Positions 1 through 64,000 of a DNA stretch of 64,000 nt are shown one piece after another (the first letter of the stretch is position 1; the number at the start of each line of letters is the position of its first letter). The notes under the pieces are model-generated. The model was given only the letters and a program-made list of their open reading frames with translations, was not told the origin of the DNA and did no database searches. The stretch comes from Bacteroidales bacterium (GTDB lineage: Bacteria > Bacteroidota > Bacteroidia > Bacteroidales > GCA-2748055). Made by a program: the position numbers and the translations under genes. The stretch is taken from NCBI GenBank assembly GCA_029210585.1, contig JARGFP010000006.1, positions 7,949-71,948 of the forward strand. Direction: 5' to 3'.

Positions 1-1457
1 AACAGGATTGAATCCTGCAACCCGGGCAGGGAAGGAATTTTAAATTCAGTGGACAATTCCACGTTCCCGCAGCCAAGGGCGTGCACCCCGATATTGTTGT
101 TAAAAGCAAGGTCTTCAAAGAATACATAGTCATAGAAAACACCCGTGGTATCTGTATATGCCAGGTATTTTTCGTTCCGGGGAACAATCGAATCCACCGC
201 CAGGGTGCTTGAGCTCATCCCATGTTTGAGCACGGCAAAGGCCAGGTTGGGTTTGCCTGCACGATTCACTGCTTCGGCATAGCGCAGGTACAGCATCGCC
301 ACGCGATACACCGGGACCGCCCTGGAAATGTCGGTTGCCATCGTTGTAAATTTGGTGATCTGGTTCATTGTCCGGTCCACATCCATAATATCGTTGGTTT
401 CGATCACCGGAGATGATTCCGGGCTGAGATAGGACCCCATGTCCCCCCGCAGGTCACCTGGTCTCTGAACAGAGGCGGTATGGTAATAGGTTTGGTCATT
501 CCATGTGTCGATGGCAGCTGAAGAGGGAATGATTTCAGGATCGAACCAGGTGATACTGTCCAGGTAGGCTCCCTCCCCAAATTCGGCAGAACCAGCGATC
601 AGGGTAATCTGTTCATAATTGGTAAGTGTAAAGATATAGGGCCAGCCCTGGTTCTCGGGCTCTCTCGACACGAAAACACCATTATCCACTTCCCACAATG
701 ATTGAAAAAAGTCGTCGATCGTATAGGTCTCCTCCTGGATAAGGGCGTAGAATTCACCAGCTGCTTTCTCATAATCACCGTTCCAGAGGTAGAGTTCACC
801 CAGGACCATGCGGACGGGAAAAAAGAGGACATCACTGGAGAGGTCAGCGCCCAGGGAAATTCCCCCGGGAAGGTCAACATCCGTCCATGGGGCAAGATCA
901 TCAATCAATTCAGGTACAAGTGCATCAAGGGTGTACTCAGCAGTTTCCACTTCTTTGTTCACATACAAAACAGGCTCGGTATAATACTGTACAGTACCAT
1001 AGTTAAGTGCTGCCTGCATATAGGTCCAGGCGCGTATGGCCTTGGCAGCGGCAAATTCCTTGTACATCACTTTTTCTGCGTTTGCAGTCAGTGCTGTATC
1101 AATTATGGTTATGAGGTAATTGCAATGATTGATCACCGCATAATAGTCTTCCTGCCGGTTGAATGGATTCTCTGTTGTGATTTTGAAATCATTGATCTCC
1201 TGCAAAAAGGGATCCGCATTGGAGGTGACATCCATCAAATCGCCACGAAGTTCCCCCAACAATATGTACCGGTCTGCAAGTTTCTCAAGCTGGGTAAAAA
1301 TACCGATCATGGAAAAGATCGTATCATTTGGAGAATTCAGCTGATGGTCACCGGGGTATACCAGCCGGTCTGAATCAACATCCAGCAGGGTGTTGCATCC
1401 CATCGCCAATACTGCAAGTAGCGCAGGTACTGTAAATATTTTGGTCAGTTTCTTCAT
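1..1457 (-). CDS. RagB/SusD-family outer-membrane lipoprotein (N-terminal ~485 aa; 3' end runs off the left edge)
   Basis: Absent from the ORF track because it is open at the window edge. The reverse-strand ATG at 1455-1457 gives MKKLTKIFTVPALLAVLAMGCNTLLDVDSDRLVYPGDHQLNSPNDT (lipoprotein signal plus Cys). I hand-translated the same frame at positions 3-137 and found no stop. It lies 68 nt downstream of a SusC-type gene, the canonical susC-susD order. Confidence 0.8.
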   Translation of the reverse strand, partial: MKKLTKIFTVPALLAVLAMGCNTLLDVDSDRLVYPGDHQLNSPNDTIFSMIGIFTQLEKLADRYILLGELRGDLMDVTSNADPFLQEINDFKITTENPFNRQEDYYAVINHCNYLITIIDTALTANAEKVMYKEFAAAKAIRAWTYMQAALNYGTVQYYTEPVLYVNKEVETAEYTLDALVPELIDDLAPWTDVDLPGGISLGADLSSDVLFFPVRMVLGELYLWNGDYEKAAGEFYALIQEETYTIDDFFQSLWEVDNGVFVSREPENQGWPYIFTLTNYEQITLIAGSAEFGEGAYLDSITWFDPEIIPSSAAIDTWNDQTYYHTASVQRPGDLRGDMGSYLSPESSPVIETNDIMDVDRTMNQITKFTTMATDISRAVPVYRVAMLYLRYAEAVNRAGKPNLAFAVLKHGMSSSTLAVDSIVPRNEKYLAYTDTTGVFYDYVFFEDLAFNNNIGVHALGCGNVELSTEFKIPSLPGLQDSIL

Positions 1458-1525
1458 TTTTTTCGTGTTGGTTTAACCGCATATCTCAATTCCTGAAGAG
1501 AGATGCAGTAATCATTCGCGATCGT

Positions 1526-4500
1526 TTACAAATCCATTTTAATACCGATTAGAAAAGTCCTCGTGTGCGGTGTCAACCCTGTATCAATGCCCTGGAACAA
1601 CACGGAGGGATGGGCCGATACCTCTGGGTCGCGCCCCAGGTAACTGGTCAGGGTCCACAGGTTGCGCGCAGCAACCCAGATGTCCATTCCGTCAATCGCG
1701 CTGTTATTGACCGGGATCCTGTAGCTGACAGAAAGCGATTTTAGCCGCAGGTAGGAACCATCTTCGATCCACCGGTCCGAAAAACGTGCATTTCCCATGG
1801 GATCCTGGTAAACAACACGTGGCTGGCCGGTTTCCTGTCCTTCATAATACCAGCGATTCAGTACCGCTGTGGTCTGATTCATGAATCCGCTACCTGCTTC
1901 AAGTTCCGAACGCAGGTAATTATAGATGTCATTTCCATAGGAAAAGGTAAAAAATGCTTCGACTGTAAAATCCCAGATGGAAATTTTACTGCTAAAGGAG
2001 CCGTAAAGATCAGGATTCGGATCTCCAATGATCTGTTTGTCATTGTCATTGATGATCCCATCTGCCATTTCATCTGCAAAATACATATCGCCGGCCCCGA
2101 ATGCATGCGTTGCACCGGTTGAATCTGTCATCACCAGGGGATCCGCTTCCACATCGGATTCACTGGTGTATACGCCATTGGTCCTGTAGCCATAAAACAC
2201 ACCTGCAGGATATCCTACCCTGGTCAGAATCTCTGCATCATATGCAGACGTTACGATATCTCCATCAGGCAGGGATTCGATCCTGTTCCTGTAATGTCCG
2301 ATACTCATACCAAGCTCCCACTTCAGAATATCCAGGTTCAGGAGTTTTGCATTTGTATAGACCTCAAAACCCTTGTTGGTCATTTCACCGCCGTTGTTCC
2401 AGTAGAACCCGCTACCCGCAATTAATGGCAGCGATTGAAGTGTGAGCAGGTTACTGATTTTATTGTTGTAGATATCAGCTGAAACAGCAATGCGATCGTT
2501 GAACAGATTCGCATCCACGCCAACACTCATTTTTGTCGAAGTCTCCCATTGTATTTCCTCATTACCAATATTCCCGATAATGAGCCCGTTGGCCCGGTCC
2601 ATATAGCGTGTCGATGTGAACCAGGGACTCCATGCATAAGGGTCAATGCCATCGTTGCCGGACTGGGAAATGCCACCGCGAATTTTCAGACGATCAATCA
2701 ACGTTGCATTGGCCATGAATTCTTCAGAAGAGAGCAACCAGCCGGCATGCAGCGATGGAAAAACACCCCAGCTGCGATTGAACAGTTGCAGGCCGCCGAT
2801 GGTTGCATTCCCGAAACGTGAGGATCCGTCCATGGCAACTGTGGCAGTGACAAAATAACGGTTATCGTAGCTGTAATCTGCATTGAGGAAGTTTGAAATT
2901 GATTTTATCTCATTATGCGCCCCGCTGGTACTTCTGAAATCTTCTTCATTCAGTAAGTTTCGTTTTTGGTCGGATCCCGAATTATGTCCTTCGGCATAAT
3001 CCAGTTCATAACTATCAGATATATAGCGCCAACCTGCGATGGCATCCAGGCGGTGTTTGCTGTCTGACCGGTACCTGTACTCCAGGCGGGTCTCGTCAAA
3101 CAAAGTGATGTTGCGCATTTGCTGACTTTTGAACACATTCTCTGATAATCCCAGGCCGGGCAGGTAGCGGTCTGCGACGCCTATGATCGGACTGTAGTAG
3201 GTTTCCTTGAACCTGTCGAGGCTGTAATCAAACTGCGAACTGAGCGACAGCGATGGGGCGAGCTGAATTACAGGTTTGGCACCCAGGTTCAGCCGGTAGT
3301 GTTTATTTGTATTCAATGCTTTTTCAATGATCGCAGTCGGGTTCCCCACATTGAAATCATCACTGTCGACCACATCTGTGGTCAATGTGCCGGAGGCAGT
3401 GTATGAATAAGGATTCAGGAAGGGGGCCTTGATCATGGCCAGGTAGGCTGGTGAGGTATAGAACTGCACGCCATCATCGAGTAAATTACGGTCCACATTG
3501 GTAAATCCAACATTCAAGGCCATGTTGATTTTATCGGTCATGACAAAATCAGCATTGAACCGTGTATTGAGCCGCTGCAGGTCGGTGCTCTTCACCACTC
3601 CTTTGCTTCCTGTATACCCCATGGTAAAAGCATAGAGCGCCCGCTCATCTCCACCTTCAACGCCGATGTTGTAGCTTTGTATATTGCCCTGCTGGTATAC
3701 CTCATCCGCCCAGTTGGTGCTGTTATGATAGGTATTATAGTCCAGCCTGGTCGGATCATCCTGCAGGTAACCCAGTTCGTTGATCTGCATGCCGGGCATA
3801 TCCGTAGATCCCAGCAAATCAGTAACATATAGCCTGAACTGATCTCCATCCATCATCGGCAGGATGCCGGGTTGTTCTACGATCCCTCCCAGGGCATTCA
3901 CGGTGATCTTGGTGGCCATGTCCCTTCCCCGCTTCGTTTTTACAAGGAGCACTCCGTTTCCTCCTTTACTGCCATACATGGAGGTACCGTCCCTGATCAC
4001 AGTGACGCTTTCAATGTCGTTCACATCAATATCCGCAAGCTTATTGATAAAATTACCTGCATGCAGGGAAACCAGGTCGTGGTATGTATTCCATACCACA
4101 CCATCCACAACAATCAGAGGCTGTGCATTGAGATTGAGCGAGTTCAGTCCCCTGATAAACATTCTTGAACCATTCCCTGGCGCACCGGAGGCTGACAAGA
4201 TCCGCACCTCTCCGCCCAGGCGTTCCTGTAATACTTCATCCACAGAAATTTTAGACGGTGGCCCTATTTCATCCAGTTCTCCCAGGGCATTTGTTGCATA
4301 TGTACTCCGAACAGGTCCTGTGATCCCCTGTATGTCCCTGTACAAGTCTGTAAATACATCCGGATACAGTTCGATGCGCAGGTCCTTTTTCCCCTGAACA
4401 GGTATTTCCCTGGGATTATAATCGTATGCGAAGACAAACAACACTTCATTCTCAGAACCTGCCTCAATTGTGAATTCCCCGTTTTCATCAGTTGTTGCAG

Positions 4501-4735
4501 CGGCCAGGTGATTAAGCGCCCGTACCTGTACCGCTTCAAGGGGTGTTTTTGTTGCTGCATCAAGAACGAGCCCTTTTACTGTTACTACTGAATCGCCTGG
4601 TACCTGGCCGGTCTGACCGGAAACAGAAGTAAAAAAACCCAGTACCAGGAAAGCAAATACCTGGCGTCGTATTTTTTCAGGTAAGATAAACCCTGTTGTG
4701 CTTTTGATGATCATATTTTTGTTCATTAGTGCCAT
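1526..4735 (-). CDS. SusC/RagA-family TonB-dependent outer-membrane transporter (pair 1)
   Basis: 1069 aa with an ATG at 4733-4735. Signal peptide, then a carboxypeptidase-regulatory-like N-domain (VTVKGLVLDAATKTPLEAVQVRA). Plug region (IESVTVIRDGTSMYGSKGGNGVLLVKTKRG). Long beta-barrel with a typical SusC C-terminus (YLRLKSLSVSY ... GIDTGLTPHTRTFLIGIKMDL). Confidence 0.93.
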   Translation of the reverse strand: MALMNKNMIIKSTTGFILPEKIRRQVFAFLVLGFFTSVSGQTGQVPGDSVVTVKGLVLDAATKTPLEAVQVRALNHLAAATTDENGEFTIEAGSENEVLFVFAYDYNPREIPVQGKKDLRIELYPDVFTDLYRDIQGITGPVRSTYATNALGELDEIGPPSKISVDEVLQERLGGEVRILSASGAPGNGSRMFIRGLNSLNLNAQPLIVVDGVVWNTYHDLVSLHAGNFINKLADIDVNDIESVTVIRDGTSMYGSKGGNGVLLVKTKRGRDMATKITVNALGGIVEQPGILPMMDGDQFRLYVTDLLGSTDMPGMQINELGYLQDDPTRLDYNTYHNSTNWADEVYQQGNIQSYNIGVEGGDERALYAFTMGYTGSKGVVKSTDLQRLNTRFNADFVMTDKINMALNVGFTNVDRNLLDDGVQFYTSPAYLAMIKAPFLNPYSYTASGTLTTDVVDSDDFNVGNPTAIIEKALNTNKHYRLNLGAKPVIQLAPSLSLSSQFDYSLDRFKETYYSPIIGVADRYLPGLGLSENVFKSQQMRNITLFDETRLEYRYRSDSKHRLDAIAGWRYISDSYELDYAEGHNSGSDQKRNLLNEEDFRSTSGAHNEIKSISNFLNADYSYDNRYFVTATVAMDGSSRFGNATIGGLQLFNRSWGVFPSLHAGWLLSSEEFMANATLIDRLKIRGGISQSGNDGIDPYAWSPWFTSTRYMDRANGLIIGNIGNEEIQWETSTKMSVGVDANLFNDRIAVSADIYNNKISNLLTLQSLPLIAGSGFYWNNGGEMTNKGFEVYTNAKLLNLDILKWELGMSIGHYRNRIESLPDGDIVTSAYDAEILTRVGYPAGVFYGYRTNGVYTSESDVEADPLVMTDSTGATHAFGAGDMYFADEMADGIINDNDKQIIGDPNPDLYGSFSSKISIWDFTVEAFFTFSYGNDIYNYLRSELEAGSGFMNQTTAVLNRWYYEGQETGQPRVVYQDPMGNARFSDRWIEDGSYLRLKSLSVSYRIPVNNSAIDGMDIWVAARNLWTLTSYLGRDPEVSAHPSVLFQGIDTGLTPHTRTFLIGIKMDL

Positions 4736-4750
4736 GTAGATTTATATGCC

Positions 4751-6289
4751 TCACTCTAATACAGGTTCCAGGATGATGCAATCGATACGCATCGTTCTGG
4801 AGAATTCTCCGGATTGCTCTTCAACAGCAGTGACATCATTGATCACTTCCAATTTTACAGCGATCCTTTCAAATTCATCGGAAATTACATTCGCGAACTC
4901 GAAATCAAATTGTGTGACCAGCATTTTCATCATGCCAAAAGGCAGCGTGATATTATCCTCCGGCGTGATCCTGCTTACAAAAGTACTGCCGCTGGTCCTG
5001 CGGATATAGGTAAGCACAAACCTCGCCTTGGTTGGAATAAAGTCCAGGGGGTTCACAATGGATGGCGGAACGAACACGCAATAGATGTTGTATTTTGCTG
5101 AGAGTGTATTCGGTATGGAAAATTCAACACTGGGATCTGCCGAAGTGGGGTCCACCAGGATGTAGTTGTTTTCCGAAACATCCAGACCTGAACCATAGCT
5201 GCTGCGGGGAAAAATATTGCTGTTTACATTGATCCTGCCTTCCTGATCTTCTGCCTCAATGCGGATCTCCCGGAACCATGAATCGGTATCGGAATAAGGC
5301 ATCCTGGAGGTTACATGGGCCAGCCCGTTGCTCAGGGGTACCTGGTCGGTATTGCTGAACAGGCTGCCCGGATTATCAAATACAGTTCCGGTTGTGGAAA
5401 CAAGGGAATCAAGGCTGGAGGGTTCTGAAACAACCCCTTCAAACAGCATGTCCTGCACCAGGGTAAATTGAGATTCCTCGCGTTGCCGCTCCCTGCCGCC
5501 TGCATCTTCGGGGAAGTTGAAATAGGGTTCGATCCGGCTATATGCCTCGATCCATGCAGTATTATCCGGAAAAATCGCAGTGTATATGCTGTCTTCGTTA
5601 TCGATTGCCCCTATCTCGTCCAGCACGGGATTGCTGAAGATAAAAACCGTGTCATATACTGCCTGGCCATCTTCATTGACCCCGATCTCCACGCTGTTGA
5701 CCGGATCAAAGATGTTTCTGCTCTGGCCAAAGAGGTACGTGCGAAGCGAGTCAAGGGTTTCCTCTTTCCCGATAAACTCCCAGAGGTTATTCTGATAGGG
5801 TGCATATCCGTCGATCACGTGAAGCAATCCATTAACAGCAGGGGTATTCACTTCAAGCACATTTGAATTCCCGAATGTGTAGCCAGCAGCTTCACGCGAA
5901 AAATAGATGAATTTACCGTTCAACATGCGGATTGCCTGTTGATCAACTCCTGTAGTGGTATAGCGGCTCCTTGCAATATGATTACGAACGATATCCAGCA
6001 CCAGGTCTGCATTGGTCGTGTCCAGTCCTGCAAGCGCGGCATTGCTGGGGGCCCATACTGTAAAGGATTGTGATGCATCAAGAAGCTGGTCATATCCCGA
6101 GATTTTCAGCATGCCGGAAAAGGTGCTTAATCCGGGATGCTCCCGGATATGCGCTGTCAGAGTCTTGTCAGGCAAATTGAACGATCCCGGATCGTAATGT
6201 TCGCTCCATTTTTCCGTGCATGCAGTACCCGTCAACACAAGGGCCATCAGCGCACAGGGCAGGAAACATTTGAGATATGTACTTTTCAT
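4751..6289 (-). CDS. Fasciclin (FAS1)-domain surface lipoprotein with C-terminal beta-sandwich-like region
   Basis: The ORF track extends to 6421, but that extension overlaps the upstream gene. The ATG at 6287-6289 gives MKSTYLKCFLPCALMALVLTGTACTEKW (lipobox). FAS1 H1/H2-like motifs are FTVWAPSNAALAGL ... GLLHVIDGYAP. A second, degenerate copy is YTAIFPDNTAWIEAY ... GLAHVTSRMP. The C-terminal ~150 aa (IRIEAEDQEG ... MRIDCIILEPV) looks like a CBM-type beta-sandwich. Confidence 0.8.
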   Translation of the reverse strand: MKSTYLKCFLPCALMALVLTGTACTEKWSEHYDPGSFNLPDKTLTAHIREHPGLSTFSGMLKISGYDQLLDASQSFTVWAPSNAALAGLDTTNADLVLDIVRNHIARSRYTTTGVDQQAIRMLNGKFIYFSREAAGYTFGNSNVLEVNTPAVNGLLHVIDGYAPYQNNLWEFIGKEETLDSLRTYLFGQSRNIFDPVNSVEIGVNEDGQAVYDTVFIFSNPVLDEIGAIDNEDSIYTAIFPDNTAWIEAYSRIEPYFNFPEDAGGRERQREESQFTLVQDMLFEGVVSEPSSLDSLVSTTGTVFDNPGSLFSNTDQVPLSNGLAHVTSRMPYSDTDSWFREIRIEAEDQEGRINVNSNIFPRSSYGSGLDVSENNYILVDPTSADPSVEFSIPNTLSAKYNIYCVFVPPSIVNPLDFIPTKARFVLTYIRRTSGSTFVSRITPEDNITLPFGMMKMLVTQFDFEFANVISDEFERIAVKLEVINDVTAVEEQSGEFSRTMRIDCIILEPVLE

Positions 6290-6308
6290 ATTCTGTTTCT
6301 TTTCGGAC

Positions 6309-8282
6309 TTAATAGATATCTTCGTATTCCAGTACTTCAACCGGGACAAATTCGAGGTAATCGAACATGAACTCACCTGCGCGCACTGCTTTGACTGCAA
6401 AGGTATGTGTGCTTGCTTCATTGAATGTAAAAATGCCCAGGATGCGCCGCAATGCGGCCGGGCTCATACGTGCACTTGCCCCGCTGTACCAGGCGGTATT
6501 GATCACTTTAAAGCTGGCCGGCCCTTTCATGTATCCACGGTTCCGCATCATTTTGTCATTTTCGAATCCTTCCGGGTCAGCCGGGTCCAGGCCGGGTTGA
6601 ACGTAGCCAATCTCTGGTTCACTTGCATAAATCCGCAGGTCCAGCGGAATTCCTGTCGGCTTGCCATCCCAGTACAGCTGGGCGGCGCCCCTGAAAATCG
6701 TTGGCTGGTATCCGAACCTCACTTCGTAGGTGCCTGCCGGAATGGGAGGAGTGGTTATTTCAAAATCGTACAGTCCCTGCAGCCAGACCTCGTCCCCCTG
6801 GTAGTCACAAAAACGGTCATCGGCATTGTAGTACGCAAAATTTGTGGTTTCGGAGGTTTTGAGCCGCTCGATGTACCCCCTTGGAAAATACCACATCTCT
6901 GAAGGGTAATCGGGGGTGGCATGCCCCACCCGGATATTGTTGTTGGTCAGTTCCGGAAAGAAACTGGCTGCATCCATGCGCAAGCGCTTGCTGGAGATCA
7001 TCCTGTCCACCGCCTGCGAATACGCAAGAATGTTGTCGATTTCATGGTATACGCCATTCACGGCATCATTGTCAAAATTCTCTGTCAGGCGGATCACATC
7101 ACCGCTTTCCGGTATCATGTTGAACTGGTTATACTCGCTGGTGGTCCGCAGGGTACGCACTTCGAGCAGTGTATTTGGACACAAGGTCTCGATATACTCA
7201 AACATATCCACGGTCTTGATGGAATGGGTTTCACCCCTGGATTCATAGAACTGCCCGGTGTTGTCATATTTTTCAATGAACAGCCTGCTGGACAACTTCT
7301 TATTAATCAAGTGGTAAGCGACAAATCGGTTCAGGCTGTTCCTTCGGTCCGTAATATCGGTAATGGAAGCATCTTCAGGATACATCAGGTCATAGACTCC
7401 CCTTGCATATTCCTTCATGTCCTCCAGGTCGTTAATACCCGCATTGGCGTAGGTGGCATTGTTTTCCATCAGGGCAGTAAAACCGTACTTGCGTTCCTTT
7501 GGTACATGTATGATACTTCCGATGGGATAGAATGTCCCTTCTCTTTCCTCATACAAACTTCCCGGATCATAGGTTTCATCCTTGATGGGAAGCAATTCCC
7601 GGTCGAGGCCCGTTGCAATCAATGCTTCAAAGAACAGGGAAAAGTCGTCATCTGCAGCAATGGCTTCAATGAGGGTATTTTCCGTTGGTGAAAGCACCTT
7701 GTTGATGGTATGCACCACACCGTTATGCACCTCAATATCCCTGGCGCCTATCACAGAGGTGGTATTTACGCGATATAAAAGGGTACTCTCACCCGGCTCA
7801 AAACTGATTTTGAGATAACGACCGCTCATGGTCAGATTGGGAAGAAAGCCATCGACAAATTCATCCGAAGTCACGATAAAATCGCTGATGATGTGGTCAT
7901 ACGCGATTTTTTTCAGTGTGTCAGCGGTAAAATCATCCAGTGAATTCTTGCCCTTGGAATGGTAGAAATTAAACATTGCCTCGTTGTCCGGGAGAAAGCA
8001 GGTATATTTTCCATAGGCATTCAATAATCCCATCACACCACCTAACTCAAGCATCCGGGAAAATTCTGAATAGGTTTCAGGCCGATTGGCAATATAGTCA
8101 CCCATGGTCTCCCCTGTAAATGTGTAGTAGGTGTCCCCGACATCATCGCTGTCGCATCCAGCCAGAAGACCAGCCAGGAGGACTGCGATCAGCAGATAAC
8201 TGCCAAAAGAGCGATACCAACTTGAAATAGGTCTGCTGTTTTCCGGGGTTTTGCCTTGTATATTCCTTCTATTTATCTTCAT
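6309..8282 (-). CDS. Fasciclin (FAS1)-domain surface lipoprotein, two FAS1 modules plus C-terminal beta-sandwich-like region
   Basis: 657 aa with an ATG at 8280-8282. Lipobox LLAGLLAGCDSDD. FAS1 motifs are YTCFLPDNEAMFNFY ... GVVHTINKVLSPT and GVYHEIDNILAYS. The C-terminus reads AGTYEVRFGYQP ... FMFDYLEFVPVE. Confidence 0.8.
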   Translation of the reverse strand: MKINRRNIQGKTPENSRPISSWYRSFGSYLLIAVLLAGLLAGCDSDDVGDTYYTFTGETMGDYIANRPETYSEFSRMLELGGVMGLLNAYGKYTCFLPDNEAMFNFYHSKGKNSLDDFTADTLKKIAYDHIISDFIVTSDEFVDGFLPNLTMSGRYLKISFEPGESTLLYRVNTTSVIGARDIEVHNGVVHTINKVLSPTENTLIEAIAADDDFSLFFEALIATGLDRELLPIKDETYDPGSLYEEREGTFYPIGSIIHVPKERKYGFTALMENNATYANAGINDLEDMKEYARGVYDLMYPEDASITDITDRRNSLNRFVAYHLINKKLSSRLFIEKYDNTGQFYESRGETHSIKTVDMFEYIETLCPNTLLEVRTLRTTSEYNQFNMIPESGDVIRLTENFDNDAVNGVYHEIDNILAYSQAVDRMISSKRLRMDAASFFPELTNNNIRVGHATPDYPSEMWYFPRGYIERLKTSETTNFAYYNADDRFCDYQGDEVWLQGLYDFEITTPPIPAGTYEVRFGYQPTIFRGAAQLYWDGKPTGIPLDLRIYASEPEIGYVQPGLDPADPEGFENDKMMRNRGYMKGPASFKVINTAWYSGASARMSPAALRRILGIFTFNEASTHTFAVKAVRAGEFMFDYLEFVPVEVLEYEDIY

Positions 8283-8294
8283 CTTCGCTGCTTT

Positions 8295-9857
8295 TTAATC
8301 GTACAATCCTTCAGATATAAGTTCGTAGTATGAATTCTGTTCCAGGGCCGGATTTGCCTTGAGTTCATCGGTATGGATCGGCAGGTAGAGTGCGTCCATT
8401 ACCGACATCTTGGTTGCCTGGATCGTGGCACTTCCGGTAAATTTCTTCACCACATAGTTCAGCAAGGGTGAAGGTTCATTTTCCCTGCGCGCCAGGCGCA
8501 TCAAATCAAACCAGCGCTTCCCTTCAAACATCAGCTCGCGCTGACGTTCCCGCAGGAGCAATTTGTCGAGATCCAGTTTTGTATTGTAATTGGACAGCCT
8601 CAGTTCTCCGTCGATGAGCTCGGGATTCGCCCGCAGGTAGGTGGCATTGATCAGGTCCATCGCATCTTCGAGGTTGGTTTGGAGCTGGATCAGGGCTTCG
8701 GCCTTCATCAGCATGATTTCGGGGAGCCGGTAGACGATCCAGTTGGCCGAAGTACTGCGGTAAATGTAGGTACTAACCCCGGTGGTGACGTTCTCCTGGC
8801 GCAGCGCACCTGCATATTTAAAGACAAAATACCTGTCGCCACCGGTTTCCTGCCTGAGGAAATCCTTTTCCCGCAGATCCTCTTCACTTTCCTTAGCAGT
8901 TCCCGCCTGGAAATCGAACGGACTTGCATCCCCGGTAACAAGCACGCCAGGAAAACTCCACTGTCCGTTCTGGTATCCATAGTAACCAAAGAAATCCCGG
9001 GCCACCCAGTTGAACATGATATCATCATCAAACTGAAGTTCAAAAATGCTTTCCGATGAATTTCCCAGGTAGAAAACTTCTGAAATCACATCTTTACCGG
9101 GTACCAGTGCCAGTTGCTGTTCCGTATCGCTCAATACCTGGTCGCAGAGTTCCACGCATTTACTGTATTCCTCCTGCCATAAATAGATATCAGCCAACAA
9201 TGCCCTCACTGCGTTCCGGGTGATCCTTCCCTTGTTATAATCGGGAATCTCGAACCTGTCGCGTGCAAAGATCATGGCTGTTTCAAGGTCGCTTACAAGG
9301 TGCGTAAGGATCGTGTCTTCGGGAGATTTTGGAATCGTGTATTCCTGGGCATCATCAATACTGGGGTTGTCGATCCAGGGAACCTCTCCGAAGGTTCTCA
9401 CCAGGTAAAAGTAGGACAGCGCCCTGATTGTCAGCACCTCTGCTTCCATGGCGCGCAGTTTTGATTCGGTGAAATTCGGATCAATTTTCACCACCCGGGG
9501 AGCATAATGCAAAAAGTTATTGCAATAGTTGATCACCGTGTACATTGAGCCCCAGTGGCAGTATTCATTGTCGGGCGAGATATCCACATTCAGCATTTTG
9601 TACATATCCGTTGGCATTCCGTTACCGAATGTAACGTTATCGGAGCGCAGTTCCCCCCAGACGACCATCCTGCCCATGGTTCCAGGTTCGGTAAGGGACC
9701 TGTAACAGGCCGAAAGCACCTGGTTGACCTGGCTTTCATTCTGCCAGTAATCATCCAGTACGATTTCGCTTTCAGGCCTGATATCCAGCCAGTCACTGCA
9801 AGAAGTGGCTGTGAACAAGAACCCTGTGATTGAAAGTATTGATACTATGCTTTTCAT
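8295..9857 (-). CDS. RagB/SusD-family nutrient-binding outer-membrane lipoprotein (pair 2)
   Basis: 520 aa. MKSIVSILSITGFLFTATSCSDWLDIRPESE is a lipoprotein signal followed by the typical SusD N-terminal motif. TPR-like helical content. The conserved C-terminal block is RERQRELMFEGKRWFDLMRL. Confidence 0.92.
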   Translation of the reverse strand: MKSIVSILSITGFLFTATSCSDWLDIRPESEIVLDDYWQNESQVNQVLSACYRSLTEPGTMGRMVVWGELRSDNVTFGNGMPTDMYKMLNVDISPDNEYCHWGSMYTVINYCNNFLHYAPRVVKIDPNFTESKLRAMEAEVLTIRALSYFYLVRTFGEVPWIDNPSIDDAQEYTIPKSPEDTILTHLVSDLETAMIFARDRFEIPDYNKGRITRNAVRALLADIYLWQEEYSKCVELCDQVLSDTEQQLALVPGKDVISEVFYLGNSSESIFELQFDDDIMFNWVARDFFGYYGYQNGQWSFPGVLVTGDASPFDFQAGTAKESEEDLREKDFLRQETGGDRYFVFKYAGALRQENVTTGVSTYIYRSTSANWIVYRLPEIMLMKAEALIQLQTNLEDAMDLINATYLRANPELIDGELRLSNYNTKLDLDKLLLRERQRELMFEGKRWFDLMRLARRENEPSPLLNYVVKKFTGSATIQATKMSVMDALYLPIHTDELKANPALEQNSYYELISEGLYD

Positions 9858-9997
9858 CGATTAATTTTTAAATGTTATCAAGTCCGATAGTGCCCGACAT
9901 AACAGCCTGTCAATGGTTCCTGTCGCCTGGTGTGAATTATGCACCAGCGTGTATGAGAATACTATTGTCATGGCCCGGTTCATATCCCTTATTTTTA

Positions 9998-12900
9998 TCA
10001 GAATGAGATGGTTATACCCAGAGTAATATCTTTTGAACGGGGGGTGCTGGAATTGTCCTCGCTCACACCCAGTGCGCCATAGCCCACTTCAGGATCCACC
10101 CCGGTGTACCTTGTGAAAACGAACAGATTGTTCATCGTCAGGTAAAAGTTAAGCTGTTTCACGTCCCTGTCACTGAGCTTGTCCCTGGGAATGGAATAAT
10201 TCAGCGTCAGGTATTTCAATCGCATAAATGAACCATCTTCCACGTACCGGTCACTTCCCAGCCAGTTGTATCCATAATTATATAATGCGCGGGGCATGTC
10301 TGTCTCGTCCCCGTCCTTGCGCCACCGCCAGTTCACGGACACGCTCTGGTTGTTCAGTGTATACATGTTCTCCGCATACATCCGTGCCTTGTTGACGATC
10401 TTGTTTCCATAACGGAAATTAAAGAAGGCGGTCAGGCGCAGGTTTTTATAGCGCAACGTTGACCCGAAGCCTCCGTTGACCTTGGGGTTTGAATTTCCCA
10501 GGTAGACAATGTCCAGTTCGTCGATGGTTCCATCATGATTGATATCTTCATACATCGCATCACCGCCCCTGAACTGATAGGCATTGCTCCTGCCATAGGC
10601 AAAATACATGGGCAATGGATTGCCGTCCTGGTCTGTAAACACCTGGCCATTTTCATCCCTGGCTACAGGTGCATTTTCCTGGACACCAGGAATGTACTCG
10701 TTGTACTGGTAGACACCCAGGTACCTGAACCCGTAGATCGAACCGTAGGAATTGCCTTCCTGGATTCGGGACAGGTAAGAGCCGTTTGCATAGTTGAAAT
10801 CACCATTGACATTGGCCAGCACATCATCGCGCAATTCGACGATCGTATTCACGTAATTGGAAAGGTTGAAGTTAAAGTCGATCACAAAGTCATTGATCCT
10901 GAATCCATTGTTCGTGTAAAAATTCAGTTCCCAGCCATTGTTATCCATGGAGCCCACGTTCTGCACCGGGACACTGTAAAAACCAGATGAGCTCGGGATC
11001 CTGAGGTTTCTGAACAGCAGGTCGTCGGTACGTTTGTTGTAGAAATTCACATCAAACATAAAACGGTTGTGCATAAATCCCAGGTCCAGGCCGTAATTCA
11101 GCGAGGTGGTGGTTTCCCATTTCAATTCCGAAAGCCTGAGTGTTGTCGGGCGGGTAGCAGGCATACCGATATAGCTCTCATAGGGAGAATAGCGGCTGAA
11201 GTGGAGGTACTCCTCCCAGGGCTGGTTCCCGCTGATCCCCCAGCTCACACGGAAAGCCAGGATGCTGAGCCAATTGTACGCTGCCCGCATAAAAGATTCA
11301 TCAGAAATGATCCATTTCACTGATAAACCGGGGAAATTTCCATACTTATTGTTGTTACCGAATTTTGTGCTGCCATCCCTCCTGAATGTAAATCCAAGTA
11401 TGTACCTGTTCTTATAGGAATAATGTCCCCTGGCCAGCAATGCATTTGAACGGTAGGAATAGCGGCTTGAGGAGATACCGTCGATATACCCGAACGCGGA
11501 CGGATCAATGATCTCTCCTGATGGCAGGTTGGTATTCGCTGTACCCATGCTGGAATTACTGCCGGTCCGTATCTGAAAGGATCCGTAAAGCAAGAGGCTG
11601 TGATCCGGGTTACTGAATTTAGGTTGATAGGTAATGTTATTGTCAGTCATCACTGTCATACTCTCAGAATCCGTTCCCTGGGCGAGGTTCACGGCACTGC
11701 TGTTCCATGTGGAATTGGTGGCCTCCCTGGGCAGGAACCTGGTCACCTGGTCGTTGTTGACGTCGAAGGATACATACATATTGTACCGGAGGGTATGCAC
11801 TTCCGGATCCAGCAAATCATACTGCAACCTGAATGTTGGCAGGATCCTGTAGTTCTTTAAATTGTTCCTGGCCAGCATTGCGAGCGCCACCGGATTTCTC
11901 AGGTCGCGCTGTTCCCAATGCAACTGCGATTGCCGGGAAATATTAGAGAAAACGTCTGTATCATTGCCCTGCAGATCCTGCTGGTAGACACCAACATTGG
12001 GCATTTTCCGGTATGCGATCCCCAGCAGGTTTTCATAATTCCTGTCATTATCCGAATAGGTAAATGAAAGCTCAGAGATAAACTTGATCCTCCTGGACAC
12101 AGAATAGTCGAGGTAGGCCCGTGAAGAAATCCTGTTCAGTTCCTGTCCGATGACGGTTCCTGTCTGGTTCAGAAAACCTCCCGATATGCGAAATCTTGCC
12201 CGGTCTCCTCCCCCGGAAACAGTGAGGTAATTGTCGTGTTTGAAACCGGGTTGCGTCACTTCGGCAACCCAGTCGGTATTGTTGTTAAAATTCTCATATT
12301 CAGAATAAGTGGGGTCATACAGGAATTCACGGACATTGGCTGCATTTTCATCCTGGTAGGGATTAAAATAGGCCTGTTTGATCAGCATCGTATAGTCGTC
12401 CCCGTTCAACATATTGAGGCCCTGGGGCTGAATGGCACCGGTAAGGCGGTAGGAATACTGAACCGTTGTGGGTCCCCGCGTTCCTTTTTTGGTTTTGATC
12501 ACCAATACGCCGTTGGCACCCTTGGATCCCCATACGGCTGTGGCCGAAGCATCCTTCAGTACCGTAATCTCCTCGATGTCATCCGGGTTGATACTCAACA
12601 TGTTGGCATATTGTTCCTCGTTGGCACTGGCGAAATCAAAGGAAGGGTCGATCTCCACCTCGTAGGGGATATTATTGAGAACGATCAGTGGCTGGCTGTT
12701 TGAGTTAATAGATGTGGCTCCCCTTATTCTCATGGTCGTACCGGCTCCCGGGTCTCCTGAATTGGCAATAATATCCAGTCCGGCCACCCTACCCTGCAGC
12801 GCATCATCGATGGAGGTCACCTGCACGCCTTCGAAAGACCTGGTGCTGATGGTCTGCACTGCAGTGGAAACTTCCCGCTGCGGGATATCGATGGTTCCGT

Positions 12901-13282
12901 CGCTGTGCTTCCTTTCGGCGGTTATCACTATTTCATCGATCATCTGCAGGTCTTCTTCAAGCACCACATCAATCGTACGTTTATTGCCTATATCCAGTGT
13001 CTGGGGATGAAACCCGATAAAACTGCACACCACTTTGTTCTCCGGGTTTTTGATCTTAAGCACATACTGGCCATTGACATCGGTGATGGTCGCGTTGATG
13101 ATCCTGTTATTATCATCCACTTCAACCACCGTTGCACTGATCAGAGTTTCACCATCCGTTGCGGATGTCACCGTCCCCTGTATTACCCTTTCCCTGTTTC
13201 CCTGGCTAAATACAGCGATTGGAACAAGTAAAAACGCGACGAAAAATATTCCAGCTAATTTTAGTTTCATAATCATTGTCAT
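9998..13282 (-). CDS. SusC/RagA-family TonB-dependent outer-membrane transporter (pair 2)
   Basis: The ORF track starts at a TTG (13291). The first ATG is at 13280-13282 (MTMIMKLKLAGIFFVAFLL), 1 nt after the upstream stop. CarboxypepD_reg-like domain (VIQGTVTSATDGETLISATVVEV). Plug (IEEITVLKDASATAVWGSKGANGVLVIKTKKG). The C-terminus ends ITLGITISF. Confidence 0.93.
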   Translation of the reverse strand: MTMIMKLKLAGIFFVAFLLVPIAVFSQGNRERVIQGTVTSATDGETLISATVVEVDDNNRIINATITDVNGQYVLKIKNPENKVVCSFIGFHPQTLDIGNKRTIDVVLEEDLQMIDEIVITAERKHSDGTIDIPQREVSTAVQTISTRSFEGVQVTSIDDALQGRVAGLDIIANSGDPGAGTTMRIRGATSINSNSQPLIVLNNIPYEVEIDPSFDFASANEEQYANMLSINPDDIEEITVLKDASATAVWGSKGANGVLVIKTKKGTRGPTTVQYSYRLTGAIQPQGLNMLNGDDYTMLIKQAYFNPYQDENAANVREFLYDPTYSEYENFNNNTDWVAEVTQPGFKHDNYLTVSGGGDRARFRISGGFLNQTGTVIGQELNRISSRAYLDYSVSRRIKFISELSFTYSDNDRNYENLLGIAYRKMPNVGVYQQDLQGNDTDVFSNISRQSQLHWEQRDLRNPVALAMLARNNLKNYRILPTFRLQYDLLDPEVHTLRYNMYVSFDVNNDQVTRFLPREATNSTWNSSAVNLAQGTDSESMTVMTDNNITYQPKFSNPDHSLLLYGSFQIRTGSNSSMGTANTNLPSGEIIDPSAFGYIDGISSSRYSYRSNALLARGHYSYKNRYILGFTFRRDGSTKFGNNNKYGNFPGLSVKWIISDESFMRAAYNWLSILAFRVSWGISGNQPWEEYLHFSRYSPYESYIGMPATRPTTLRLSELKWETTTSLNYGLDLGFMHNRFMFDVNFYNKRTDDLLFRNLRIPSSSGFYSVPVQNVGSMDNNGWELNFYTNNGFRINDFVIDFNFNLSNYVNTIVELRDDVLANVNGDFNYANGSYLSRIQEGNSYGSIYGFRYLGVYQYNEYIPGVQENAPVARDENGQVFTDQDGNPLPMYFAYGRSNAYQFRGGDAMYEDINHDGTIDELDIVYLGNSNPKVNGGFGSTLRYKNLRLTAFFNFRYGNKIVNKARMYAENMYTLNNQSVSVNWRWRKDGDETDMPRALYNYGYNWLGSDRYVEDGSFMRLKYLTLNYSIPRDKLSDRDVKQLNFYLTMNNLFVFTRYTGVDPEVGYGALGVSEDNSSTPRSKDITLGITISF

Positions 13283-13283
13283 T

Positions 13284-15830
13284 TTATTCAAACCTCAGTA
13301 CTTCGTCAATTTGATGAATGACGGCTGTTGATGAAGTTGTTATGGATGATGCATTGAAATCAGCGCCGGTGCCCGTTCCATCAACCTCCCTGTAGGCCAG
13401 TGGATTATTGCTGAAAATATAATCGCGGACCATCATGTTGTAGAGGCCATTATCGGTAACGACCCGGGCGGTGCCATAGTTTTCGGTTGAGAGCTGCAGG
13501 TTGTCCCCATTGCCGGAGATCCCCAGCCTGTAGTACTTGTCTTTGTATGTTCCGAACTGTGTTGTTTCCTCGTCCATTTTGATGGTAGCGGTCTGGTAGA
13601 GCTTGTCCACCGGTGTGCCACTGATGTACACTGAATTGTCCTGGAAATGATACCTCAGGAAACGTTCCAGTTTTTTTATCTCTTCTGCACGGGCCGAAGT
13701 AGTGTCCGGCATGCCGTTGATCTCCTCCCAGTCGCTGATCAGGTTATCATCAATTGCCTGCCGGATTGCTTCATTGGTAGGTACATACACCGTGTAGTTA
13801 AAGGTATTGAAAAACTTGATATTGAAGTCGATCCCGTAGTAATTGGTTTTCTTGACGAACACCTCGTTCGTTGTACCTGTCAAACCGTTCAGCAACAGGA
13901 AAAACTCACTGAATTCAGGGGTTTCGCTCAGCACCCTGTACACTGATCGAAGGGGTGTCTGAATGGGTTTGTCGATGAAATAGGTGATCCCGTTTTGTTG
14001 TTCAAAGACTCCGTTTGGCACCACATTCACTGCGATACCCCTTACGATGTCATTGCCTCCCTGCACCTGCAGGTTGTCCCCGGTACCCTGTACCTTGATT
14101 GAATTCCCGTTTTTGGTGAAATAATACTGTTCCCCGGATTCCACATCGCCCACTACAATGTGCGAATCAAGGACATCCAGCAACCTGTTGGCAATGAAGC
14201 TCCGGTCAGTAATCACGGCAACGGAATCTCCCACGATATCATTCACGGCATCATAGGCATAGATGGTGGCATTTACCCTGCTGGTCTCTGTATTGTACCA
14301 GTATTTCATCACTCCCTTCACATCCTTGGCGTAGGCGACCGGATCGATATAGTTATTAAAAAACGCATCGGTCGGGACAAACAGGCTGTACCGGCTCACA
14401 AGCGAGTTCAGGTAGAGCCTGAAGTCGTTTTCCCGGATCACCCAGTTAAATACCCGCGTTTTCTCACTGAAAAGAACCGGTCCGTACACCGAAACATAAT
14501 CGTCAGGCGGATATACTTCATCTGTCTGGTATACCACACCGTTTACGCCCACATAGGTACTTTGCACATCGGAAGTGACAACAGGAATAGGAGAATTTTC
14601 GCTGTCATTCATTTTATCAAACCTGCTCGGAACAGTCTCGATAAAGGAAGTCCTCAGGTGTCGCTTAAGAAAAAGCATCACTATATCGTCCGGAATGCGG
14701 TCCCAACTCCCATAGCGGTCACGCAGCACGATCCCGCTGCCTGTTTCAAAATAGGCATTCATGGCTGCATCGGAAGGACTCAGAATTGCTGCCATATCCG
14801 ATTGCAGGGCACTGCCTGCGCCAGGGGGCACATAACTGTTCCTGCCCGGATTAAAGGGCAACAGGAATTCGGTGCTGATCAGGCTCCCGTTGGGATAACG
14901 CACTGCCCCGTCGACGGCAGAAAAGTATTGTTTTTCATAGATGGAGTCGATCGGCTGGTCCGGATTGACCTGGTTATACTCAATGGTCTGGTTGTCGTTA
15001 AAATAGGGTGCGCTGAAACGTTCCAGCAGGCTGGAAAAGATCTGGGTGTCCGGGTTCCTTCGCAGGTGCTCAGCAATATTGACCGGTGGGATCAGCACTT
15101 CTTCCAGCACATGGATATATCCGTTCTTACAGGTAATGTCCCGCTCGACCACCTTGACATTAAAAATATGTGCATCAGTCTGTTCCCGTTCCGCGCCGGT
15201 GATCAGTGTAAAATCACTGTTACTGATTCCGGCGTTTGAAAGCGTGCTTGGCAAAAAATGCACCATCGGCCAGGATGTGGCATCTTTCAACAGGTGGATT
15301 CCCTGGGTGCGAAATCCATTCCAGACAGGTCCTTGTGGCAGCATATCTCCCGATTCAAATGGAATGCTGTCCAGCACGGATACTGCCGTTTCGCGCCTGA
15401 GGGCTGTTCCCAGTTGCAGGCTCCCGTCGAAATAATTGGAGAGTGTTTCGACCAGGTACGCATTATTGATCATCGTGAAGTTGAGGATCAGCTTTTTCTG
15501 TGACACGGAAAGGTCGTCATAGCTTCCCACATTCCATTCATTGTCCTGGAAGAAACGATCAAATGCATCATCATCGGCCACAAACAACGTTTTGCTGCCC
15601 GACTTTGCAAGCACAGAGGTATACCCGATATCGTCAATCAACCTTGTATAATTGGTAAAATTGCCATCTTCCACCAGGTAATCATAGATACTTGCGCCGA
15701 GCCACTCCGGCTCACTGTCGTCATACAAATAATCGTCCTTGCACGAAACAAAAAAAACACTCATGCCCAGCAAGAGTGTGGCAAGGAAGAGAGGATAAAT
15801 ACTTTGTTTCCAGGATCCTTTTTTCATCAT
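13284..15830 (-). CDS. Multi-FAS1 (fasciclin) lipoprotein, about four FAS1-like modules
   Basis: 848 aa. Lipobox MSVFFVSCKDD. Four H1-like/H2-like pairs: TLFVADDDAFDRFF ... GYIHVLEEVLIPP; AAILSPSDAAMNAYF ... GVVYQTDEVYPP; SLFVPTDAFFNNYI ... GITYFIDKPIQTP; YTVYVPTNEAIRQAI ... AVIHQIDEVLRFE. Confidence 0.8.
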   Translation of the reverse strand: MMKKGSWKQSIYPLFLATLLLGMSVFFVSCKDDYLYDDSEPEWLGASIYDYLVEDGNFTNYTRLIDDIGYTSVLAKSGSKTLFVADDDAFDRFFQDNEWNVGSYDDLSVSQKKLILNFTMINNAYLVETLSNYFDGSLQLGTALRRETAVSVLDSIPFESGDMLPQGPVWNGFRTQGIHLLKDATSWPMVHFLPSTLSNAGISNSDFTLITGAEREQTDAHIFNVKVVERDITCKNGYIHVLEEVLIPPVNIAEHLRRNPDTQIFSSLLERFSAPYFNDNQTIEYNQVNPDQPIDSIYEKQYFSAVDGAVRYPNGSLISTEFLLPFNPGRNSYVPPGAGSALQSDMAAILSPSDAAMNAYFETGSGIVLRDRYGSWDRIPDDIVMLFLKRHLRTSFIETVPSRFDKMNDSENSPIPVVTSDVQSTYVGVNGVVYQTDEVYPPDDYVSVYGPVLFSEKTRVFNWVIRENDFRLYLNSLVSRYSLFVPTDAFFNNYIDPVAYAKDVKGVMKYWYNTETSRVNATIYAYDAVNDIVGDSVAVITDRSFIANRLLDVLDSHIVVGDVESGEQYYFTKNGNSIKVQGTGDNLQVQGGNDIVRGIAVNVVPNGVFEQQNGITYFIDKPIQTPLRSVYRVLSETPEFSEFFLLLNGLTGTTNEVFVKKTNYYGIDFNIKFFNTFNYTVYVPTNEAIRQAIDDNLISDWEEINGMPDTTSARAEEIKKLERFLRYHFQDNSVYISGTPVDKLYQTATIKMDEETTQFGTYKDKYYRLGISGNGDNLQLSTENYGTARVVTDNGLYNMMVRDYIFSNNPLAYREVDGTGTGADFNASSITTSSTAVIHQIDEVLRFE

Positions 15831-15856
15831 CAGTCATTTTTAAGAGGTTTGATCCC

Positions 15857-18616
15857 CTATTTTTTAATGAACCTGGCAGGTTGGTTACCAGTCGTTCTCA
15901 ATATATACATTCCGGCAGGAAGCGCACTTATATCTATTGCATGCAGTGCCTCTGCCCCGATAAGCTGATGCCCCGTAACATCATAGATCTCATACCGGGT
16001 GGGACGGTCCAGATCGATGTACAGCACATCATCCACAGGATTGGGATACAGTTTCAACGACCGGACCGAAGGGGAAACATGTGTCCCAATCACCTGTCCG
16101 GCAGCCAGGTCCACCACCATCCAGCCCAGCTGGTCTTCTTTCACAGTGGCGATTCCGCCTGAAAACTCGCGTTGTTTGAGCAGGTTAACGGTATGATCGC
16201 CGGTGCGGTTATAACGCATGGTTGCAGCAAAATTATCGGCTGCGGTCTGCAAACCGGCAAAGAACGCCGGCTGGGTGTAACTGGAATCGTACGACAGTTC
16301 CATTGGCCTGGAAGTCACCCCGCTGCCATCCACTGTACGTCCCACCGTGATGCGTTTCCCTTCGATGTCGCCCTGTCCCTGTTCAATGGCCAGCACGTGG
16401 ACCGTTTCAGGAAAAACAGGCCCGGTATAGGCTTCTTCTGCCTTCAACAAGAGATCAAAACCCGTATGCGATACATTCTGAACAGCCACTGTTAACGGGG
16501 ATGTATTGGCTCCGGAGGCGATGGTGCAGAATATGACGGGGTCCCCTGCAAATGGCTGTTCGAACTGCACACTCAGCCATTCGTCCTGCACATGGGTTAT
16601 TTCCATTGCTAAAGCGTTCAATTCACCAAAATCATGCGCTCCGGGAGGTATGGCAATGACTGCAATATTGTCGGTACCGGTAAAGACAGGATCCTTCAGG
16701 TATGCCCAGGGTAAGAGATGAAATTTAAACCTGGAGCCGGAAATATTGCTGACCCGCCGGGTCATGGGAAATACATTGTTAAATGTAGGAATGCCCAGCA
16801 CCACAAGCGGATTTTCAGCATATGCTTCTGAAAAAAGCGTGGTGTTCCATTCCGCATTGCTGACCCTGAAAGTTCCGGACTGCACATTGCCTGCCCCACC
16901 GGTCTGGAAATAGGATACCTCATTGGATACCAGGTATTCCCCTTCCTTTGTCTGGAGCCTCAGTCTGTAAGAAACCGTACCCCCTGTACCAGCATCGAGC
17001 GGATCCAGGAAATAATCTACTGCAATGTCATCGCTCGAATAAACGGTTTCAAACGCCCCGTCATTCACTCTTTTTTCCAGCGTATATCCTGCCGTCAGCT
17101 CTCCATTGCTGTCGGTCCAGCTTAACCGCATGCTGTTGGATAACGTAAGGTACCTGAGTGAAAGTTCCGGTTCCAGGTAATTCCAATGCGGAATCACTTC
17201 ATTGGCGGAGTTGTACGCGATTTGTGATTCATTCTCCTTGTAGTATGCACCTGCCAGGGTTACTCCCCCGTTGAGGATCATGGCGCGACAATCCTGTACC
17301 CAGTCGTAAATGAAATAGCGTTCCACGAAGCTGGCCGTATCGAGTACCTGCAGGATGCCTTTGATATCATTGAGCTGTTTCAGGGCATTGTCATCTGTAT
17401 AGCTTCTGTTGCCATCGGGCCACCATTCATTCGTCCAGTTTGCTCCATTGTTCCATTCCGTGATCCACAATGGCCTGCCTGTCTGCTCATGGATATATTT
17501 CAGATCGTTGTACCAGCTGATGGGTGATTTCCCTCCCCAGTAACAATGTAGCGGGACAAAATCAACCCGGTAATTCAGTGCATCGCATGTATTGATAAAA
17601 TCAAACAGGTTTCCGCCATCGCCTCCCCGGGCATTGGACCAGGCCGGGGCGCCTATCCGGAGACCGGAGTTCATCATTGCCGGCCAGATGTCGATCATCT
17701 GCTGGAAGGTCATGTTCGCCTGGTCGGGCCGGTCAGGTTCGTTGAATCCCAGCAGGTGACTCACATTTCTTTTTGCGTTGATGTCAGACCAGGAAGGCCA
17801 TCCGGCGTTCTGCCTGATCAGCACATATTCAACATCTGAAGAAGAATTCCCCCCCACATTCCAGTCGTAATAGCTCGTACAATCGAGGTCGTGGGGATTC
17901 CAGCCGGCTTTGGCCTTTTTACTGACAAACTCGTGTCTGAACACCCTGACAAATGATGCGGTACTGTAGAGTTCAGCCGGCATTGTAATGAATTCAAGAT
18001 CCTCCTGGTCCGCAATAAAGACCCGGCTGTACCCACTTCCGTCAGCGTTATTGGCAAATGTTGCCATGTACCCGCGCTTCAGCCTGAATGAGCGAATGGC
18101 ATTGTCGAATTCACCCAGGCTGTTGTGATAGATATGCAGTCCAAGTTGCCTGGGGGTACCGGCAAATGCATCCCCGCTGTAGACGGTTAAGGGTGAAAAT
18201 GATGCACCATGAGGCATGATCACCGTACCATGACCGTAGATGGCCACCCGTCCGTTGGTTCCATTTACTAGATGGGTGCCATTGGCCAGGACTCCGGAGA
18301 GATGCCTGCTGATCACCTCCGAGGGTTTGATATTGTCGAAAAAGAGCCACGCATCCTCGTGATCCAGGGATACGGTGCTGTTCATCATAGGAGCATCAGG
18401 TGATGTAAGGTGCAATTCAGCCGGTTCGGCAAGCACCCTGTTCTGGTCAACAAGACTTTCCAGCGTTTCCTGCGGAATGGAAAGCAGGGAAACGGGCACA
18501 ACAGCCATGATTAGTATGGATAGAAATGTATGCTTCCAATTCTCCCACCTCCAGCAGTACTCTCCTGTTGGTCCAGTACACGAATCGTTCCGTGTACCAT
18601 TAAGCGTATATTTCAT
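15857..18616 (-). CDS. Secreted clan GH-A glycoside hydrolase (Glyco_hydro_cc/PF11790-like catalytic core) with Ig-like modules and a T9SS C-terminal sorting domain
   Basis: 919 aa. The catalytic core is aa ~235-395: SYYDWNVGG, LLGFNEPDRPDQANMTF (NEP acid/base, Glu codon 17738-17740), VDFVPLHCYWGG, PLWITEWNNG (TEW nucleophile, Glu codon 17456-17458). The C-terminus LKLYPNPVDDVLYIDL ... GMYILRTTGNQPARFIKK is a type A T9SS CTD. Confidence 0.78.
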   Translation of the reverse strand: MKYTLNGTRNDSCTGPTGEYCWRWENWKHTFLSILIMAVVPVSLLSIPQETLESLVDQNRVLAEPAELHLTSPDAPMMNSTVSLDHEDAWLFFDNIKPSEVISRHLSGVLANGTHLVNGTNGRVAIYGHGTVIMPHGASFSPLTVYSGDAFAGTPRQLGLHIYHNSLGEFDNAIRSFRLKRGYMATFANNADGSGYSRVFIADQEDLEFITMPAELYSTASFVRVFRHEFVSKKAKAGWNPHDLDCTSYYDWNVGGNSSSDVEYVLIRQNAGWPSWSDINAKRNVSHLLGFNEPDRPDQANMTFQQMIDIWPAMMNSGLRIGAPAWSNARGGDGGNLFDFINTCDALNYRVDFVPLHCYWGGKSPISWYNDLKYIHEQTGRPLWITEWNNGANWTNEWWPDGNRSYTDDNALKQLNDIKGILQVLDTASFVERYFIYDWVQDCRAMILNGGVTLAGAYYKENESQIAYNSANEVIPHWNYLEPELSLRYLTLSNSMRLSWTDSNGELTAGYTLEKRVNDGAFETVYSSDDIAVDYFLDPLDAGTGGTVSYRLRLQTKEGEYLVSNEVSYFQTGGAGNVQSGTFRVSNAEWNTTLFSEAYAENPLVVLGIPTFNNVFPMTRRVSNISGSRFKFHLLPWAYLKDPVFTGTDNIAVIAIPPGAHDFGELNALAMEITHVQDEWLSVQFEQPFAGDPVIFCTIASGANTSPLTVAVQNVSHTGFDLLLKAEEAYTGPVFPETVHVLAIEQGQGDIEGKRITVGRTVDGSGVTSRPMELSYDSSYTQPAFFAGLQTAADNFAATMRYNRTGDHTVNLLKQREFSGGIATVKEDQLGWMVVDLAAGQVIGTHVSPSVRSLKLYPNPVDDVLYIDLDRPTRYEIYDVTGHQLIGAEALHAIDISALPAGMYILRTTGNQPARFIKK

Positions 18617-18756
18617 AGTTGAGTAGTTAGCTAAGTAGTTACCTGTCTCTTTTTACTTTCGAACAGGTCAAACAACAATACTAAAATAATGTCTCCAATA
18701 AACAAGTTCTATCAATATTCCGGCAAAAAATGTCTCTTATTCGCAATTTGGTCGTT

Positions 18757-21546
18757 TTACTGTTTCAGTACCTTACCATTATGCACCTGTATCCCGTTCA
18801 CCACAACCTTGTAGAGGAATACTTTTCCTCCTCCATATGTTGCAATATCGTTGAAAATAAACTGTTGGTAACCTGTTTCACAATCACGTACCTGCATGCT
18901 TACCACCTGTCCGGTCAGATTGGTCAGTACCACTTTCACTTCGGCAGCCCGGGACAGGTTCATCCCTATGGTAAAGCTTTCAGTGAATGGTACCGGGTAT
19001 GCCACAACGGAAAGTTGCTCATCCGGTTTTCTTTCTCCGAATCCTACATCGGTTAGCAGGGTGGTAAACATTTGCTCTGCGCCATAGCTCGTACCCATGT
19101 CATTCATGGCATAGGCCCTCACATAATAATCCGTTCCAGGTTCCAGCCCGGTCAGTTCACGTGCGAAAGTTCCGCCTCCTGATCCTGCAATGATCTTTGC
19201 CCCGGTAAGTTCAGGTGACGAACCGGTACCCAGGAAGAATCCATTTTCAATGATTTCGGCTCCTCCGTCATCGAGGACATTTCCTTCGGCTGTCGCAGAC
19301 TGCCTGGTAATGCCCGTTGTTTTCAGTGTAGCCACAGCAGGCAGGGCATTTTCCGTCAGCGTGGTGAAGCTTACCAGGTTGCCATATACAGTGCCCAGGT
19401 CACTGATCGCATACGCCTGGATATAATGAACCTGGCCGGAAACAAGGTTCGATAATTGCATGTAAAAGTTTCCGGTACCGCTTCCCAGGTCAACTTTCAC
19501 TCCTTCCGTCACGGGATCAGGCGTTGTGCCTATGTAAAGTCCCCGTTCCCTGACCGTGCTGCCTCCTTCATCTGCCACAAATCCCCCGACGATCGCTGAA
19601 ATGTTGGTTATTCCGGTGGCAGCTGTAGTAGTAACGGTTGGTAGACTCAGGTCTATTGCCTCAATCGCATCGATCTGTTCATCGAACCAGTCGATCCTTT
19701 GGGTAATCCACTTGTAGAGGTAATCCACCTCGTTGTTGTAGGTGCCCCCTACATAGTTATTGGGCCACACATAAGTATTCAGCACGTCCCAGACTGCAAA
19801 ATTCCTCTGCTGGGCTTCTGAGAGCAGGGTGGCAGCTGAATCGATCACATGATAGATCCGGCCCTTGCTGATCACGTTCTCCGTTAATTCTTCCCATCTG
19901 TATTTAAGCAGGGTTTCAAAATAGGGATCTGTTCTTAACCTGTCCCACCAGAATGGTATTTCGTAGGCATCACCTCTCCCGATACCATCTGATGCCCATC
20001 CCACCGGGTCGCCTGCATCAAAGAAGTTGGCGTTCCCAAAACAGATATTGTAGTCCCAGAAAGGAGTCATCACGAGTTTACCTCCTTTGCTGTCCTTGTC
20101 CTTGTGGAAATAAACGCTGACCCTGTACCCATCCAGGTCCTTGCTGAGTTCTGTTATAATAAAATAATCGATAAAGGAGATCACATCGATGTACGCCCTG
20201 TACCCCAGCTCCGGATCCCTGTAGTTCTCTCCATGCAGGGCATACTCAAATTCGGTGATGTATTCCCTGATATATGCCCGCTGTTCGGGCATCAGTTCGT
20301 CATATTTCGGGTCGACGTAGGAAAATGGAACATCTACGCTGCCTGTTCTTCCCATGAACGGGGAATTCCAGCTTCCAAACTGATCCCGGTCAATGCTGAT
20401 GATGTATCCCCCGGTGAGCTGATCGCCTGATATATCTTCGGGATAGAGCCGGGCAATGTCCACCCGGTCGTTGTCGATTTTGATCTTCTCAGCACAGAGA
20501 TAGACGCCCCGGTATTCGCCATTGATCTCCAGTTCCACGAACCGTGTACGCGGATGCCATTCGTCGCTCATGACATTCCCGATATTGTAGGCCAGCATAT
20601 TGCGCATCAGGGATTTATCGGAATAGGGACCATGAAACACCCAGTCATTCTCAACGGGCATGCCCAGCAGCGATACGTTGTTGTTCTCACCGGTACTGAG
20701 CCGGGTCTCAACGGTATAGCTCTTCTTAGGGAACATTTGTGCCGTATTGCCCCGGATTTCGATTCCGATAAAACCATTATATGTGTATACCGTGTCGTCA
20801 AAGAAATTCCTTCCCCCGGGCTGGTCGATCACTTTCATGGTACCCGTGATTTTCGGCTCATCCGGGATGCTTTGTCCCGCGGTATTGATCTTCACAATGG
20901 GAAGATTCGAGGATTCGAAGGAAATGGGTACCTTGAACCACGCGGGTGTTTCATGAAAGATGGTCTGATCCGAATCGATTTCAGCATGCAGGAAAAGCCG
21001 GGCAGACAGGTCCGATGAACTCAGATCCATGTTGAGAATATGTACTGCCAGGAGGTTGGCACCATCGTTCAGGACGGCAGGATCCAGGGCAAATCGTTCC
21101 GGCATACCGCCACTGTACATGCCTGTCTCGTGATCGTAGGTAACCGATCCGCTGATGGCAGGGGTTCCTGCGAGCAGGTTTGCCGACCGTGCCACCTCCA
21201 TTCCGTTGATATACGCAACAAAAGCATCGTCGTAGTCGATATCCAGGACCAGTTGACTGACATTAACCGTTGTGGGCAGGTTCAGTTCCTTCCTTATATA
21301 TATGGAGGTTGTTGCCGGCACAATGGTCCGGTCATCCCCGTCGCCATAACCGAATCCTCCCCTGCCGGAGTCCCAGTTTCCATCATTGAATTGTAACTGC
21401 ATCCAGTCACCGGGCGGTTCGTTTTCAGGAACCAGATATGTAAACTGGTCGTCTTCCAGCACGAGACTTTTCCAGTGCAGTTGAGTGCCTGCCGGCGATA
21501 CTGCGCTGAAAAAAGCCATTGATATAAGAAGATACAGTTGCTTCAT
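18757..21546 (-). CDS. CotH kinase-fold family protein, secreted (N-terminal beta-sandwich, CotH domain, two ~95-aa repeats, T9SS CTD)
   Basis: 929 aa. The CotH-type core is aa ~212-625 (YSDKSLMRNMLAYNIGNVM ... TRFVELEINGEYRGVYLCAEKIKIDNDRVDI ... FWDYNICFGNANF). Two tandem repeats are aa 635-730 and 735-830 (TTGIT..SA...G.V.D.GG......G...GT...P). The C-terminal VVAYPVPFTESFTIGMNL ... LYKVVVNGIQVHNGKVLKQ is T9SS CTD-like. Confidence 0.8.
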   Translation of the reverse strand: MKQLYLLISMAFFSAVSPAGTQLHWKSLVLEDDQFTYLVPENEPPGDWMQLQFNDGNWDSGRGGFGYGDGDDRTIVPATTSIYIRKELNLPTTVNVSQLVLDIDYDDAFVAYINGMEVARSANLLAGTPAISGSVTYDHETGMYSGGMPERFALDPAVLNDGANLLAVHILNMDLSSSDLSARLFLHAEIDSDQTIFHETPAWFKVPISFESSNLPIVKINTAGQSIPDEPKITGTMKVIDQPGGRNFFDDTVYTYNGFIGIEIRGNTAQMFPKKSYTVETRLSTGENNNVSLLGMPVENDWVFHGPYSDKSLMRNMLAYNIGNVMSDEWHPRTRFVELEINGEYRGVYLCAEKIKIDNDRVDIARLYPEDISGDQLTGGYIISIDRDQFGSWNSPFMGRTGSVDVPFSYVDPKYDELMPEQRAYIREYITEFEYALHGENYRDPELGYRAYIDVISFIDYFIITELSKDLDGYRVSVYFHKDKDSKGGKLVMTPFWDYNICFGNANFFDAGDPVGWASDGIGRGDAYEIPFWWDRLRTDPYFETLLKYRWEELTENVISKGRIYHVIDSAATLLSEAQQRNFAVWDVLNTYVWPNNYVGGTYNNEVDYLYKWITQRIDWFDEQIDAIEAIDLSLPTVTTTAATGITNISAIVGGFVADEGGSTVRERGLYIGTTPDPVTEGVKVDLGSGTGNFYMQLSNLVSGQVHYIQAYAISDLGTVYGNLVSFTTLTENALPAVATLKTTGITRQSATAEGNVLDDGGAEIIENGFFLGTGSSPELTGAKIIAGSGGGTFARELTGLEPGTDYYVRAYAMNDMGTSYGAEQMFTTLLTDVGFGERKPDEQLSVVAYPVPFTESFTIGMNLSRAAEVKVVLTNLTGQVVSMQVRDCETGYQQFIFNDIATYGGGKVFLYKVVVNGIQVHNGKVLKQ

Positions 21547-21784
21547 GTGCAGGACCCTAAATAACGATAAACTGCTTCATTTAATTATCAAAGTTGGCAA
21601 TAAAATGTGAAATTCACCCCGGTCATTTCATAATAAGTGGCAATTAAACACTTATTATTGAAAAATAAGCTATATTGACGAATTTGTAACAGGAAATGCT
21701 GAAAATTTGAATTGATATAGTCTGAAATAATAAATAAATTGGTCAAAATATCGATTACACATTAACTTACTAAACTATTGAATT

Positions 21785-24700
21785 ATGAAATCTGAAATTC
21801 TACGCAAAAGAAAGTGGTTCGTGTACCTGTTCACAGGACTGTTTTGCAGTGCTGCTGCATTTGGACAAGCCACATTGAAGCACAGCTATACCTTCGAGGA
21901 TGGTACGGCAAATGATGTTGTGGGAACTGCACACGGGACCGTTGTTGCCGGGACGATCGCAGACGGTGCATGGACCGGTGCGGCGAACGGTGAGTATATC
22001 GACCTTCCGGGGGCAGCGATTGCCATCAACACCTACAGCGCAATTACACTGGAAGCCATGATCTATGCCGACGTGGACAATACCCCTGCCACCATGCTGG
22101 CCTATTTCGGGGGAAATGAAAATGGAGTGGGCGGAAACGGGTATTTTATGACACCCGACCGCTGGAGTGAAAGCCGGACAGCGATTTCCTGCGGAAATGT
22201 CACGCAACCCTGGAATGCGGAACAAGGAGTCACTGCAGCCCCGGTTGCTGTCGGGGAAAAGCACTACCTGGTGAGTATCCTGACCAACAGCAGCATCAGC
22301 TGGTACATCGACGGTGTACTGGAAGGTACTGCAGAAGTTTCCGGGAACAACTCCATCGCCAATTTAAGCAACGACCTGGCGATGCTGGCCAAGGGCGGAT
22401 ATGATGTCGATCCCACCTGGTTGGGCACCCTTCATGAATTCAATATTTACGAGGGCGAGCTCGATGCAGCCACGATGGCACAAAACATCAGCAATTTCCT
22501 GGGAGTGAACGTTGCAGATGCAACCCTGGCAAGCCTCGAAACAAACAAGGGTTCTGTGGATCCAGCCTTTGATCCGAGTGTGGACCTTTATGAAATCTAC
22601 GTACCTTTTGGAACTACTTCAATCATCATAGACGCCGTTCCAACAATCGAAGGGGCAACGGTTGCGATGTTCGACGGTCTTGGAAATGAAATAACAGATG
22701 GCATTGTTACTTTTGGCGGTGATGGCATTGATTTGGAAATCATTGTGACAGCATTGAACGGAACAACAGAGAAATCATATTTCCTTTCCATCTTCCTCAA
22801 TCCGGGCGTAGAAGTTGCCACACTGACATCCATTGATCTTTCAGTGGGCAGATTCACCACGGCATTTGATACAGACCTCACCGATTATACTGCCATCGTT
22901 CCATTGGGCACCACCACCGTGGATGTCACTGCAGTGCCCACCTGGAGTGGCGCAACCGTTGCAGGTGATGGCACGATTACACTTACAGACGGTACTGCAT
23001 CCGTTGCCATCACGGTAACATCAGAAGACGGTCAGACCACACAGGTCTATAATGTCGAAATTTATGAATCGAAGATCGCAACAGGTAATAATTATTATAT
23101 CAAGCATGATGGTTCCGTGTTTGTAGTCACCGAAAGTGGTGAACCATACAACCGGATTGTGATGGATTACCCACTGAGAGATGAACCAAGGCAGCTCTTC
23201 CAGCTTGTGGAAAGTGGTGTGCCTGATCAGTATTACCTGAAAAACGGGACCAACCAGTACCTTACCCTTGTCAAGGATCCCGTATGGGATATGGTCATGG
23301 TACCCGAACTCACCAATGACCTCGATAGCTGCAGGTTCATCATTGATGAATTTGAACCGGGCAGGGTCAAAATATATTCCGTGGCCCGGCTTGAAACTCC
23401 CAATTACCTGACGGGGCCGAATTCAGCTGCACAAGGAGGGATATTCTCTGACAAGTACCCGGACAACCAGCTGGCAATATGGAATATTCTGCCACCCGAC
23501 GAGGTCGTTTCTCCCTTTGATACCGACCTGTCGGAACTGAGCGTGGACCCAGGCAGTATTGCCCCTGAATTCAATCCCTTCATTACCGAGTATTACGTCA
23601 CGTTCCCTGTTGGAACCACTTCAGCTACTGTTACCGCTGTTGCCAACGATGGCACGGCGACTGTAACTGGTGACGGTACCATAGATGTATCCGCGGGAGA
23701 AGGCACCATTACAGTGACCGTGACTGCCACAGATACGCAGTATAAGAAGGATTATGTGATCCATTACATGGTCAACACACCACTTACCCTGATGCATTCC
23801 TACACCTTTGCGGACGGTACCGCGGAAGATGTGGTTGGAGATGCCGACGGAACCGTGATTGGAGGTACGATCAACAGCGGGGTATACAGTGGCACGGCCA
23901 ACGGCCACCACATCACCCTTCCTGGAGATGAGATTGCGATCAACACCTACCCTTCCATCACTGTTGAATTGTACCTGGCTGATGATGCCAATACCAGCAA
24001 TGATATCAACACCATGACAAGTTATTTTGGTAACACCGCAGGTACATATGGTACGGACTATTATTTCACATCGCTGAAATCACGTGCGGCCATCAGCTGC
24101 AACAATACTTCAGATCCCTGGGCTACGGAAAACGGAGTGACAGGCATCAACCTGCTGGACGACGGAAGTCCGCACCACCTGGTAAGTGTGCTGAACAATG
24201 ATTCGATCACCTTATACCTCGATGGTGTATATACCGGAATGACTCGTCTGACTGGCAACAACAATATCCGGAACCTGAGCAACGCTTTTGCGTATCTCTG
24301 CAAGTCAGGTTACGTGAACGACCTGACCTGGCTCGGTGATATTATGGAATACAACATTTACACAGGACAAATGGACGCTACCACCATTGCCACGCGGGCC
24401 ATTGATTTCCCGCTGGAAGATTCCACGACGGATGCCACGTTGGCAGATCTCATGGTTGACGGTGTCACCATTGAAGGATTCGCATCTCCCAACCTGTCGT
24501 ACGATGTCGTGTTGCCAAGGGGTACGACTGTCGTTCCGACCGTGGCTGCCACGCCGAAGATTTCAACAGCTTCTGCAGCCGTTACAGCAGCGAACGAAGT
24601 ACCGGGAGCCACCACTGTACTGGTCACTGCCGAAGACGGCACCACCACGAATACCTATACCATCACTTTCAGTCTTGAAGCATCTGCCGAGGCAACCCTT

Positions 24701-25444
24701 TCAGACCTGACAGTGGACGGAACCACTATTGAGGGCTTTGAGCCGGGAGTTACCACCTATAATTATGGATTGGCTGCCGGAACAACCACAGTGCCCACGG
24801 TCGCCGGAACGGCATCTTCCACCGGTGCAACTGTGGATGTAACAGATGCAGATGCAATCCCGGGAACAACGACTGTTGTGGTTACTGCAGAGGACGGAGA
24901 AACAACGACAACCTATTATGTCAACTTTATCTTCGTACTATCTGCAGACGCAACGCTTGCTGATCTTACGGTTGACGGCAACACAGTTGAAGGATTTGAT
25001 CCGGTTGTAACTGCCTACGCAGTGGAATTGCCCCAGGGAACCACTGTGATCCCGACTGTGAGCGCCGCCACAACGCATCCCAATGCGTCATTCACCGTGA
25101 ATGATGCAGCATCACTGCCAGGGGTGAGCAATGTGGTTGTAACTGCAGAGGATGGAACCACGAAAAAGACCTACTATGTAAACTTTACACTGGATGTTTC
25201 ATCCCGTGATATACATGCTGACCTGGTTAAGGTGTATCCAACAGTATCCAATGGCAGCTTTAAGGTGACTACGGGTGAAGGCATGCATGTGATCGAAATT
25301 TATGACATGACCGGTTCTCTTGTCTCTGAAACGATCAGCCATGATCATGAAACACTGGTCAGGACTCCCAAAACAGGGATTTATATCCTGAAGATTGGAA
25401 ACGATGCATTCGTTAAAACATTCAGGATCATACACGCTGAATAG
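21785..25444 (+). CDS. 1219-aa secreted multidomain protein: 2x LamG/concanavalin-like, 6x cadherin-like beta-sandwich, one beta-trefoil-like module, T9SS CTD
   Basis: Signal peptide MKSEILRKRKWFVYLFTGLFCSAAAFGQ. LamG-like modules lie at ~21870-22505 and ~23785-24420 (TLKHSYTFEDGTANDVVGTAHGTV vs TLMHSYTFADGTAEDVVGDADGTV). The cadherin-like repeat signature (ATL.DL.V..G.....F.P....Y.V.LP.GTT.VP.V) occurs six times. YYIKHDG / YYLKNGTNQYL / LAIWNI suggests a ricin-B-like trefoil at ~23090-23500. The C-terminus is VKVYPTVSNGSFKV ... GIYILKIGNDAFVKTFRIIHAE. Confidence 0.75.
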   Translation: MKSEILRKRKWFVYLFTGLFCSAAAFGQATLKHSYTFEDGTANDVVGTAHGTVVAGTIADGAWTGAANGEYIDLPGAAIAINTYSAITLEAMIYADVDNTPATMLAYFGGNENGVGGNGYFMTPDRWSESRTAISCGNVTQPWNAEQGVTAAPVAVGEKHYLVSILTNSSISWYIDGVLEGTAEVSGNNSIANLSNDLAMLAKGGYDVDPTWLGTLHEFNIYEGELDAATMAQNISNFLGVNVADATLASLETNKGSVDPAFDPSVDLYEIYVPFGTTSIIIDAVPTIEGATVAMFDGLGNEITDGIVTFGGDGIDLEIIVTALNGTTEKSYFLSIFLNPGVEVATLTSIDLSVGRFTTAFDTDLTDYTAIVPLGTTTVDVTAVPTWSGATVAGDGTITLTDGTASVAITVTSEDGQTTQVYNVEIYESKIATGNNYYIKHDGSVFVVTESGEPYNRIVMDYPLRDEPRQLFQLVESGVPDQYYLKNGTNQYLTLVKDPVWDMVMVPELTNDLDSCRFIIDEFEPGRVKIYSVARLETPNYLTGPNSAAQGGIFSDKYPDNQLAIWNILPPDEVVSPFDTDLSELSVDPGSIAPEFNPFITEYYVTFPVGTTSATVTAVANDGTATVTGDGTIDVSAGEGTITVTVTATDTQYKKDYVIHYMVNTPLTLMHSYTFADGTAEDVVGDADGTVIGGTINSGVYSGTANGHHITLPGDEIAINTYPSITVELYLADDANTSNDINTMTSYFGNTAGTYGTDYYFTSLKSRAAISCNNTSDPWATENGVTGINLLDDGSPHHLVSVLNNDSITLYLDGVYTGMTRLTGNNNIRNLSNAFAYLCKSGYVNDLTWLGDIMEYNIYTGQMDATTIATRAIDFPLEDSTTDATLADLMVDGVTIEGFASPNLSYDVVLPRGTTVVPTVAATPKISTASAAVTAANEVPGATTVLVTAEDGTTTNTYTITFSLEASAEATLSDLTVDGTTIEGFEPGVTTYNYGLAAGTTTVPTVAGTASSTGATVDVTDADAIPGTTTVVVTAEDGETTTTYYVNFIFVLSADATLADLTVDGNTVEGFDPVVTAYAVELPQGTTVIPTVSAATTHPNASFTVNDAASLPGVSNVVVTAEDGTTKKTYYVNFTLDVSSRDIHADLVKVYPTVSNGSFKVTTGEGMHVIEIYDMTGSLVSETISHDHETLVRTPKTGIYILKIGNDAFVKTFRIIHAE

Positions 25445-25467
25445 TTACCCTCATTTGATTAATAAAG

Positions 25468-25497
25468 GGCAGGCCTGGCGGTCTGCCTTTTTTTTTT
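25468..25497 (+). terminator. Rho-independent terminator after the LamG/cadherin gene (may also serve the convergent GH43 gene)
   Basis: GGCAGGCC (25468-25475), loop TGGC, GGTCTGCC (25480-25487). This is an 8-bp stem with one G-U pair, followed by T10 (25488-25497). It sits 24 nt after the stop codon. Confidence 0.8.
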
Positions 25498-25503
25498 CAG
25501 CTG

Positions 25504-26658
25504 TTACTGATCAAATATGGAAAGGTCCCATGCATCGTGCCATGCGATGACCGGTTGTCCTGTCTCCAGGCGTATGGGCAGCCAGACATACCTCCCGTTG
25601 ATGGGATTCGTGGGCTTCCAGCGATCGGCCATAAAAATGAACGTATCCTTTTTTCCAGGTACCGGAAGCACAAAAGTGCTTTGTGAATCAAAAGTCAGAT
25701 CTGCACCCTCCCCAACGCAAGGATTGCCCAGGTATTCCCAGGGACCCAGCAGTTGGTCTGCAACGGAAAGCCGGGCGGCATTCGGCGCCCAGCCGGTGCA
25801 GCCGGAGGTGATCATATAGTATTTCCCATCTGTTTTAAAGATTGCAGGAGCCTCGTTGTGCCCGGCAGGCAGGACACGTGTCCAGGTCTCCTCAAAGTCA
25901 AGGTAGTCTTCCGTGAGCAGTGAAATGTGCAGTGTGAGATTTTCTTCGGAGGCATGCACATGGTACGCTTTTCCATCATCGTCAACGTACACGGTCATAT
26001 CCCTTGACATTTGTCCTGCATTGAAATCACGTCTTGCAAGGCTGCCATCCACCACTGCCAATTCCCACGGTTCTGTCCACCACTCCAGCGATGTGTTATC
26101 TATCCTGTTCTTCTGTGCTTCTGTAAAGCCCATCGGCCAGGTCCCGGCATTGGGCCTGAAGGAACGGATGTAGGTATATGGACCGGTGACATGATCACTG
26201 ACCGCCAGGCCGGTGCGTGCAGCAGTGTATTCCTGTCCTTTCAGTTCCAGGTGAAACCACATCACATATTTCCCGGTTGATTCATTGAACACAACCTTCG
26301 GTCGTTCCATCAAGCAGCCCTGGATAATTTCAGAGGCTGTATCCTGCGAAACTGCCAGCACAATCCCTTCATTTGTCCAGTTATAAAGGTCCTTCGATGA
26401 ATAGCACCCGATTCCAACCAGGGCCCGGTTGCCATGCCGACCGGCAGTTTTATGCTCCCCGAACCAATAATAGGTGTCACCCCTGACCAGTATTCCTCCT
26501 CCATGGGCATTGATGTGAATACTGTCATTATCGAGCCAGACCTTTCCGGGCTGAAAATGATTATACCTTTTATATTCATTCTCTCCCCCCCGGAAACAGG
26601 AAGTGCCCATAAGGGGCAACATGATGAGCAGCAGAACGATCGGGTGATTTGTTTGCAT
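25504..26658 (-). CDS. Glycoside hydrolase family 43 (subfamily 24-like, exo-beta-1,3-galactanase-like)
   Basis: 384 aa with a signal peptide or lipobox (LPLMGTSCFRG). Motifs I associate with GH43_24 enzymes: IHINAHGGGIL..GDTYYWFGEHK, CYSSKDLYNWTNEG, ERPKVVFNESTGKYVMWFH, GQMSRDMTVYVDDDGKAY, NEAPAIFKTDGKYYMITSGCTGWAPN, TFIFMADRW, RYVWLPI. Confidence 0.78.
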   Translation of the reverse strand: MQTNHPIVLLLIMLPLMGTSCFRGGENEYKRYNHFQPGKVWLDNDSIHINAHGGGILVRGDTYYWFGEHKTAGRHGNRALVGIGCYSSKDLYNWTNEGIVLAVSQDTASEIIQGCLMERPKVVFNESTGKYVMWFHLELKGQEYTAARTGLAVSDHVTGPYTYIRSFRPNAGTWPMGFTEAQKNRIDNTSLEWWTEPWELAVVDGSLARRDFNAGQMSRDMTVYVDDDGKAYHVHASEENLTLHISLLTEDYLDFEETWTRVLPAGHNEAPAIFKTDGKYYMITSGCTGWAPNAARLSVADQLLGPWEYLGNPCVGEGADLTFDSQSTFVLPVPGKKDTFIFMADRWKPTNPINGRYVWLPIRLETGQPVIAWHDAWDLSIFDQ

Positions 26659-26907
26659 GGCAGTGCGAATTTTTATGCTGGTATTTGAATGTCGCTGTCA
26701 TTTTCCTGCCTCCCGGTTTGATTTGCAGGCAGAAAAATATGTGGCCAATTTATGGCATTACGGAATTACAGGATATCAGAAATACAACAGATGCTATCAC
26801 ATATTCAATTACACACCGGAAATACATCAGCTGTTAAAGCATGGTTCGAAGAAAAAAGGCGTGGTTCAAAAGGGGAAGCGCATGGTCCGGAAGTGAAGGG
26901 GTACGAT

Positions 26908-29900
26908 CTATACTTCACCCTTCCTGTCGATGTACTCCTTTGGTGTGCAACCGTAATACTGCTTAAAGCACCTGGTAAAATAGGAAGGACTCGAGAATCC
27001 CACCATATAGATGATCTCGGATATGGATCTGCGCTTTTGAAGCAACATATCGGCAGCTGTTTTCAGTCGCTGGTTCCGGATAAATTCATTGGCGGTATGA
27101 CCGGTCAGCACTTTGATTTTCCTGTACGCCTGGTTCGGACTCATGCCCAGGGCATAGCTGAATTTTTCAACATCGAATGTTGTGTCATCCAGGTGATCCC
27201 TGACTGATTGTACCGCATCCCTGAGAAACTTTTCATCGAGGGAAGAAAGTTCAATATGTCCCGGATCCGTCAGTCTTTCGGTGCGGATACGTTCATGGAT
27301 ACGCCTGCGGTTGTCCAGGATATTTTGCACCTTCAATTGAAGGTTAACCAGATTGAAAGGTTTGAATATATAATCCACGGCCCCGATTTTCAGACCATCA
27401 ATTTCATCTTCCTGCATTGTTTTTGCAGTAAGAAAAACTACAGGTATGTGCGAAGTCAGCCGGTCAGCCCGCAATACCCTGGCCAGTTCAATACCATCCA
27501 TATCAGGCATCATAATATCGGTAATGACAATATCCGGAGTATCTTTCCGGGCAATTTCCAGTGCTTCTTTTCCATTTTTCGCACCGATAACAGTAAATTC
27601 CTCCGACAAGCCATTCACAATAAATTCATTGAGTTCATGGTCATCTTCCACAACCAGGACTTTGCGGAATTCATCGCTGTCATTCAGATATGAATCACTA
27701 CCATTACCTGCAGGATCGGAATATATCTCCTGTTCCTCCATTTCCTGTTCGGCTTCACCGGCAGCATCGTACAACGTTTCGGGTTTCCGGTCCACGGGCA
27801 GAATCACCCGGAAGCAACTGCCCTGTCCTGGTGCGCTTTCCAGTTCAATGGTTCCGCCATGTTGTTCCACAAATGTTCTGGTCACATACAGTCCGATTCC
27901 TCCCGTACTCTGGGTGATTTTCTGATTGACCTGGAAAAACCGGTCAAATATCTTTTCCTGCAACGCTTCCGGTATGCCGATACCAGTATCGTCGATCTCC
28001 ACGATGCACATTCTTTCATCATAGGTTTCCGCATCAATTTCTGCATGGATACTGATCTTGCTGTGGTCTTCAGAATACTTAAAAGCATTAGACAACAGGT
28101 TGTACAGGGCCTTTTCCAGCTTTTCATAGTCGACATAGGCCTCAATGGTCCGGGCACCCAACGTGATGGTAAAATCAATATTCCTCGACAGAGCCATGCC
28201 TTTGAATGAATCATAGAGCTCATTGAGAAGGGTCACGATATTTGTTTTCCGCCGCTGGAGTTCCATTTTACCAGTTTCCACTTTCCTGAATTCCATCAAT
28301 TGGTTGACAAGGCGCAGCAACCGGTGGGCGTTTTTCTTTATCAGTTCTGCCTGGTTCCGGGTATACCCCTTTATTTCTTCAGATTTCAGCAGTTCTTCTG
28401 CCGGTCCGAGTATCAATGTCAGTGGCGTACGGAATTCATGGGTAATATTTGTGAAGAAAAGAGATTTCATTTCATTCACTTCATGCTCCTTCTCATAGTG
28501 CATGTGTTCGATCATGATCCTGCCTTTTTCCCTGACCCCGATAATGGAGTACTCCTTGAAGAAATAGAGCAGTCCGATTAACACCGCGAAATAGAAAAAC
28601 ATTGCAAAAATGGACTGGTACCAGATCCTTGCGATGGTAAATTCAAATTCAGCCGGAGAAACGCTTTCGACGCCATCGGAATTCACTGCACTTACCCTGA
28701 AAGTATAATCGCCCGGTTGCAGGTTGGTATACGTAGCCGTGTTCCTGCTGCCCATTTCATTCCATTTGCTCTCGAGTCCTTCCAGCATATAGACATATGC
28801 ATTTCGCCTGGGTTCTTTGAAATCCATCGCTGAAAACTCGAATGTCAGCACTTTTGCGCGGTACGAGAGCCTGAGATCGTCCAGGTAGGGCACCGATTTG
28901 AACACCGGTTGCTTTTTTATTTCCGGCATGCCTGCGCAGAGGCTGTTATTGGATACCAGCAGATCCGTGATGCACACTTCCGGCTGGACTACATCACGAA
29001 GGAGGCTATCGGGATGAAAAGAAATAAACCCTCCGCTTCCCCCGAAAAGGAACAGTCCATTTTCCCCCCTGATTGCCGTATTCCGTTCCACGATGAGTTG
29101 CTGGTATTCCCTGCTGAAATATTCCTTTACAAGTGAATGTCCGGTTTTACTGAGGCTGACGATTCCCCTGTAAACCCCTACCCACACGTTTCCCGAATCA
29201 TCTTCAAGGATATTGGTAATGATCTCATCGGAAATATTTTCGACGCCGGGAAATCCGGAAAAGCAGACCACCAGGCTGTCGGATTCCGTAGCCATCGTTC
29301 GTTTCTTATTCAGACCTGCATTTGATCCGATCCACAGGTTCCCTTCAGCATCCTCATGCAGCACATTGATGACATTGTCGTTGATTGTATTTGTATCACC
29401 CGGTTCATAGTAATACCTGGTGAATTTTTCTGTTCCCGGATCAAAACAATTCAACCCATTCTGGGTACCGATCCAGACTTTCCCATCCCGGTCTTCGACC
29501 AGTGCCCTCACACTATTATCCGAAAGCTGATCCGGTGCGTTCCCTGCAGTATAGGATCGAATGACAGTTGAACCATTTTGCCTGTCGATCCGTACAAATC
29601 CGTTTTGTAATGTTCCTGCCCAGATTACTCCCGGGTAGATTTCGGACCTGACCAGCATACCCACCTTGTTCCCGGGAAGTGCCTGCTCTGTAAGTGTATT
29701 ATAGAACCGAAATGCACCACCAAGTTTTTCGACATTCTGCCTGCCCGGGTAATGAATCAGTCCGGCATCTTCCGTACCAACCCATAAACCGTCGTCATCC
29801 TGCAGCAATGCCAATACCGAATTGGATACATAATGAATGGATCCATGGTCATATTCAGGCTTTGGAAGATCACGCACGAATGCAAAATACCCGTTACGGG

Positions 29901-31131
29901 GCAGGTACAATCTCAGGTCATGTGTTGTGCCCACCCACAGTTGTTCATCCCGGTTACTGAGCGATCTTACCGGGCTTTCCAGGAAGTAGCCTCCCACAGA
30001 AATGGTTGGTGTATACCTGGTAATTCCTGTATTAAGGATATTGGTCCTGTCGATCATGGCACTGCCCACCCAAAGCATCCCTGCCCGGTCCACGAATATT
30101 GCCGAGACATTGTTACCGGAGATTCCATCAGGATTCCTCAGGTCATAGCTGTAATTCTCAAATTGTGCCTCACCGGGTGCAGCGTCCTGATGGGCGGAAG
30201 CAAGCAGGCTCAGTCCTGCATCCCAGGAGCCAATCCACAGGTTGTCATACTGGTCATAGTGTAACCTGTAGATAACGTCCGATGAAAGGCTGTTGCCGGC
30301 ATCTTGCGAAGTGTAATGAAGAAATTTAAGACTGTCGCTGTCGGGATGAACCTCGATGCGATTCAGTCCGCCTCCCCAGGTGCCCACCCATAGTTTTCCG
30401 TCATCTGATTCTGCAATCTGGGTAACGATCGAACTGCTGATCGATCTGAAGGGTGCTTCCTCATCAGGAATATACCTCTTATATCCGGAGGTATTCCGGT
30501 CAAAATAGATCAGGCCATAATAGGTGGCTGCCCACAGAATATTTCTTGAATCTTCATAGATATCGCTGATGATCTCGTTCTCCAGGAAATGCAGGATCTC
30601 GCCGGTTGCTGTATCCAGCCTGTACATCCCGCCGTTCCAGGTCCCCACCCACATGATGTGGTCCCGGTCCTCAAAAAGTGATATAATCCTGTGCTGGAAT
30701 GGATAGGTTTTCCACTTCCTGGTGACAGGATTATACTTATTCAATCCGGAAGTGGTCCCGGCCCATATATTCCCTTCGTGGTCCTCAAGCAAAGCCAATA
30801 CTTCCCTGTTACTGATGGTGGTGGTATCGTGGTACCCGGGCCTGAAGGTTTCAACATTATACCCATCATACCGGTTCAGTCCATTCCATGTTCCGATCCA
30901 GATAAAGCCTTTTCGATCCTGCAAAATGGCATTCGCCTTGCTGCTGGTAAATCCATCGTTAAAGCCAAGTTTATCAAAATCAAGGTTTTTTTGGCCCGGG
31001 GCTGTCAAAGAAATCAGGCAGAGCATGAAGCTCAGCAACCAGGCAGATACCCGGGTTGCTGTAAGCTGGTTCTGTTGTACTGATATTAACTTTGTCAAAG
31101 TCACCTTATCTTTTTCATTTAAACATGACAC
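26908..31131 (-). CDS. Hybrid two-component system sensor kinase/response regulator with AraC-type HTH (HTCS, PUL regulator type)
   Basis: 1407 aa. Many periplasmic beta-propeller repeats (W[IV]GT..GL..[YF]). A Y_Y_Y-like region (YTFRVSAVNSDG) and a TM segment. HisKA (FFTNITHEFRTPLTLI). HATPase (DDTGIGIP ... GGIGLYVTRTFVEQHGG). REC (VLVVEDDHELN ... DIVITDIMMPDMDG ... FLTAK). C-terminal AraC HTH (SISEIIYMVGFSSPSYFTRCFKQYYG). The start codon is GTG at 31129-31131 (the next in-frame Met is aa 36), so the start is uncertain. Confidence 0.92.
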   Translation of the reverse strand: MSCLNEKDKVTLTKLISVQQNQLTATRVSAWLLSFMLCLISLTAPGQKNLDFDKLGFNDGFTSSKANAILQDRKGFIWIGTWNGLNRYDGYNVETFRPGYHDTTTISNREVLALLEDHEGNIWAGTTSGLNKYNPVTRKWKTYPFQHRIISLFEDRDHIMWVGTWNGGMYRLDTATGEILHFLENEIISDIYEDSRNILWAATYYGLIYFDRNTSGYKRYIPDEEAPFRSISSSIVTQIAESDDGKLWVGTWGGGLNRIEVHPDSDSLKFLHYTSQDAGNSLSSDVIYRLHYDQYDNLWIGSWDAGLSLLASAHQDAAPGEAQFENYSYDLRNPDGISGNNVSAIFVDRAGMLWVGSAMIDRTNILNTGITRYTPTISVGGYFLESPVRSLSNRDEQLWVGTTHDLRLYLPRNGYFAFVRDLPKPEYDHGSIHYVSNSVLALLQDDDGLWVGTEDAGLIHYPGRQNVEKLGGAFRFYNTLTEQALPGNKVGMLVRSEIYPGVIWAGTLQNGFVRIDRQNGSTVIRSYTAGNAPDQLSDNSVRALVEDRDGKVWIGTQNGLNCFDPGTEKFTRYYYEPGDTNTINDNVINVLHEDAEGNLWIGSNAGLNKKRTMATESDSLVVCFSGFPGVENISDEIITNILEDDSGNVWVGVYRGIVSLSKTGHSLVKEYFSREYQQLIVERNTAIRGENGLFLFGGSGGFISFHPDSLLRDVVQPEVCITDLLVSNNSLCAGMPEIKKQPVFKSVPYLDDLRLSYRAKVLTFEFSAMDFKEPRRNAYVYMLEGLESKWNEMGSRNTATYTNLQPGDYTFRVSAVNSDGVESVSPAEFEFTIARIWYQSIFAMFFYFAVLIGLLYFFKEYSIIGVREKGRIMIEHMHYEKEHEVNEMKSLFFTNITHEFRTPLTLILGPAEELLKSEEIKGYTRNQAELIKKNAHRLLRLVNQLMEFRKVETGKMELQRRKTNIVTLLNELYDSFKGMALSRNIDFTITLGARTIEAYVDYEKLEKALYNLLSNAFKYSEDHSKISIHAEIDAETYDERMCIVEIDDTGIGIPEALQEKIFDRFFQVNQKITQSTGGIGLYVTRTFVEQHGGTIELESAPGQGSCFRVILPVDRKPETLYDAAGEAEQEMEEQEIYSDPAGNGSDSYLNDSDEFRKVLVVEDDHELNEFIVNGLSEEFTVIGAKNGKEALEIARKDTPDIVITDIMMPDMDGIELARVLRADRLTSHIPVVFLTAKTMQEDEIDGLKIGAVDYIFKPFNLVNLQLKVQNILDNRRRIHERIRTERLTDPGHIELSSLDEKFLRDAVQSVRDHLDDTTFDVEKFSYALGMSPNQAYRKIKVLTGHTANEFIRNQRLKTAADMLLQKRRSISEIIYMVGFSSPSYFTRCFKQYYGCTPKEYIDRKGEV

Positions 31132-31278
31132 GTGTTGTCAGGACAAATATTGCCCGGAGGATTGGAATTATCAAATGATTATTACAATTTATACCGGCAA
31201 AGGAATAAAAAATAATCCGCATACGTTTTGTTGGTACAAGGTCAATGCCGAAATGGCAGGAATAAAATTATCTTTGGG

Positions 31279-32175
31279 ATGAATTCAATACTTCAGGCGA
31301 TGAAATACCTACTGCTCAATGTTTGCATTGTATTGCTCCCGGGCGTCCTGTTTGCGCAGGATACCACCTATTTATATGCCAGTGATTTCGGGATCACTGA
31401 GCACATGGATGATGCGAAATACATGCGAAAAATTGACAGCAGGTCGGTGCGAAGGAGCGTGGTAAAGACCTATGAACCTGAGGGTGACGAATGGGTGCGC
31501 ATCAGGAAGGAAAAAACCGTGCGGGTCAATGATACCCTGATGCAGATTCGTCGCAAGGCGGACAAGTTATGGCCCGAGGTTATCTCGAGGTCATTTCACC
31601 TCCAGGAGGATGGCTTGTACCGATTCACCGACAGAAAAAGGGGCAGTCTCGTCCTGGAAGGAACTGCAACCAGCCTGGTCCCGCTGCACCTGGAGGATAC
31701 CGTCAGATCGTATTACACCAAAAACATGCCCAAGTCTGTTGCAATCTATAAAAACAACAAACTGATCAGGAACCGGAACTGGCTGCGTAACGGGAATGAA
31801 TATTACGACAACCTGCACTATTTCGTCGACCAGGCCCCTGAGCACAGCCTGGGACAGGTTCATTTCAGGGCCTATATGCTGAATGGCATCGCGGAGTCGG
31901 GAATCGATCTGAGCCAGATCAGCGACAGGGTGGTAATCGGCTGGGTGGTGCTGGAGGACGGCAGCCTGGAAGGTTTTCATACGATTTCAGGAGTATTTTC
32001 CCAGTTGAACAATATACTGATCAATCTCATCAGGGAGATGCCCGGTGAATGGCAACCGGCAATGCTCGATGGCCGCCCGGTACGTTATTACATGAACATC
32101 CCGTTCAATTTCATCGACCGGTCGGAGCGCTTTGAGACACTGGAACTCAGTACTGGATTTGTCTCCTGGGATTAA
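31279..32175 (+). CDS. Secreted hypothetical protein with a TonB C-terminal-like domain
   Basis: ATG at 31279 (or 31300) gives MNSILQAMKYLLLNVCIVLLPGVLFAQD (signal peptide). The C-terminal VVIGWVVLEDGSLEGFHTISGVFSQLNNILINLIREMPGEWQPAMLDGRPVRYYMNIPFNF resembles the TonB_C / energy-transducer fold pattern. The N-terminal two thirds are unrecognised. Confidence 0.55.
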   Translation: MNSILQAMKYLLLNVCIVLLPGVLFAQDTTYLYASDFGITEHMDDAKYMRKIDSRSVRRSVVKTYEPEGDEWVRIRKEKTVRVNDTLMQIRRKADKLWPEVISRSFHLQEDGLYRFTDRKRGSLVLEGTATSLVPLHLEDTVRSYYTKNMPKSVAIYKNNKLIRNRNWLRNGNEYYDNLHYFVDQAPEHSLGQVHFRAYMLNGIAESGIDLSQISDRVVIGWVVLEDGSLEGFHTISGVFSQLNNILINLIREMPGEWQPAMLDGRPVRYYMNIPFNFIDRSERFETLELSTGFVSWD

Positions 32176-33611
32176 AACTCCCAGACCGGATGGGGTGTAC
32201 GAGCTGTCCGGAGCAATGCATCCAACCTGCGTTCCACTTCAGGATATTCTTCCACCACGTTGGTTGTCTCACCCGGATCCGCTTCAAGATTATACAGTTC
32301 GATCCTTGAATTGGGTGCCTCGCTGACATTGTATCGTATCGCTTTCCAGTTTCCTTCACGCAGGGCAATCCGGCCGCCCCGCTCGTGGAATTCCCAGTAC
32401 AGCCTGGCATGTTCCTCCTGGTTTCCCTGCCCGGTAAGGGCCGGCACCATGGATATTCCGTCGATCCCTTCGGGAACGGTGCCTCCTGTCAGTTCCGCAA
32501 ACGTAGGGAACATGTCCCAGAATGCAGATACATGCGTATTGACTGTATCTGCAGCCACCGTTCCCGGCCACCAGGCAATGGTGGGTACACGGATTCCTCC
32601 CTCGTAGAGGTCGCGCTTGTATCCGCGGAACGGACCATTGGAATCAAAGAATTCCGGATCGGCCCCACCTTCCATATGGGTGCCGTTATCGGAGGTAAAG
32701 ATCACCAGTGTATGTTCGGCAATACCGTATTCTTCAAGCTTCGACAAAATCTCTCCCACCGCCATGTCGAGCCTTGTAACCATGGCTGCAAAGGCAGCGT
32801 GCGGGTATTCCTGTGAACCGTAGGGTCCTTTCCTGTATCGGGGTCCGTCATCCACTCCCTTCCAGGGTGTTTCAGGATATTGACCAATAAATGATTCGAA
32901 AATGGAATCGTGCGGTACGATCAGTTCAGCATGGGGAATGGTATAGGGAAGATACATAAAGAATGCAGTATCCTTGTGCGCTGCCAGAAAATCCATGGCC
33001 TTGTCATGGATCAGATCGAAACTGTACTGCTCCGTTCCCCCGTCGGCATTGCCTTCCATGATCACTTTACGGTTATTGTGCCAGAGGAATTCCGGGTAAA
33101 AATTATGTGCCAGTGACTGGCTGTTGTATCCATACCATTCATCAAACCCACGATTTTCGGGGGAACCTTCCGAACCCGGGTAGCCCATGCCCCATTTACC
33201 AAATGCCCCGGTAACATACCCCTGCTCCCTGAACATTTCGCTCATCATGGGGATGGAATCGGCGATGGGGTATCCTCCGCCGTTCATTCCCTTGTTGCCG
33301 CGTATGGGAGCGTGACCGGTATGCAGACCGGTGAACAGGACGGCACGGGACGGGGCACATACTGTTGAACCTGAATAGTGCTGGGAGAAGAACATTCCCT
33401 GTTCCGCCATACGGTCGATGTTCGGGGTGGAAAATTTCTCCTGTCCCAGGAATCCGAGGTCGCCCCAGCCCAGGTCATCGGCCAGTATATAGATCATGTT
33501 CGGTGCCGCAACATTTTCTGATTTACTTCCTTCAGACTTCAGATTGCAGGAACCAAAAAAAAAGACTGCGGAAAGTACCGCGACAAGCAGCATTGGAAAA
33601 GTTCTTTTCAT
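32172..33611 (-). CDS. Sulfatase (S1 formylglycine-dependent arylsulfatase family)
   Basis: The ATG at 33609-33611 gives MKRTFPMLLVAVLSAVFFFGSCNLKSEG, so the track's longer start at 33701 is unnecessary. NMIYILADDLGWGDLG. The formylglycine motif is CAPSRAVLFTGLHTGH (C-x-P-x-R). Also TSDNGTH and YEGGIRVP. Confidence 0.9.
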   Translation of the reverse strand: MKRTFPMLLVAVLSAVFFFGSCNLKSEGSKSENVAAPNMIYILADDLGWGDLGFLGQEKFSTPNIDRMAEQGMFFSQHYSGSTVCAPSRAVLFTGLHTGHAPIRGNKGMNGGGYPIADSIPMMSEMFREQGYVTGAFGKWGMGYPGSEGSPENRGFDEWYGYNSQSLAHNFYPEFLWHNNRKVIMEGNADGGTEQYSFDLIHDKAMDFLAAHKDTAFFMYLPYTIPHAELIVPHDSIFESFIGQYPETPWKGVDDGPRYRKGPYGSQEYPHAAFAAMVTRLDMAVGEILSKLEEYGIAEHTLVIFTSDNGTHMEGGADPEFFDSNGPFRGYKRDLYEGGIRVPTIAWWPGTVAADTVNTHVSAFWDMFPTFAELTGGTVPEGIDGISMVPALTGQGNQEEHARLYWEFHERGGRIALREGNWKAIRYNVSEAPNSRIELYNLEADPGETTNVVEEYPEVERRLDALLRTARTPHPVWEF

Positions 33612-33813
33612 GACAATGGTTCTTATGTTTATTATTGCAAATCTGTATTCAGTACCAGATGGAAAACAACACAGACGGCACTTTGTTATCAAGGCATTCA
33701 TACTGTGCGCGCCAAGATATTATAAGTTTCTTTTATGACAAAATCCTGCCAACGCTCCGGCCATCCAACGCCCATTGATGCCCTGGGAACAGGGATAACA
33801 GACTACCAGGCAC

Positions 33814-35199
33814 TTAATCCCCGATCAGTTCCCTGATGCGTTCGATCTGCCTTTGCTTGTTCACCTCCCTGAGGCTCTGCGCTGTACTGGTGAAATACTG
33901 GTGACCGGTAATGAATTTCACCTGCAGCCTGTTCCATTCGGTGAGTGTCCCGATCTTGTCCTGCTCTTTCAGTTCCTTGTACAGGGTGTTGGAAACGGGG
34001 ATCATATCGCTTCTCCCCAGGTAATCAAGGTCGGCATCACAGATGATTTTCTCCAGGAGGTTTTTGGGACTTGGCGGCATTCTCGTAGCCATGATCACCT
34101 CGCAGATCTTTTCGATCTGTGCCTCGTTGTACCCGTATACGGGCAGGATGCCACGTGCCAGCATGGTGCCGTGGTATTCATGCTCATCATAGGCAACCGT
34201 ATGCCCTGCGTCATGGAACAAGGCAGCTGTTTTGAGTATCAGGATATCATCATCACTGACCCCTTCGGCCCATCCGATCAGTTCCACCTCGGTGACTACA
34301 TCCACGGTATGTTTTACATTATGGTAGTAGAGGTAATCGGGCAACTCCTTCTCCAGTTTGTCCAGTATGATCTCCTGCAGATCCGTAAACTGGATCAGTT
34401 TAAACTTCGTATCAAAATTCTCATTGGGTGTAACACCCGCTCCATTCCTGGAATACTCACCCCGTATTCCCTGCACTTCAAACATCTCCAGGTCTCCCTT
34501 GTATTTTACCGGCAGTTTGCCGAAATATTCACAAATAAAAAACTCCTTGATCAGTTCATAGGTCATGACTGATATCACAATCTTCCCGCTTTCACCCACA
34601 CCCTGTACCCGGTGCGCGATATTTACCGTATCTCCCTTGATATCGTAAGAGATCTTTTTCTTCCCTGAAATCCCTGCTGTCAGAGGACCGGTATGGATGC
34701 CCAGGCGCATGTTCCAGATGCTTTTACCCAGTCCTTCGGTTCTTTTTTTCAGATAGGCCTGCATTTCCAGGGCGGCCATCACCACCTCGATGGGATTGGT
34801 AATATTCTTCACGGGAATCCCACCGGCGGCCATGTATGTATCGCCTATTGTCTTGATTTTCTGTATATGGTACTTTTTAAGGATTCTGTTGAATTCAATC
34901 AGCACCTCGTCGAGCTGGTCCAACAGTACCACTGAATCCGTATCATCGGTAAGCTTGTAGAATCCGTCGATATTGGCGAACAGGACGGTCACCATTTTGA
35001 ATTTGCGGATGTTCGGTTTCCCGGTGGGATCGGCAGTTTCTGTATCTGCACCCGGGCGGATGCGTTTTTTCAGCAACTCATTCTGTTCTGTAAGTGCTTC
35101 CACGGCTATCCGGAGCTTTTCATTCTCGTCGATCAGCTCCTGGTTCTGCCGCACCAGTTTCTGAATTCGTTTAAGTAGTTGATCATGCTCCTGGCTCAT
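33814..35199 (-). CDS. Coiled-coil / class III adenylate-guanylate cyclase / HD-domain fusion protein
   Basis: The ORF-track start at 35223 is a TTG; the first ATG is at 35197-35199 (MSQEHDQLLKRIQKL). N-terminal heptad-like coiled coil. Cyclase motifs: VTVLFANIDGFYKL, IKTIGDTYMAAGG, GIHTGPLTAGISGKKKISYDIKGDTVNIAHRVQG. The C-terminal HD domain reads YHNVKHTVDVV ... AALFHDAGH ... CDADLDYLG. Confidence 0.85.
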   Translation of the reverse strand: MSQEHDQLLKRIQKLVRQNQELIDENEKLRIAVEALTEQNELLKKRIRPGADTETADPTGKPNIRKFKMVTVLFANIDGFYKLTDDTDSVVLLDQLDEVLIEFNRILKKYHIQKIKTIGDTYMAAGGIPVKNITNPIEVVMAALEMQAYLKKRTEGLGKSIWNMRLGIHTGPLTAGISGKKKISYDIKGDTVNIAHRVQGVGESGKIVISVMTYELIKEFFICEYFGKLPVKYKGDLEMFEVQGIRGEYSRNGAGVTPNENFDTKFKLIQFTDLQEIILDKLEKELPDYLYYHNVKHTVDVVTEVELIGWAEGVSDDDILILKTAALFHDAGHTVAYDEHEYHGTMLARGILPVYGYNEAQIEKICEVIMATRMPPSPKNLLEKIICDADLDYLGRSDMIPVSNTLYKELKEQDKIGTLTEWNRLQVKFITGHQYFTSTAQSLREVNKQRQIERIRELIGD

Positions 35200-35465
35200 C
35201 TTTTGTCTCTCAGTTTCAGCCAACGGACTGTGGTGTGGCTTCAGCCCTAAAGTTAAAAATATTTTTCATTGCAACTATTCGCTGGATGCGGCATAAGATT
35301 CACAAGTTTTCCACGAATGGGAAGAATCCTTCAACAATATACCCGGGATGATGAATTGATTATTGTTTTACATCCGTTATCTTTGGGATACGGTTTATGC
35401 CTGCGCCGGCAAATGAAGCAATTGCCTGACCGGATGCCATTCAGCCTATGTAAATAAGTTCAAAA

Positions 35466-36506
35466 ATGCACGTGTCGATGAAAATTCCAATAATCATTCT
35501 TGCAACGGTAATCTTTGTGCAGACCAATCTTTACGCGCAGCGTGGGGAACACACGTTTACTGTGATGTTCTATAATGTCGAAAACCTTTTTGATACGATC
35601 AACCACCCTGACTTTGACGACGAGGAGTTCACTCCTGCCGGGTCCAAACAGTGGGATTACGGTCGGTACGGGAAAAAGCTTGAGGACATTGCCCGCGTGA
35701 TCCTGTCGGTTCCTGAAAAGGAGCTCCCGGCCCTTATCGGTTTCGCCGAGGTGGAGAACCAGTCCGTACTTGAGGACCTGGTACAGCAGCGTGGACTGCG
35801 CCGCGAGGAATACAAGGCCATCGTGATCGACACCGATGATCCCAGGGGCATCGATTGTGGCTTGATTTACCGGACAGATCTTTTTAAATACAGGACACAC
35901 CGGATGTTGCCGGTGGAGGACCTTTCTGGAAATGACTATCCACTGCGCGGCATCCTGCACGTTGAGGGAACCGGTCCGGATGGTGCACCGCTGCATATTT
36001 ATATCAACCACTGGAAATCCAGGCGGGGCGGGGTAAAGGAAACCGAGCACCTGCGCGTCTATGCCGGGATCGCAATGCGCAGGGAACTGGACAGGCTGTT
36101 GTCGACTTCTACGGACCCCAGGGCGATCGTCATGGGCGATTTCAACGATGAACCCACCAATAAAAGCATCTTTGATGTGCTGCATGCAGCCAATAAGCGC
36201 ATGAACATTGCGATCAACGATGCCTATAACCTCTTCTACGACATCCATAACATGGGTCTTGGAGGCAGTTACAATTACCAGGGCACCTGGCAGATGTATG
36301 ACCAGATCATTGTATCCTACTCCCTGCTGAACCAGTCACGTGGACTCTCCACCACCTTCGATGGCGGTAAGATACTGAAAGAGGAATGGATGCTCTACCA
36401 TGATGAACGCAACGACGTGAAAGTGCCCAATCGCACCTATGGCGGAGACAATTACTATGGCGGGATCAGTGACCATTTCCCATTATATGTAACCTTCAGT
36501 TATTGA
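35466..36506 (+). CDS. Endonuclease/exonuclease/phosphatase (EEP) family secreted protein
   Basis: 346 aa with a signal peptide (MKIPIIILATVIFVQTNLYAQ). FTVMFYNVENLFD, GFAEVEN, INHWKSRRGG, VMGDFNDEP and SDHFPLYVTF are typical EEP-fold motifs. Confidence 0.85.
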   Translation: MHVSMKIPIIILATVIFVQTNLYAQRGEHTFTVMFYNVENLFDTINHPDFDDEEFTPAGSKQWDYGRYGKKLEDIARVILSVPEKELPALIGFAEVENQSVLEDLVQQRGLRREEYKAIVIDTDDPRGIDCGLIYRTDLFKYRTHRMLPVEDLSGNDYPLRGILHVEGTGPDGAPLHIYINHWKSRRGGVKETEHLRVYAGIAMRRELDRLLSTSTDPRAIVMGDFNDEPTNKSIFDVLHAANKRMNIAINDAYNLFYDIHNMGLGGSYNYQGTWQMYDQIIVSYSLLNQSRGLSTTFDGGKILKEEWMLYHDERNDVKVPNRTYGGDNYYGGISDHFPLYVTFSY

Positions 36507-36508
36507 CG

Positions 36509-38545
36509 ATGGATTTCAGGCTCACTTCAGAATACAAACCCACAGGAGACCAGCCGGAAGCGATCAGGCAGCTCATTGAAGGGTTCAGTCTGGGCGAGCA
36601 GTTCCAGACCCTGCTGGGGGTTACCGGATCCGGGAAGACCTTCACTGTTGCCAACGTGGTGCAGGAACTCCGCCGCCCGGTGCTCGTTCTGAGTCACAAC
36701 AAGACCCTGGCCGCACAGCTGTACAGTGAGTTCAAACAATTCTTCCCCGACAATGCCGTGGAGTATTTTGTTTCCTATTACGATTACTACCAGCCGGAGG
36801 CATACATGCCCATCACGGATACCTATATTGAAAAGGACCTTTCCATCAATGATGAGATTGAAAAGCTGCGCCTCAGTACAACCTCATCCCTGCTTTCGGG
36901 CAGAAGCGATGTGATCGTGGTATCATCGGTTTCCTGCCTTTACGGCATCGGGAACCCGGAAGATTTTCACAGTACGAAGATCCAGGTAAAAAAGAATGAG
37001 ACCATCAGCAGGAACGTATTTTTAAGGAAGCTGGTGGACAGTCTGTATGCCAGGAACGAAGTGGACTTCAAACCCGGGACCTTCAGGGTACGGGGTGATA
37101 CGGTGGATGTATACCTGGCTTACAACGATGTGGGATACCGGTTTGAATTCTGGGGAGATGAAATTGAAGCGATCAAATCGATAGACCCCTTTTCCGGGAA
37201 CTTCCTGGAAAATCATGACGAGGTTACCATTTTTCCTGCAAACATTTTCATCACCACGCAGTCGAGAATCAAACAGGCCATCCACCAGATACAGGACGAC
37301 ATGATGCGGCAGGTGGATTTCTTCAAGGAGAATGGAAAATACATCGAGGCCCAGCGGATCGAGGAGCGCGTCACCTATGATCTGGAGATGATCAGGGAAC
37401 TGGGATATTGCCCGGGAATTGAGAACTATTCCCGTTATTTTGACGGGCGGCCGGCAGGAACCCGGCCTTTTTGCCTGCTGGATTATTTTCCGGATGATTT
37501 TATTACCGTGATTGATGAGAGTCATGTGACCATTCCACAGGTCCATGCCATGTATGGCGGCGATCATGCACGCAAGAAGAACCTCGTTGAGTATGGTTTT
37601 CGCCTCCCGGCTGCAGTTGACAACAGGCCATTAAAATTCAACGAATTCGAGGAGTTGATCGGACAGACGCTTTTTGTTTCCGCCACACCGGCCGACTATG
37701 AGCTGGAAAAATGCGGTGGCATATACGTGGAACAGGTGATCCGTCCGACGGGATTACTGGATCCGCTGATCGAAATCCGTCCCAGTCTGAACCAGATCGA
37801 TCACCTGGTAGGTGAGATCAATCAGCGCATAGTGAAGCAGGAACGGGTGCTGGTAACGACCCTTACAAAGCGCATGGCCGAGGAGCTGTCGGCTTACCTG
37901 GAGAAGCTGAATATCAAGACCGCCTATATCCATTCCGATATTGACACCCTGGACCGGGTGGAAATCCTGGACGGTCTGCGGCGCGGCAAATTTGATATCC
38001 TCGTAGGTGTGAATCTCCTGCGCGAAGGACTGGACCTTCCGGAGGTATCGCTGGTGGCGATCCTTGATGCCGACAAAGAAGGATTCCTGAGGTCGGAACG
38101 TTCCCTGACCCAGACAGCAGGACGTGCAGCCAGGCACCTGAATGGCAAGGTGATCATGTATGCAGACAATATTACGCGGTCGATGCAGAAGACCATTGAC
38201 GAAACCAACCGGCGAAGGGAGAAACAATTGTTGTACAACGAGGAAAACGACATTACGCCTACCCAGATCTTCAAGACCAGTGTTTCATTGTTTGAGCAGA
38301 ACAAGGAACTGATCGACCGCAGGGGGGTATATGCTGATCAGGCGAAGACCGATATTGCAGCCGACCCGGTGGTAAAATACATGAACAGGGAAGGGCTGGA
38401 AAAGGCGGTGGAGAATGCCAGGAAGAAGATGGAGGATGCAGCGCGTGAACTGGACTTCATAGCCGCTGCGAAATACCGCGACGAGATGTTTGCCTACAGG
38501 GAAAAGCTGGAGGAAACAGAAGGTCCGAAGAAGAAACACAGGTAG
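36509..38545 (+). CDS. uvrB: Excinuclease ABC subunit B
   Basis: MDFRLTSEYKPTGDQPEAIRQLIEG ... GVTGSGKTFT (Walker A) ... DESH ... the C-terminal UVR motif ELDFIAAAKYRDEM. The track start at 36503 is a TTG overlapping the upstream stop; the ATG at 36509 matches the usual UvrB N-terminus. Confidence 0.97.
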   Translation: MDFRLTSEYKPTGDQPEAIRQLIEGFSLGEQFQTLLGVTGSGKTFTVANVVQELRRPVLVLSHNKTLAAQLYSEFKQFFPDNAVEYFVSYYDYYQPEAYMPITDTYIEKDLSINDEIEKLRLSTTSSLLSGRSDVIVVSSVSCLYGIGNPEDFHSTKIQVKKNETISRNVFLRKLVDSLYARNEVDFKPGTFRVRGDTVDVYLAYNDVGYRFEFWGDEIEAIKSIDPFSGNFLENHDEVTIFPANIFITTQSRIKQAIHQIQDDMMRQVDFFKENGKYIEAQRIEERVTYDLEMIRELGYCPGIENYSRYFDGRPAGTRPFCLLDYFPDDFITVIDESHVTIPQVHAMYGGDHARKKNLVEYGFRLPAAVDNRPLKFNEFEELIGQTLFVSATPADYELEKCGGIYVEQVIRPTGLLDPLIEIRPSLNQIDHLVGEINQRIVKQERVLVTTLTKRMAEELSAYLEKLNIKTAYIHSDIDTLDRVEILDGLRRGKFDILVGVNLLREGLDLPEVSLVAILDADKEGFLRSERSLTQTAGRAARHLNGKVIMYADNITRSMQKTIDETNRRREKQLLYNEENDITPTQIFKTSVSLFEQNKELIDRRGVYADQAKTDIAADPVVKYMNREGLEKAVENARKKMEDAARELDFIAAAKYRDEMFAYREKLEETEGPKKKHR

Positions 38546-38605
38546 CGTAAAACAAACAAGGCCACCGGGTTGCGGCAGCCTTGAATCAATTGATCGAAAT
38601 ACGTT

Positions 38606-39466
38606 TTATCCCAGATACGTCTTTAACAGTTTGCTTCTTGAAGTATGCCTTAACCGTCTGATCGCTTTTTCCTTGATCTGGCGCACACGTTCGCGCGTCA
38701 GGCCAAATTTTTCTCCGATCTCTTCAAGTGTCATTTCCTGACAGGCAATTCCGAAAAAGAGTTTAATGATATCCCGTTCCCTTTCGGTGAGCGTGGCAAG
38801 TGCACGTTCAACCTCGCGGGCGAGGGACTCATTGATCAGGGAATTGTCTGCATTGGGTGAATCATTGTTCACCAACACATCCAAAAGACTGTTGTCTTCA
38901 CCATCTACGAAAGGAGCATCCACGGACACGTGACGGCCGGAGACCCTCAGTGTGTCGGAGACTTTTTCCTTTGGCAGATCCAATGCTTCGGCCAGTTCCT
39001 CGGGCGTGGGTGTACGCTCGTACTGCTGTTCGAATTTCGAAAACGCTTTGTTGATCTTGTTAAGTGAACCAACCTGGTTCAGTGGTAAGCGTACGATCCT
39101 CGATTGTTCAGCAAGGGCCTGAAGTATGGATTGACGGATCCACCATACGGCGTAAGAGATGAACTTGAACCCGCGTGTTTCATCAAACTTTTCAGCTGCC
39201 TTGATCAGTCCCAGGTTTCCTTCATTAATCAGGTCGGGCAAACTCAGCCCCTGGTTCTGGTACTGCTTGGCAACTGAAACGACGAAACGAAGGTTGGCCC
39301 TGGTAAGTTTTTCCAGTGCCTGTCTGTCACCCTTCTTGATCCGTTGTGCCAATTCGACTTCTTCCTCAACAGTGATCAGTTCCTCCTTACCAATCTCCTG
39401 TAAATACTTGTCAAGCGAAGCACTCTCGCGATTGGTAATGGATTTAGTGATCTTTAACTGTCTCAT
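38606..39466 (-). CDS. rpoD: Primary RNA polymerase sigma factor (Bacteroidota short sigma-A type)
   Basis: 286 aa. Region 2 reads [40 protein letters not shown] and [13 protein letters not shown]. Region 4 reads [14 protein letters not shown] ... [28 protein letters not shown]. Confidence 0.95.
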
Positions 39467-39545
39467 TTAATTCCTCCTCGAATTTTTACTTTGAAAATTA
39501 AAACCCTGCAAATGTATGACCTTATTCATTTACAGTCAATATAAA

Positions 39546-39585
39546 TAACAAAAATAAAGAAGACCTTTTCCGCAAGGCCTTCTTT
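39546..39585 (-). terminator. Rho-independent terminator downstream of htrA
   Basis: On the minus strand AAAGAAGGCC (39585-39576) pairs with GGTCTTCTTT (39565-39556). This is a 10-bp stem with one G-U pair and a 10-nt loop, followed by ATTTTTGTTATTT. It lies 36 nt after the htrA stop. Confidence 0.7.
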
Positions 39586-39620
39586 ATCATAACGTAAGAG
39601 ATTAATAAGTTAGTATAGAT

Positions 39621-41054
39621 CTACATGCCAAATGCATAATATGATTTTGATCCATCGTTATACACACCCTCAATGATCACTCCTCCATCAACGCCTCGCA
39701 GGATGTCTGATATATCCTTAACGCTGTCGACCGGCTTTTTGTTTACGGAAGTGACCACAAAACCTTTCTTTATACCGACTTTCATGAATTTTCCGGGTTT
39801 AAGGTCAGTGACACGTACGCCGTTGGCAATGCCCAGTTTTTGTTTATCATTAGTGTTTAAAGGTTCAAACCTGGCTCCCAGTACTTCAATGATCTCGTTT
39901 GTCCGCACAATATCTGTACTTCCCTGCATGTTACGCAGAACGACATCAAATTGTTTCATGTTTCCGTTTCTTTTGAGTACAACTTTCACCTTATCCTTGG
40001 GCCTGTACTTGCTGACCTGCTCCTGCAGCTCTGATACGGTATTCACCCTTATACCGTTGATCGAGGTAATGACATCTCCCGGTTTGATTCCGGCATCTTT
40101 GGCTGCGCCGTTCTCACTGAGATCAGTAACGTATACACCTCTGGTATCATCCAATCCCTCTTCCTTTGCCAGTTCAGAGGTAACGTTGGTGATGGTCACC
40201 CCGAGGATGGCCCGCTGCACTTCGCCAAATTCCATCAGGTCACCGACAACTTTCTGCACGATACTTACCGGAATGGCAAACGAGTATCCCGTATAGTTTC
40301 CTGTACGGGAAGCAATGGCCGTATTGATTCCCACCAGCTGACCCAGGGTATTTACAAGGGCACCCCCGCTGTTTCCAGGGTTAACAGCTGCGTCTGTCTG
40401 AATAAATGATTCGATGGAAAAACTGTTGCGGAGGATATTGATATTACGTGCCTTGGCACTTACAATACCTGCTGTTACGGTCGAGGTCAGGTTGTACGGA
40501 TTCCCCACTGCAAGGACCCATTCTCCCATCTGAAGATTGTCTGAATCCCCGTATTTAATTGTAGGCAGACCTTTTTCATCGATCTTGAGCAGTGCCAGGT
40601 CCGTGGTGGGATCAACCCCGATCAGTTCAGCTTTGAACTCCCTCCGGTCGTTCATGGTCACCTGCACTTCATCAGACCCTTCGATCACGTGGTTGTTGGT
40701 TACAATATATCCGTCTTCGCTGATGATCACGCCGGATCCGAATCCCATTACCGGCCGGGACTGGCTCTCGGGTGTGATCCCGAAAAAGAACTCGTACAAT
40801 GGGTTGACTTCCATCTGCCTGAAGGCTGTTGTTTTCACGTGCACCACTGCATTAACAGATGATTCGGCAGCAGCCGTGAAGTCCATGGTAAACCTGTTCT
40901 CAAGTGCAGGAAGACCGATCTGCCGCGCAACGGGCTGGACGGGTACTTCCACAATCTGCTGTTCAGACTGGAAGAACTTTGCATATAAAAAAACAGCAAC
41001 AAATGCTGATACGAGTGTAAAACCAAATAATCCTAAAATTCGTCTCGATTTCAT
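39621..41054 (-). CDS. htrA: Do/HtrA-family periplasmic serine endopeptidase with two PDZ domains
   Basis: 477 aa. The trypsin-fold triad context is TNNHVIEG (His), DLALLKI (Asp), GNSGGALVN (Ser). Two PDZ-like segments follow (GVYVTDLSENGAAKDAGIKPGDVITSING; VRVTDLKPGKFMKVGIKKGFVVTSVN). Confidence 0.93.
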   Translation of the reverse strand: MKSRRILGLFGFTLVSAFVAVFLYAKFFQSEQQIVEVPVQPVARQIGLPALENRFTMDFTAAAESSVNAVVHVKTTAFRQMEVNPLYEFFFGITPESQSRPVMGFGSGVIISEDGYIVTNNHVIEGSDEVQVTMNDRREFKAELIGVDPTTDLALLKIDEKGLPTIKYGDSDNLQMGEWVLAVGNPYNLTSTVTAGIVSAKARNINILRNSFSIESFIQTDAAVNPGNSGGALVNTLGQLVGINTAIASRTGNYTGYSFAIPVSIVQKVVGDLMEFGEVQRAILGVTITNVTSELAKEEGLDDTRGVYVTDLSENGAAKDAGIKPGDVITSINGIRVNTVSELQEQVSKYRPKDKVKVVLKRNGNMKQFDVVLRNMQGSTDIVRTNEIIEVLGARFEPLNTNDKQKLGIANGVRVTDLKPGKFMKVGIKKGFVVTSVNKKPVDSVKDISDILRGVDGGVIIEGVYNDGSKSYYAFGM

Positions 41055-41192
41055 AATTCATGTTTTTTAATGATCCGTTTGAATATATTCAAAATCCGTG
41101 CCCCGAACCAATGTTTCCTCCACTTAACAACCGGGAAGAGAAAAATATTGTAATTTTACGATCCATTTAACCTTTTTTAACGAACCAGCGTT

Positions 41193-41975
41193 TTGAAACT
41201 GCGATTTTACAAATACCACGGTACCGGAAACGACTTCATCATGGTCGACAGCAGAAAAAATGTCATACCAGACCAGTCCCCCAGGCTCATTTCGCGCTTG
41301 TGTGACCGACATTTTGGCATAGGAGCGGATGGATTGATCATCCTGGAGTCATCAAAAACACATGATTTCCGGATGAAATACTTCAATGCCGACGGCTACC
41401 CGGGTACCATGTGCGGCAACGGCGGCAGGTGCATTACAGCTTTTGCACGGAAGTCGGGATGGATCATCAGCAACTGCACCTTTGAAGCTGCCGATGGCAC
41501 CCACAGGGCCGCGGTACTGTCGGACGGGAGGGTGAGACTGGAATTACGGGATGTAAAAGGAGTGCGGAAAATTGAAGAAGGGTACATGATTGATACGGGC
41601 TCCCCTCACCTGGTGATGTTCAGGGATGCAGTGGAGCAACTGGATGTTGCCGGACTGGGAAGAAAATACAGGTACGACCCGCGTTTTGAGCATGGCACAA
41701 ATGTAAATTTCGTGGAACGAACAGGCCGGGGGATCATGGTCAGGACATTTGAAAGAGGTGTGGAAGATGAAACGCTCAGTTGTGGAACCGGGGTAACAGC
41801 TTCCGCAATTGCAGCTTTCCTGGAAACCGGCGCCTTCGGAAATTCCATTGAAGTAACCACCATGGGAGGGATCCTGAAGGTGGATTTCAAGCCGGATCAT
41901 GAAAAAAAGGTGTTCAGGGAGATCTATCTCACCGGACCTGTCACCGAGGTTTTTACCGGCGAAGTGGATGTATGA
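41193..41975 (+). CDS. dapF: Diaminopimelate epimerase
   Basis: 260 aa. (M)KLRFYKYHGTGNDFIMVD, MKYFNADGYPGTMCGNGGRC, GSPHLVMF and LSCGTGVTASA give both catalytic Cys contexts. The start is a TTG at 41193 and I saw no in-frame upstream ATG. Confidence 0.92.
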   Translation: MKLRFYKYHGTGNDFIMVDSRKNVIPDQSPRLISRLCDRHFGIGADGLIILESSKTHDFRMKYFNADGYPGTMCGNGGRCITAFARKSGWIISNCTFEAADGTHRAAVLSDGRVRLELRDVKGVRKIEEGYMIDTGSPHLVMFRDAVEQLDVAGLGRKYRYDPRFEHGTNVNFVERTGRGIMVRTFERGVEDETLSCGTGVTASAIAAFLETGAFGNSIEVTTMGGILKVDFKPDHEKKVFREIYLTGPVTEVFTGEVDV

Positions 41976-42046
41976 TGCTCAGTAACCCGGGGGAATCCAG
42001 GAGGTGCTGCAGACAGGTGTTGACCTGCCACCCAACTTTTTTCTGA

Positions 42047-42529
42047 TTAAGCATCTTTTTGCTGAAGTCGCTCCGCGAATGCGAGGATGCTGTCGAAATC
42101 AATTTCGGGCATCACTTCGAGCCTTTGTTTCTTTCGGGTCATGATCTTTTGCATCAGGTTCATTTTCTTGAAGTTCAGTTCCCCCCCGAAATAGCTTTTT
42201 GCCAACGCATGATCCAGTAAGGGCTTTGGAAAGACGGTCTTGAGCAATTCATCTTCATTTTCACCCGGATCCACACAGCAGATAAACAGTCCGATCTCCA
42301 CCTTCAGCAATTCTTTCAGGTTGTCTTCACAAAACTTACGAACAGCCCGCTGGATCATTCCTTCGTGAATGGACCCGCCGATGATTACGGTACCATATTG
42401 CTCAAAATTGATCTTGCGTCTCCTGGATATCCTGTACATATCGACGTCTTCTCCAAGGTCTTCTTTCAGCCTGCTTGCACATTGTTCTGTGCAACCCAGT
42501 GTTGTTGAGTATGCAATTAATGTCTTCAT
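42047..42529 (-). CDS. Flavodoxin-domain protein (HemG/flavodoxin_5-like)
   Basis: 160 aa. MKTLIAYSTTLGCTEQCA (flavodoxin N-terminal FMN-loop pattern) ... VIIGGSIHEGMIQ. Confidence 0.65.
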   Translation of the reverse strand: MKTLIAYSTTLGCTEQCASRLKEDLGEDVDMYRISRRRKINFEQYGTVIIGGSIHEGMIQRAVRKFCEDNLKELLKVEIGLFICCVDPGENEDELLKTVFPKPLLDHALAKSYFGGELNFKKMNLMQKIMTRKKQRLEVMPEIDFDSILAFAERLQQKDA

Positions 42530-42706
42530 AAATGGTTGCCCGAAGGTTCAAATATAGAATTATCTCACCATCTTACATAATAATCGTGCTTTTTCCGTTA
42601 CTTAACAAAAGCGACACCGTCGAAAGAAACAAAATATGTGAATAACACGTATGACAGGTGTAAATATTTTTTCTATTTTTACTCAGGTATTCAAAAAAAC
42701 AAATGT

Positions 42707-43027
42707 ATGGCACATAAAGAAGCAGCTCCTCCCCGCAAATTTCCGATAATCAATGAAGGAGCAAAACGGAAGCGTGCACAGAAAAAATACCAGATTCCTG
42801 TCATCGGGCACTTTGCCGACCGCAGTGTCGAGTTCAAGAATATTATTGAAGCTGAACGCGTTACGGGCATCAACTATACAATGATCTTTGAAGCATGCAT
42901 CGGAAAAATCTTCAAGGCGCACAATGTGCACTGGGAATTCAAAAAAGGCAACCATTACATCAAATACAAGGCCTTTTATATCAATGCGCAGTCATCATAC
43001 ACACGGAAAACCGGATTTAACGGATAA
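42707..43027 (+). CDS. Small orphan protein with a NUMOD1-like HTH segment (hypothetical)
   Basis: The ATG at 42707 gives MAHKEAAPPRKFPIINEGAKRKRAQKKYQIPVIGHFADRSVEFKNIIEAERVTGINYTMIFEACIGKIFKAHNVHWEFKKG. It has its own terminator at 43059-43087. Local GC looks about 40 percent by eye, against roughly 50 percent elsewhere in the window. Confidence 0.5.
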   Translation: MAHKEAAPPRKFPIINEGAKRKRAQKKYQIPVIGHFADRSVEFKNIIEAERVTGINYTMIFEACIGKIFKAHNVHWEFKKGNHYIKYKAFYINAQSSYTRKTGFNG

Positions 43028-43058
43028 ACACCGGGGACAAAATATACGCATAACCAAG

Positions 43059-43087
43059 AGGGTGTCTTCAAAGGAGGCACCCTTTTT
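43059..43087 (+). terminator. Rho-independent terminator after the small orphan gene
   Basis: AGGGTG (43059-43064), a 13-nt loop, CACCCT (43078-43083), then TTTTT. Confidence 0.65.
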
Positions 43088-43172
43088 ACATTTATAAAAG
43101 ACCTCTTTTCTTTGGGTATTTCTTCGTGAAGTGGTTATTGCTGCGAAAAGAGGTGATGATGCTGATTTTGTA

Positions 43173-45149
43173 TTATCTGCCGGATGTGATTCCCGGCCAG
43201 TCGTCTATCCTGAAAGGACCCGCCGGCAATCCTGCTGCATTGTATAGATTGGCATCGTCAGGGTTGTCGGCCCATGCGTAGCGGACGGCGACGGGAACAT
43301 CCACTGCATCACTGCGAAGATAGATGTTGTTCCCGTATTGCACGCCTTTGGCCCAATGGAATACACGGTCCGCGCCTGCAATGGCGAATCCTTTCACATA
43401 GCCATATTTGTCGCGCACAACCAGTTCGCTGTCCATGGGGTCAAACTGCAGGACCACAGTCGGACCATCGATGGTAAACGTTTGCAGCACCGGACCTGAC
43501 CAGACAACTTCTTTCCCATATATGTCGTGCAATGCTGCGCGTGCCAGCCGCTTTCCCACATCCTGCTTGTTCCGTGGATGGATATCGTTTGCCTCGCCAA
43601 TATCGATGGCAACAGCCATGCCCGTATGCGGAAGGTCAAGTGTCATGGTTTGGGCTTCGCGTAATTCCGCCCAGTCACTTTCTGCCGGTTGGTCTTTCGC
43701 ATCCCTGAAATTGGCCAGTTGCACAAAATAGAACCCCAGTTCCGGGTTGTTCCAATGATTCCTCCAGTCTTTGATAAGGTTCGGGAAAAGCTTCCTGTAC
43801 CGGTAGGCCTGCCCTGCATTTGATTCTCCCTGGTACCAGATGGCACCCAGCACTTCAAAATTCAGCAATGGATGAATCATTCCGTTGAAAAGCAGCGTGG
43901 GTTTTGAGTTGGGAGAAATATTGACGGCCGTGTTCACTGAAAAACCGGCAGAGGAGACCCGGTACTTCCATGTTCCTGAAAGGTTGATGTTTCCGGCAGG
44001 GCTCTGCAGCACCATGGCATCCGGGCTTCCCCAGAACCCCCCATTGCCCCGGTAGTCTTCGATCCTTACCACCACCGTGTTCAACCCGGGTGTAAGGACC
44101 GCAGCCGGCACCTTGTATTCGCGCTCTGCGGCATAGGCATCCATGGTGGAGCCCACCTCCTTTCCGTTGATCCAGGTACGGTCGCTGTCGTCGATGGGAC
44201 CAAGTTTCAGCAACGCATCCTGAGCTGCCTGTTCCTCCGAAAGGGTAATCGTTCTCCTGTACCATACCACTCCGTCGAGTCCGCCCAGTCCGGCATCCTC
44301 CCAGACTCCCGGCACTTTCATTTCCTTCCAGGCAGAAAGGTCCATTGATGGTTCAGCCCACACCGGTTCACCATTGACGATCCCTTCCTCCAGTCCTCCC
44401 AGGGAGGCGATGAATTCCTGCCGTTCCTTCTGGATCCTGGCCTGTAGTTCCCCCGGGCTGACATTTTCAATAGTGGCCACAGCATCCCGCATGACCGGGT
44501 CGGTCTGTGACATTTCCCTGCTGGTCCATGTTTCCACGTTGGTTCCTCCCCAGTTGCTGCTGATCAGCCCGACCGGCACCCCGGTTTCCCTGTGGATCTT
44601 GCGTCCGAAAAAGTATCCGACTGCTGAAAAACCAGGCACGGTTTCCGGGCTGCATACGTTCCATTCTCCTGACGGAATATCGTCTGCAGGCATGAACTGA
44701 ATATTTTTGGGTACGGTGAAGAGCCTGATTTCCGGATGCTCTGCTGCAGCAATCTCTTTCTCTGCGTTGTCGGAGTTCTGAACGGTCCACTCCATGTTGG
44801 ACTGACCGGAACATACCCATACATCTCCTACCAGGATATTCTGCAGGCTGATCGTGTTCTTCCCATCGATCACCATCTCAAACGGACCCCCGGCCTGCAT
44901 GGGCTGCAGGACAACCATCCAGGTTCCGTCCTTCCCTGCACGCACCTGTGTTTCCTGACCGTTAAAAGCAACGGTAACCTTCTCCCGTGCATCGGCCCAG
45001 CCCCAGATGCTGACTTCCCGGTTTCGCTGCAGGACCATATTGCTTCCGATCACCTTTGGAAGTATTACCTCGGCAGACAGGTCTGCTGCTGCAATGATCA
45101 GTCCCATCATCAACAATGCGAGCTGTTTAATGTATGTATTCGTGTTCAT
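43173..45149 (-). CDS. SASA-family carbohydrate 9-O-acetylesterase (sialate O-acetylesterase-like)
   Basis: 658 aa with a signal peptide. GDVWVCSGQSNMEW (GQSN active-site block), ISSNWGGTNVETW, a central beta-sandwich insertion, GAIWYQGESNA and ANDIHPRNKQDVGKRLA. Confidence 0.85.
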   Translation of the reverse strand: MNTNTYIKQLALLMMGLIIAAADLSAEVILPKVIGSNMVLQRNREVSIWGWADAREKVTVAFNGQETQVRAGKDGTWMVVLQPMQAGGPFEMVIDGKNTISLQNILVGDVWVCSGQSNMEWTVQNSDNAEKEIAAAEHPEIRLFTVPKNIQFMPADDIPSGEWNVCSPETVPGFSAVGYFFGRKIHRETGVPVGLISSNWGGTNVETWTSREMSQTDPVMRDAVATIENVSPGELQARIQKERQEFIASLGGLEEGIVNGEPVWAEPSMDLSAWKEMKVPGVWEDAGLGGLDGVVWYRRTITLSEEQAAQDALLKLGPIDDSDRTWINGKEVGSTMDAYAAEREYKVPAAVLTPGLNTVVVRIEDYRGNGGFWGSPDAMVLQSPAGNINLSGTWKYRVSSAGFSVNTAVNISPNSKPTLLFNGMIHPLLNFEVLGAIWYQGESNAGQAYRYRKLFPNLIKDWRNHWNNPELGFYFVQLANFRDAKDQPAESDWAELREAQTMTLDLPHTGMAVAIDIGEANDIHPRNKQDVGKRLARAALHDIYGKEVVWSGPVLQTFTIDGPTVVLQFDPMDSELVVRDKYGYVKGFAIAGADRVFHWAKGVQYGNNIYLRSDAVDVPVAVRYAWADNPDDANLYNAAGLPAGPFRIDDWPGITSGR

Positions 45150-45224
45150 CGTATGGTTATTGGTTATGGTATTGGGGTCTAAATTAAAGAAATCTAATTA
45201 AATTTGGCTCCGCCTCAAGATAAA

Positions 45225-46046
45225 ATGAGCATGGAAAAATTTTCAAACAAGGTAGTATTCGTTACAGGATCCAGCAAGGGAATCGGCCGGACCATCGCGG
45301 AGGAGATGCTACGCAAGGGGGCCAGGGTGGTCCTGAACGGACGCAACCGGGATGTCCTGGAAAAGACAGCGGATGAACTTTCCGGTCCCGGACGCGAGCT
45401 GCTGCAGATCGCTGCTGATGTGTCAGCCCCGGAAGCTTTCAGCAGTGCTCTGGACCAGGTCCTGGAACGGTTTGGCAGGTTGGATATACTGATCCTGAAC
45501 GCGGGGCTCAGTTCGTATGGTGCGGTGGAAAAAACGAGCAACACATCGCTGGAACAGGTAATGCGGGTCAACACTTTCGGCCCCTTCACGGGTGCCCGGA
45601 TTGCACTTCCGCATATAACAGCCTCCCGGGGCAGTATCGTATTTATCTCCTCGCTGGCAGGATTGCATGGCATCCCCTATTCATCGGTATACAGCATGAG
45701 CAAGATGGCACTTACCGCGCTGGCTCAATCGCTTAAGACGGAACTCACCGGCAAAGGCGTGCATATTGGCATCGTATATGTGGGATTTACCCGGAATGAT
45801 CCGGCCAAGACCGCCGTGGCACCTGATGGAACGATCAGGCCGTTGCAGTCAAGGCCCGGCTGGGTACAGCAGTCACCACAGAAGGTGGCCCGACTGATAC
45901 TCCGTAGCATCCGGCGAAGACGCTTCCGAACCACCCTGTCAACCATGGGCAGGCTGATGGCCTTTTTCAGCAGGTATTTTCCCCGGCTCTTCCAGTTTGC
46001 CATGCGCGGAATGCTGAAATCGGCACAGAAACTTACTGCCGAATAA
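45225..46046 (+). CDS. Short-chain dehydrogenase/reductase (SDR) with a basic C-terminal tail
   Basis: ATG at 45225 (MSMEKFSNKVVFVTGSSKGIG is the TGxxxGIG Rossmann motif). NAG, S...YSMSK (YxxxK). The track start at 45204 is a TTG. Confidence 0.85.
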   Translation: MSMEKFSNKVVFVTGSSKGIGRTIAEEMLRKGARVVLNGRNRDVLEKTADELSGPGRELLQIAADVSAPEAFSSALDQVLERFGRLDILILNAGLSSYGAVEKTSNTSLEQVMRVNTFGPFTGARIALPHITASRGSIVFISSLAGLHGIPYSSVYSMSKMALTALAQSLKTELTGKGVHIGIVYVGFTRNDPAKTAVAPDGTIRPLQSRPGWVQQSPQKVARLILRSIRRRRFRTTLSTMGRLMAFFSRYFPRLFQFAMRGMLKSAQKLTAE

Positions 46047-46071
46047 CACCTTTCGGAAGCTGCATGCCAGC

Positions 46072-46162
46072 AGAAACCGGGCAAGAGAAAACCGGCAGGG
46101 AAAACCGGCAGGAGAAATCTGCCAGGGACAACCGGGTAAGGGAAAATCTGTCATTGGAAACC
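46072..46162. repeat. Degenerate 13-14-bp purine-rich tandem repeat (~6.5 units)
   Basis: AGAAACCGGGCAAG / AGAAAACCGGCAGG / GAAAACCGGCAGG / AGAAATCTGCCAGG / GACAACCGGGTAAG / GGAAAATCTGTCATT / GGAAACC. It lies in the 189-bp spacer between the convergent SDR and gnd genes. Confidence 0.8.
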
Positions 46163-46189
46163 TTACAGCGTATTCCTGCCAACATCAAT

Positions 46190-46218
46190 CTGCCGGGACA
46201 ACGCAGTCATCCCGGCAG
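46190..46218. terminator. Perfect 9-bp hairpin between convergent genes (possible bidirectional terminator, no U-tract)
   Basis: CTGCCGGGA (46190-46198), an 11-nt loop, TCCCGGCAG (46210-46218). It lies 18 nt beyond the gnd stop. No T-run follows on either strand. Confidence 0.4.
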
Positions 46219-46235
46219 ATCATTGATCCAATCAA

Positions 46236-47690
46236 TTACACATTATAGGTGGAAGAGGCAGTATCTCCTCCCCTGCCTGTCCAGTTGGTGTGAAAGAATT
46301 CACCGCGCGGCTTATCGAGCCGTTCATAGGTATGCGCACCGAAGTAATCGCGCTGTGCCTGCAGCATGTTGGCCGGCAACCGCTCGGTACGGTACCCGTC
46401 GAAATAGCACAGGGCAGAGGTGAATGCAGGAATGGGGATGCCGTTCTCCAGTGCCACTGCACATATCTTGCGCCATCCTTGCTGTGACGCTTCCACTTTC
46501 TCCCTGAAAAAGTCATTCAGCAGCAGGTTAGAAAGGTCATTGTCGGCATCGAAAGCAGCTTTGATGTCGCCCAGGAAAGCCGACCGGATGATACATCCCC
46601 CCCGCCACATCAGGGCAATATCGCCGTAGTTCAGGTTCCAGCTGTACTCTTTTGCAGCCTCTTTCAGCAGTGTGAAGCCCTGGGCATAGGAGACGATCTT
46701 TGAAGCAAAGAGTGCCTGCCTGATGTATTCAATAAATGTTGCTTTATCCTCTTTGAATTCGATCGCGGGTCCGGAAAGCACTTTTGAAGCTTTTACACGT
46801 TCATCCTTGAGTGCTGAAAGACAGCGCGCAAAAACCGATTCCCCGATCAACGTCAGCGGAATCCCAAGGTCGAGTGCAGAGATGCCCGTCCATTTACCGG
46901 TCCCCTTCTGTCCGGCAGTATCCAGGATCTTCTCCAGCAGCGGCTCTCCATCTTCGTCCCTGAACCCCAGGATGTCGCGGGTGATCTCAATGAGGTAGGA
47001 ATCCAGCTCTCCCTCGTTCCATTCCCTGAATATGTCGTGCATTTCATCAGCGTCCATACCCAGCAGGTTCTTCATCAGGAAATAGGCTTCGCTGATCAGC
47101 TGCATATCGCCATATTCGATACCATTGTGAACCATTTTTACAAAATGTCCGGCACCATCACTGCCCACCCAGTCACAGCAAGGGGAACCATCTTCCACCT
47201 TTGCAGAAATGGACTGGAAGATCTCTTTCACATGGGGCCATGCTGCATCTGAACCGCCCGGCATGATCGAAGGACCTTTCAGTGCACCTTCCTCGCCTCC
47301 CGAAACACCTGTGCCAATGTACAGCAATCCTTTTTCCTCCACGTACTTTGTCCTGCGGATCGTATCCGGATAGTGTGAATTTCCGCCATCAATAATGATA
47401 TCGCCCTCTTCCAGGTGCGGAAGAAGCATCTCGATGAAATCATCCACCGGTTTTCCTGCCTTCACAAGCATCATCACTTTGCGCGGACGTTCCAGAGCGT
47501 CAACGAACTCTTCCACTGATGTTGCACCTATAAAATTTTTTCCCTTGCCCCTGCCGTTGACAAATTTTTCCACCTTTTCAACGGTCCGGTTGTACACGGC
47601 TACCGTATAACCGTTGTTTTCCATATTCAGGACCAGGTTTTCACCCATTACTGCAAGGCCGATCAGGCCAATGTCTGCTTTTTCTTTCAT
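46236..47690 (-). CDS. gnd: 6-phosphogluconate dehydrogenase, decarboxylating (NADP)
   Basis: 484 aa. ADIGLIGLAVMGENLVLNMENNGYTVAVYNRT, DGGNSHY, GTGVSGGEEGA, HFVKMVHNGIEYGDMQLI, IRSAFL and QRDYFGAHTYER. Confidence 0.96.
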   Translation of the reverse strand: MKEKADIGLIGLAVMGENLVLNMENNGYTVAVYNRTVEKVEKFVNGRGKGKNFIGATSVEEFVDALERPRKVMMLVKAGKPVDDFIEMLLPHLEEGDIIIDGGNSHYPDTIRRTKYVEEKGLLYIGTGVSGGEEGALKGPSIMPGGSDAAWPHVKEIFQSISAKVEDGSPCCDWVGSDGAGHFVKMVHNGIEYGDMQLISEAYFLMKNLLGMDADEMHDIFREWNEGELDSYLIEITRDILGFRDEDGEPLLEKILDTAGQKGTGKWTGISALDLGIPLTLIGESVFARCLSALKDERVKASKVLSGPAIEFKEDKATFIEYIRQALFASKIVSYAQGFTLLKEAAKEYSWNLNYGDIALMWRGGCIIRSAFLGDIKAAFDADNDLSNLLLNDFFREKVEASQQGWRKICAVALENGIPIPAFTSALCYFDGYRTERLPANMLQAQRDYFGAHTYERLDKPRGEFFHTNWTGRGGDTASSTYNV

Positions 47691-47771
47691 CTTTTAAGTA
47701 ATTTTTCTATTTGTAAGTTTTAATGTTTCGTATTATTCGATTTTCTCTGTATATAATCGTGTTTTCTGCTT

Positions 47772-47856
47772 GATGTGGCCTGTTCGATGTGGCCTGTTCG
47801 CGCTGGCATGTTATGTTCGCGCTGGTATGTTCTGTTCGCCTGGTTGTATTCTGTTC
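47772..47856. repeat. Tandem direct repeats ending in TGTTC (14 bp x2, then 19 bp x3), 82-166 bp upstream of the gnd start
   Basis: GATGTGGCCTGTTC x2 (47772-47799), then GCGCTGGCATGTTATGTTC, GCGCTGGTATGTTCTGTTC and GCCTGGTTGTATTCTGTTC (47800-47856). Confidence 0.85.
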
Positions 47857-47925
47857 GCTTCGTATTTATCTTTTCATTTTTACCTTTTCCCCCGGCAGGA
47901 TCCGATCATCCGTTTTTACCATTGT

Positions 47926-49065
47926 TCAAAAACAGCTATCGCCGATGACGTCGAATCCAAGGCCTTCAAAAATTTCCCTGTATTTTCCGTCATCGTTGAA
48001 CACACGCACATGGTAGGCGGGCGGTTCGCGCCTGACCCGGTAATCGCCCCTGAGCTTTTCAAACTGGTCCATGCGTGCCATAAAGTTTTCATGATCTTCC
48101 AGCACGTCGTATGTCATGCCGTACACCTCCCTGGTTACTTCCATGGCATCCCTCTCCGCTCCATCTGCAAACAGCTCCGGCTCTCCTGGTGCAGGCACAT
48201 CAGCAGGTGTCCACTGGTCCATACCCAGGCCGAAAAACCTGCTTGCGGCCCTGACACTCATGGCCGTTCCGTTGGCTTTTCCATCCGTGGAGTACCCTGC
48301 AATATGCGGCGTGGCGATGGTCAGCAATGACAGCAGTTCCCGATCGACAGCGGGTTCATGCTCAAACACATCCAGCACGGCTTCCGACAATTTGCCATAA
48401 CGCAGTGCGCGCTTCAGTGCTTCTTCATGCACCACCTCCCCGCGGCTGGTATTGATAAAGACGGCGCCCTGTTTCATCGCTGAAAACAAGCCATCGTCAG
48501 CCAGGTGCCTTGTGGGATATTTTCCGTGGTCCGACAGCGGAACATGGATGGTCACGATGTCTGCGGTCTCCAGCACTTTATCCAACACCGTAAACGCTGC
48601 ATCCCCCTCCTTATCCGCGCGTGGCGGATCGTTGAGCAGCACCTTGTATCCAAGTGCAGCAGCTGCCCTTGCCACTTTTGTTCCCACATTCCCCACACCG
48701 ATAATTCCCAGGGTTTTCCCTGCAGGGTCCGCCCCCCGGAACCCTGGCAGACTCAGCAGCACAGAGACGATGTATTGTTCCACGGACCCGGAATTGCATC
48801 CCGGTGCATTGGTCCAGGTGATTCCGGCCGCATCGCACCAGCCTGTATCGATATGGTCGTACCCGATGGTGGCCGTGGCAATGAATTTTACAGCGGATCC
48901 TTCCAGGAGTGCGCGGTTGCATTTGGTCCTGGTGCGCACGATCAGTCCGTCTGCATCCTTCACATCAGCCGGCCCGATTGCATCACCCGGCAGGTAGACT
49001 ACCACCGCTTTTGCTTCAAAAACGCCCCCGATGAACGGGATTTTATGATCGACAACCAACTTCAT
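47926..49065 (-). CDS. pdxB: 4-phosphoerythronate dehydrogenase
   Basis: 379 aa. MKLVVDHKIPFIGGVFE, the D-2-hydroxyacid dehydrogenase NAD fold (GIIGVGNVGTKVA), HIAGYS, and a PdxB-specific C-terminal dimerisation region (FEKLRGDYRVRREP). Confidence 0.85.
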   Translation of the reverse strand: MKLVVDHKIPFIGGVFEAKAVVVYLPGDAIGPADVKDADGLIVRTRTKCNRALLEGSAVKFIATATIGYDHIDTGWCDAAGITWTNAPGCNSGSVEQYIVSVLLSLPGFRGADPAGKTLGIIGVGNVGTKVARAAAALGYKVLLNDPPRADKEGDAAFTVLDKVLETADIVTIHVPLSDHGKYPTRHLADDGLFSAMKQGAVFINTSRGEVVHEEALKRALRYGKLSEAVLDVFEHEPAVDRELLSLLTIATPHIAGYSTDGKANGTAMSVRAASRFFGLGMDQWTPADVPAPGEPELFADGAERDAMEVTREVYGMTYDVLEDHENFMARMDQFEKLRGDYRVRREPPAYHVRVFNDDGKYREIFEGLGFDVIGDSCF

Positions 49066-49187
49066 TTTAATATATCTCTTTTAGAGTATTATGATGTAAT
49101 CAGATCAACATTTCATCAATCTTTATCTGACGTATTGCCCGCCGGGAGATAAAACCTTCCAACACAACAAGGACTGACACATTCCTT

Positions 49188-50462
49188 TTAATTTTCAAAT
49201 TTATCCTTTGTGGACCAGAGCCCGGTGGCCGGATTGGAGATAAAATAAATCCTTTCCCCCCCGGGCAGATCGTTGAAACCATCTTTCAGTTTACCGGGAT
49301 CATACTTCCTGAGCATCATCTGCAGGTCGGCATACCTGTAATTCACCGATTCGATCTCTTCCCTGGTGAGGTTTTCAGGGCAGTAGGTAACCGAGAACCG
49401 CTGCTCGGTGGAGCCATGGATCAGGTGTGCCGCCGCACTCAGGTTATTGCGAAGGTCATCATTATTGGCCACAAAATCAAGTATTTCGGGCGTAGTCCTG
49501 TATCCATATTTACGGATCAACCGGTCGATTTCCGGATCCTCGCCAAATTCCTTCAGCCCTGGTGCCAGCACCACCAGTTGCCCGTTATCGGCAATGGCCA
49601 TCCGTGTACGGTAAATACTCTTGTTGCCGAGCCAGGTGCTCTTGAACTCTTCGGGGTCGAGGTAGACCACCACTTTATCCAAAGGCTCCGGGACCATTTC
49701 AAAGTTTACCTCCAGCGATAACGCGGCTGCTTTTTCAAAACAGTCATTGTCATCCCCGATGAACAATCCGCGCGGGACCAGCAATCCCGCGGAATTCCTT
49801 CCAACCACTGTCAGCACATAAACGACCGGCAACCCGGCACCAAAGGCACGTGCGGCATAATTCAGCACATCGCGCACGGGTGATTTCGCCCTGCCCATGA
49901 TCCGTTCCATGCCGTATGCAGCCCCCAGGAAATGGCTTTTATTGATCCCTTCCGGTCCGCCGGTACCCACAAAAATATTCTTGTTGTGGTTGGCCATACC
50001 AATCACTTCATGCGGCACCACCTGGCCAATGGAAAGGAGCAGGTCGTGCCCACCCTCCACAAGGAGCCTGTTGACCTGAGCGGGCCAGGCGTAGGAAACC
50101 CTCCCTTCAGAAACTTCCTGGACAAAATTTCCCGGCACTTCTCCCAGTGTCACCACGTCGGTTCGCCAGTTGTGTATCCTGAACAGGGACGCCGGGGTGG
50201 CTCCGTACATCTTTTTGATCTCCGCGGGAGTCATGGGTGCATGTGTTCCCAGGGCAGGAAGGATATCGGTCATGCTGTCTCCGTAATATTCCCAGGCCAT
50301 CTCCGTAATAGGTCCGGCAAGACTGTGGGCACGTGTGATATCCGGCGGTATTGCCAGCACTTTCTTTCGCCTGCCCAGCCTGTCTAGCGCCAGGTTCAGC
50401 CCTTCCCTGATGTCGTCGCGCGACAGCTCAAGGTCTTTTCCTCCTTTTTCGAAATAGATCAT
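49188..50462 (-). CDS. LarA-family (lactate racemase N-terminal domain/DUF2088) protein, putative NPN-dependent 2-hydroxyacid racemase/epimerase
   Basis: 424 aa. VLAIPPDITR resembles the LarA IISSDHTR block. ALGTH(74)AP resembles ATGFH(108)RP. PH(151)EVIGMANHNK(161)...INKSH(177) reproduces the 10- and 16-residue spacing of LarA His174/Lys184/His200 as I recall that sequence. Confidence 0.7.
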   Translation of the reverse strand: MIYFEKGGKDLELSRDDIREGLNLALDRLGRRKKVLAIPPDITRAHSLAGPITEMAWEYYGDSMTDILPALGTHAPMTPAEIKKMYGATPASLFRIHNWRTDVVTLGEVPGNFVQEVSEGRVSYAWPAQVNRLLVEGGHDLLLSIGQVVPHEVIGMANHNKNIFVGTGGPEGINKSHFLGAAYGMERIMGRAKSPVRDVLNYAARAFGAGLPVVYVLTVVGRNSAGLLVPRGLFIGDDNDCFEKAAALSLEVNFEMVPEPLDKVVVYLDPEEFKSTWLGNKSIYRTRMAIADNGQLVVLAPGLKEFGEDPEIDRLIRKYGYRTTPEILDFVANNDDLRNNLSAAAHLIHGSTEQRFSVTYCPENLTREEIESVNYRYADLQMMLRKYDPGKLKDGFNDLPGGERIYFISNPATGLWSTKDKFEN

Positions 50463-50478
50463 CTCACCAAGTTATTCA

Positions 50479-51366
50479 TTAATTCACTTTCCAGGAAGGC
50501 TTTTCGGGGAGGAAGGAATCAAATTTCTCCAGCAGTTCCTGTGCATAGGACCCTGCAAATGTGCCATTGAAAAACTTCTCCAGTCCTTCGTTCAGCAGGC
50601 GGTCCCACGAATCTTCCTCATGTCCGGGGTTGATCGGGAAGAACAACACCTCATTTGTCTTCGCCGCCTTGTAATCTCCGGGGGCATCACCAATCATCAG
50701 GATTTTGTTGTCCGGATACTTTCCTTTTGCTGCCAGTGCCAGGTGCTCTGTCTTGGTACCATATTCCTGTCCGCAGATGATCCTGACAAAGCCTTCGATG
50801 CCATTTTCCTCCCATTCACGCTCCAGTGCTTCCAGCGGTGTTTGCGAAACGACAAGGGCATCGGCCTTCTCACTGATCTTCTCCAGTGACGCACGCACTC
50901 CCGGGAACGGGGGCATTCCGAATACCATGTCCCTGATATTCCGGTTCACCTGCAACGACCATTCCAGTGCCAGGTCGATATCGGGATGGTTGACTGTTTT
51001 GGCATATTCAATAAGCGCGGGGTTCCCGAGCTTGGATTCCTTCTGGGTCCACCGGATCAGTTCCGACATATCGGGCAGTACCATGCCGCGTGCATGCACT
51101 TCCGGCCGTTGTGCCAGCAACCTGAATGTCTCCAGCACTGCCAGGAAGCGATTCACTCCCCGGGTCTTGGAGTAGAGGTTTGTAAATTCCCAGGTTTCCC
51201 TGGCATACTTGGATATTTTCTGCAGTCCGTAATACTTGATGAAATTCGGACAAAAACACTCTTTCTGTTTGATTTCCATCGTGTCGAACGCACATCCGTC
51301 GGAGTCGATGCCAATGAAAAATTCTTTGGTGGGTTGAAGTTCTTTTAATTGATCCTGCAGATTCAT
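50479..51366 (-). CDS. HAD-superfamily hydrolase (phosphatase-like)
   Basis: 295 aa. FIGIDSDGCAFDT is HAD motif I (DxD). LMIGDAPGDYKAA is motif IV. The stop is 16 nt upstream of the LarA-family start. Confidence 0.75.
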   Translation of the reverse strand: MNLQDQLKELQPTKEFFIGIDSDGCAFDTMEIKQKECFCPNFIKYYGLQKISKYARETWEFTNLYSKTRGVNRFLAVLETFRLLAQRPEVHARGMVLPDMSELIRWTQKESKLGNPALIEYAKTVNHPDIDLALEWSLQVNRNIRDMVFGMPPFPGVRASLEKISEKADALVVSQTPLEALEREWEENGIEGFVRIICGQEYGTKTEHLALAAKGKYPDNKILMIGDAPGDYKAAKTNEVLFFPINPGHEEDSWDRLLNEGLEKFFNGTFAGSYAQELLEKFDSFLPEKPSWKVN

Positions 51367-51529
51367 AGGTATATATCTTTTTTAAAGTATTATGATTAAA
51401 TTCGTTATTCATTCTGTTTTTCTCCAGCGGAGTTATTCTTCCTTATTCGTCAGCCTCATCAGCTCCACTTCGTTCAGGTTGTTACCGCACATTATACATC
51501 ATTAGGTTTCAGGCCGGAAGACCAGGCCA

Positions 51530-52807
51530 TCAGCCTGCCTGGAGCGAATAATCCTTCAGTTTCTTTTCCGCAAAGATGGGTTTGAGCTGCGCGAAACGCT
51601 GCCGACCGTTGATCACCGGCACACTCACCCAGTCCTCGCCGATCAGGGGGCGCACATATTCCAGGAAAGCATCGGTAACATCCACCCTGCTTTCGGCGAT
51701 CCATTTATCGGGAAAGGTCCTTTCCGACAGCGCCACTTTTTCCAGCGGCACCTTGTCGTACCTTACATTATAGATATAGCCCGGTTCCCGCAGGATCGTG
51801 GCCATCCACCCGTTTCCGTCGTTGAGTGCGATATCCACCGCTTTTTGTCCGACACGGTACGCCTCGTCCAGGTCCACCGTGGATGCATAGATGGCTGTAT
51901 CGCGCTGGTCGGTGCCCATCACCTGTCCGCGTGCCTTCCCGCGTGCCTTGAGTCCCACTTCATTCAGGTAGTTCACCACCACCTGGAAGACCGACTGCTG
52001 GCTGCTGCCGAAAGAGGTATGACCAAAGGAGTCTTTCACCTCTCCGAGTGACCCGACATCGAAGCCTTCACTTACCACCACGATGCAACGGCCATCTTTC
52101 TGCAGCTGGTCATTCACCCGGTCGGCCATCTCCATCAGGGAAAGTCCGGATTCGGCCATGTAGATCTGCAGCGGGATTTCCCGGCCAGGATCTGCCAGTC
52201 GCGCAGCTGCCGGTATGTACCCGATCTTTCTTCCCATGGCCTGGAGTACCAGCACCGGGTCGGCCGGGGAGGAACCCCTGTTTTCTTCGTCTGCATTCTG
52301 AACGATATGCGACCAGTACTTTGCCACACTGCCATAGCCCGGCGTATGGTCGATCAGTTTGAATTCACTGTCGCCCACGTCGTTGTCGATCGTCTTGGGC
52401 ACCCCAACGGCCACCACGTCAAGTCCGTGCTCCCTGGCCATCTCGCTGACACGAAAAGCCGTATGCTGGGAATCATTGCCGCCGATGTAAAAGAAATACC
52501 CGATGTCATGGGCCCTGAGCACCTCCACGATCCTGGCCATGTCCTTTTCCTGGTGGTCCTTCAGCTTGTACCGGCAGGTACCCACTGAACCGGCTGCCGG
52601 GGTTGTTCTGAGCAGCGCGATCTCCTCGTCGGGTTGGGCGGAAAGATTGAGCAACTCCTCCAGGAGCACCCCTTCAATGCCATGCCAGCCGGCATATAAG
52701 GTGCCAAAGGTTTCGGGAAACCGTTTGCAGGTTTCCACGATCCCCCTCAGTGATGCATTGATTACCGGGGAAGGTCCCCCCGATTGTGCTACGATTACAT
52801 TTCTCAT
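51530..52807 (-). CDS. Phosphofructokinase-family enzyme (short PPi-PFK-like)
   Basis: 425 aa. VIVAQSGGPSPVINASLRG, FFYIGGNDS (N-D where the E. coli ATP-PFK motif is D-G), VGVPKTIDND and VLQAMGRKIGYIP. The phosphoryl donor cannot be decided from sequence alone. Confidence 0.8.
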   Translation of the reverse strand: MRNVIVAQSGGPSPVINASLRGIVETCKRFPETFGTLYAGWHGIEGVLLEELLNLSAQPDEEIALLRTTPAAGSVGTCRYKLKDHQEKDMARIVEVLRAHDIGYFFYIGGNDSQHTAFRVSEMAREHGLDVVAVGVPKTIDNDVGDSEFKLIDHTPGYGSVAKYWSHIVQNADEENRGSSPADPVLVLQAMGRKIGYIPAAARLADPGREIPLQIYMAESGLSLMEMADRVNDQLQKDGRCIVVVSEGFDVGSLGEVKDSFGHTSFGSSQQSVFQVVVNYLNEVGLKARGKARGQVMGTDQRDTAIYASTVDLDEAYRVGQKAVDIALNDGNGWMATILREPGYIYNVRYDKVPLEKVALSERTFPDKWIAESRVDVTDAFLEYVRPLIGEDWVSVPVINGRQRFAQLKPIFAEKKLKDYSLQAG

Positions 52808-52954
52808 TATTCTGCGATGTTAACTTTAAAAATCATTTGCGAAGACTGCGTTTGGCAGGGCAGCGAAATCGAAGCATAAATAACTGTGATATGCCTGATA
52901 ATTGTCATACGCCCGACCCAAAAACAGTCATATAGGATCAAATCTTAATTCACT

Positions 52955-53809
52955 CTAAACCCCGCCGTAGGCACTGTATCCCCCGTCCACCGGAATGCAG
53001 ATGCCGGTAATGAAATGGCTCATGTCCGACAAGAGGTAGAGCGCTGTTCCGGTAATATCTGCCGGTTCACCGAATGCTCCCATCGGTGTACTGGCAATAA
53101 TTTTCTTACCCCGGGAGGTGAGTGCTCCTGTTGCTTCATCCAACAGCAGGAACCTGTTCTGGTTGGTGAGGAAGAACCCGGGTGCAATGGCATTGACCCG
53201 CACCCCTGTCTTGGCGAAATGCACCGCCAGCCATTCCGTGAAATTATTGATGGATGCCTTGGCGGCGGAGTAGGCCGGGATCTTGGTAAGGGGTTTGTAG
53301 GCGTTCATCGATGAAATATTCAGGATGACACCCTTCTGACGCTGCACCATCTGCTTTGCGAAGACCATTGTAGGGAGCAGTGTCCCCATGAAGTTCAGGT
53401 CGAACACCTTCTGGAAGCCCTCCATTTCGAGGCCGAAGAAGGATTTCTCCAGGTTGTCCAGGTCGTCTTCAGTGAGTTCCTCCAGCTGCGTGGTAGCCTG
53501 GGGGGAGTTCCCTCCTGCCCCGTTGATCAGGAAGTCGATCTGCCCCGCCTCGTCGGTAATTTGCTGAAGCACCGCCACCAGCGAAGCCTTATCCAGCACA
53601 TTTGCCTTCATTCCGAAGGATTTCGTTCCGGTCTCTTCCTGTACCGTGGTTGCCACTTTCTGCGCAGCTTCCTCATTGATGTCGAGAATCACTGTGACGA
53701 TTCCAACCCCAGCAAGCCCTGTGGCCAGTGAGGCACCAATAACGCCACCACCGCCGGTGATCACGCATACCTTGTCTTTAAGATCATTCAGATTGTTCAT
53801 ATTGTGCAT
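52955..53809 (-). CDS. SDR-family oxidoreductase, UxuB-like (putative fructuronate reductase / D-mannonate oxidoreductase)
   Basis: VCVITGGGGVIG, NGAGGN, SS..AY....IPAYSAAK (YxxxK), NAIAPGFFLT. Length and the long substrate-loop insertion resemble the SDR-type UxuB of Bacteroides/Bacillus. Possible starts are ATG 53809 or 53800; both overlap the upstream LacI stop (53784). Confidence 0.6.
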   Translation of the reverse strand: MHNMNNLNDLKDKVCVITGGGGVIGASLATGLAGVGIVTVILDINEEAAQKVATTVQEETGTKSFGMKANVLDKASLVAVLQQITDEAGQIDFLINGAGGNSPQATTQLEELTEDDLDNLEKSFFGLEMEGFQKVFDLNFMGTLLPTMVFAKQMVQRQKGVILNISSMNAYKPLTKIPAYSAAKASINNFTEWLAVHFAKTGVRVNAIAPGFFLTNQNRFLLLDEATGALTSRGKKIIASTPMGAFGEPADITGTALYLLSDMSHFITGICIPVDGGYSAYGGV

Positions 53810-54860
53810 TGAAATTTAGATAATAATCCACGTTTTCCTTTGTAAGTATGTCGATAGGCAGCAACACCTGGGGCGGCTGCTTTCGCTTGAGAACGGCCAG
53901 GCTGAAGAGTTGTCGGATTCCCAGGTAGGATTGTTCCTCCGGGCTTTGCGAAAGAAGGTAATCGATGTATTCCCGCTTCAGGTATTCAACGCTTTCCGGG
54001 AGGAGGTCGTACCCGATCAGCCGCACATTCATGGCACCGCGTTCGGCAAGGTACCTGGCCACCATATGTACCCTCGAATTGGTAACAAAGATGCCTGCAA
54101 CACTGAATTCCGTCATTTTCCTGGCGATCTCATCGGCCACCGTTTCATAATCGCCGCCATTCAGGTTAACGGATACCAGGTTGCTGACCCGGTCGCCGTG
54201 TTCTTCAAAATAGGCACGGAAGCCGCGTTCCCTCCTGATAATATGCTGGTAATTGTCTTTACGCAGGGAGAGGTTCACCACCAGGAGGTCCTTTCCAGAC
54301 GGAAGCCCGTAGCTGATCAGCCTTCCCCCGAGGAATCCGCTCTGGAAGGCATCCTGGCCAATAAAACCATCGGTCTCGATGCCTTCGACCCGGGAATTGA
54401 ACTGGACGCACGGGATCCCTGCTTCTTTCCACCTGGTGAGGAATTCGGCAGCTTCTTTACTGAATACCGGCGCAAACAGGAGCCCGTCGTACTTGCTCAC
54501 CTCAACAGTGCGCACCTTATCAGAAAAATCCGATTTACTGTGCTGGTCAAACCGCAGGTAATCAACATGAAGGTCAAAATGGCGCAATTCCTCCAGTGCT
54601 TTTTGCACACCCAGTTCGGGAAGTTTCCAGAAAGCGTGTGCGTTCACGACGTCCGGCATACATACCATCAGGCGGTACGTCCTGTTGGAGGCGAGGGCAC
54701 CGGCCAATATATCAGGCTCATAATCATACTCTTCAATGATCATTTCCACCCGTCTCCTGGTGGCTTCCGAGACCCCTTCCCGACCATGAAGCACCCGGTC
54801 AACCGTTCCCGTGGAAACGTTGGCAAGCCGTGCAATATCCTTGATCCTGATTCTTGACAT
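53784..54860 (-). CDS. LacI-family transcriptional regulator
   Basis: 358 aa. The N-terminal HTH is IRIKDIARLANVSTGTVDRVLHGREGVSEATRRRV. A periplasmic-binding-protein-like sugar-binding core follows. Confidence 0.92.
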   Translation of the reverse strand: MSRIRIKDIARLANVSTGTVDRVLHGREGVSEATRRRVEMIIEEYDYEPDILAGALASNRTYRLMVCMPDVVNAHAFWKLPELGVQKALEELRHFDLHVDYLRFDQHSKSDFSDKVRTVEVSKYDGLLFAPVFSKEAAEFLTRWKEAGIPCVQFNSRVEGIETDGFIGQDAFQSGFLGGRLISYGLPSGKDLLVVNLSLRKDNYQHIIRRERGFRAYFEEHGDRVSNLVSVNLNGGDYETVADEIARKMTEFSVAGIFVTNSRVHMVARYLAERGAMNVRLIGYDLLPESVEYLKREYIDYLLSQSPEEQSYLGIRQLFSLAVLKRKQPPQVLLPIDILTKENVDYYLNFNAQYEQSE

Positions 54861-55298
54861 CTTTTTTTGGGCAGGTCTTATATTATATTGTATACCTGAT
54901 ACTTAAAATCTCATTACTGCAAGTAGTCCATCAAAAATACAATTATTATTTGAATTTCACAGAAAATTTCAATAATTTCGTGTGCGTACACGGTAAAGTG
55001 AAACCTTGCACCTTTTTTCGTCCAAAATGAGCCGCACCATAACTGCATTATTGACACACCCGCATATGAACAGCGCATTCCTGGCGGTGGAAAAGCCTGA
55101 TAAAAAGTCGTTGCAGGTGCCATTCGCCTGCCTTAAAGTTTGGCAGGCGGATCTGATGCAGCCGTTGGGTTGCCCGGGAAAAGCAAATGAGGTCCGCACG
55201 CCTTACAATTCCGGCAGGCGGGCCTGGCCGATAAAGAACTAAAAACAAACAGATTAATAGCTGGGTACATCCCACGACTTGTAAAGAAAAAAAATACC

Positions 55299-56549
55299 AT
55301 GAAAAAAATTGAAAAATATTCCTTCGGCATTGGCGACAGGTTCACGATGCAGGGAGAGGCACAATTGCGGGCAATCATGCAGGCGAATGACCTGGGGATT
55401 CCACTGGTGCCGGTATGGAACAAATCGAACAGGGAGCACCAGATCGTCAGGACCGTCCCGGCCGATACGTGGTCGGAAGCAGCCAGGGCTGTTGGCGCCT
55501 TGAACTATGCAGGCAACTGGTATGTGGATGCGGACCATATCAACTTATCGAACGTGGATGCCTACATCCCGCATTCCAATTTCTTTACCCTTGATGTTGC
55601 CGATTACATTGGCAGGCAGGGAGAGGCCGCCGGTCAGACTGACATGCTCAGAAAGCTGCAGCCGTTTACAGGCGAGCTGAACATTCCCGGGATCGATGAA
55701 ACATTCAGCATTACCGAACCGCAGCTGGAAGGGATCGTAAACAAATTCCACATGGCTGTGAAGGAGGCAGCGCTCATTTACAGGCGCATCAGCGCGGAAC
55801 GGGGGAATGAAGATTTCATCGCTGAAGTATCCATGGATGAGGTTGAAGAGGCGCAATCTCCCGTGGAACTGTTCTTTATCCTGCTGATGATTGACCATTA
55901 CGGCATTCCTGCACAGACCATTGCACCGAAGTTTACGGGACGATTCAACAAGGGGGTCGACTATGTGGGCGATGTGGACCAGTTCAGGAAAGAGTTTGAG
56001 CAGGACCTGCTGGTGATCGACCATGCTGTGAACATTTTTAACCTCCCGCGGAATTTGAAGTTAAGCGTCCATTCAGGAAGTGATAAATTCTCCATTTACC
56101 CGGTAATCGGCGAGCTGATCAGGAAATATGACAAGGGAATCCATGTAAAAACTGCGGGAACCACCTGGCTGGAAGAGGTCATCGGACTCGCCATGGCAGG
56201 AGGTGAGGCACTTGCGCTCGCCAAATCCATTTATAGCAGCGCCTTCCAGCGGATGGACGAACTGTGCGGTCCCTATGCCACGGTGATTGATATTGACAAG
56301 CAGAAACTGCCGGATCCTTCGGAAGTGGATGCATGGGACAGCGCCAGGTTTGCAGGTACCCTCAGGCACATTCCAGGTCATACCGATTATGACCCGATGT
56401 TCCGGCAGCTGATCCATGTAGGATACAAGGTGGCGGCGGAAATGGGAACGGCGTACCTGGAAATGCTGGAGAAACACAAGGAGATCGTCGGGTCGCAGGT
56501 AACTGAGAACATTTTTGACAGACACATTAAACGATTGTTTGACCTTTAG
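55299..56549 (+). CDS. uxaE: Tagaturonate/fructuronate epimerase
   Basis: 416 aa. FGIGDRF, WYVDADH, LSVHSGSDKFSIYP, IHVKTAGTTWLEE, FRQLIHVGYKV and DRHIKRLF match my recollection of Thermotoga UxaE blocks (SLHSGSDKFSVYP, HVKTAGTSYLEA, RQLIHVTYG, HIKRH). Confidence 0.8.
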   Translation: MKKIEKYSFGIGDRFTMQGEAQLRAIMQANDLGIPLVPVWNKSNREHQIVRTVPADTWSEAARAVGALNYAGNWYVDADHINLSNVDAYIPHSNFFTLDVADYIGRQGEAAGQTDMLRKLQPFTGELNIPGIDETFSITEPQLEGIVNKFHMAVKEAALIYRRISAERGNEDFIAEVSMDEVEEAQSPVELFFILLMIDHYGIPAQTIAPKFTGRFNKGVDYVGDVDQFRKEFEQDLLVIDHAVNIFNLPRNLKLSVHSGSDKFSIYPVIGELIRKYDKGIHVKTAGTTWLEEVIGLAMAGGEALALAKSIYSSAFQRMDELCGPYATVIDIDKQKLPDPSEVDAWDSARFAGTLRHIPGHTDYDPMFRQLIHVGYKVAAEMGTAYLEMLEKHKEIVGSQVTENIFDRHIKRLFDL

Positions 56550-56783
56550 GATAATCTGTCTATATTCACTAACACTTTATCATCAGATATTTACCAGCAT
56601 ATCAACCACACATGTATGAAACCCAATGTTCGACTGATCAAAAAAGGATATGAACCGAAATCGCACTGGTGATGAGCTGAGTGAAACTAATGCAATATGA
56701 GGGGTACGTGGTAACAGAAATATGCCCCCGATCTTTGAGGAATATTATATTGAATATTTACAGACTAAAATAATGATATATCT

Positions 56784-58184
56784 ATGAAACCATTCATGGA
56801 CGAAGACTTTTTACTGGAGACAAAGTCGGCCCGGGAGCTCTACCATTCTTTTGCCAGCGAAGTGCCGATCATCGACTACCATTGTCACCTCAACCCGGAA
56901 GATATTGCCAACGACCGGAAATTCAACAATATTTCTGAAATATGGCTGGCCGGGGACCATTATAAATGGCGGGCCATGCGTGCCAACGGCATCAATGAAA
57001 AATACTGCACAGGCGATGCCCCGGACCGGGATAAATTCATGAAGTGGGCCGAGACGGTGCCTGCAACCCTCAGGAATCCGCTGTACCACTGGACGCACAT
57101 GGAGCTGCGCAGGTATTTCGGAATCCAGGAGCTGCTGGGACTGGATACTGCCGAAATGATCTACGACAAAACGGCAAAGATGCTTCAGGAAGATGAGTTC
57201 AGCGTAAGGAACCTGCTTCGCAAAATGAACGTGGAAGTGGTCTGTACAACCGATGATCCGGTGGACAGCCTGGAGCACCACAGGAAGATCAGCGAGGATG
57301 GATTTGAGATCAAAGTACTGCCAACGTGGCGACCCGACAAAGCCATGGCGGTGGATGACATTGCAACCTACATCAGCTATCTTGATCAACTTGCGGAGGC
57401 AGCATCACATCCCGTCAACCATTTCATGGATTTGCTGGAGGCGCTGATGAAACGCCACGATTATTTCGGTTCAATGGGATGCCGGTTGTCTGATCACGGG
57501 CTGGAGCATTTCATTTACGAAGAGTATACGCATGAGGAGATTGAGGAAATCTTCGCAAAAATCAGGACTAAAAAAGAAATTACGCAAACAGAGAAAACGA
57601 AGTTCCGGACCGCGATGCTGGTGGAACTTGCGGTGATGGACCATGACAAGGGATGGACGCAGCAGTTTCACGTGGGAGCCATCCGGAACAACAATTCACG
57701 GATGTTTCACCAGGTGGGACCCGACAGCGGATTTGATTCGATAGGTGATTTCCCGATGGCAAGGGCCATGTCGCGGTTTTTTGCCCGGCTGGATCACCTG
57801 GGACAGCTGGCAAAAACCATTGTATACAACCTGAATCCTTCCGACAACGAGGTGATGGTGACCATGGCCTGCAATTTCAACGATGGTACGGTCCCGGGAA
57901 AGATGCAATTCGGCTCAGGCTGGTGGTTCCTCGATCAGAAAAAGGGAATGGAGGCGCAACTGGACAGCCTTTCGCAACTGGGTCTGCTCAGCAGGTTCAT
58001 AGGAATGCTCACCGATTCGAGAAGCTTTCTTTCCTTCCCGCGTCACGAATACTTCAGGCGTATCCTTTGTAACCTGCTTGGCAGGGACATGGAGAACGGG
58101 GAATTGCCCAACGACATGGAGATGGTGGGAACCATGGTGCACGATATCTGCTACCGGAACGCAAAACAATATTTTGGATTCTGA
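56784..58184 (+). CDS. uxaC: Glucuronate isomerase
   Basis: 466 aa. MKPFMDEDFLLETKSARELYH ... IIDYHCHL ... GDHYKWRAMRANG ... NPLYHWTHMELRR ... KMQFGSGWWF ... LTDSRSFLSFPRHEYFRRILC. It appears collinear with E. coli UxaC throughout. Confidence 0.97.
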   Translation: MKPFMDEDFLLETKSARELYHSFASEVPIIDYHCHLNPEDIANDRKFNNISEIWLAGDHYKWRAMRANGINEKYCTGDAPDRDKFMKWAETVPATLRNPLYHWTHMELRRYFGIQELLGLDTAEMIYDKTAKMLQEDEFSVRNLLRKMNVEVVCTTDDPVDSLEHHRKISEDGFEIKVLPTWRPDKAMAVDDIATYISYLDQLAEAASHPVNHFMDLLEALMKRHDYFGSMGCRLSDHGLEHFIYEEYTHEEIEEIFAKIRTKKEITQTEKTKFRTAMLVELAVMDHDKGWTQQFHVGAIRNNNSRMFHQVGPDSGFDSIGDFPMARAMSRFFARLDHLGQLAKTIVYNLNPSDNEVMVTMACNFNDGTVPGKMQFGSGWWFLDQKKGMEAQLDSLSQLGLLSRFIGMLTDSRSFLSFPRHEYFRRILCNLLGRDMENGELPNDMEMVGTMVHDICYRNAKQYFGF

Positions 58185-58451
58185 CGGGAGCAAGTCCCTG
58201 TATTTGCATCCCTGTGTCTGCAGCCCGAAGTTTCCCTGGCACCTGCCGCCGATGCAACATGTAACAACCATCTGTCCATATCCGACAAGTCCCTTTCCGT
58301 CATGGCCGGACCGTTTTGATCCGGCTGCCTGACGTTATGTACAGGAACTTTTCCAGGTTCCTCTCGCCGGGAAATCTTCCGAAGATAATTTCCTGAAAAG
58401 AAATCCGTTTATGTAGAAAATAGTAAATTAGGCACCTGTTAAATTCCCGGG

Positions 58452-61259
58452 ATGCAGAAAAAGATACGCTTAGCGCTTGCATATTTACTCCTATTGGCCA
58501 TTGCACCGGCTTACAGTCAGGGCATTAAAGGAAAGGTAGTCGACACGGAAGGGCAACCGGTGGCTTATGCATCCATCTTCATACGGGAGCTTTCCCTTGG
58601 CACCACCACCAATTCGCTTGGCATCTTCCGCCTCCCACTGCCCCAGGGGGAATACCATATTTTCTTCAGGAGCCTGGGGTACACCGAAGTATTCAAGACA
58701 GTAAAGGTGGCGGACGAAATGATCGATATGGAGGTAACCATGCCGCCTCAGACTTACATGATCCCCGAGGTGCGTGTATCAGCAACAGGCGAGGATCCTG
58801 CCTACCGGGTAATGCGAAAAGCCATCGGACTGGCCAACTACCATCTCAACCAGGTATCCACCTACACTGCGGAAATCTACATCAAGGGCACTGCCTATTT
58901 CCATAAACTTCCACGTGCCATTGCCAAACGCATTGAAGTGGGTGATGTAAAGGTGGAAGAGAACCGCGCCTACATGCTGGAATCTTTGAATGAAGTGACC
59001 TACAGGGCACCTGACAAGTATGAAATGCGGATCATTGCCACCCAGAATACCATCCCGGGATACTTGGAGAATGTAAATCCCATGGATTATATCAATGCGA
59101 GTCTTTACCAGCCGCAAATTGAATCCTTTGTATCCCCGCTTGCCAGGAATGCATTTTTCTATTACGAATTCAGTTTTGAAGGCTCATTTATACAGGGTAG
59201 CCATATGATCGACAAGATCAGGGTCACACCCAAGCGCAAGAGCCAGCAACTCTGTTCAGGATTCCTCTACATTGTTGAGGACCTCTGGTGCCTTCATTCC
59301 AGCGACCTGGAGGTAAATACCATTGCAGGAACATTGTACCTCGAACAGCAATATGCCAATGTGATCATGGATACCTGGCTCCCGGTAAGTCACAAACTGG
59401 ACATGGAGGTTCAGATCGCAGGGGTGCAGGCCGATGTCACCTATGTCTCTTCGCTGGAATACACGAAAACAGTACTTAATCCCAACCTGCCCCGCTCCTA
59501 TTTTGAACCCATAAATGCACCAGTGGCACAGCAGGAAAAGGTTCCGGATGAAGCGGATGAAGCAGATGAGGTGGAAGGTGCCGGTGAAGCGGGTGGTCAG
59601 AAGGAAGGAGATGATGCAGGTGAGGCGGATGGACAGGAGAAAGCAGATGGTACCGGTGAAGCGGGTGCACAGGAGGAAGGAGATGATGCAGGTGAGGCGG
59701 ATGGAGCAGATGAGGTGGAAGGTGCCGGTGAAGCCCCGCAGCCTTCCCCGGAACAGAAAAAAATACAGGAAATCCTGGCCAAGGAGGAACTCAGCGACAG
59801 GGACATGACCAGGCTGACAAGGTTGATGGAGAAGGAAACCGGGGAAGCAAACCCCTCTGCCAACAACCTCGAGATCAAGGGTACAGAATTTTCCATAGCT
59901 CCCAACGCGGTGATGAACGATTCCACCTTCTGGAACAAGGTCAGACCCGTTCCCCTCACCATTGAAGAGAAAGAGACCATTGTCAGACGTGACTCGATCT
60001 ATGGCTTCGGGAATGCCTCCGTGTCGGAAAGGCGGGATTCGCTTTTCAGAGCCAGGAGGCCCGGATTCAGAACCAGGGACCTGATTACCGGTAAAACCTT
60101 CCAGTCGAAAGACCGCAAGACCAGGGTCAGCTATGGCGGGCTCATCGATCCTTCGATGCTCTCCTTCAATACGGTGGACGGATGGATTTATGGCCAGGAA
60201 ATCGGTTATGATTACCGTCCCACCAACCGGGTGGTGTATCGCTGGAACCTGCGTGCCGGCTACGCTTTTGCACGGAAGGCGCCCGATATCGACTGGAACT
60301 CAAGCATCCTGTATGCACCGAAAATCCGCGGTAAGATCGCACTGCGCGTGGATTACAGGTCGATGGATTTCAACCGGGAAACAGGGATTCCATCACTTAC
60401 CAACAGTGCCTATTCGTTGTTTTACAGGGAGAATTATTCCAGGCGCTATGAAAACCTCGATGTGCTGCTGGAGCACCGCATGGACCTTGCCACCGGGCTG
60501 GTCTTTTATGCTTCAGCGGACCTGCAGCGGCGCCGGGAGCTGACCAACAACTCTGATTTCTCGTTTTTCTACCGGGATTCGAAAAGCTACGCAGATAATT
60601 ACCCTGACCACATCGAACCGTCGGACCCTGCATTAGACCACTCCAGTTTGTTCGCAGCACAGGCCCGGCTCGAATACACCTACGAATATTATTACCGCCT
60701 GAGAAACGGACGTAAACAGTATCTCAAATCCGATTACCCTACCTTCTACCTGGTGTACCGGCATGCATTTCCAATGGAGGCATCGGGCTGGGCTGATTAC
60801 AGCAGGATTTACGGCGGACTGCAACATGAGCTGGAGCTAGGCTTGTTGTCTACACTCAATTACAAGGTTGAATACGGAAGATTCCTCCACGCAGATGCCT
60901 TGCATTTTTCAGACCTGAAGCATTTCAAGGCGTCACCACTTCTATTTGACATGCAGGGCTTCCAGGAAACTTTCCTGCTGATGGATTACTACCGTTCCAG
61001 CACCAGCACTGCCTACCTTGAAGGGCATGCCAGGCTGACTTCCCCCTTCCTTGTGCTGAAGTTGCTGCCATGGTTCAGTGAGCGTTTGTGGAACGAATCT
61101 GTATCTGTGGGCTATCTCACCAGCGTTGACATCCGGGACCATATCCAGGTGGGCTACAGCCTGAATGAGATTGGCTTTTTATTTGATATCGGCATCTACA
61201 CTGCATTTGAAAACTGGCAGTACCATGGTACCGCGCTGCGCATTTACCTAAGGTTCTGA
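58452..61259 (+). CDS. DUF5686-like protein with N-terminal carboxypeptidase-regulatory-like domain (predicted outer-membrane beta-barrel), carrying an acidic repeat insertion
   Basis: 935 aa. Signal peptide (LLLLAIAPAYSQG). The CarboxypepD_reg-like domain reads IKGKVVDTEGQPVAYASIFIRELSLGTTTNSLGIFRLPLPQGEYHIFFRSLGY. The C-terminus ...TALRIYLRF ends in an aromatic residue, as OMP barrels do. Confidence 0.7.
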   Translation: MQKKIRLALAYLLLLAIAPAYSQGIKGKVVDTEGQPVAYASIFIRELSLGTTTNSLGIFRLPLPQGEYHIFFRSLGYTEVFKTVKVADEMIDMEVTMPPQTYMIPEVRVSATGEDPAYRVMRKAIGLANYHLNQVSTYTAEIYIKGTAYFHKLPRAIAKRIEVGDVKVEENRAYMLESLNEVTYRAPDKYEMRIIATQNTIPGYLENVNPMDYINASLYQPQIESFVSPLARNAFFYYEFSFEGSFIQGSHMIDKIRVTPKRKSQQLCSGFLYIVEDLWCLHSSDLEVNTIAGTLYLEQQYANVIMDTWLPVSHKLDMEVQIAGVQADVTYVSSLEYTKTVLNPNLPRSYFEPINAPVAQQEKVPDEADEADEVEGAGEAGGQKEGDDAGEADGQEKADGTGEAGAQEEGDDAGEADGADEVEGAGEAPQPSPEQKKIQEILAKEELSDRDMTRLTRLMEKETGEANPSANNLEIKGTEFSIAPNAVMNDSTFWNKVRPVPLTIEEKETIVRRDSIYGFGNASVSERRDSLFRARRPGFRTRDLITGKTFQSKDRKTRVSYGGLIDPSMLSFNTVDGWIYGQEIGYDYRPTNRVVYRWNLRAGYAFARKAPDIDWNSSILYAPKIRGKIALRVDYRSMDFNRETGIPSLTNSAYSLFYRENYSRRYENLDVLLEHRMDLATGLVFYASADLQRRRELTNNSDFSFFYRDSKSYADNYPDHIEPSDPALDHSSLFAAQARLEYTYEYYYRLRNGRKQYLKSDYPTFYLVYRHAFPMEASGWADYSRIYGGLQHELELGLLSTLNYKVEYGRFLHADALHFSDLKHFKASPLLFDMQGFQETFLLMDYYRSSTSTAYLEGHARLTSPFLVLKLLPWFSERLWNESVSVGYLTSVDIRDHIQVGYSLNEIGFLFDIGIYTAFENWQYHGTALRIYLRF
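59545..59740 (+). repeat. In-frame D/E/G/A-rich repeat block inside the DUF5686-like CDS
   Basis: GCAGATGAGGTGGAAGGTGCCGGTGAAGC occurs at 59562-59590 and 59706-59734. GAAGGAGATGATGCAGGTGAGGCGGATGGA occurs at ~59604-59633 and ~59666-59695. The block encodes DEADEADEVEGAGEAGGQKEGDDAGEADGQEKADGTGEAGAQEEGDDAGEADGADEVEGAGEA. Confidence 0.9.
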
Positions 61260-61260
61260 T

Positions 61261-62664
61261 TTGGGCAAGAAGCATCATACTTCCCTCCGGAAAGCACCTG
61301 CCGGATTTGCTGCCCTGGCAATGATCGGTCCTTCGCTGGTCTGGGTCTCTGAATATATCGGGTCCGGCGAGGTGATCATCGCCACCCGTGCAGGAGCATT
61401 GCTGGGCACAGGCATCCTCTGGGCGGTGGTGGCCGGAATTTTCCTCAAATTCTGGATCGGGATGTCGGGAGCCCGCTACACGGTGACCACGGGAGAAGGG
61501 ATGATCGATCTCTTCGACCGGATGCCCGGACCTGCCCACTGGGCAGTATGGATGATCATGATCATCCAGCTTGCAGCAGCAGCAGTCTCCATTGGCTCCG
61601 TGGCATCTGCGGGAGGTATCTTTCTTGCGCACATCACCCATATGCCCCGGTTCATGGGCGGATGGCTTATAACGCTGGCAGCTTTTGGCATCGCCTGGAA
61701 AGGAACCTTCAAATGGTTGAAAATCACCATGAGCATCCTGGTGCTCACGGTAATCGTTGGTGTTATCTATGTTGCCGTAAATGTTTTTCCTTCAGCAGCA
61801 GAATTCTTTTCCGGGCTGGTGCCCTCGAAACCTGAAATGCCCGAATGGGCCATAGACAAAGGTCTGGATATCAACCCCTGGCGTGAAATTCTTCCGCTGC
61901 TCGGCTGGGGTGCAGGTGGATTTGCCAGCCAGGTATGGTACAGTTACTGGGTGATCGGTGCCGGTTACGGCATGACCAGCAAGGATGGATACGGGATACC
62001 GGCAGACCGGGAAAAATTGCAAAGCATAGATGCAGGATCGGCGAAGGAGCTCAGAAAATGGCAGCGGTTTGTCTCCAAGGATGCCTCCCTGGCCATGATC
62101 ATCGGAATTGTTGCGACCGGTGGCTTCCTGATCGCAGGCGCCGGGATCCTGGGAAGCAGGCAGGTCGTCCCGGAAGGTGAACATGTGGCGCTTCAGCTAT
62201 CGGAATTGTTCTCCGCCAATTGGGGCACAACAGGTGCATTTCTATTCGTTTTAGGCGGAGCCGCGGCACTGTTCTCTACGCAGATCGGGCAATTGGCCGG
62301 CTGGCCACGGCTGCTGTCTGACGCATTCAGGCTTTGCATGCCAAAAACTGCCGGTCGCATTCCCTGGAAGCAGCAATTCAGGGTCATCCTGGTATTTCTG
62401 ACACTTGCCAGCATGACCATCATTTTCACCCTGGGATACAAGCCCGTGGTCCTTGTAAAGTTTGCTGCCATATTCGAGGGATTGCTGCTAACGCCCATCC
62501 AGGCACTGGGACTGTTCTTCGGCCTCTATTTTGTGATGCCGGAATTTTTCCGCCCGGAGGTCAGGAAGACCATCACTCCGCACTGGTCCGTCGGAGCAGG
62601 ACTCCTGGTTGCATTTCTTTTCTTCCTCTATTTCTGCGTGGTTCAGCTGCCGGCAATATTGTAA
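61261..62664 (+). CDS. Nramp-superfamily-like polytopic membrane transporter
   Basis: 467 aa with about 11-12 hydrophobic segments. The N-terminal LAMIGPSLVWVSEYIGSGEVIIATRAGA resembles Nramp TM1, but YIGSGE replaces the DPGN motif. The start is a TTG at 61261, 1 nt after the upstream stop; the first in-frame ATG is at aa 21, so the start is uncertain. Confidence 0.6.
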   Translation: MGKKHHTSLRKAPAGFAALAMIGPSLVWVSEYIGSGEVIIATRAGALLGTGILWAVVAGIFLKFWIGMSGARYTVTTGEGMIDLFDRMPGPAHWAVWMIMIIQLAAAAVSIGSVASAGGIFLAHITHMPRFMGGWLITLAAFGIAWKGTFKWLKITMSILVLTVIVGVIYVAVNVFPSAAEFFSGLVPSKPEMPEWAIDKGLDINPWREILPLLGWGAGGFASQVWYSYWVIGAGYGMTSKDGYGIPADREKLQSIDAGSAKELRKWQRFVSKDASLAMIIGIVATGGFLIAGAGILGSRQVVPEGEHVALQLSELFSANWGTTGAFLFVLGGAAALFSTQIGQLAGWPRLLSDAFRLCMPKTAGRIPWKQQFRVILVFLTLASMTIIFTLGYKPVVLVKFAAIFEGLLLTPIQALGLFFGLYFVMPEFFRPEVRKTITPHWSVGAGLLVAFLFFLYFCVVQLPAIL

Positions 62665-62666
62665 CG

Positions 62667-62753
62667 GGAGCAGGGAGACCGGGGGAGCGGAGGACCGGGA
62701 GACCAGGAGACCGGGGGAGCGGAGGACCGGGAGACCGGGAGACCGGGGTAACG
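62667..62753. repeat. G-rich 32-bp minisatellite (2.3 units) between convergent genes
   Basis: GAGACCGGGGGAGCGGAGGACCGGGAGACCAG (62675-62706), GAGACCGGGGGAGCGGAGGACCGGGAGACCGG (62707-62738), GAGACCGGGG (62739-62748). GTAACG flanks it at 62661-62666 and 62748-62753. The plus strand carries eight G-tracts of 3 or more. Confidence 0.9.
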
Positions 62754-62769
62754 AAAAAGTACGATAAAT

Positions 62770-63474
62770 TTATTGGTTGTTTGAAGCGGGACGCGGTTTT
62801 TCAAGGATCAGGCCACGCATGATCAGGTATTGGGCAATAATATAGGTCAGCATGATCAGGAATCCCGCATAGGGAATTTCGGTGTGGAACTTGTTGATCG
62901 CGATCATACTGTCGGAGGCGACGAAAAAGAGCGAACCTGCAAATACAAGTCGGAAACTACTGTAATTCACCCTGTCGCGCCGGTTCAGTGCAGCAAGTGA
63001 CATCCCGATCAGGGAGAGGGCATATACGAGAATCACAGGTACCATTACCCCTTCAAGCCCGGGATACAGCAACCAATAGATCAGCACACCATATCCGAGC
63101 AGTGGAATGAACCACAGCGGATTCCTCAACAACAGCCCCTTGATGTCATTTTCAGCATTCAGAAGAAATATAAAAATATAGGTGACCTGGGCAAGAAAGA
63201 ACCCTCCCACCCCGGTATAAAAAAGCATTTCATTATCGTATCCACCGGAAAACATCAGGAAAATATCTCCTGTCCAGCTGAAAAAAAATGCCAGCAACAC
63301 CCCGTTTCGGAAAGTACGTTTCCGGGCATTCAACAGGAAATAGAGGGTGATCCAGATCATTATGAGCGGTTTCACAGGATATTCCAACAAAACATTGTCG
63401 ATTAGCCGCCCTGTCAGTTCCACGATAACGATCACGGCAAAGATCAGGTGAAGTAGCTTGTTGGTCCTGCTCAT
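62770..63474 (-). CDS. YhhN-family membrane protein (lysoplasmalogenase-like)
   Basis: 234 aa with about 8 TM segments. FFFSWTGDIFLMF and FVASDSMIAINKF are typical YhhN blocks. Confidence 0.75.
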   Translation of the reverse strand: MSRTNKLLHLIFAVIVIVELTGRLIDNVLLEYPVKPLIMIWITLYFLLNARKRTFRNGVLLAFFFSWTGDIFLMFSGGYDNEMLFYTGVGGFFLAQVTYIFIFLLNAENDIKGLLLRNPLWFIPLLGYGVLIYWLLYPGLEGVMVPVILVYALSLIGMSLAALNRRDRVNYSSFRLVFAGSLFFVASDSMIAINKFHTEIPYAGFLIMLTYIIAQYLIMRGLILEKPRPASNNQ

Positions 63475-63677
63475 AATTCTGTCTTTTTAAACCTGCCAAT
63501 AGTGTTTACACGAAAAATGTACCGGTTGAATGCCGTTCCGTTCCTGTTCCCTGGCATGGTGCTGATCTGTGCACCATGGACACAAGCACCAAAGATAAAT
63601 AAAACATTCACTTTTTTAAGGAAAGAAGTTGTCAGAATAATTTGTGCAATCGATTGTATTTTCATATATTTGTGGAA

Positions 63678-64000
63678 ATGAACTGGGAAAAAAAACATAT
63701 TACCATACACGACATTGCCCGTGAGCTGAAGATATCTGCGTCCACTGTTTCCCGTGCATTAAACAACAATCCCAGGATCAGTGCTGCAACGCGCGATATG
63801 GTGCAGAAGCTGGCTGCCGCGCATGGGTACCAGCCTAATGTGATGGCCTCATCCCTCAGGAAGGGACGGGGCAATACGGTGGGTGTGATCGTACCCAATA
63901 TTAACCGGAGCTTTTTCTCCAATATCATCGGGGGAATTGAGGAGAAGCTGAGCGGGGCTGGTTTTAACCTGATGATCTGCCAGTCGAATGAATCCCTGGA
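63678..64000 (+). CDS. LacI-family transcriptional regulator (N-terminal 107 aa; continues past the right edge)
   Basis: Absent from the ORF track because it is open at the edge. The ATG at 63678 gives MNWEKKHITIHDIARELKISASTVSRALNNNPRISAATRDMVQKLAAAHGYQPNVMASSLRKGRGNTVGVIVPNINRSFFSNIIGGIEEKLSGAGFNLMICQSNESL. Confidence 0.88.
   Translation, partial: MNWEKKHITIHDIARELKISASTVSRALNNNPRISAATRDMVQKLAAAHGYQPNVMASSLRKGRGNTVGVIVPNINRSFFSNIIGGIEEKLSGAGFNLMICQSNESL

What the first reader, a model, noticed from the sequence alone, without database searches (positions are those of the whole stretch)
49188..51366. LarA-family enzyme retaining the nickel-pincer catalytic spacing, coupled to a HAD phosphatase
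The 424-aa protein aligns by eye to lactate racemase LarA. GTH74AP matches GFH108RP. H151, K161 and H177 reproduce the His174 / Lys184 (NPN tether) / His200 (Ni ligand) spacing of 10 and 16 residues, with LarA numbering from memory. So it is probably an active NPN-dependent 2-hydroxyacid racemase or epimerase, not a degenerate DUF2088.

It sits 16 nt downstream of a HAD hydrolase, and both lie in a sugar-acid neighbourhood rather than next to lactate genes. LarA homologues have been reported to act on other 2-hydroxyacids, including, as I recall, C2 epimerisation of gluconate. The substrate here is unknown.
Basis: partly seen in the sequence, partly recalled or inferred. Interest (0 to 1): 0.62.

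Follow-up and report, generated by a model that had tools for sequence, protein, structure and literature searches.

The report
Nickel-cofactor sugar-acid epimerase, known family
This gene encodes a member of an already catalogued family of nickel-cofactor enzymes that most likely turns mannonate into gluconate, letting uronic acids from plant polysaccharides enter the pentose phosphate pathway; the neighbouring phosphatase gene belongs with a kinase-like gene rather than with the epimerase.

Summary
Window 49188-50462 (minus strand) encodes a 424-aa LarA-family protein with His74, His151, Lys161 and His177 as described. A 295-aa HAD hydrolase gene ends 16 nt upstream.

It is not a new kind of enzyme. 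It scores 648 bits (cutoff 500) on NCBIfam NF052594, "nickel-dependent putative hexonate epimerase". This is LarA-homologue group 18 of Desguin et al. 2020. It carries that group's published signature and is 71% identical to a listed member. All catalytic and cofactor-binding residues are invariant in 30 relatives from at least six phyla.

The operon is LacI, UxuB-type mannonate oxidoreductase, PFK-like, HAD, epimerase, PdxB-like, Gnd, divergent from uxaE-uxaC. Gnd accompanies the epimerase in 45 of 50 related loci, which points to D-mannonate to D-gluconate conversion feeding Gnd. A Phytophthora enzyme inferred to belong to this group has that activity (2024).

The HAD is part of a two-gene PFK-HAD module. 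The module also occurs without the epimerase, and it sits where other loci carry a PfkB sugar-acid kinase. Its function is unexplained and is the most novel element here.

The parts
49188..50462 (-). LarA-homologue group 18 enzyme (P0001, 424 aa): predicted NPN-dependent hexonate C2-epimerase (D-mannonate/D-gluconate)
   Evidence: NF052594 648 bits against a cutoff of 500. Pfam Lar_N. 4NAR E = 5e-36. AF2 pLDDT 91.9, with TM 0.81 to 4NAR and about 0.7 to LarA structures. The group-18 signature is identical and identity to MROS_2332 is 71%.
50479..51366 (-). HAD-superfamily hydrolase (P0002, 295 aa), C1-cap type, substrate unknown
   Evidence: Pfam HAD_2 25.3 bits against 23.8. Motifs D21xD23, S174/T176, K205 and D227/D231 are invariant in 20 relatives. 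AF2 pLDDT 91.8. Only generic HAD folds match in the PDB, at TM 0.4-0.5. LarAH18 is present, normally directly downstream, in 48 of 50 HAD-anchored loci.
51530..52807 (-). PfkA-family, PPi-type phosphofructokinase homologue (P0004, 425 aa), always paired with the HAD
   Evidence: NF010675 365 bits against 273. 3K2Q and 3HNO hit at E about 1e-70. It has the D104/K124 PPi-type signature, Pro at the position of E. coli Arg162, and a 5-aa insert. The HAD is present, directly downstream, in 55 of 56 PFK-anchored loci.
52955..53800 (-). SDR-type D-mannonate oxidoreductase (UxuB-like fructuronate reductase)
   Evidence: NF006132 381 bits against a cutoff of 281. Present in 44 of 50 LarAH18-anchored loci.
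53784..54860 (-). LacI-family regulator, first gene of the minus-strand cluster
   Evidence: Pfam LacI and Peripla_BP_4. Syntenic in Bacteroidota loci.
47926..49065 (-). PdxB-like D-2-hydroxyacid (4-phosphoerythronate) dehydrogenase
   Evidence: NF001309 433.2 bits against a cutoff of 434. Lies between the epimerase and gnd in 21 of 50 loci; all of those seen in the locus listings are Bacteroidota.
46236..47690 (-). gnd, NADP-dependent decarboxylating 6-phosphogluconate dehydrogenase
   Evidence: TIGR00873 784 bits. Present in 45 of 50 LarAH18-anchored loci. A terminator-like hairpin lies at 46125-46105.
55299..56549 (+). uxaE, tagaturonate/fructuronate epimerase (divergent operon)
   Evidence: Pfam PF16257 UxaE.
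56784..58184 (+). uxaC, glucuronate/galacturonate isomerase
   Evidence: NF002794 657 bits.

Best explanation
P0001 is a functional member of LarA-homologue group 18. It is a nickel-pincer-nucleotide (NPN) dependent C2-epimerase that interconverts D-mannonate and D-gluconate as free acids.

Inferred pathway:
1. UxaC and UxaE convert glucuronate or galacturonate to fructuronate.
2. The UxuB-type SDR reduces fructuronate to D-mannonate.
3. P0001 inverts C2 to give D-gluconate.
4. A kinase makes 6-phosphogluconate.
5. Gnd oxidises it to ribulose-5-phosphate.

The mechanism is inferred from the family. The C2 hydride moves to C4 of the pyridinium ring of NPN. NPN is tethered to Lys161, with Ni bound by His177 and the phosphate by Arg44. 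This gives a bound 2-keto intermediate. His74 and His151 act as acid and base on opposite faces, and the hydride returns to the other face.

Shown here: family membership, residue conservation, fold and gene context. Inferred: the substrate, the activity and the availability of the cofactor.
For: - NF052594 equivalog scores 648 bits against a cutoff of 500.
- The signature D R H H E V K H .. W L N K S A A L I H S is identical to group 18 in Dataset S2 of PMC7583248. Identity is 71%, 64% and 61% to listed members from Melioribacter, Acidobacterium and Tannerella.
- All catalytic and NPN-binding residues are invariant in 30 relatives from Bacteroidota, Planctomycetota, Verrucomicrobiota, Spirochaetota, Ignavibacteria and Acidobacteriota.
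- Alignment to LarA and GntE2 reproduces the published residue numbers.
- The fold matches GntE2 (4NAR) at TM 0.81.
- Context in 50 full loci: gnd in 45 and the mannonate oxidoreductase in 44, together with uxaC and uxaE. The same context is reported for group 18 in Table S1 of PMC7583248.
- Groups 19 and 20 epimerise D-mannonate.
- Phytophthora nicotianae LarAH15 was assayed as a narrow-spectrum D-gluconate 2-epimerase (KM 9.4 mM, kcat 111 per s). Its cloning primer encodes M-A-T-L-L-F-A-E-G, matching the LarA domain of P. infestans PITG_09435, which is listed in group 18.
- P0001 has the E, V, A, H residues that PMC11770544 gives as typical of GntEs.
Against: - No enzyme of bacterial group 18 has been assayed. 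Placing LarAH15 in group 18 is my inference from a primer and an orthologue.
- larB, larC and larE were not found in the 64-kb window.
- The operon has no classical gluconate kinase.
- Gene order usually places the kinase before the epimerase, as in the phosphorylated route of Valk et al. 2020.
- The KM of LarAH15 for mannonate is high, at 9.4 mM.
- The C-terminal signature mapping depends on the published structure-based alignment. A sequence-only alignment places those residues differently.
Confidence: 0.6

Rival explanations
1. P0001 is the orphan 6-phosphomannonate 2-epimerase. A kinase (PfkB-type in most loci, the PFK-like/HAD module here) first phosphorylates mannonate or fructuronate. 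P0001 then converts 6-phosphomannonate to 6-phosphogluconate for Gnd.
For: - Valk et al. [quoted passage not shown] The genes were not identified, and no later paper in the library mentions the compound.
- In group-18 loci the kinase usually lies between the reductase and the epimerase, and gnd follows directly.
- Group 18 is only about 26% identical to the validated GntE2.
- Group 18 has its own invariant Arg residues: R95, R191, R287 and R355.
Against: - The inferred group-18 member LarAH15 works on free D-mannonate at 111 per s.
- At the signature positions group 18 has fewer basic residues than groups 19 and 20: Ser where they have Arg.
- About 40% of full loci have no kinase nearby.
Confidence: 0.2
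2. P0001 epimerises a different 2-hydroxy sugar acid of the pathway. One example is D-fructuronate (5-keto-D-mannonate) to 5-keto-D-gluconate. Another is a different hexonate pair, such as altronate/allonate.
For: - Desguin et al. only claim 'a hexonate' for group 18.
- Group 19 GntE1 has a very high KM for mannonate and is suspected of having another native substrate.
- The SDR also has weaker matches to gluconate 5-dehydrogenase models.
Against: - The SDR passes the D-mannonate oxidoreductase model (381 against 281 bits) and none of the 5-ketogluconate reductase cutoffs.
- Among the hexonate pairs considered here, only mannonate/gluconate connects UxuB to Gnd. This rests on established pathway knowledge.
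- LarAH15 had a narrow spectrum centred on mannonate/gluconate.
Confidence: 0.1
3. P0001 is a cofactor-less or degenerate DUF2088 protein with no epimerase activity in this organism.
For: NPN biosynthesis genes were not seen in the window, and the genome could not be searched.
Against: - All catalytic and NPN-binding residues are invariant across phyla at 64-88% overall identity, which indicates strong purifying selection.
- lar genes are not among the neighbours listed for group 18 in the published context analysis either.
- Earlier notes of this scan report larC-larE-larB operons elsewhere in Bacteroidales genomes. These are leads only.
Confidence: 0.05
4. P0001 is a plain lactate racemase.
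For: It shares the fold and the catalytic core.
Against: - The NCBIfam LarA model scores 21 bits against a cutoff of 460.
- The hydrophobic F175/F176 loop of LarA is E152/V153 here.
- No lactate genes are nearby, and identity to LarA is 15-16%.
Confidence: 0.01

Closest known systems
LarA-homologue group 18 ('G2E3', putative hexonate epimerase) of Desguin et al. 2020, which is NCBIfam NF052594
   Same: Passes the curated model, has an identical 19-residue signature, is 61-71% identical to listed bacterial members, and has the same SDR / 6PGDH / kinase / UxaC context.
   Different: Nothing material; it is a member. The PFK-like and HAD neighbours are not among the neighbours listed for group 18 in the published context table.
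GntE2 (TM0442, PDB 4NAR) and GntE1: D-gluconate 2-epimerases, groups 20 and 19
   Same: Same fold (TM 0.81) and the same catalytic and NPN residues. It has the E-V/S loop after the second catalytic His, a role linking mannonate to gluconate, and a hexuronate context.
   Different: Identity is only about 26%. The distal pocket signature differs: L, N, S, L, I, H, S against T, G/A, N/G, V/S, I/T, N/H, R. In T. maritima the kinase partner is annotated as a gluconate kinase (gntK), not a PfkB- or PFK-like gene.
LarAH15 of Phytophthora nicotianae (Urdiain-Arraiza et al. 2024)
   Same: Probably the same group: its orthologue PITG_09435 is listed in group 18. It was assayed as a narrow-spectrum D-mannonate/D-gluconate epimerase.
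   Different: It is eukaryotic, and the P. infestans orthologue listed in Dataset S2 carries a long N-terminal extension.
Lactate racemase LarA of L. plantarum (PDB 5HUQ)
   Same: Same fold, and the same His/His/Asp/Lys catalytic set and Arg/Lys/His NPN-binding set, with identical 10- and 16-residue spacing.
   Different: Identity is 15-16%. It has a hydrophilic substrate loop, fails the LarA equivalog model, and has no lar operon next to it.

Membership tests
LarA superfamily (NPN-dependent 2-hydroxyacid racemases/epimerases) | Lar_N domain and two-domain LarA fold | tested here: met
   Pfam PF09861 scores 39.6 bits against 23.3. The AF2 model has pLDDT 91.9. Foldseek's top 19 PDB hits are all LarA-family structures, at TM 0.54-0.81.
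LarA superfamily (NPN-dependent 2-hydroxyacid racemases/epimerases) | Catalytic residues equivalent to LarA D72, H108, H174 and K298 | tested here: met
   D41, H74 and H151 map by my own alignment. K281 maps through the 4NAR alignment and the published GntE2 G286/K287 mapping. All are invariant in 30 relatives. The K298 mapping depends on the alignment used.
LarA superfamily (NPN-dependent 2-hydroxyacid racemases/epimerases) | NPN-binding residues equivalent to R75, K184 (tether) and H200 (Ni ligand) | tested here: met
   R44, K161 and H177. They are invariant and match the published GntE2 residues R41, K164 and H180.
LarA superfamily (NPN-dependent 2-hydroxyacid racemases/epimerases) | larB, larC and larE present in the same genome | not testable with these tools
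The genes are absent from the window. No LarC or LarE motifs were found in 3.2 Mb of related loci. The window's genome does not appear to be in genome contigs, since the best match there is 88% identical.
LarAH group 18 / NF052594 | Score above the curated equivalog cutoff | tested here: met
   648 bits against 500, covering residues 12-417 of 424.
LarAH group 18 / NF052594 | Group-specific signature at the positions of Table S3 / Dataset S2 | tested here: met
   19 of 19 checked positions are identical to ACP_2683.
LarAH group 18 / NF052594 | Genomic context of SDR, 6-phosphogluconate dehydrogenase, sugar kinase and UxaC | tested here: met
   This is the window's operon, seen in 80 related loci.
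D-gluconate 2-epimerase (GntE) | Measured D-mannonate/D-gluconate interconversion with NPN | not testable with these tools
   This needs an enzyme assay. It has been shown only for groups 19 and 20 and for LarAH15.
D-gluconate 2-epimerase (GntE) | E, V, A, H at the positions of LarA F175, F176, W358 and T359 (PMC11770544) | tested here: inconclusive
   E152 and V153 are certain. A345 and H346 exist in the conserved AAAHLIH motif, but their equivalence to W358/T359 depends on a structure-based alignment I could not reproduce.
Lactate racemase LarA (NF033504) | Equivalog score and the hydrophobic F175/F176/W358 pocket | tested here: not met
   21.3 bits against a cutoff of 460. The loop is E152/V153.
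HAD superfamily phosphatase (for P0002) | Four HAD motifs, including the DxD nucleophile and general acid | tested here: met
   D21-S-D23, S174/T176, K205 and D227/D231 are invariant. Pfam HAD_2 is marginal at 25.3 against 23.8 bits. The fold is HAD-like.
PPi-dependent phosphofructokinase, PRK14072 clade (for P0004) | Subfamily score and the Asp104/Lys124 phosphoryl-donor signature | tested here: met
   365 bits against 273. The GGNDS and PKTIDND motifs are present.
PPi-dependent phosphofructokinase, PRK14072 clade (for P0004) | Basic residue at the E. coli Arg162 position, which binds the fructose-6-phosphate 6-phosphate | tested here: not met
   Pro (in SSPADP) in all 18 operon-linked PFKs of the 77-93% identity group, and Thr in the divergent L033 PFK. 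The solved clade members 3K2Q and 3HNO have Lys.

The most novel reading that the evidence does not exclude
The operon encodes a phosphorylated variant of the mannonate-to-gluconate shunt. The PfkA-family gene, with its obligate HAD partner, would be a new PPi-type sugar-acid 6-kinase module that replaces the PfkB kinase (KdgK-like). That would be the first PFK-family enzyme acting on a sugar acid. P0001 would be the orphan 6-phosphomannonate 2-epimerase of Valk et al. 2020. The HAD would serve as a cognate phosphatase, for example removing dead-end 6-phosphomannonate.
Probability: 0.15. Interest if true: 0.65.

Novelty: new member of a known kind. Interest (0 to 1): 0.3.

Why it matters
The epimerase gets a precise annotation. 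It completes a route from pectin- and glycan-derived uronic acids to ribulose-5-phosphate through Gnd, which is redox-neutral according to Valk et al. 2020. The route appears widespread in uncultured Bacteroidota, Ignavibacteria, Planctomycetota, Verrucomicrobiota and Spirochaetota: 336 confirmed relatives were found among the representative genomes of 185,579 species.

It is not a discovery of a new enzyme class. The group, its signature and its context were published in 2020, and NCBI has a curated model for it.

Two things could matter. First, no gene has been assigned to 6-phosphomannonate 2-epimerase or to mannonate kinase. Second, the PFK-HAD pair stands where a KDG or hexonate kinase is expected. 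If the PFK homologue phosphorylates a sugar acid, the known substrate range of the phosphofructokinase family would widen; a 2025 review names only fructose-6-phosphate and sedoheptulose-7-phosphate as substrates.

Tried and rejected
The larBCE test therefore could not be run.
2. The look-up of encoding contigs on four other window proteins, to annotate the rest of the window and walk outwards, returned 'not on record'. Ten candidate ORFs were scanned with Pfam instead, and none is LarB, LarC or LarE.
3. A profile of 30 group-18 sequences searched against the PDB reached only 4NAR, not 5HUQ. The LarA comparison was done by fold search and by alignment with the published LarA sequence.
4. A motif scan for LarC (G-x-S-G-D-M) and LarE (SGGxDS) in 3.2 Mb of related loci found only a 519-aa ORF carrying the generic SGGVDS PP-loop motif, which looks like GMP synthase (not confirmed).
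5. The notebook of earlier findings had nothing on lar genes in this genome.
6. I tried to judge mannonate against 6-phosphomannonate from the pocket. Model coordinates are not exposed, so only signature positions could be compared, and the result is weak.
7. PFK substrate-residue comparison with E. coli PfkA, 3K2Q and 3HNO was suggestive (Arg162 equivalent lost) but inconclusive, because the Arg243 and Arg252 equivalents are kept.
8. The HAD fold search gave only generic C1-cap HADs (beta-phosphoglucomutase-like, YniC, mannitol-1-phosphatase, the BT2127 pyrophosphatase) at TM 0.4-0.5, with no specific assignment.
9. Rejected readings: lactate racemase, degenerate DUF2088, and the HAD as a dedicated partner of the epimerase.
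Full report
**Observation.** The window has a 424-aa ORF at 49188-50462 and a 295-aa ORF at 50479-51366. Both are on the minus strand and are separated by 16 nt.

**Family membership.**
- Pfam finds the lactate racemase N-terminal domain (39.6 bits against a cutoff of 23.3).
- NCBIfam places the protein in NF052594, [quoted passage not shown], at 648 bits against a cutoff of 500. The lactate racemase model reaches only 21 bits against 460.
- The only solved relative found by sequence is 4NAR (E = 5e-36). This is T. maritima GntE2, a demonstrated D-gluconate 2-epimerase.
- An AlphaFold2 model built on 30 relatives has pLDDT 91.9. Its 19 best PDB matches are all LarA-family structures: 4NAR at TM 0.81, then the Isosphaera racemase, the Thermoanaerobacterium apoprotein, 5HUQ and the malate racemase.

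**Residue mapping.** I took the L. plantarum LarA sequence from Dataset S2 of Desguin et al. 2020 and aligned it with P0001, GntE2 and group-18 relatives.
- LarA D72, R75, H108, H174, K184 and H200 fall on P0001 D41, R44, H74, H151, K161 and H177.
- The same LarA residues fall on GntE2 D38, R41, H73, H154, K164 and H180. These are the GntE2 numbers published in that paper, which validates the alignment.
- The loop after the second catalytic histidine is E152-V153 rather than Phe-Phe.
- In the C-terminal domain the sequence-only alignment differs from the published structure-based one. I therefore rely on the published mapping there: LarA K298 equals GntE2 K287, which equals P0001 K281 through.
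- All these residues are invariant in an alignment of 30 relatives.

**Identity with published group 18.** Dataset S2 gives group 18 ("G2E3") the signature D R H H E V K H V W L N K S A A L I H S. P0001 matches at all 19 positions checked. It is 71% identical to Melioribacter roseus MROS_2332, 64% to Acidobacterium ACP_2683, 61% to Tannerella BFO_3309 and 51% to a diatom member. Desguin et al. did not assay group 18 and hypothesised a hexonate epimerase.

In 2024 the same laboratory assayed LarAH15 of Phytophthora nicotianae as a narrow-spectrum D-mannonate/D-gluconate epimerase, with KM 9.4 mM and kcat 111 per s. Its cloning primer encodes M-A-T-L-L-F-A-E-G. This is the start of the LarA domain of P. 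infestans PITG_09435, which is listed in group 18. I infer that a group-18 enzyme has in fact been validated. This link is my inference, not a statement of the authors.

**Gene context in the window.** The same protein and operon also occur in NCBI assembly GCA_032250755.1. The minus-strand cluster reads, in order:
- a LacI-family regulator;
- an SDR that passes the D-mannonate oxidoreductase model (381 against 281 bits);
- a PFK homologue;
- the HAD;
- the epimerase;
- a PdxB-like dehydrogenase (433.2 against 434 bits);
- gnd.

The cluster is divergent from uxaE and uxaC. A terminator-like hairpin follows gnd.

**Gene context in relatives.** A scan of one genome per species found 336 relatives. 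The best 80 are 64-88% identical and come from Bacteroidota, Ignavibacteria, Planctomycetota, Verrucomicrobiota, Spirochaetota, Acidobacteriota and Gemmatimonadota. Among the 50 loci with at least 3 kb on both sides:

| Neighbour | Loci (of 50) |
|---|---|
| gnd | 45 |
| mannonate oxidoreductase | 44 |
| PdxB-like gene | 21 |
| PfkB-family KdgK-like kinase | 18 |
| HAD | 14 |
| PFK homologue | 11 |

This matches the published context for group 18: SDR 36%, 6PGDH 32%, ribokinase-family kinase 16% and UxaC 12%. Among the hexonate pairs considered, only mannonate to gluconate connects a fructuronate reductase to Gnd by a C2 epimerisation. That is the route Rodionova et al. proposed for T. maritima.

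**The HAD.** It has all four HAD motifs, with D21 and D23 as nucleophile and general acid. Its model is confident (pLDDT 91.8). It matches only generic C1-cap HADs in the PDB. Public sources name it only "HAD hydrolase-like".
- With the HAD as query, the epimerase is present in 48 of 50 full loci, normally directly downstream, and the PFK homologue is present in 43, normally directly upstream.
- With the PFK homologue as query, the HAD is present in 55 of 56 full loci, normally directly downstream.
- These three locus sets overlap, so they are not independent samples.

The pair also occurs without the epimerase:
- In Melioribacteraceae loci it lies among GH28, UxaC, UxaE, KDPG aldolase, UxuA, a TRAP transporter, KduI and an SDR.
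- In an Ignavibacteriaceae locus it lies among KduI, KDPG aldolase, the UxuB-type SDR, transketolase and UxaC.
- In three loci it lies between a Gfo/Idh/MocA oxidoreductase and gnd.

No KdgK-type gene is present in these clusters. In the epimerase-anchored loci the PFK homologue and the PfkB kinase never co-occur (0, 11, 18 and 21 loci for both, PFK only, PfkB only and neither; Fisher p = 0.004, not corrected for phylogeny). The PFK-HAD pair therefore stands where a sugar-acid 6-kinase is expected.

**The PFK homologue.** It belongs to the PRK14072 PPi-PFK clade and has the Asp104/Lys124 signature. It has Pro where E. coli has Arg162 and where the solved clade members 3K2Q and 3HNO have Lys. 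It also carries a 5-residue insert after TIDND. A 2025 review of the PFK family names only fructose-6-phosphate and sedoheptulose-7-phosphate as substrates.

I conclude that the HAD is not a dedicated partner of the epimerase. I cannot explain what the HAD does. Conserved Arg residues in its cap (R56, R69, R73) suggest an anionic substrate, such as a phospho-sugar acid. A repair phosphatase for 6-phosphomannonate is one idea.

**Free acid or 6-phosphate?** Valk et al. [quoted passage not shown] No later paper in the library mentions the compound.
- In favour of this order of reactions: the gene order in most group-18 loci is reductase, kinase, epimerase, gnd.
- Against it: LarAH15 is active on free mannonate, and group 18 has Ser where groups 19 and 20 have Arg at one signature position.

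I give the free-acid reading 0.6 and the phosphorylated reading 0.2.

**Cofactor genes.** larB, larC and larE are not in the window. No LarC or LarE motifs occur in 3.2 Mb of related loci. lar genes are not among the neighbours listed for group 18 in the published analysis either. Earlier notes of this scan describe larC-larE-larB operons at other places in Bacteroidales genomes. I treat those as leads only.

**Verdict.** The object is a new member of a known, catalogued family. An earlier agent of this scan reached the same conclusion for a relative in another genome. The unexplained PFK-HAD module is the part worth an experiment.

Noticed in passing
window 50479-52807 (minus strand); L179, L181, L170, L141, L191, L193, L196: A PRK14072-type PPi-PFK homologue and a divergent HAD form an almost obligate gene pair (55 of 56 full loci). 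The pair sits in hexuronate and KDG clusters exactly where a PfkB sugar-acid kinase (KdgK-like) is otherwise found. It never co-occurs with that kinase, and it appears with KDPG aldolase, UxuA and KduI but no KdgK in Melioribacteraceae and Ignavibacteriaceae loci. It may be a new sugar-acid kinase module.
   Followed up: partly
window 47926-49065 (minus strand): A PdxB-like 4-phosphoerythronate dehydrogenase scores 433.2 bits against a cutoff of 434. It is wedged between the epimerase and gnd in 21 of 50 related loci; all of those seen in the locus listings are Bacteroidota. It could be the housekeeping pdxB kept by synteny, or a paralogue acting on a phospho-sugar acid. I could not check whether the genome has a second pdxB.
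   Followed up: no
L013, L024, L025 (upstream of the LarA-like gene): Some loci carry two tandem copies of the PfkB KdgK-like kinase between the SDR and the epimerase. This suggests two kinase specificities, for example KDG and a hexonate.
   Followed up: no
window 1-35000: The rest of the window is dominated by very large ORFs of 500-1400 aa, a GH43, a sulfatase and an adenylate/guanylate cyclase-HD protein. It looks like a polysaccharide-utilisation region. The 315-aa ORF at 31228-32175 and the 262-aa ORF at 35460-36248 have no Pfam match; the latter overlaps an Exo_endo_phos_3 gene on the other strand and is probably not a gene.
   Followed up: partly
window 61261-62664 (plus strand): A 467-aa ORF has a partial Nramp match (divalent-metal transporter family) a few kb from the epimerase operon. 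I did not test whether it could supply nickel.
   Followed up: no
window 43173-45149 (minus strand): A 658-aa SASA-family (sialate O-acetylesterase-like) protein lies downstream of gnd. It recurs after gnd in Chitinophaga-type and several Bacteroidales loci, and may be a carbohydrate esterase of the same regulon.
   Followed up: no
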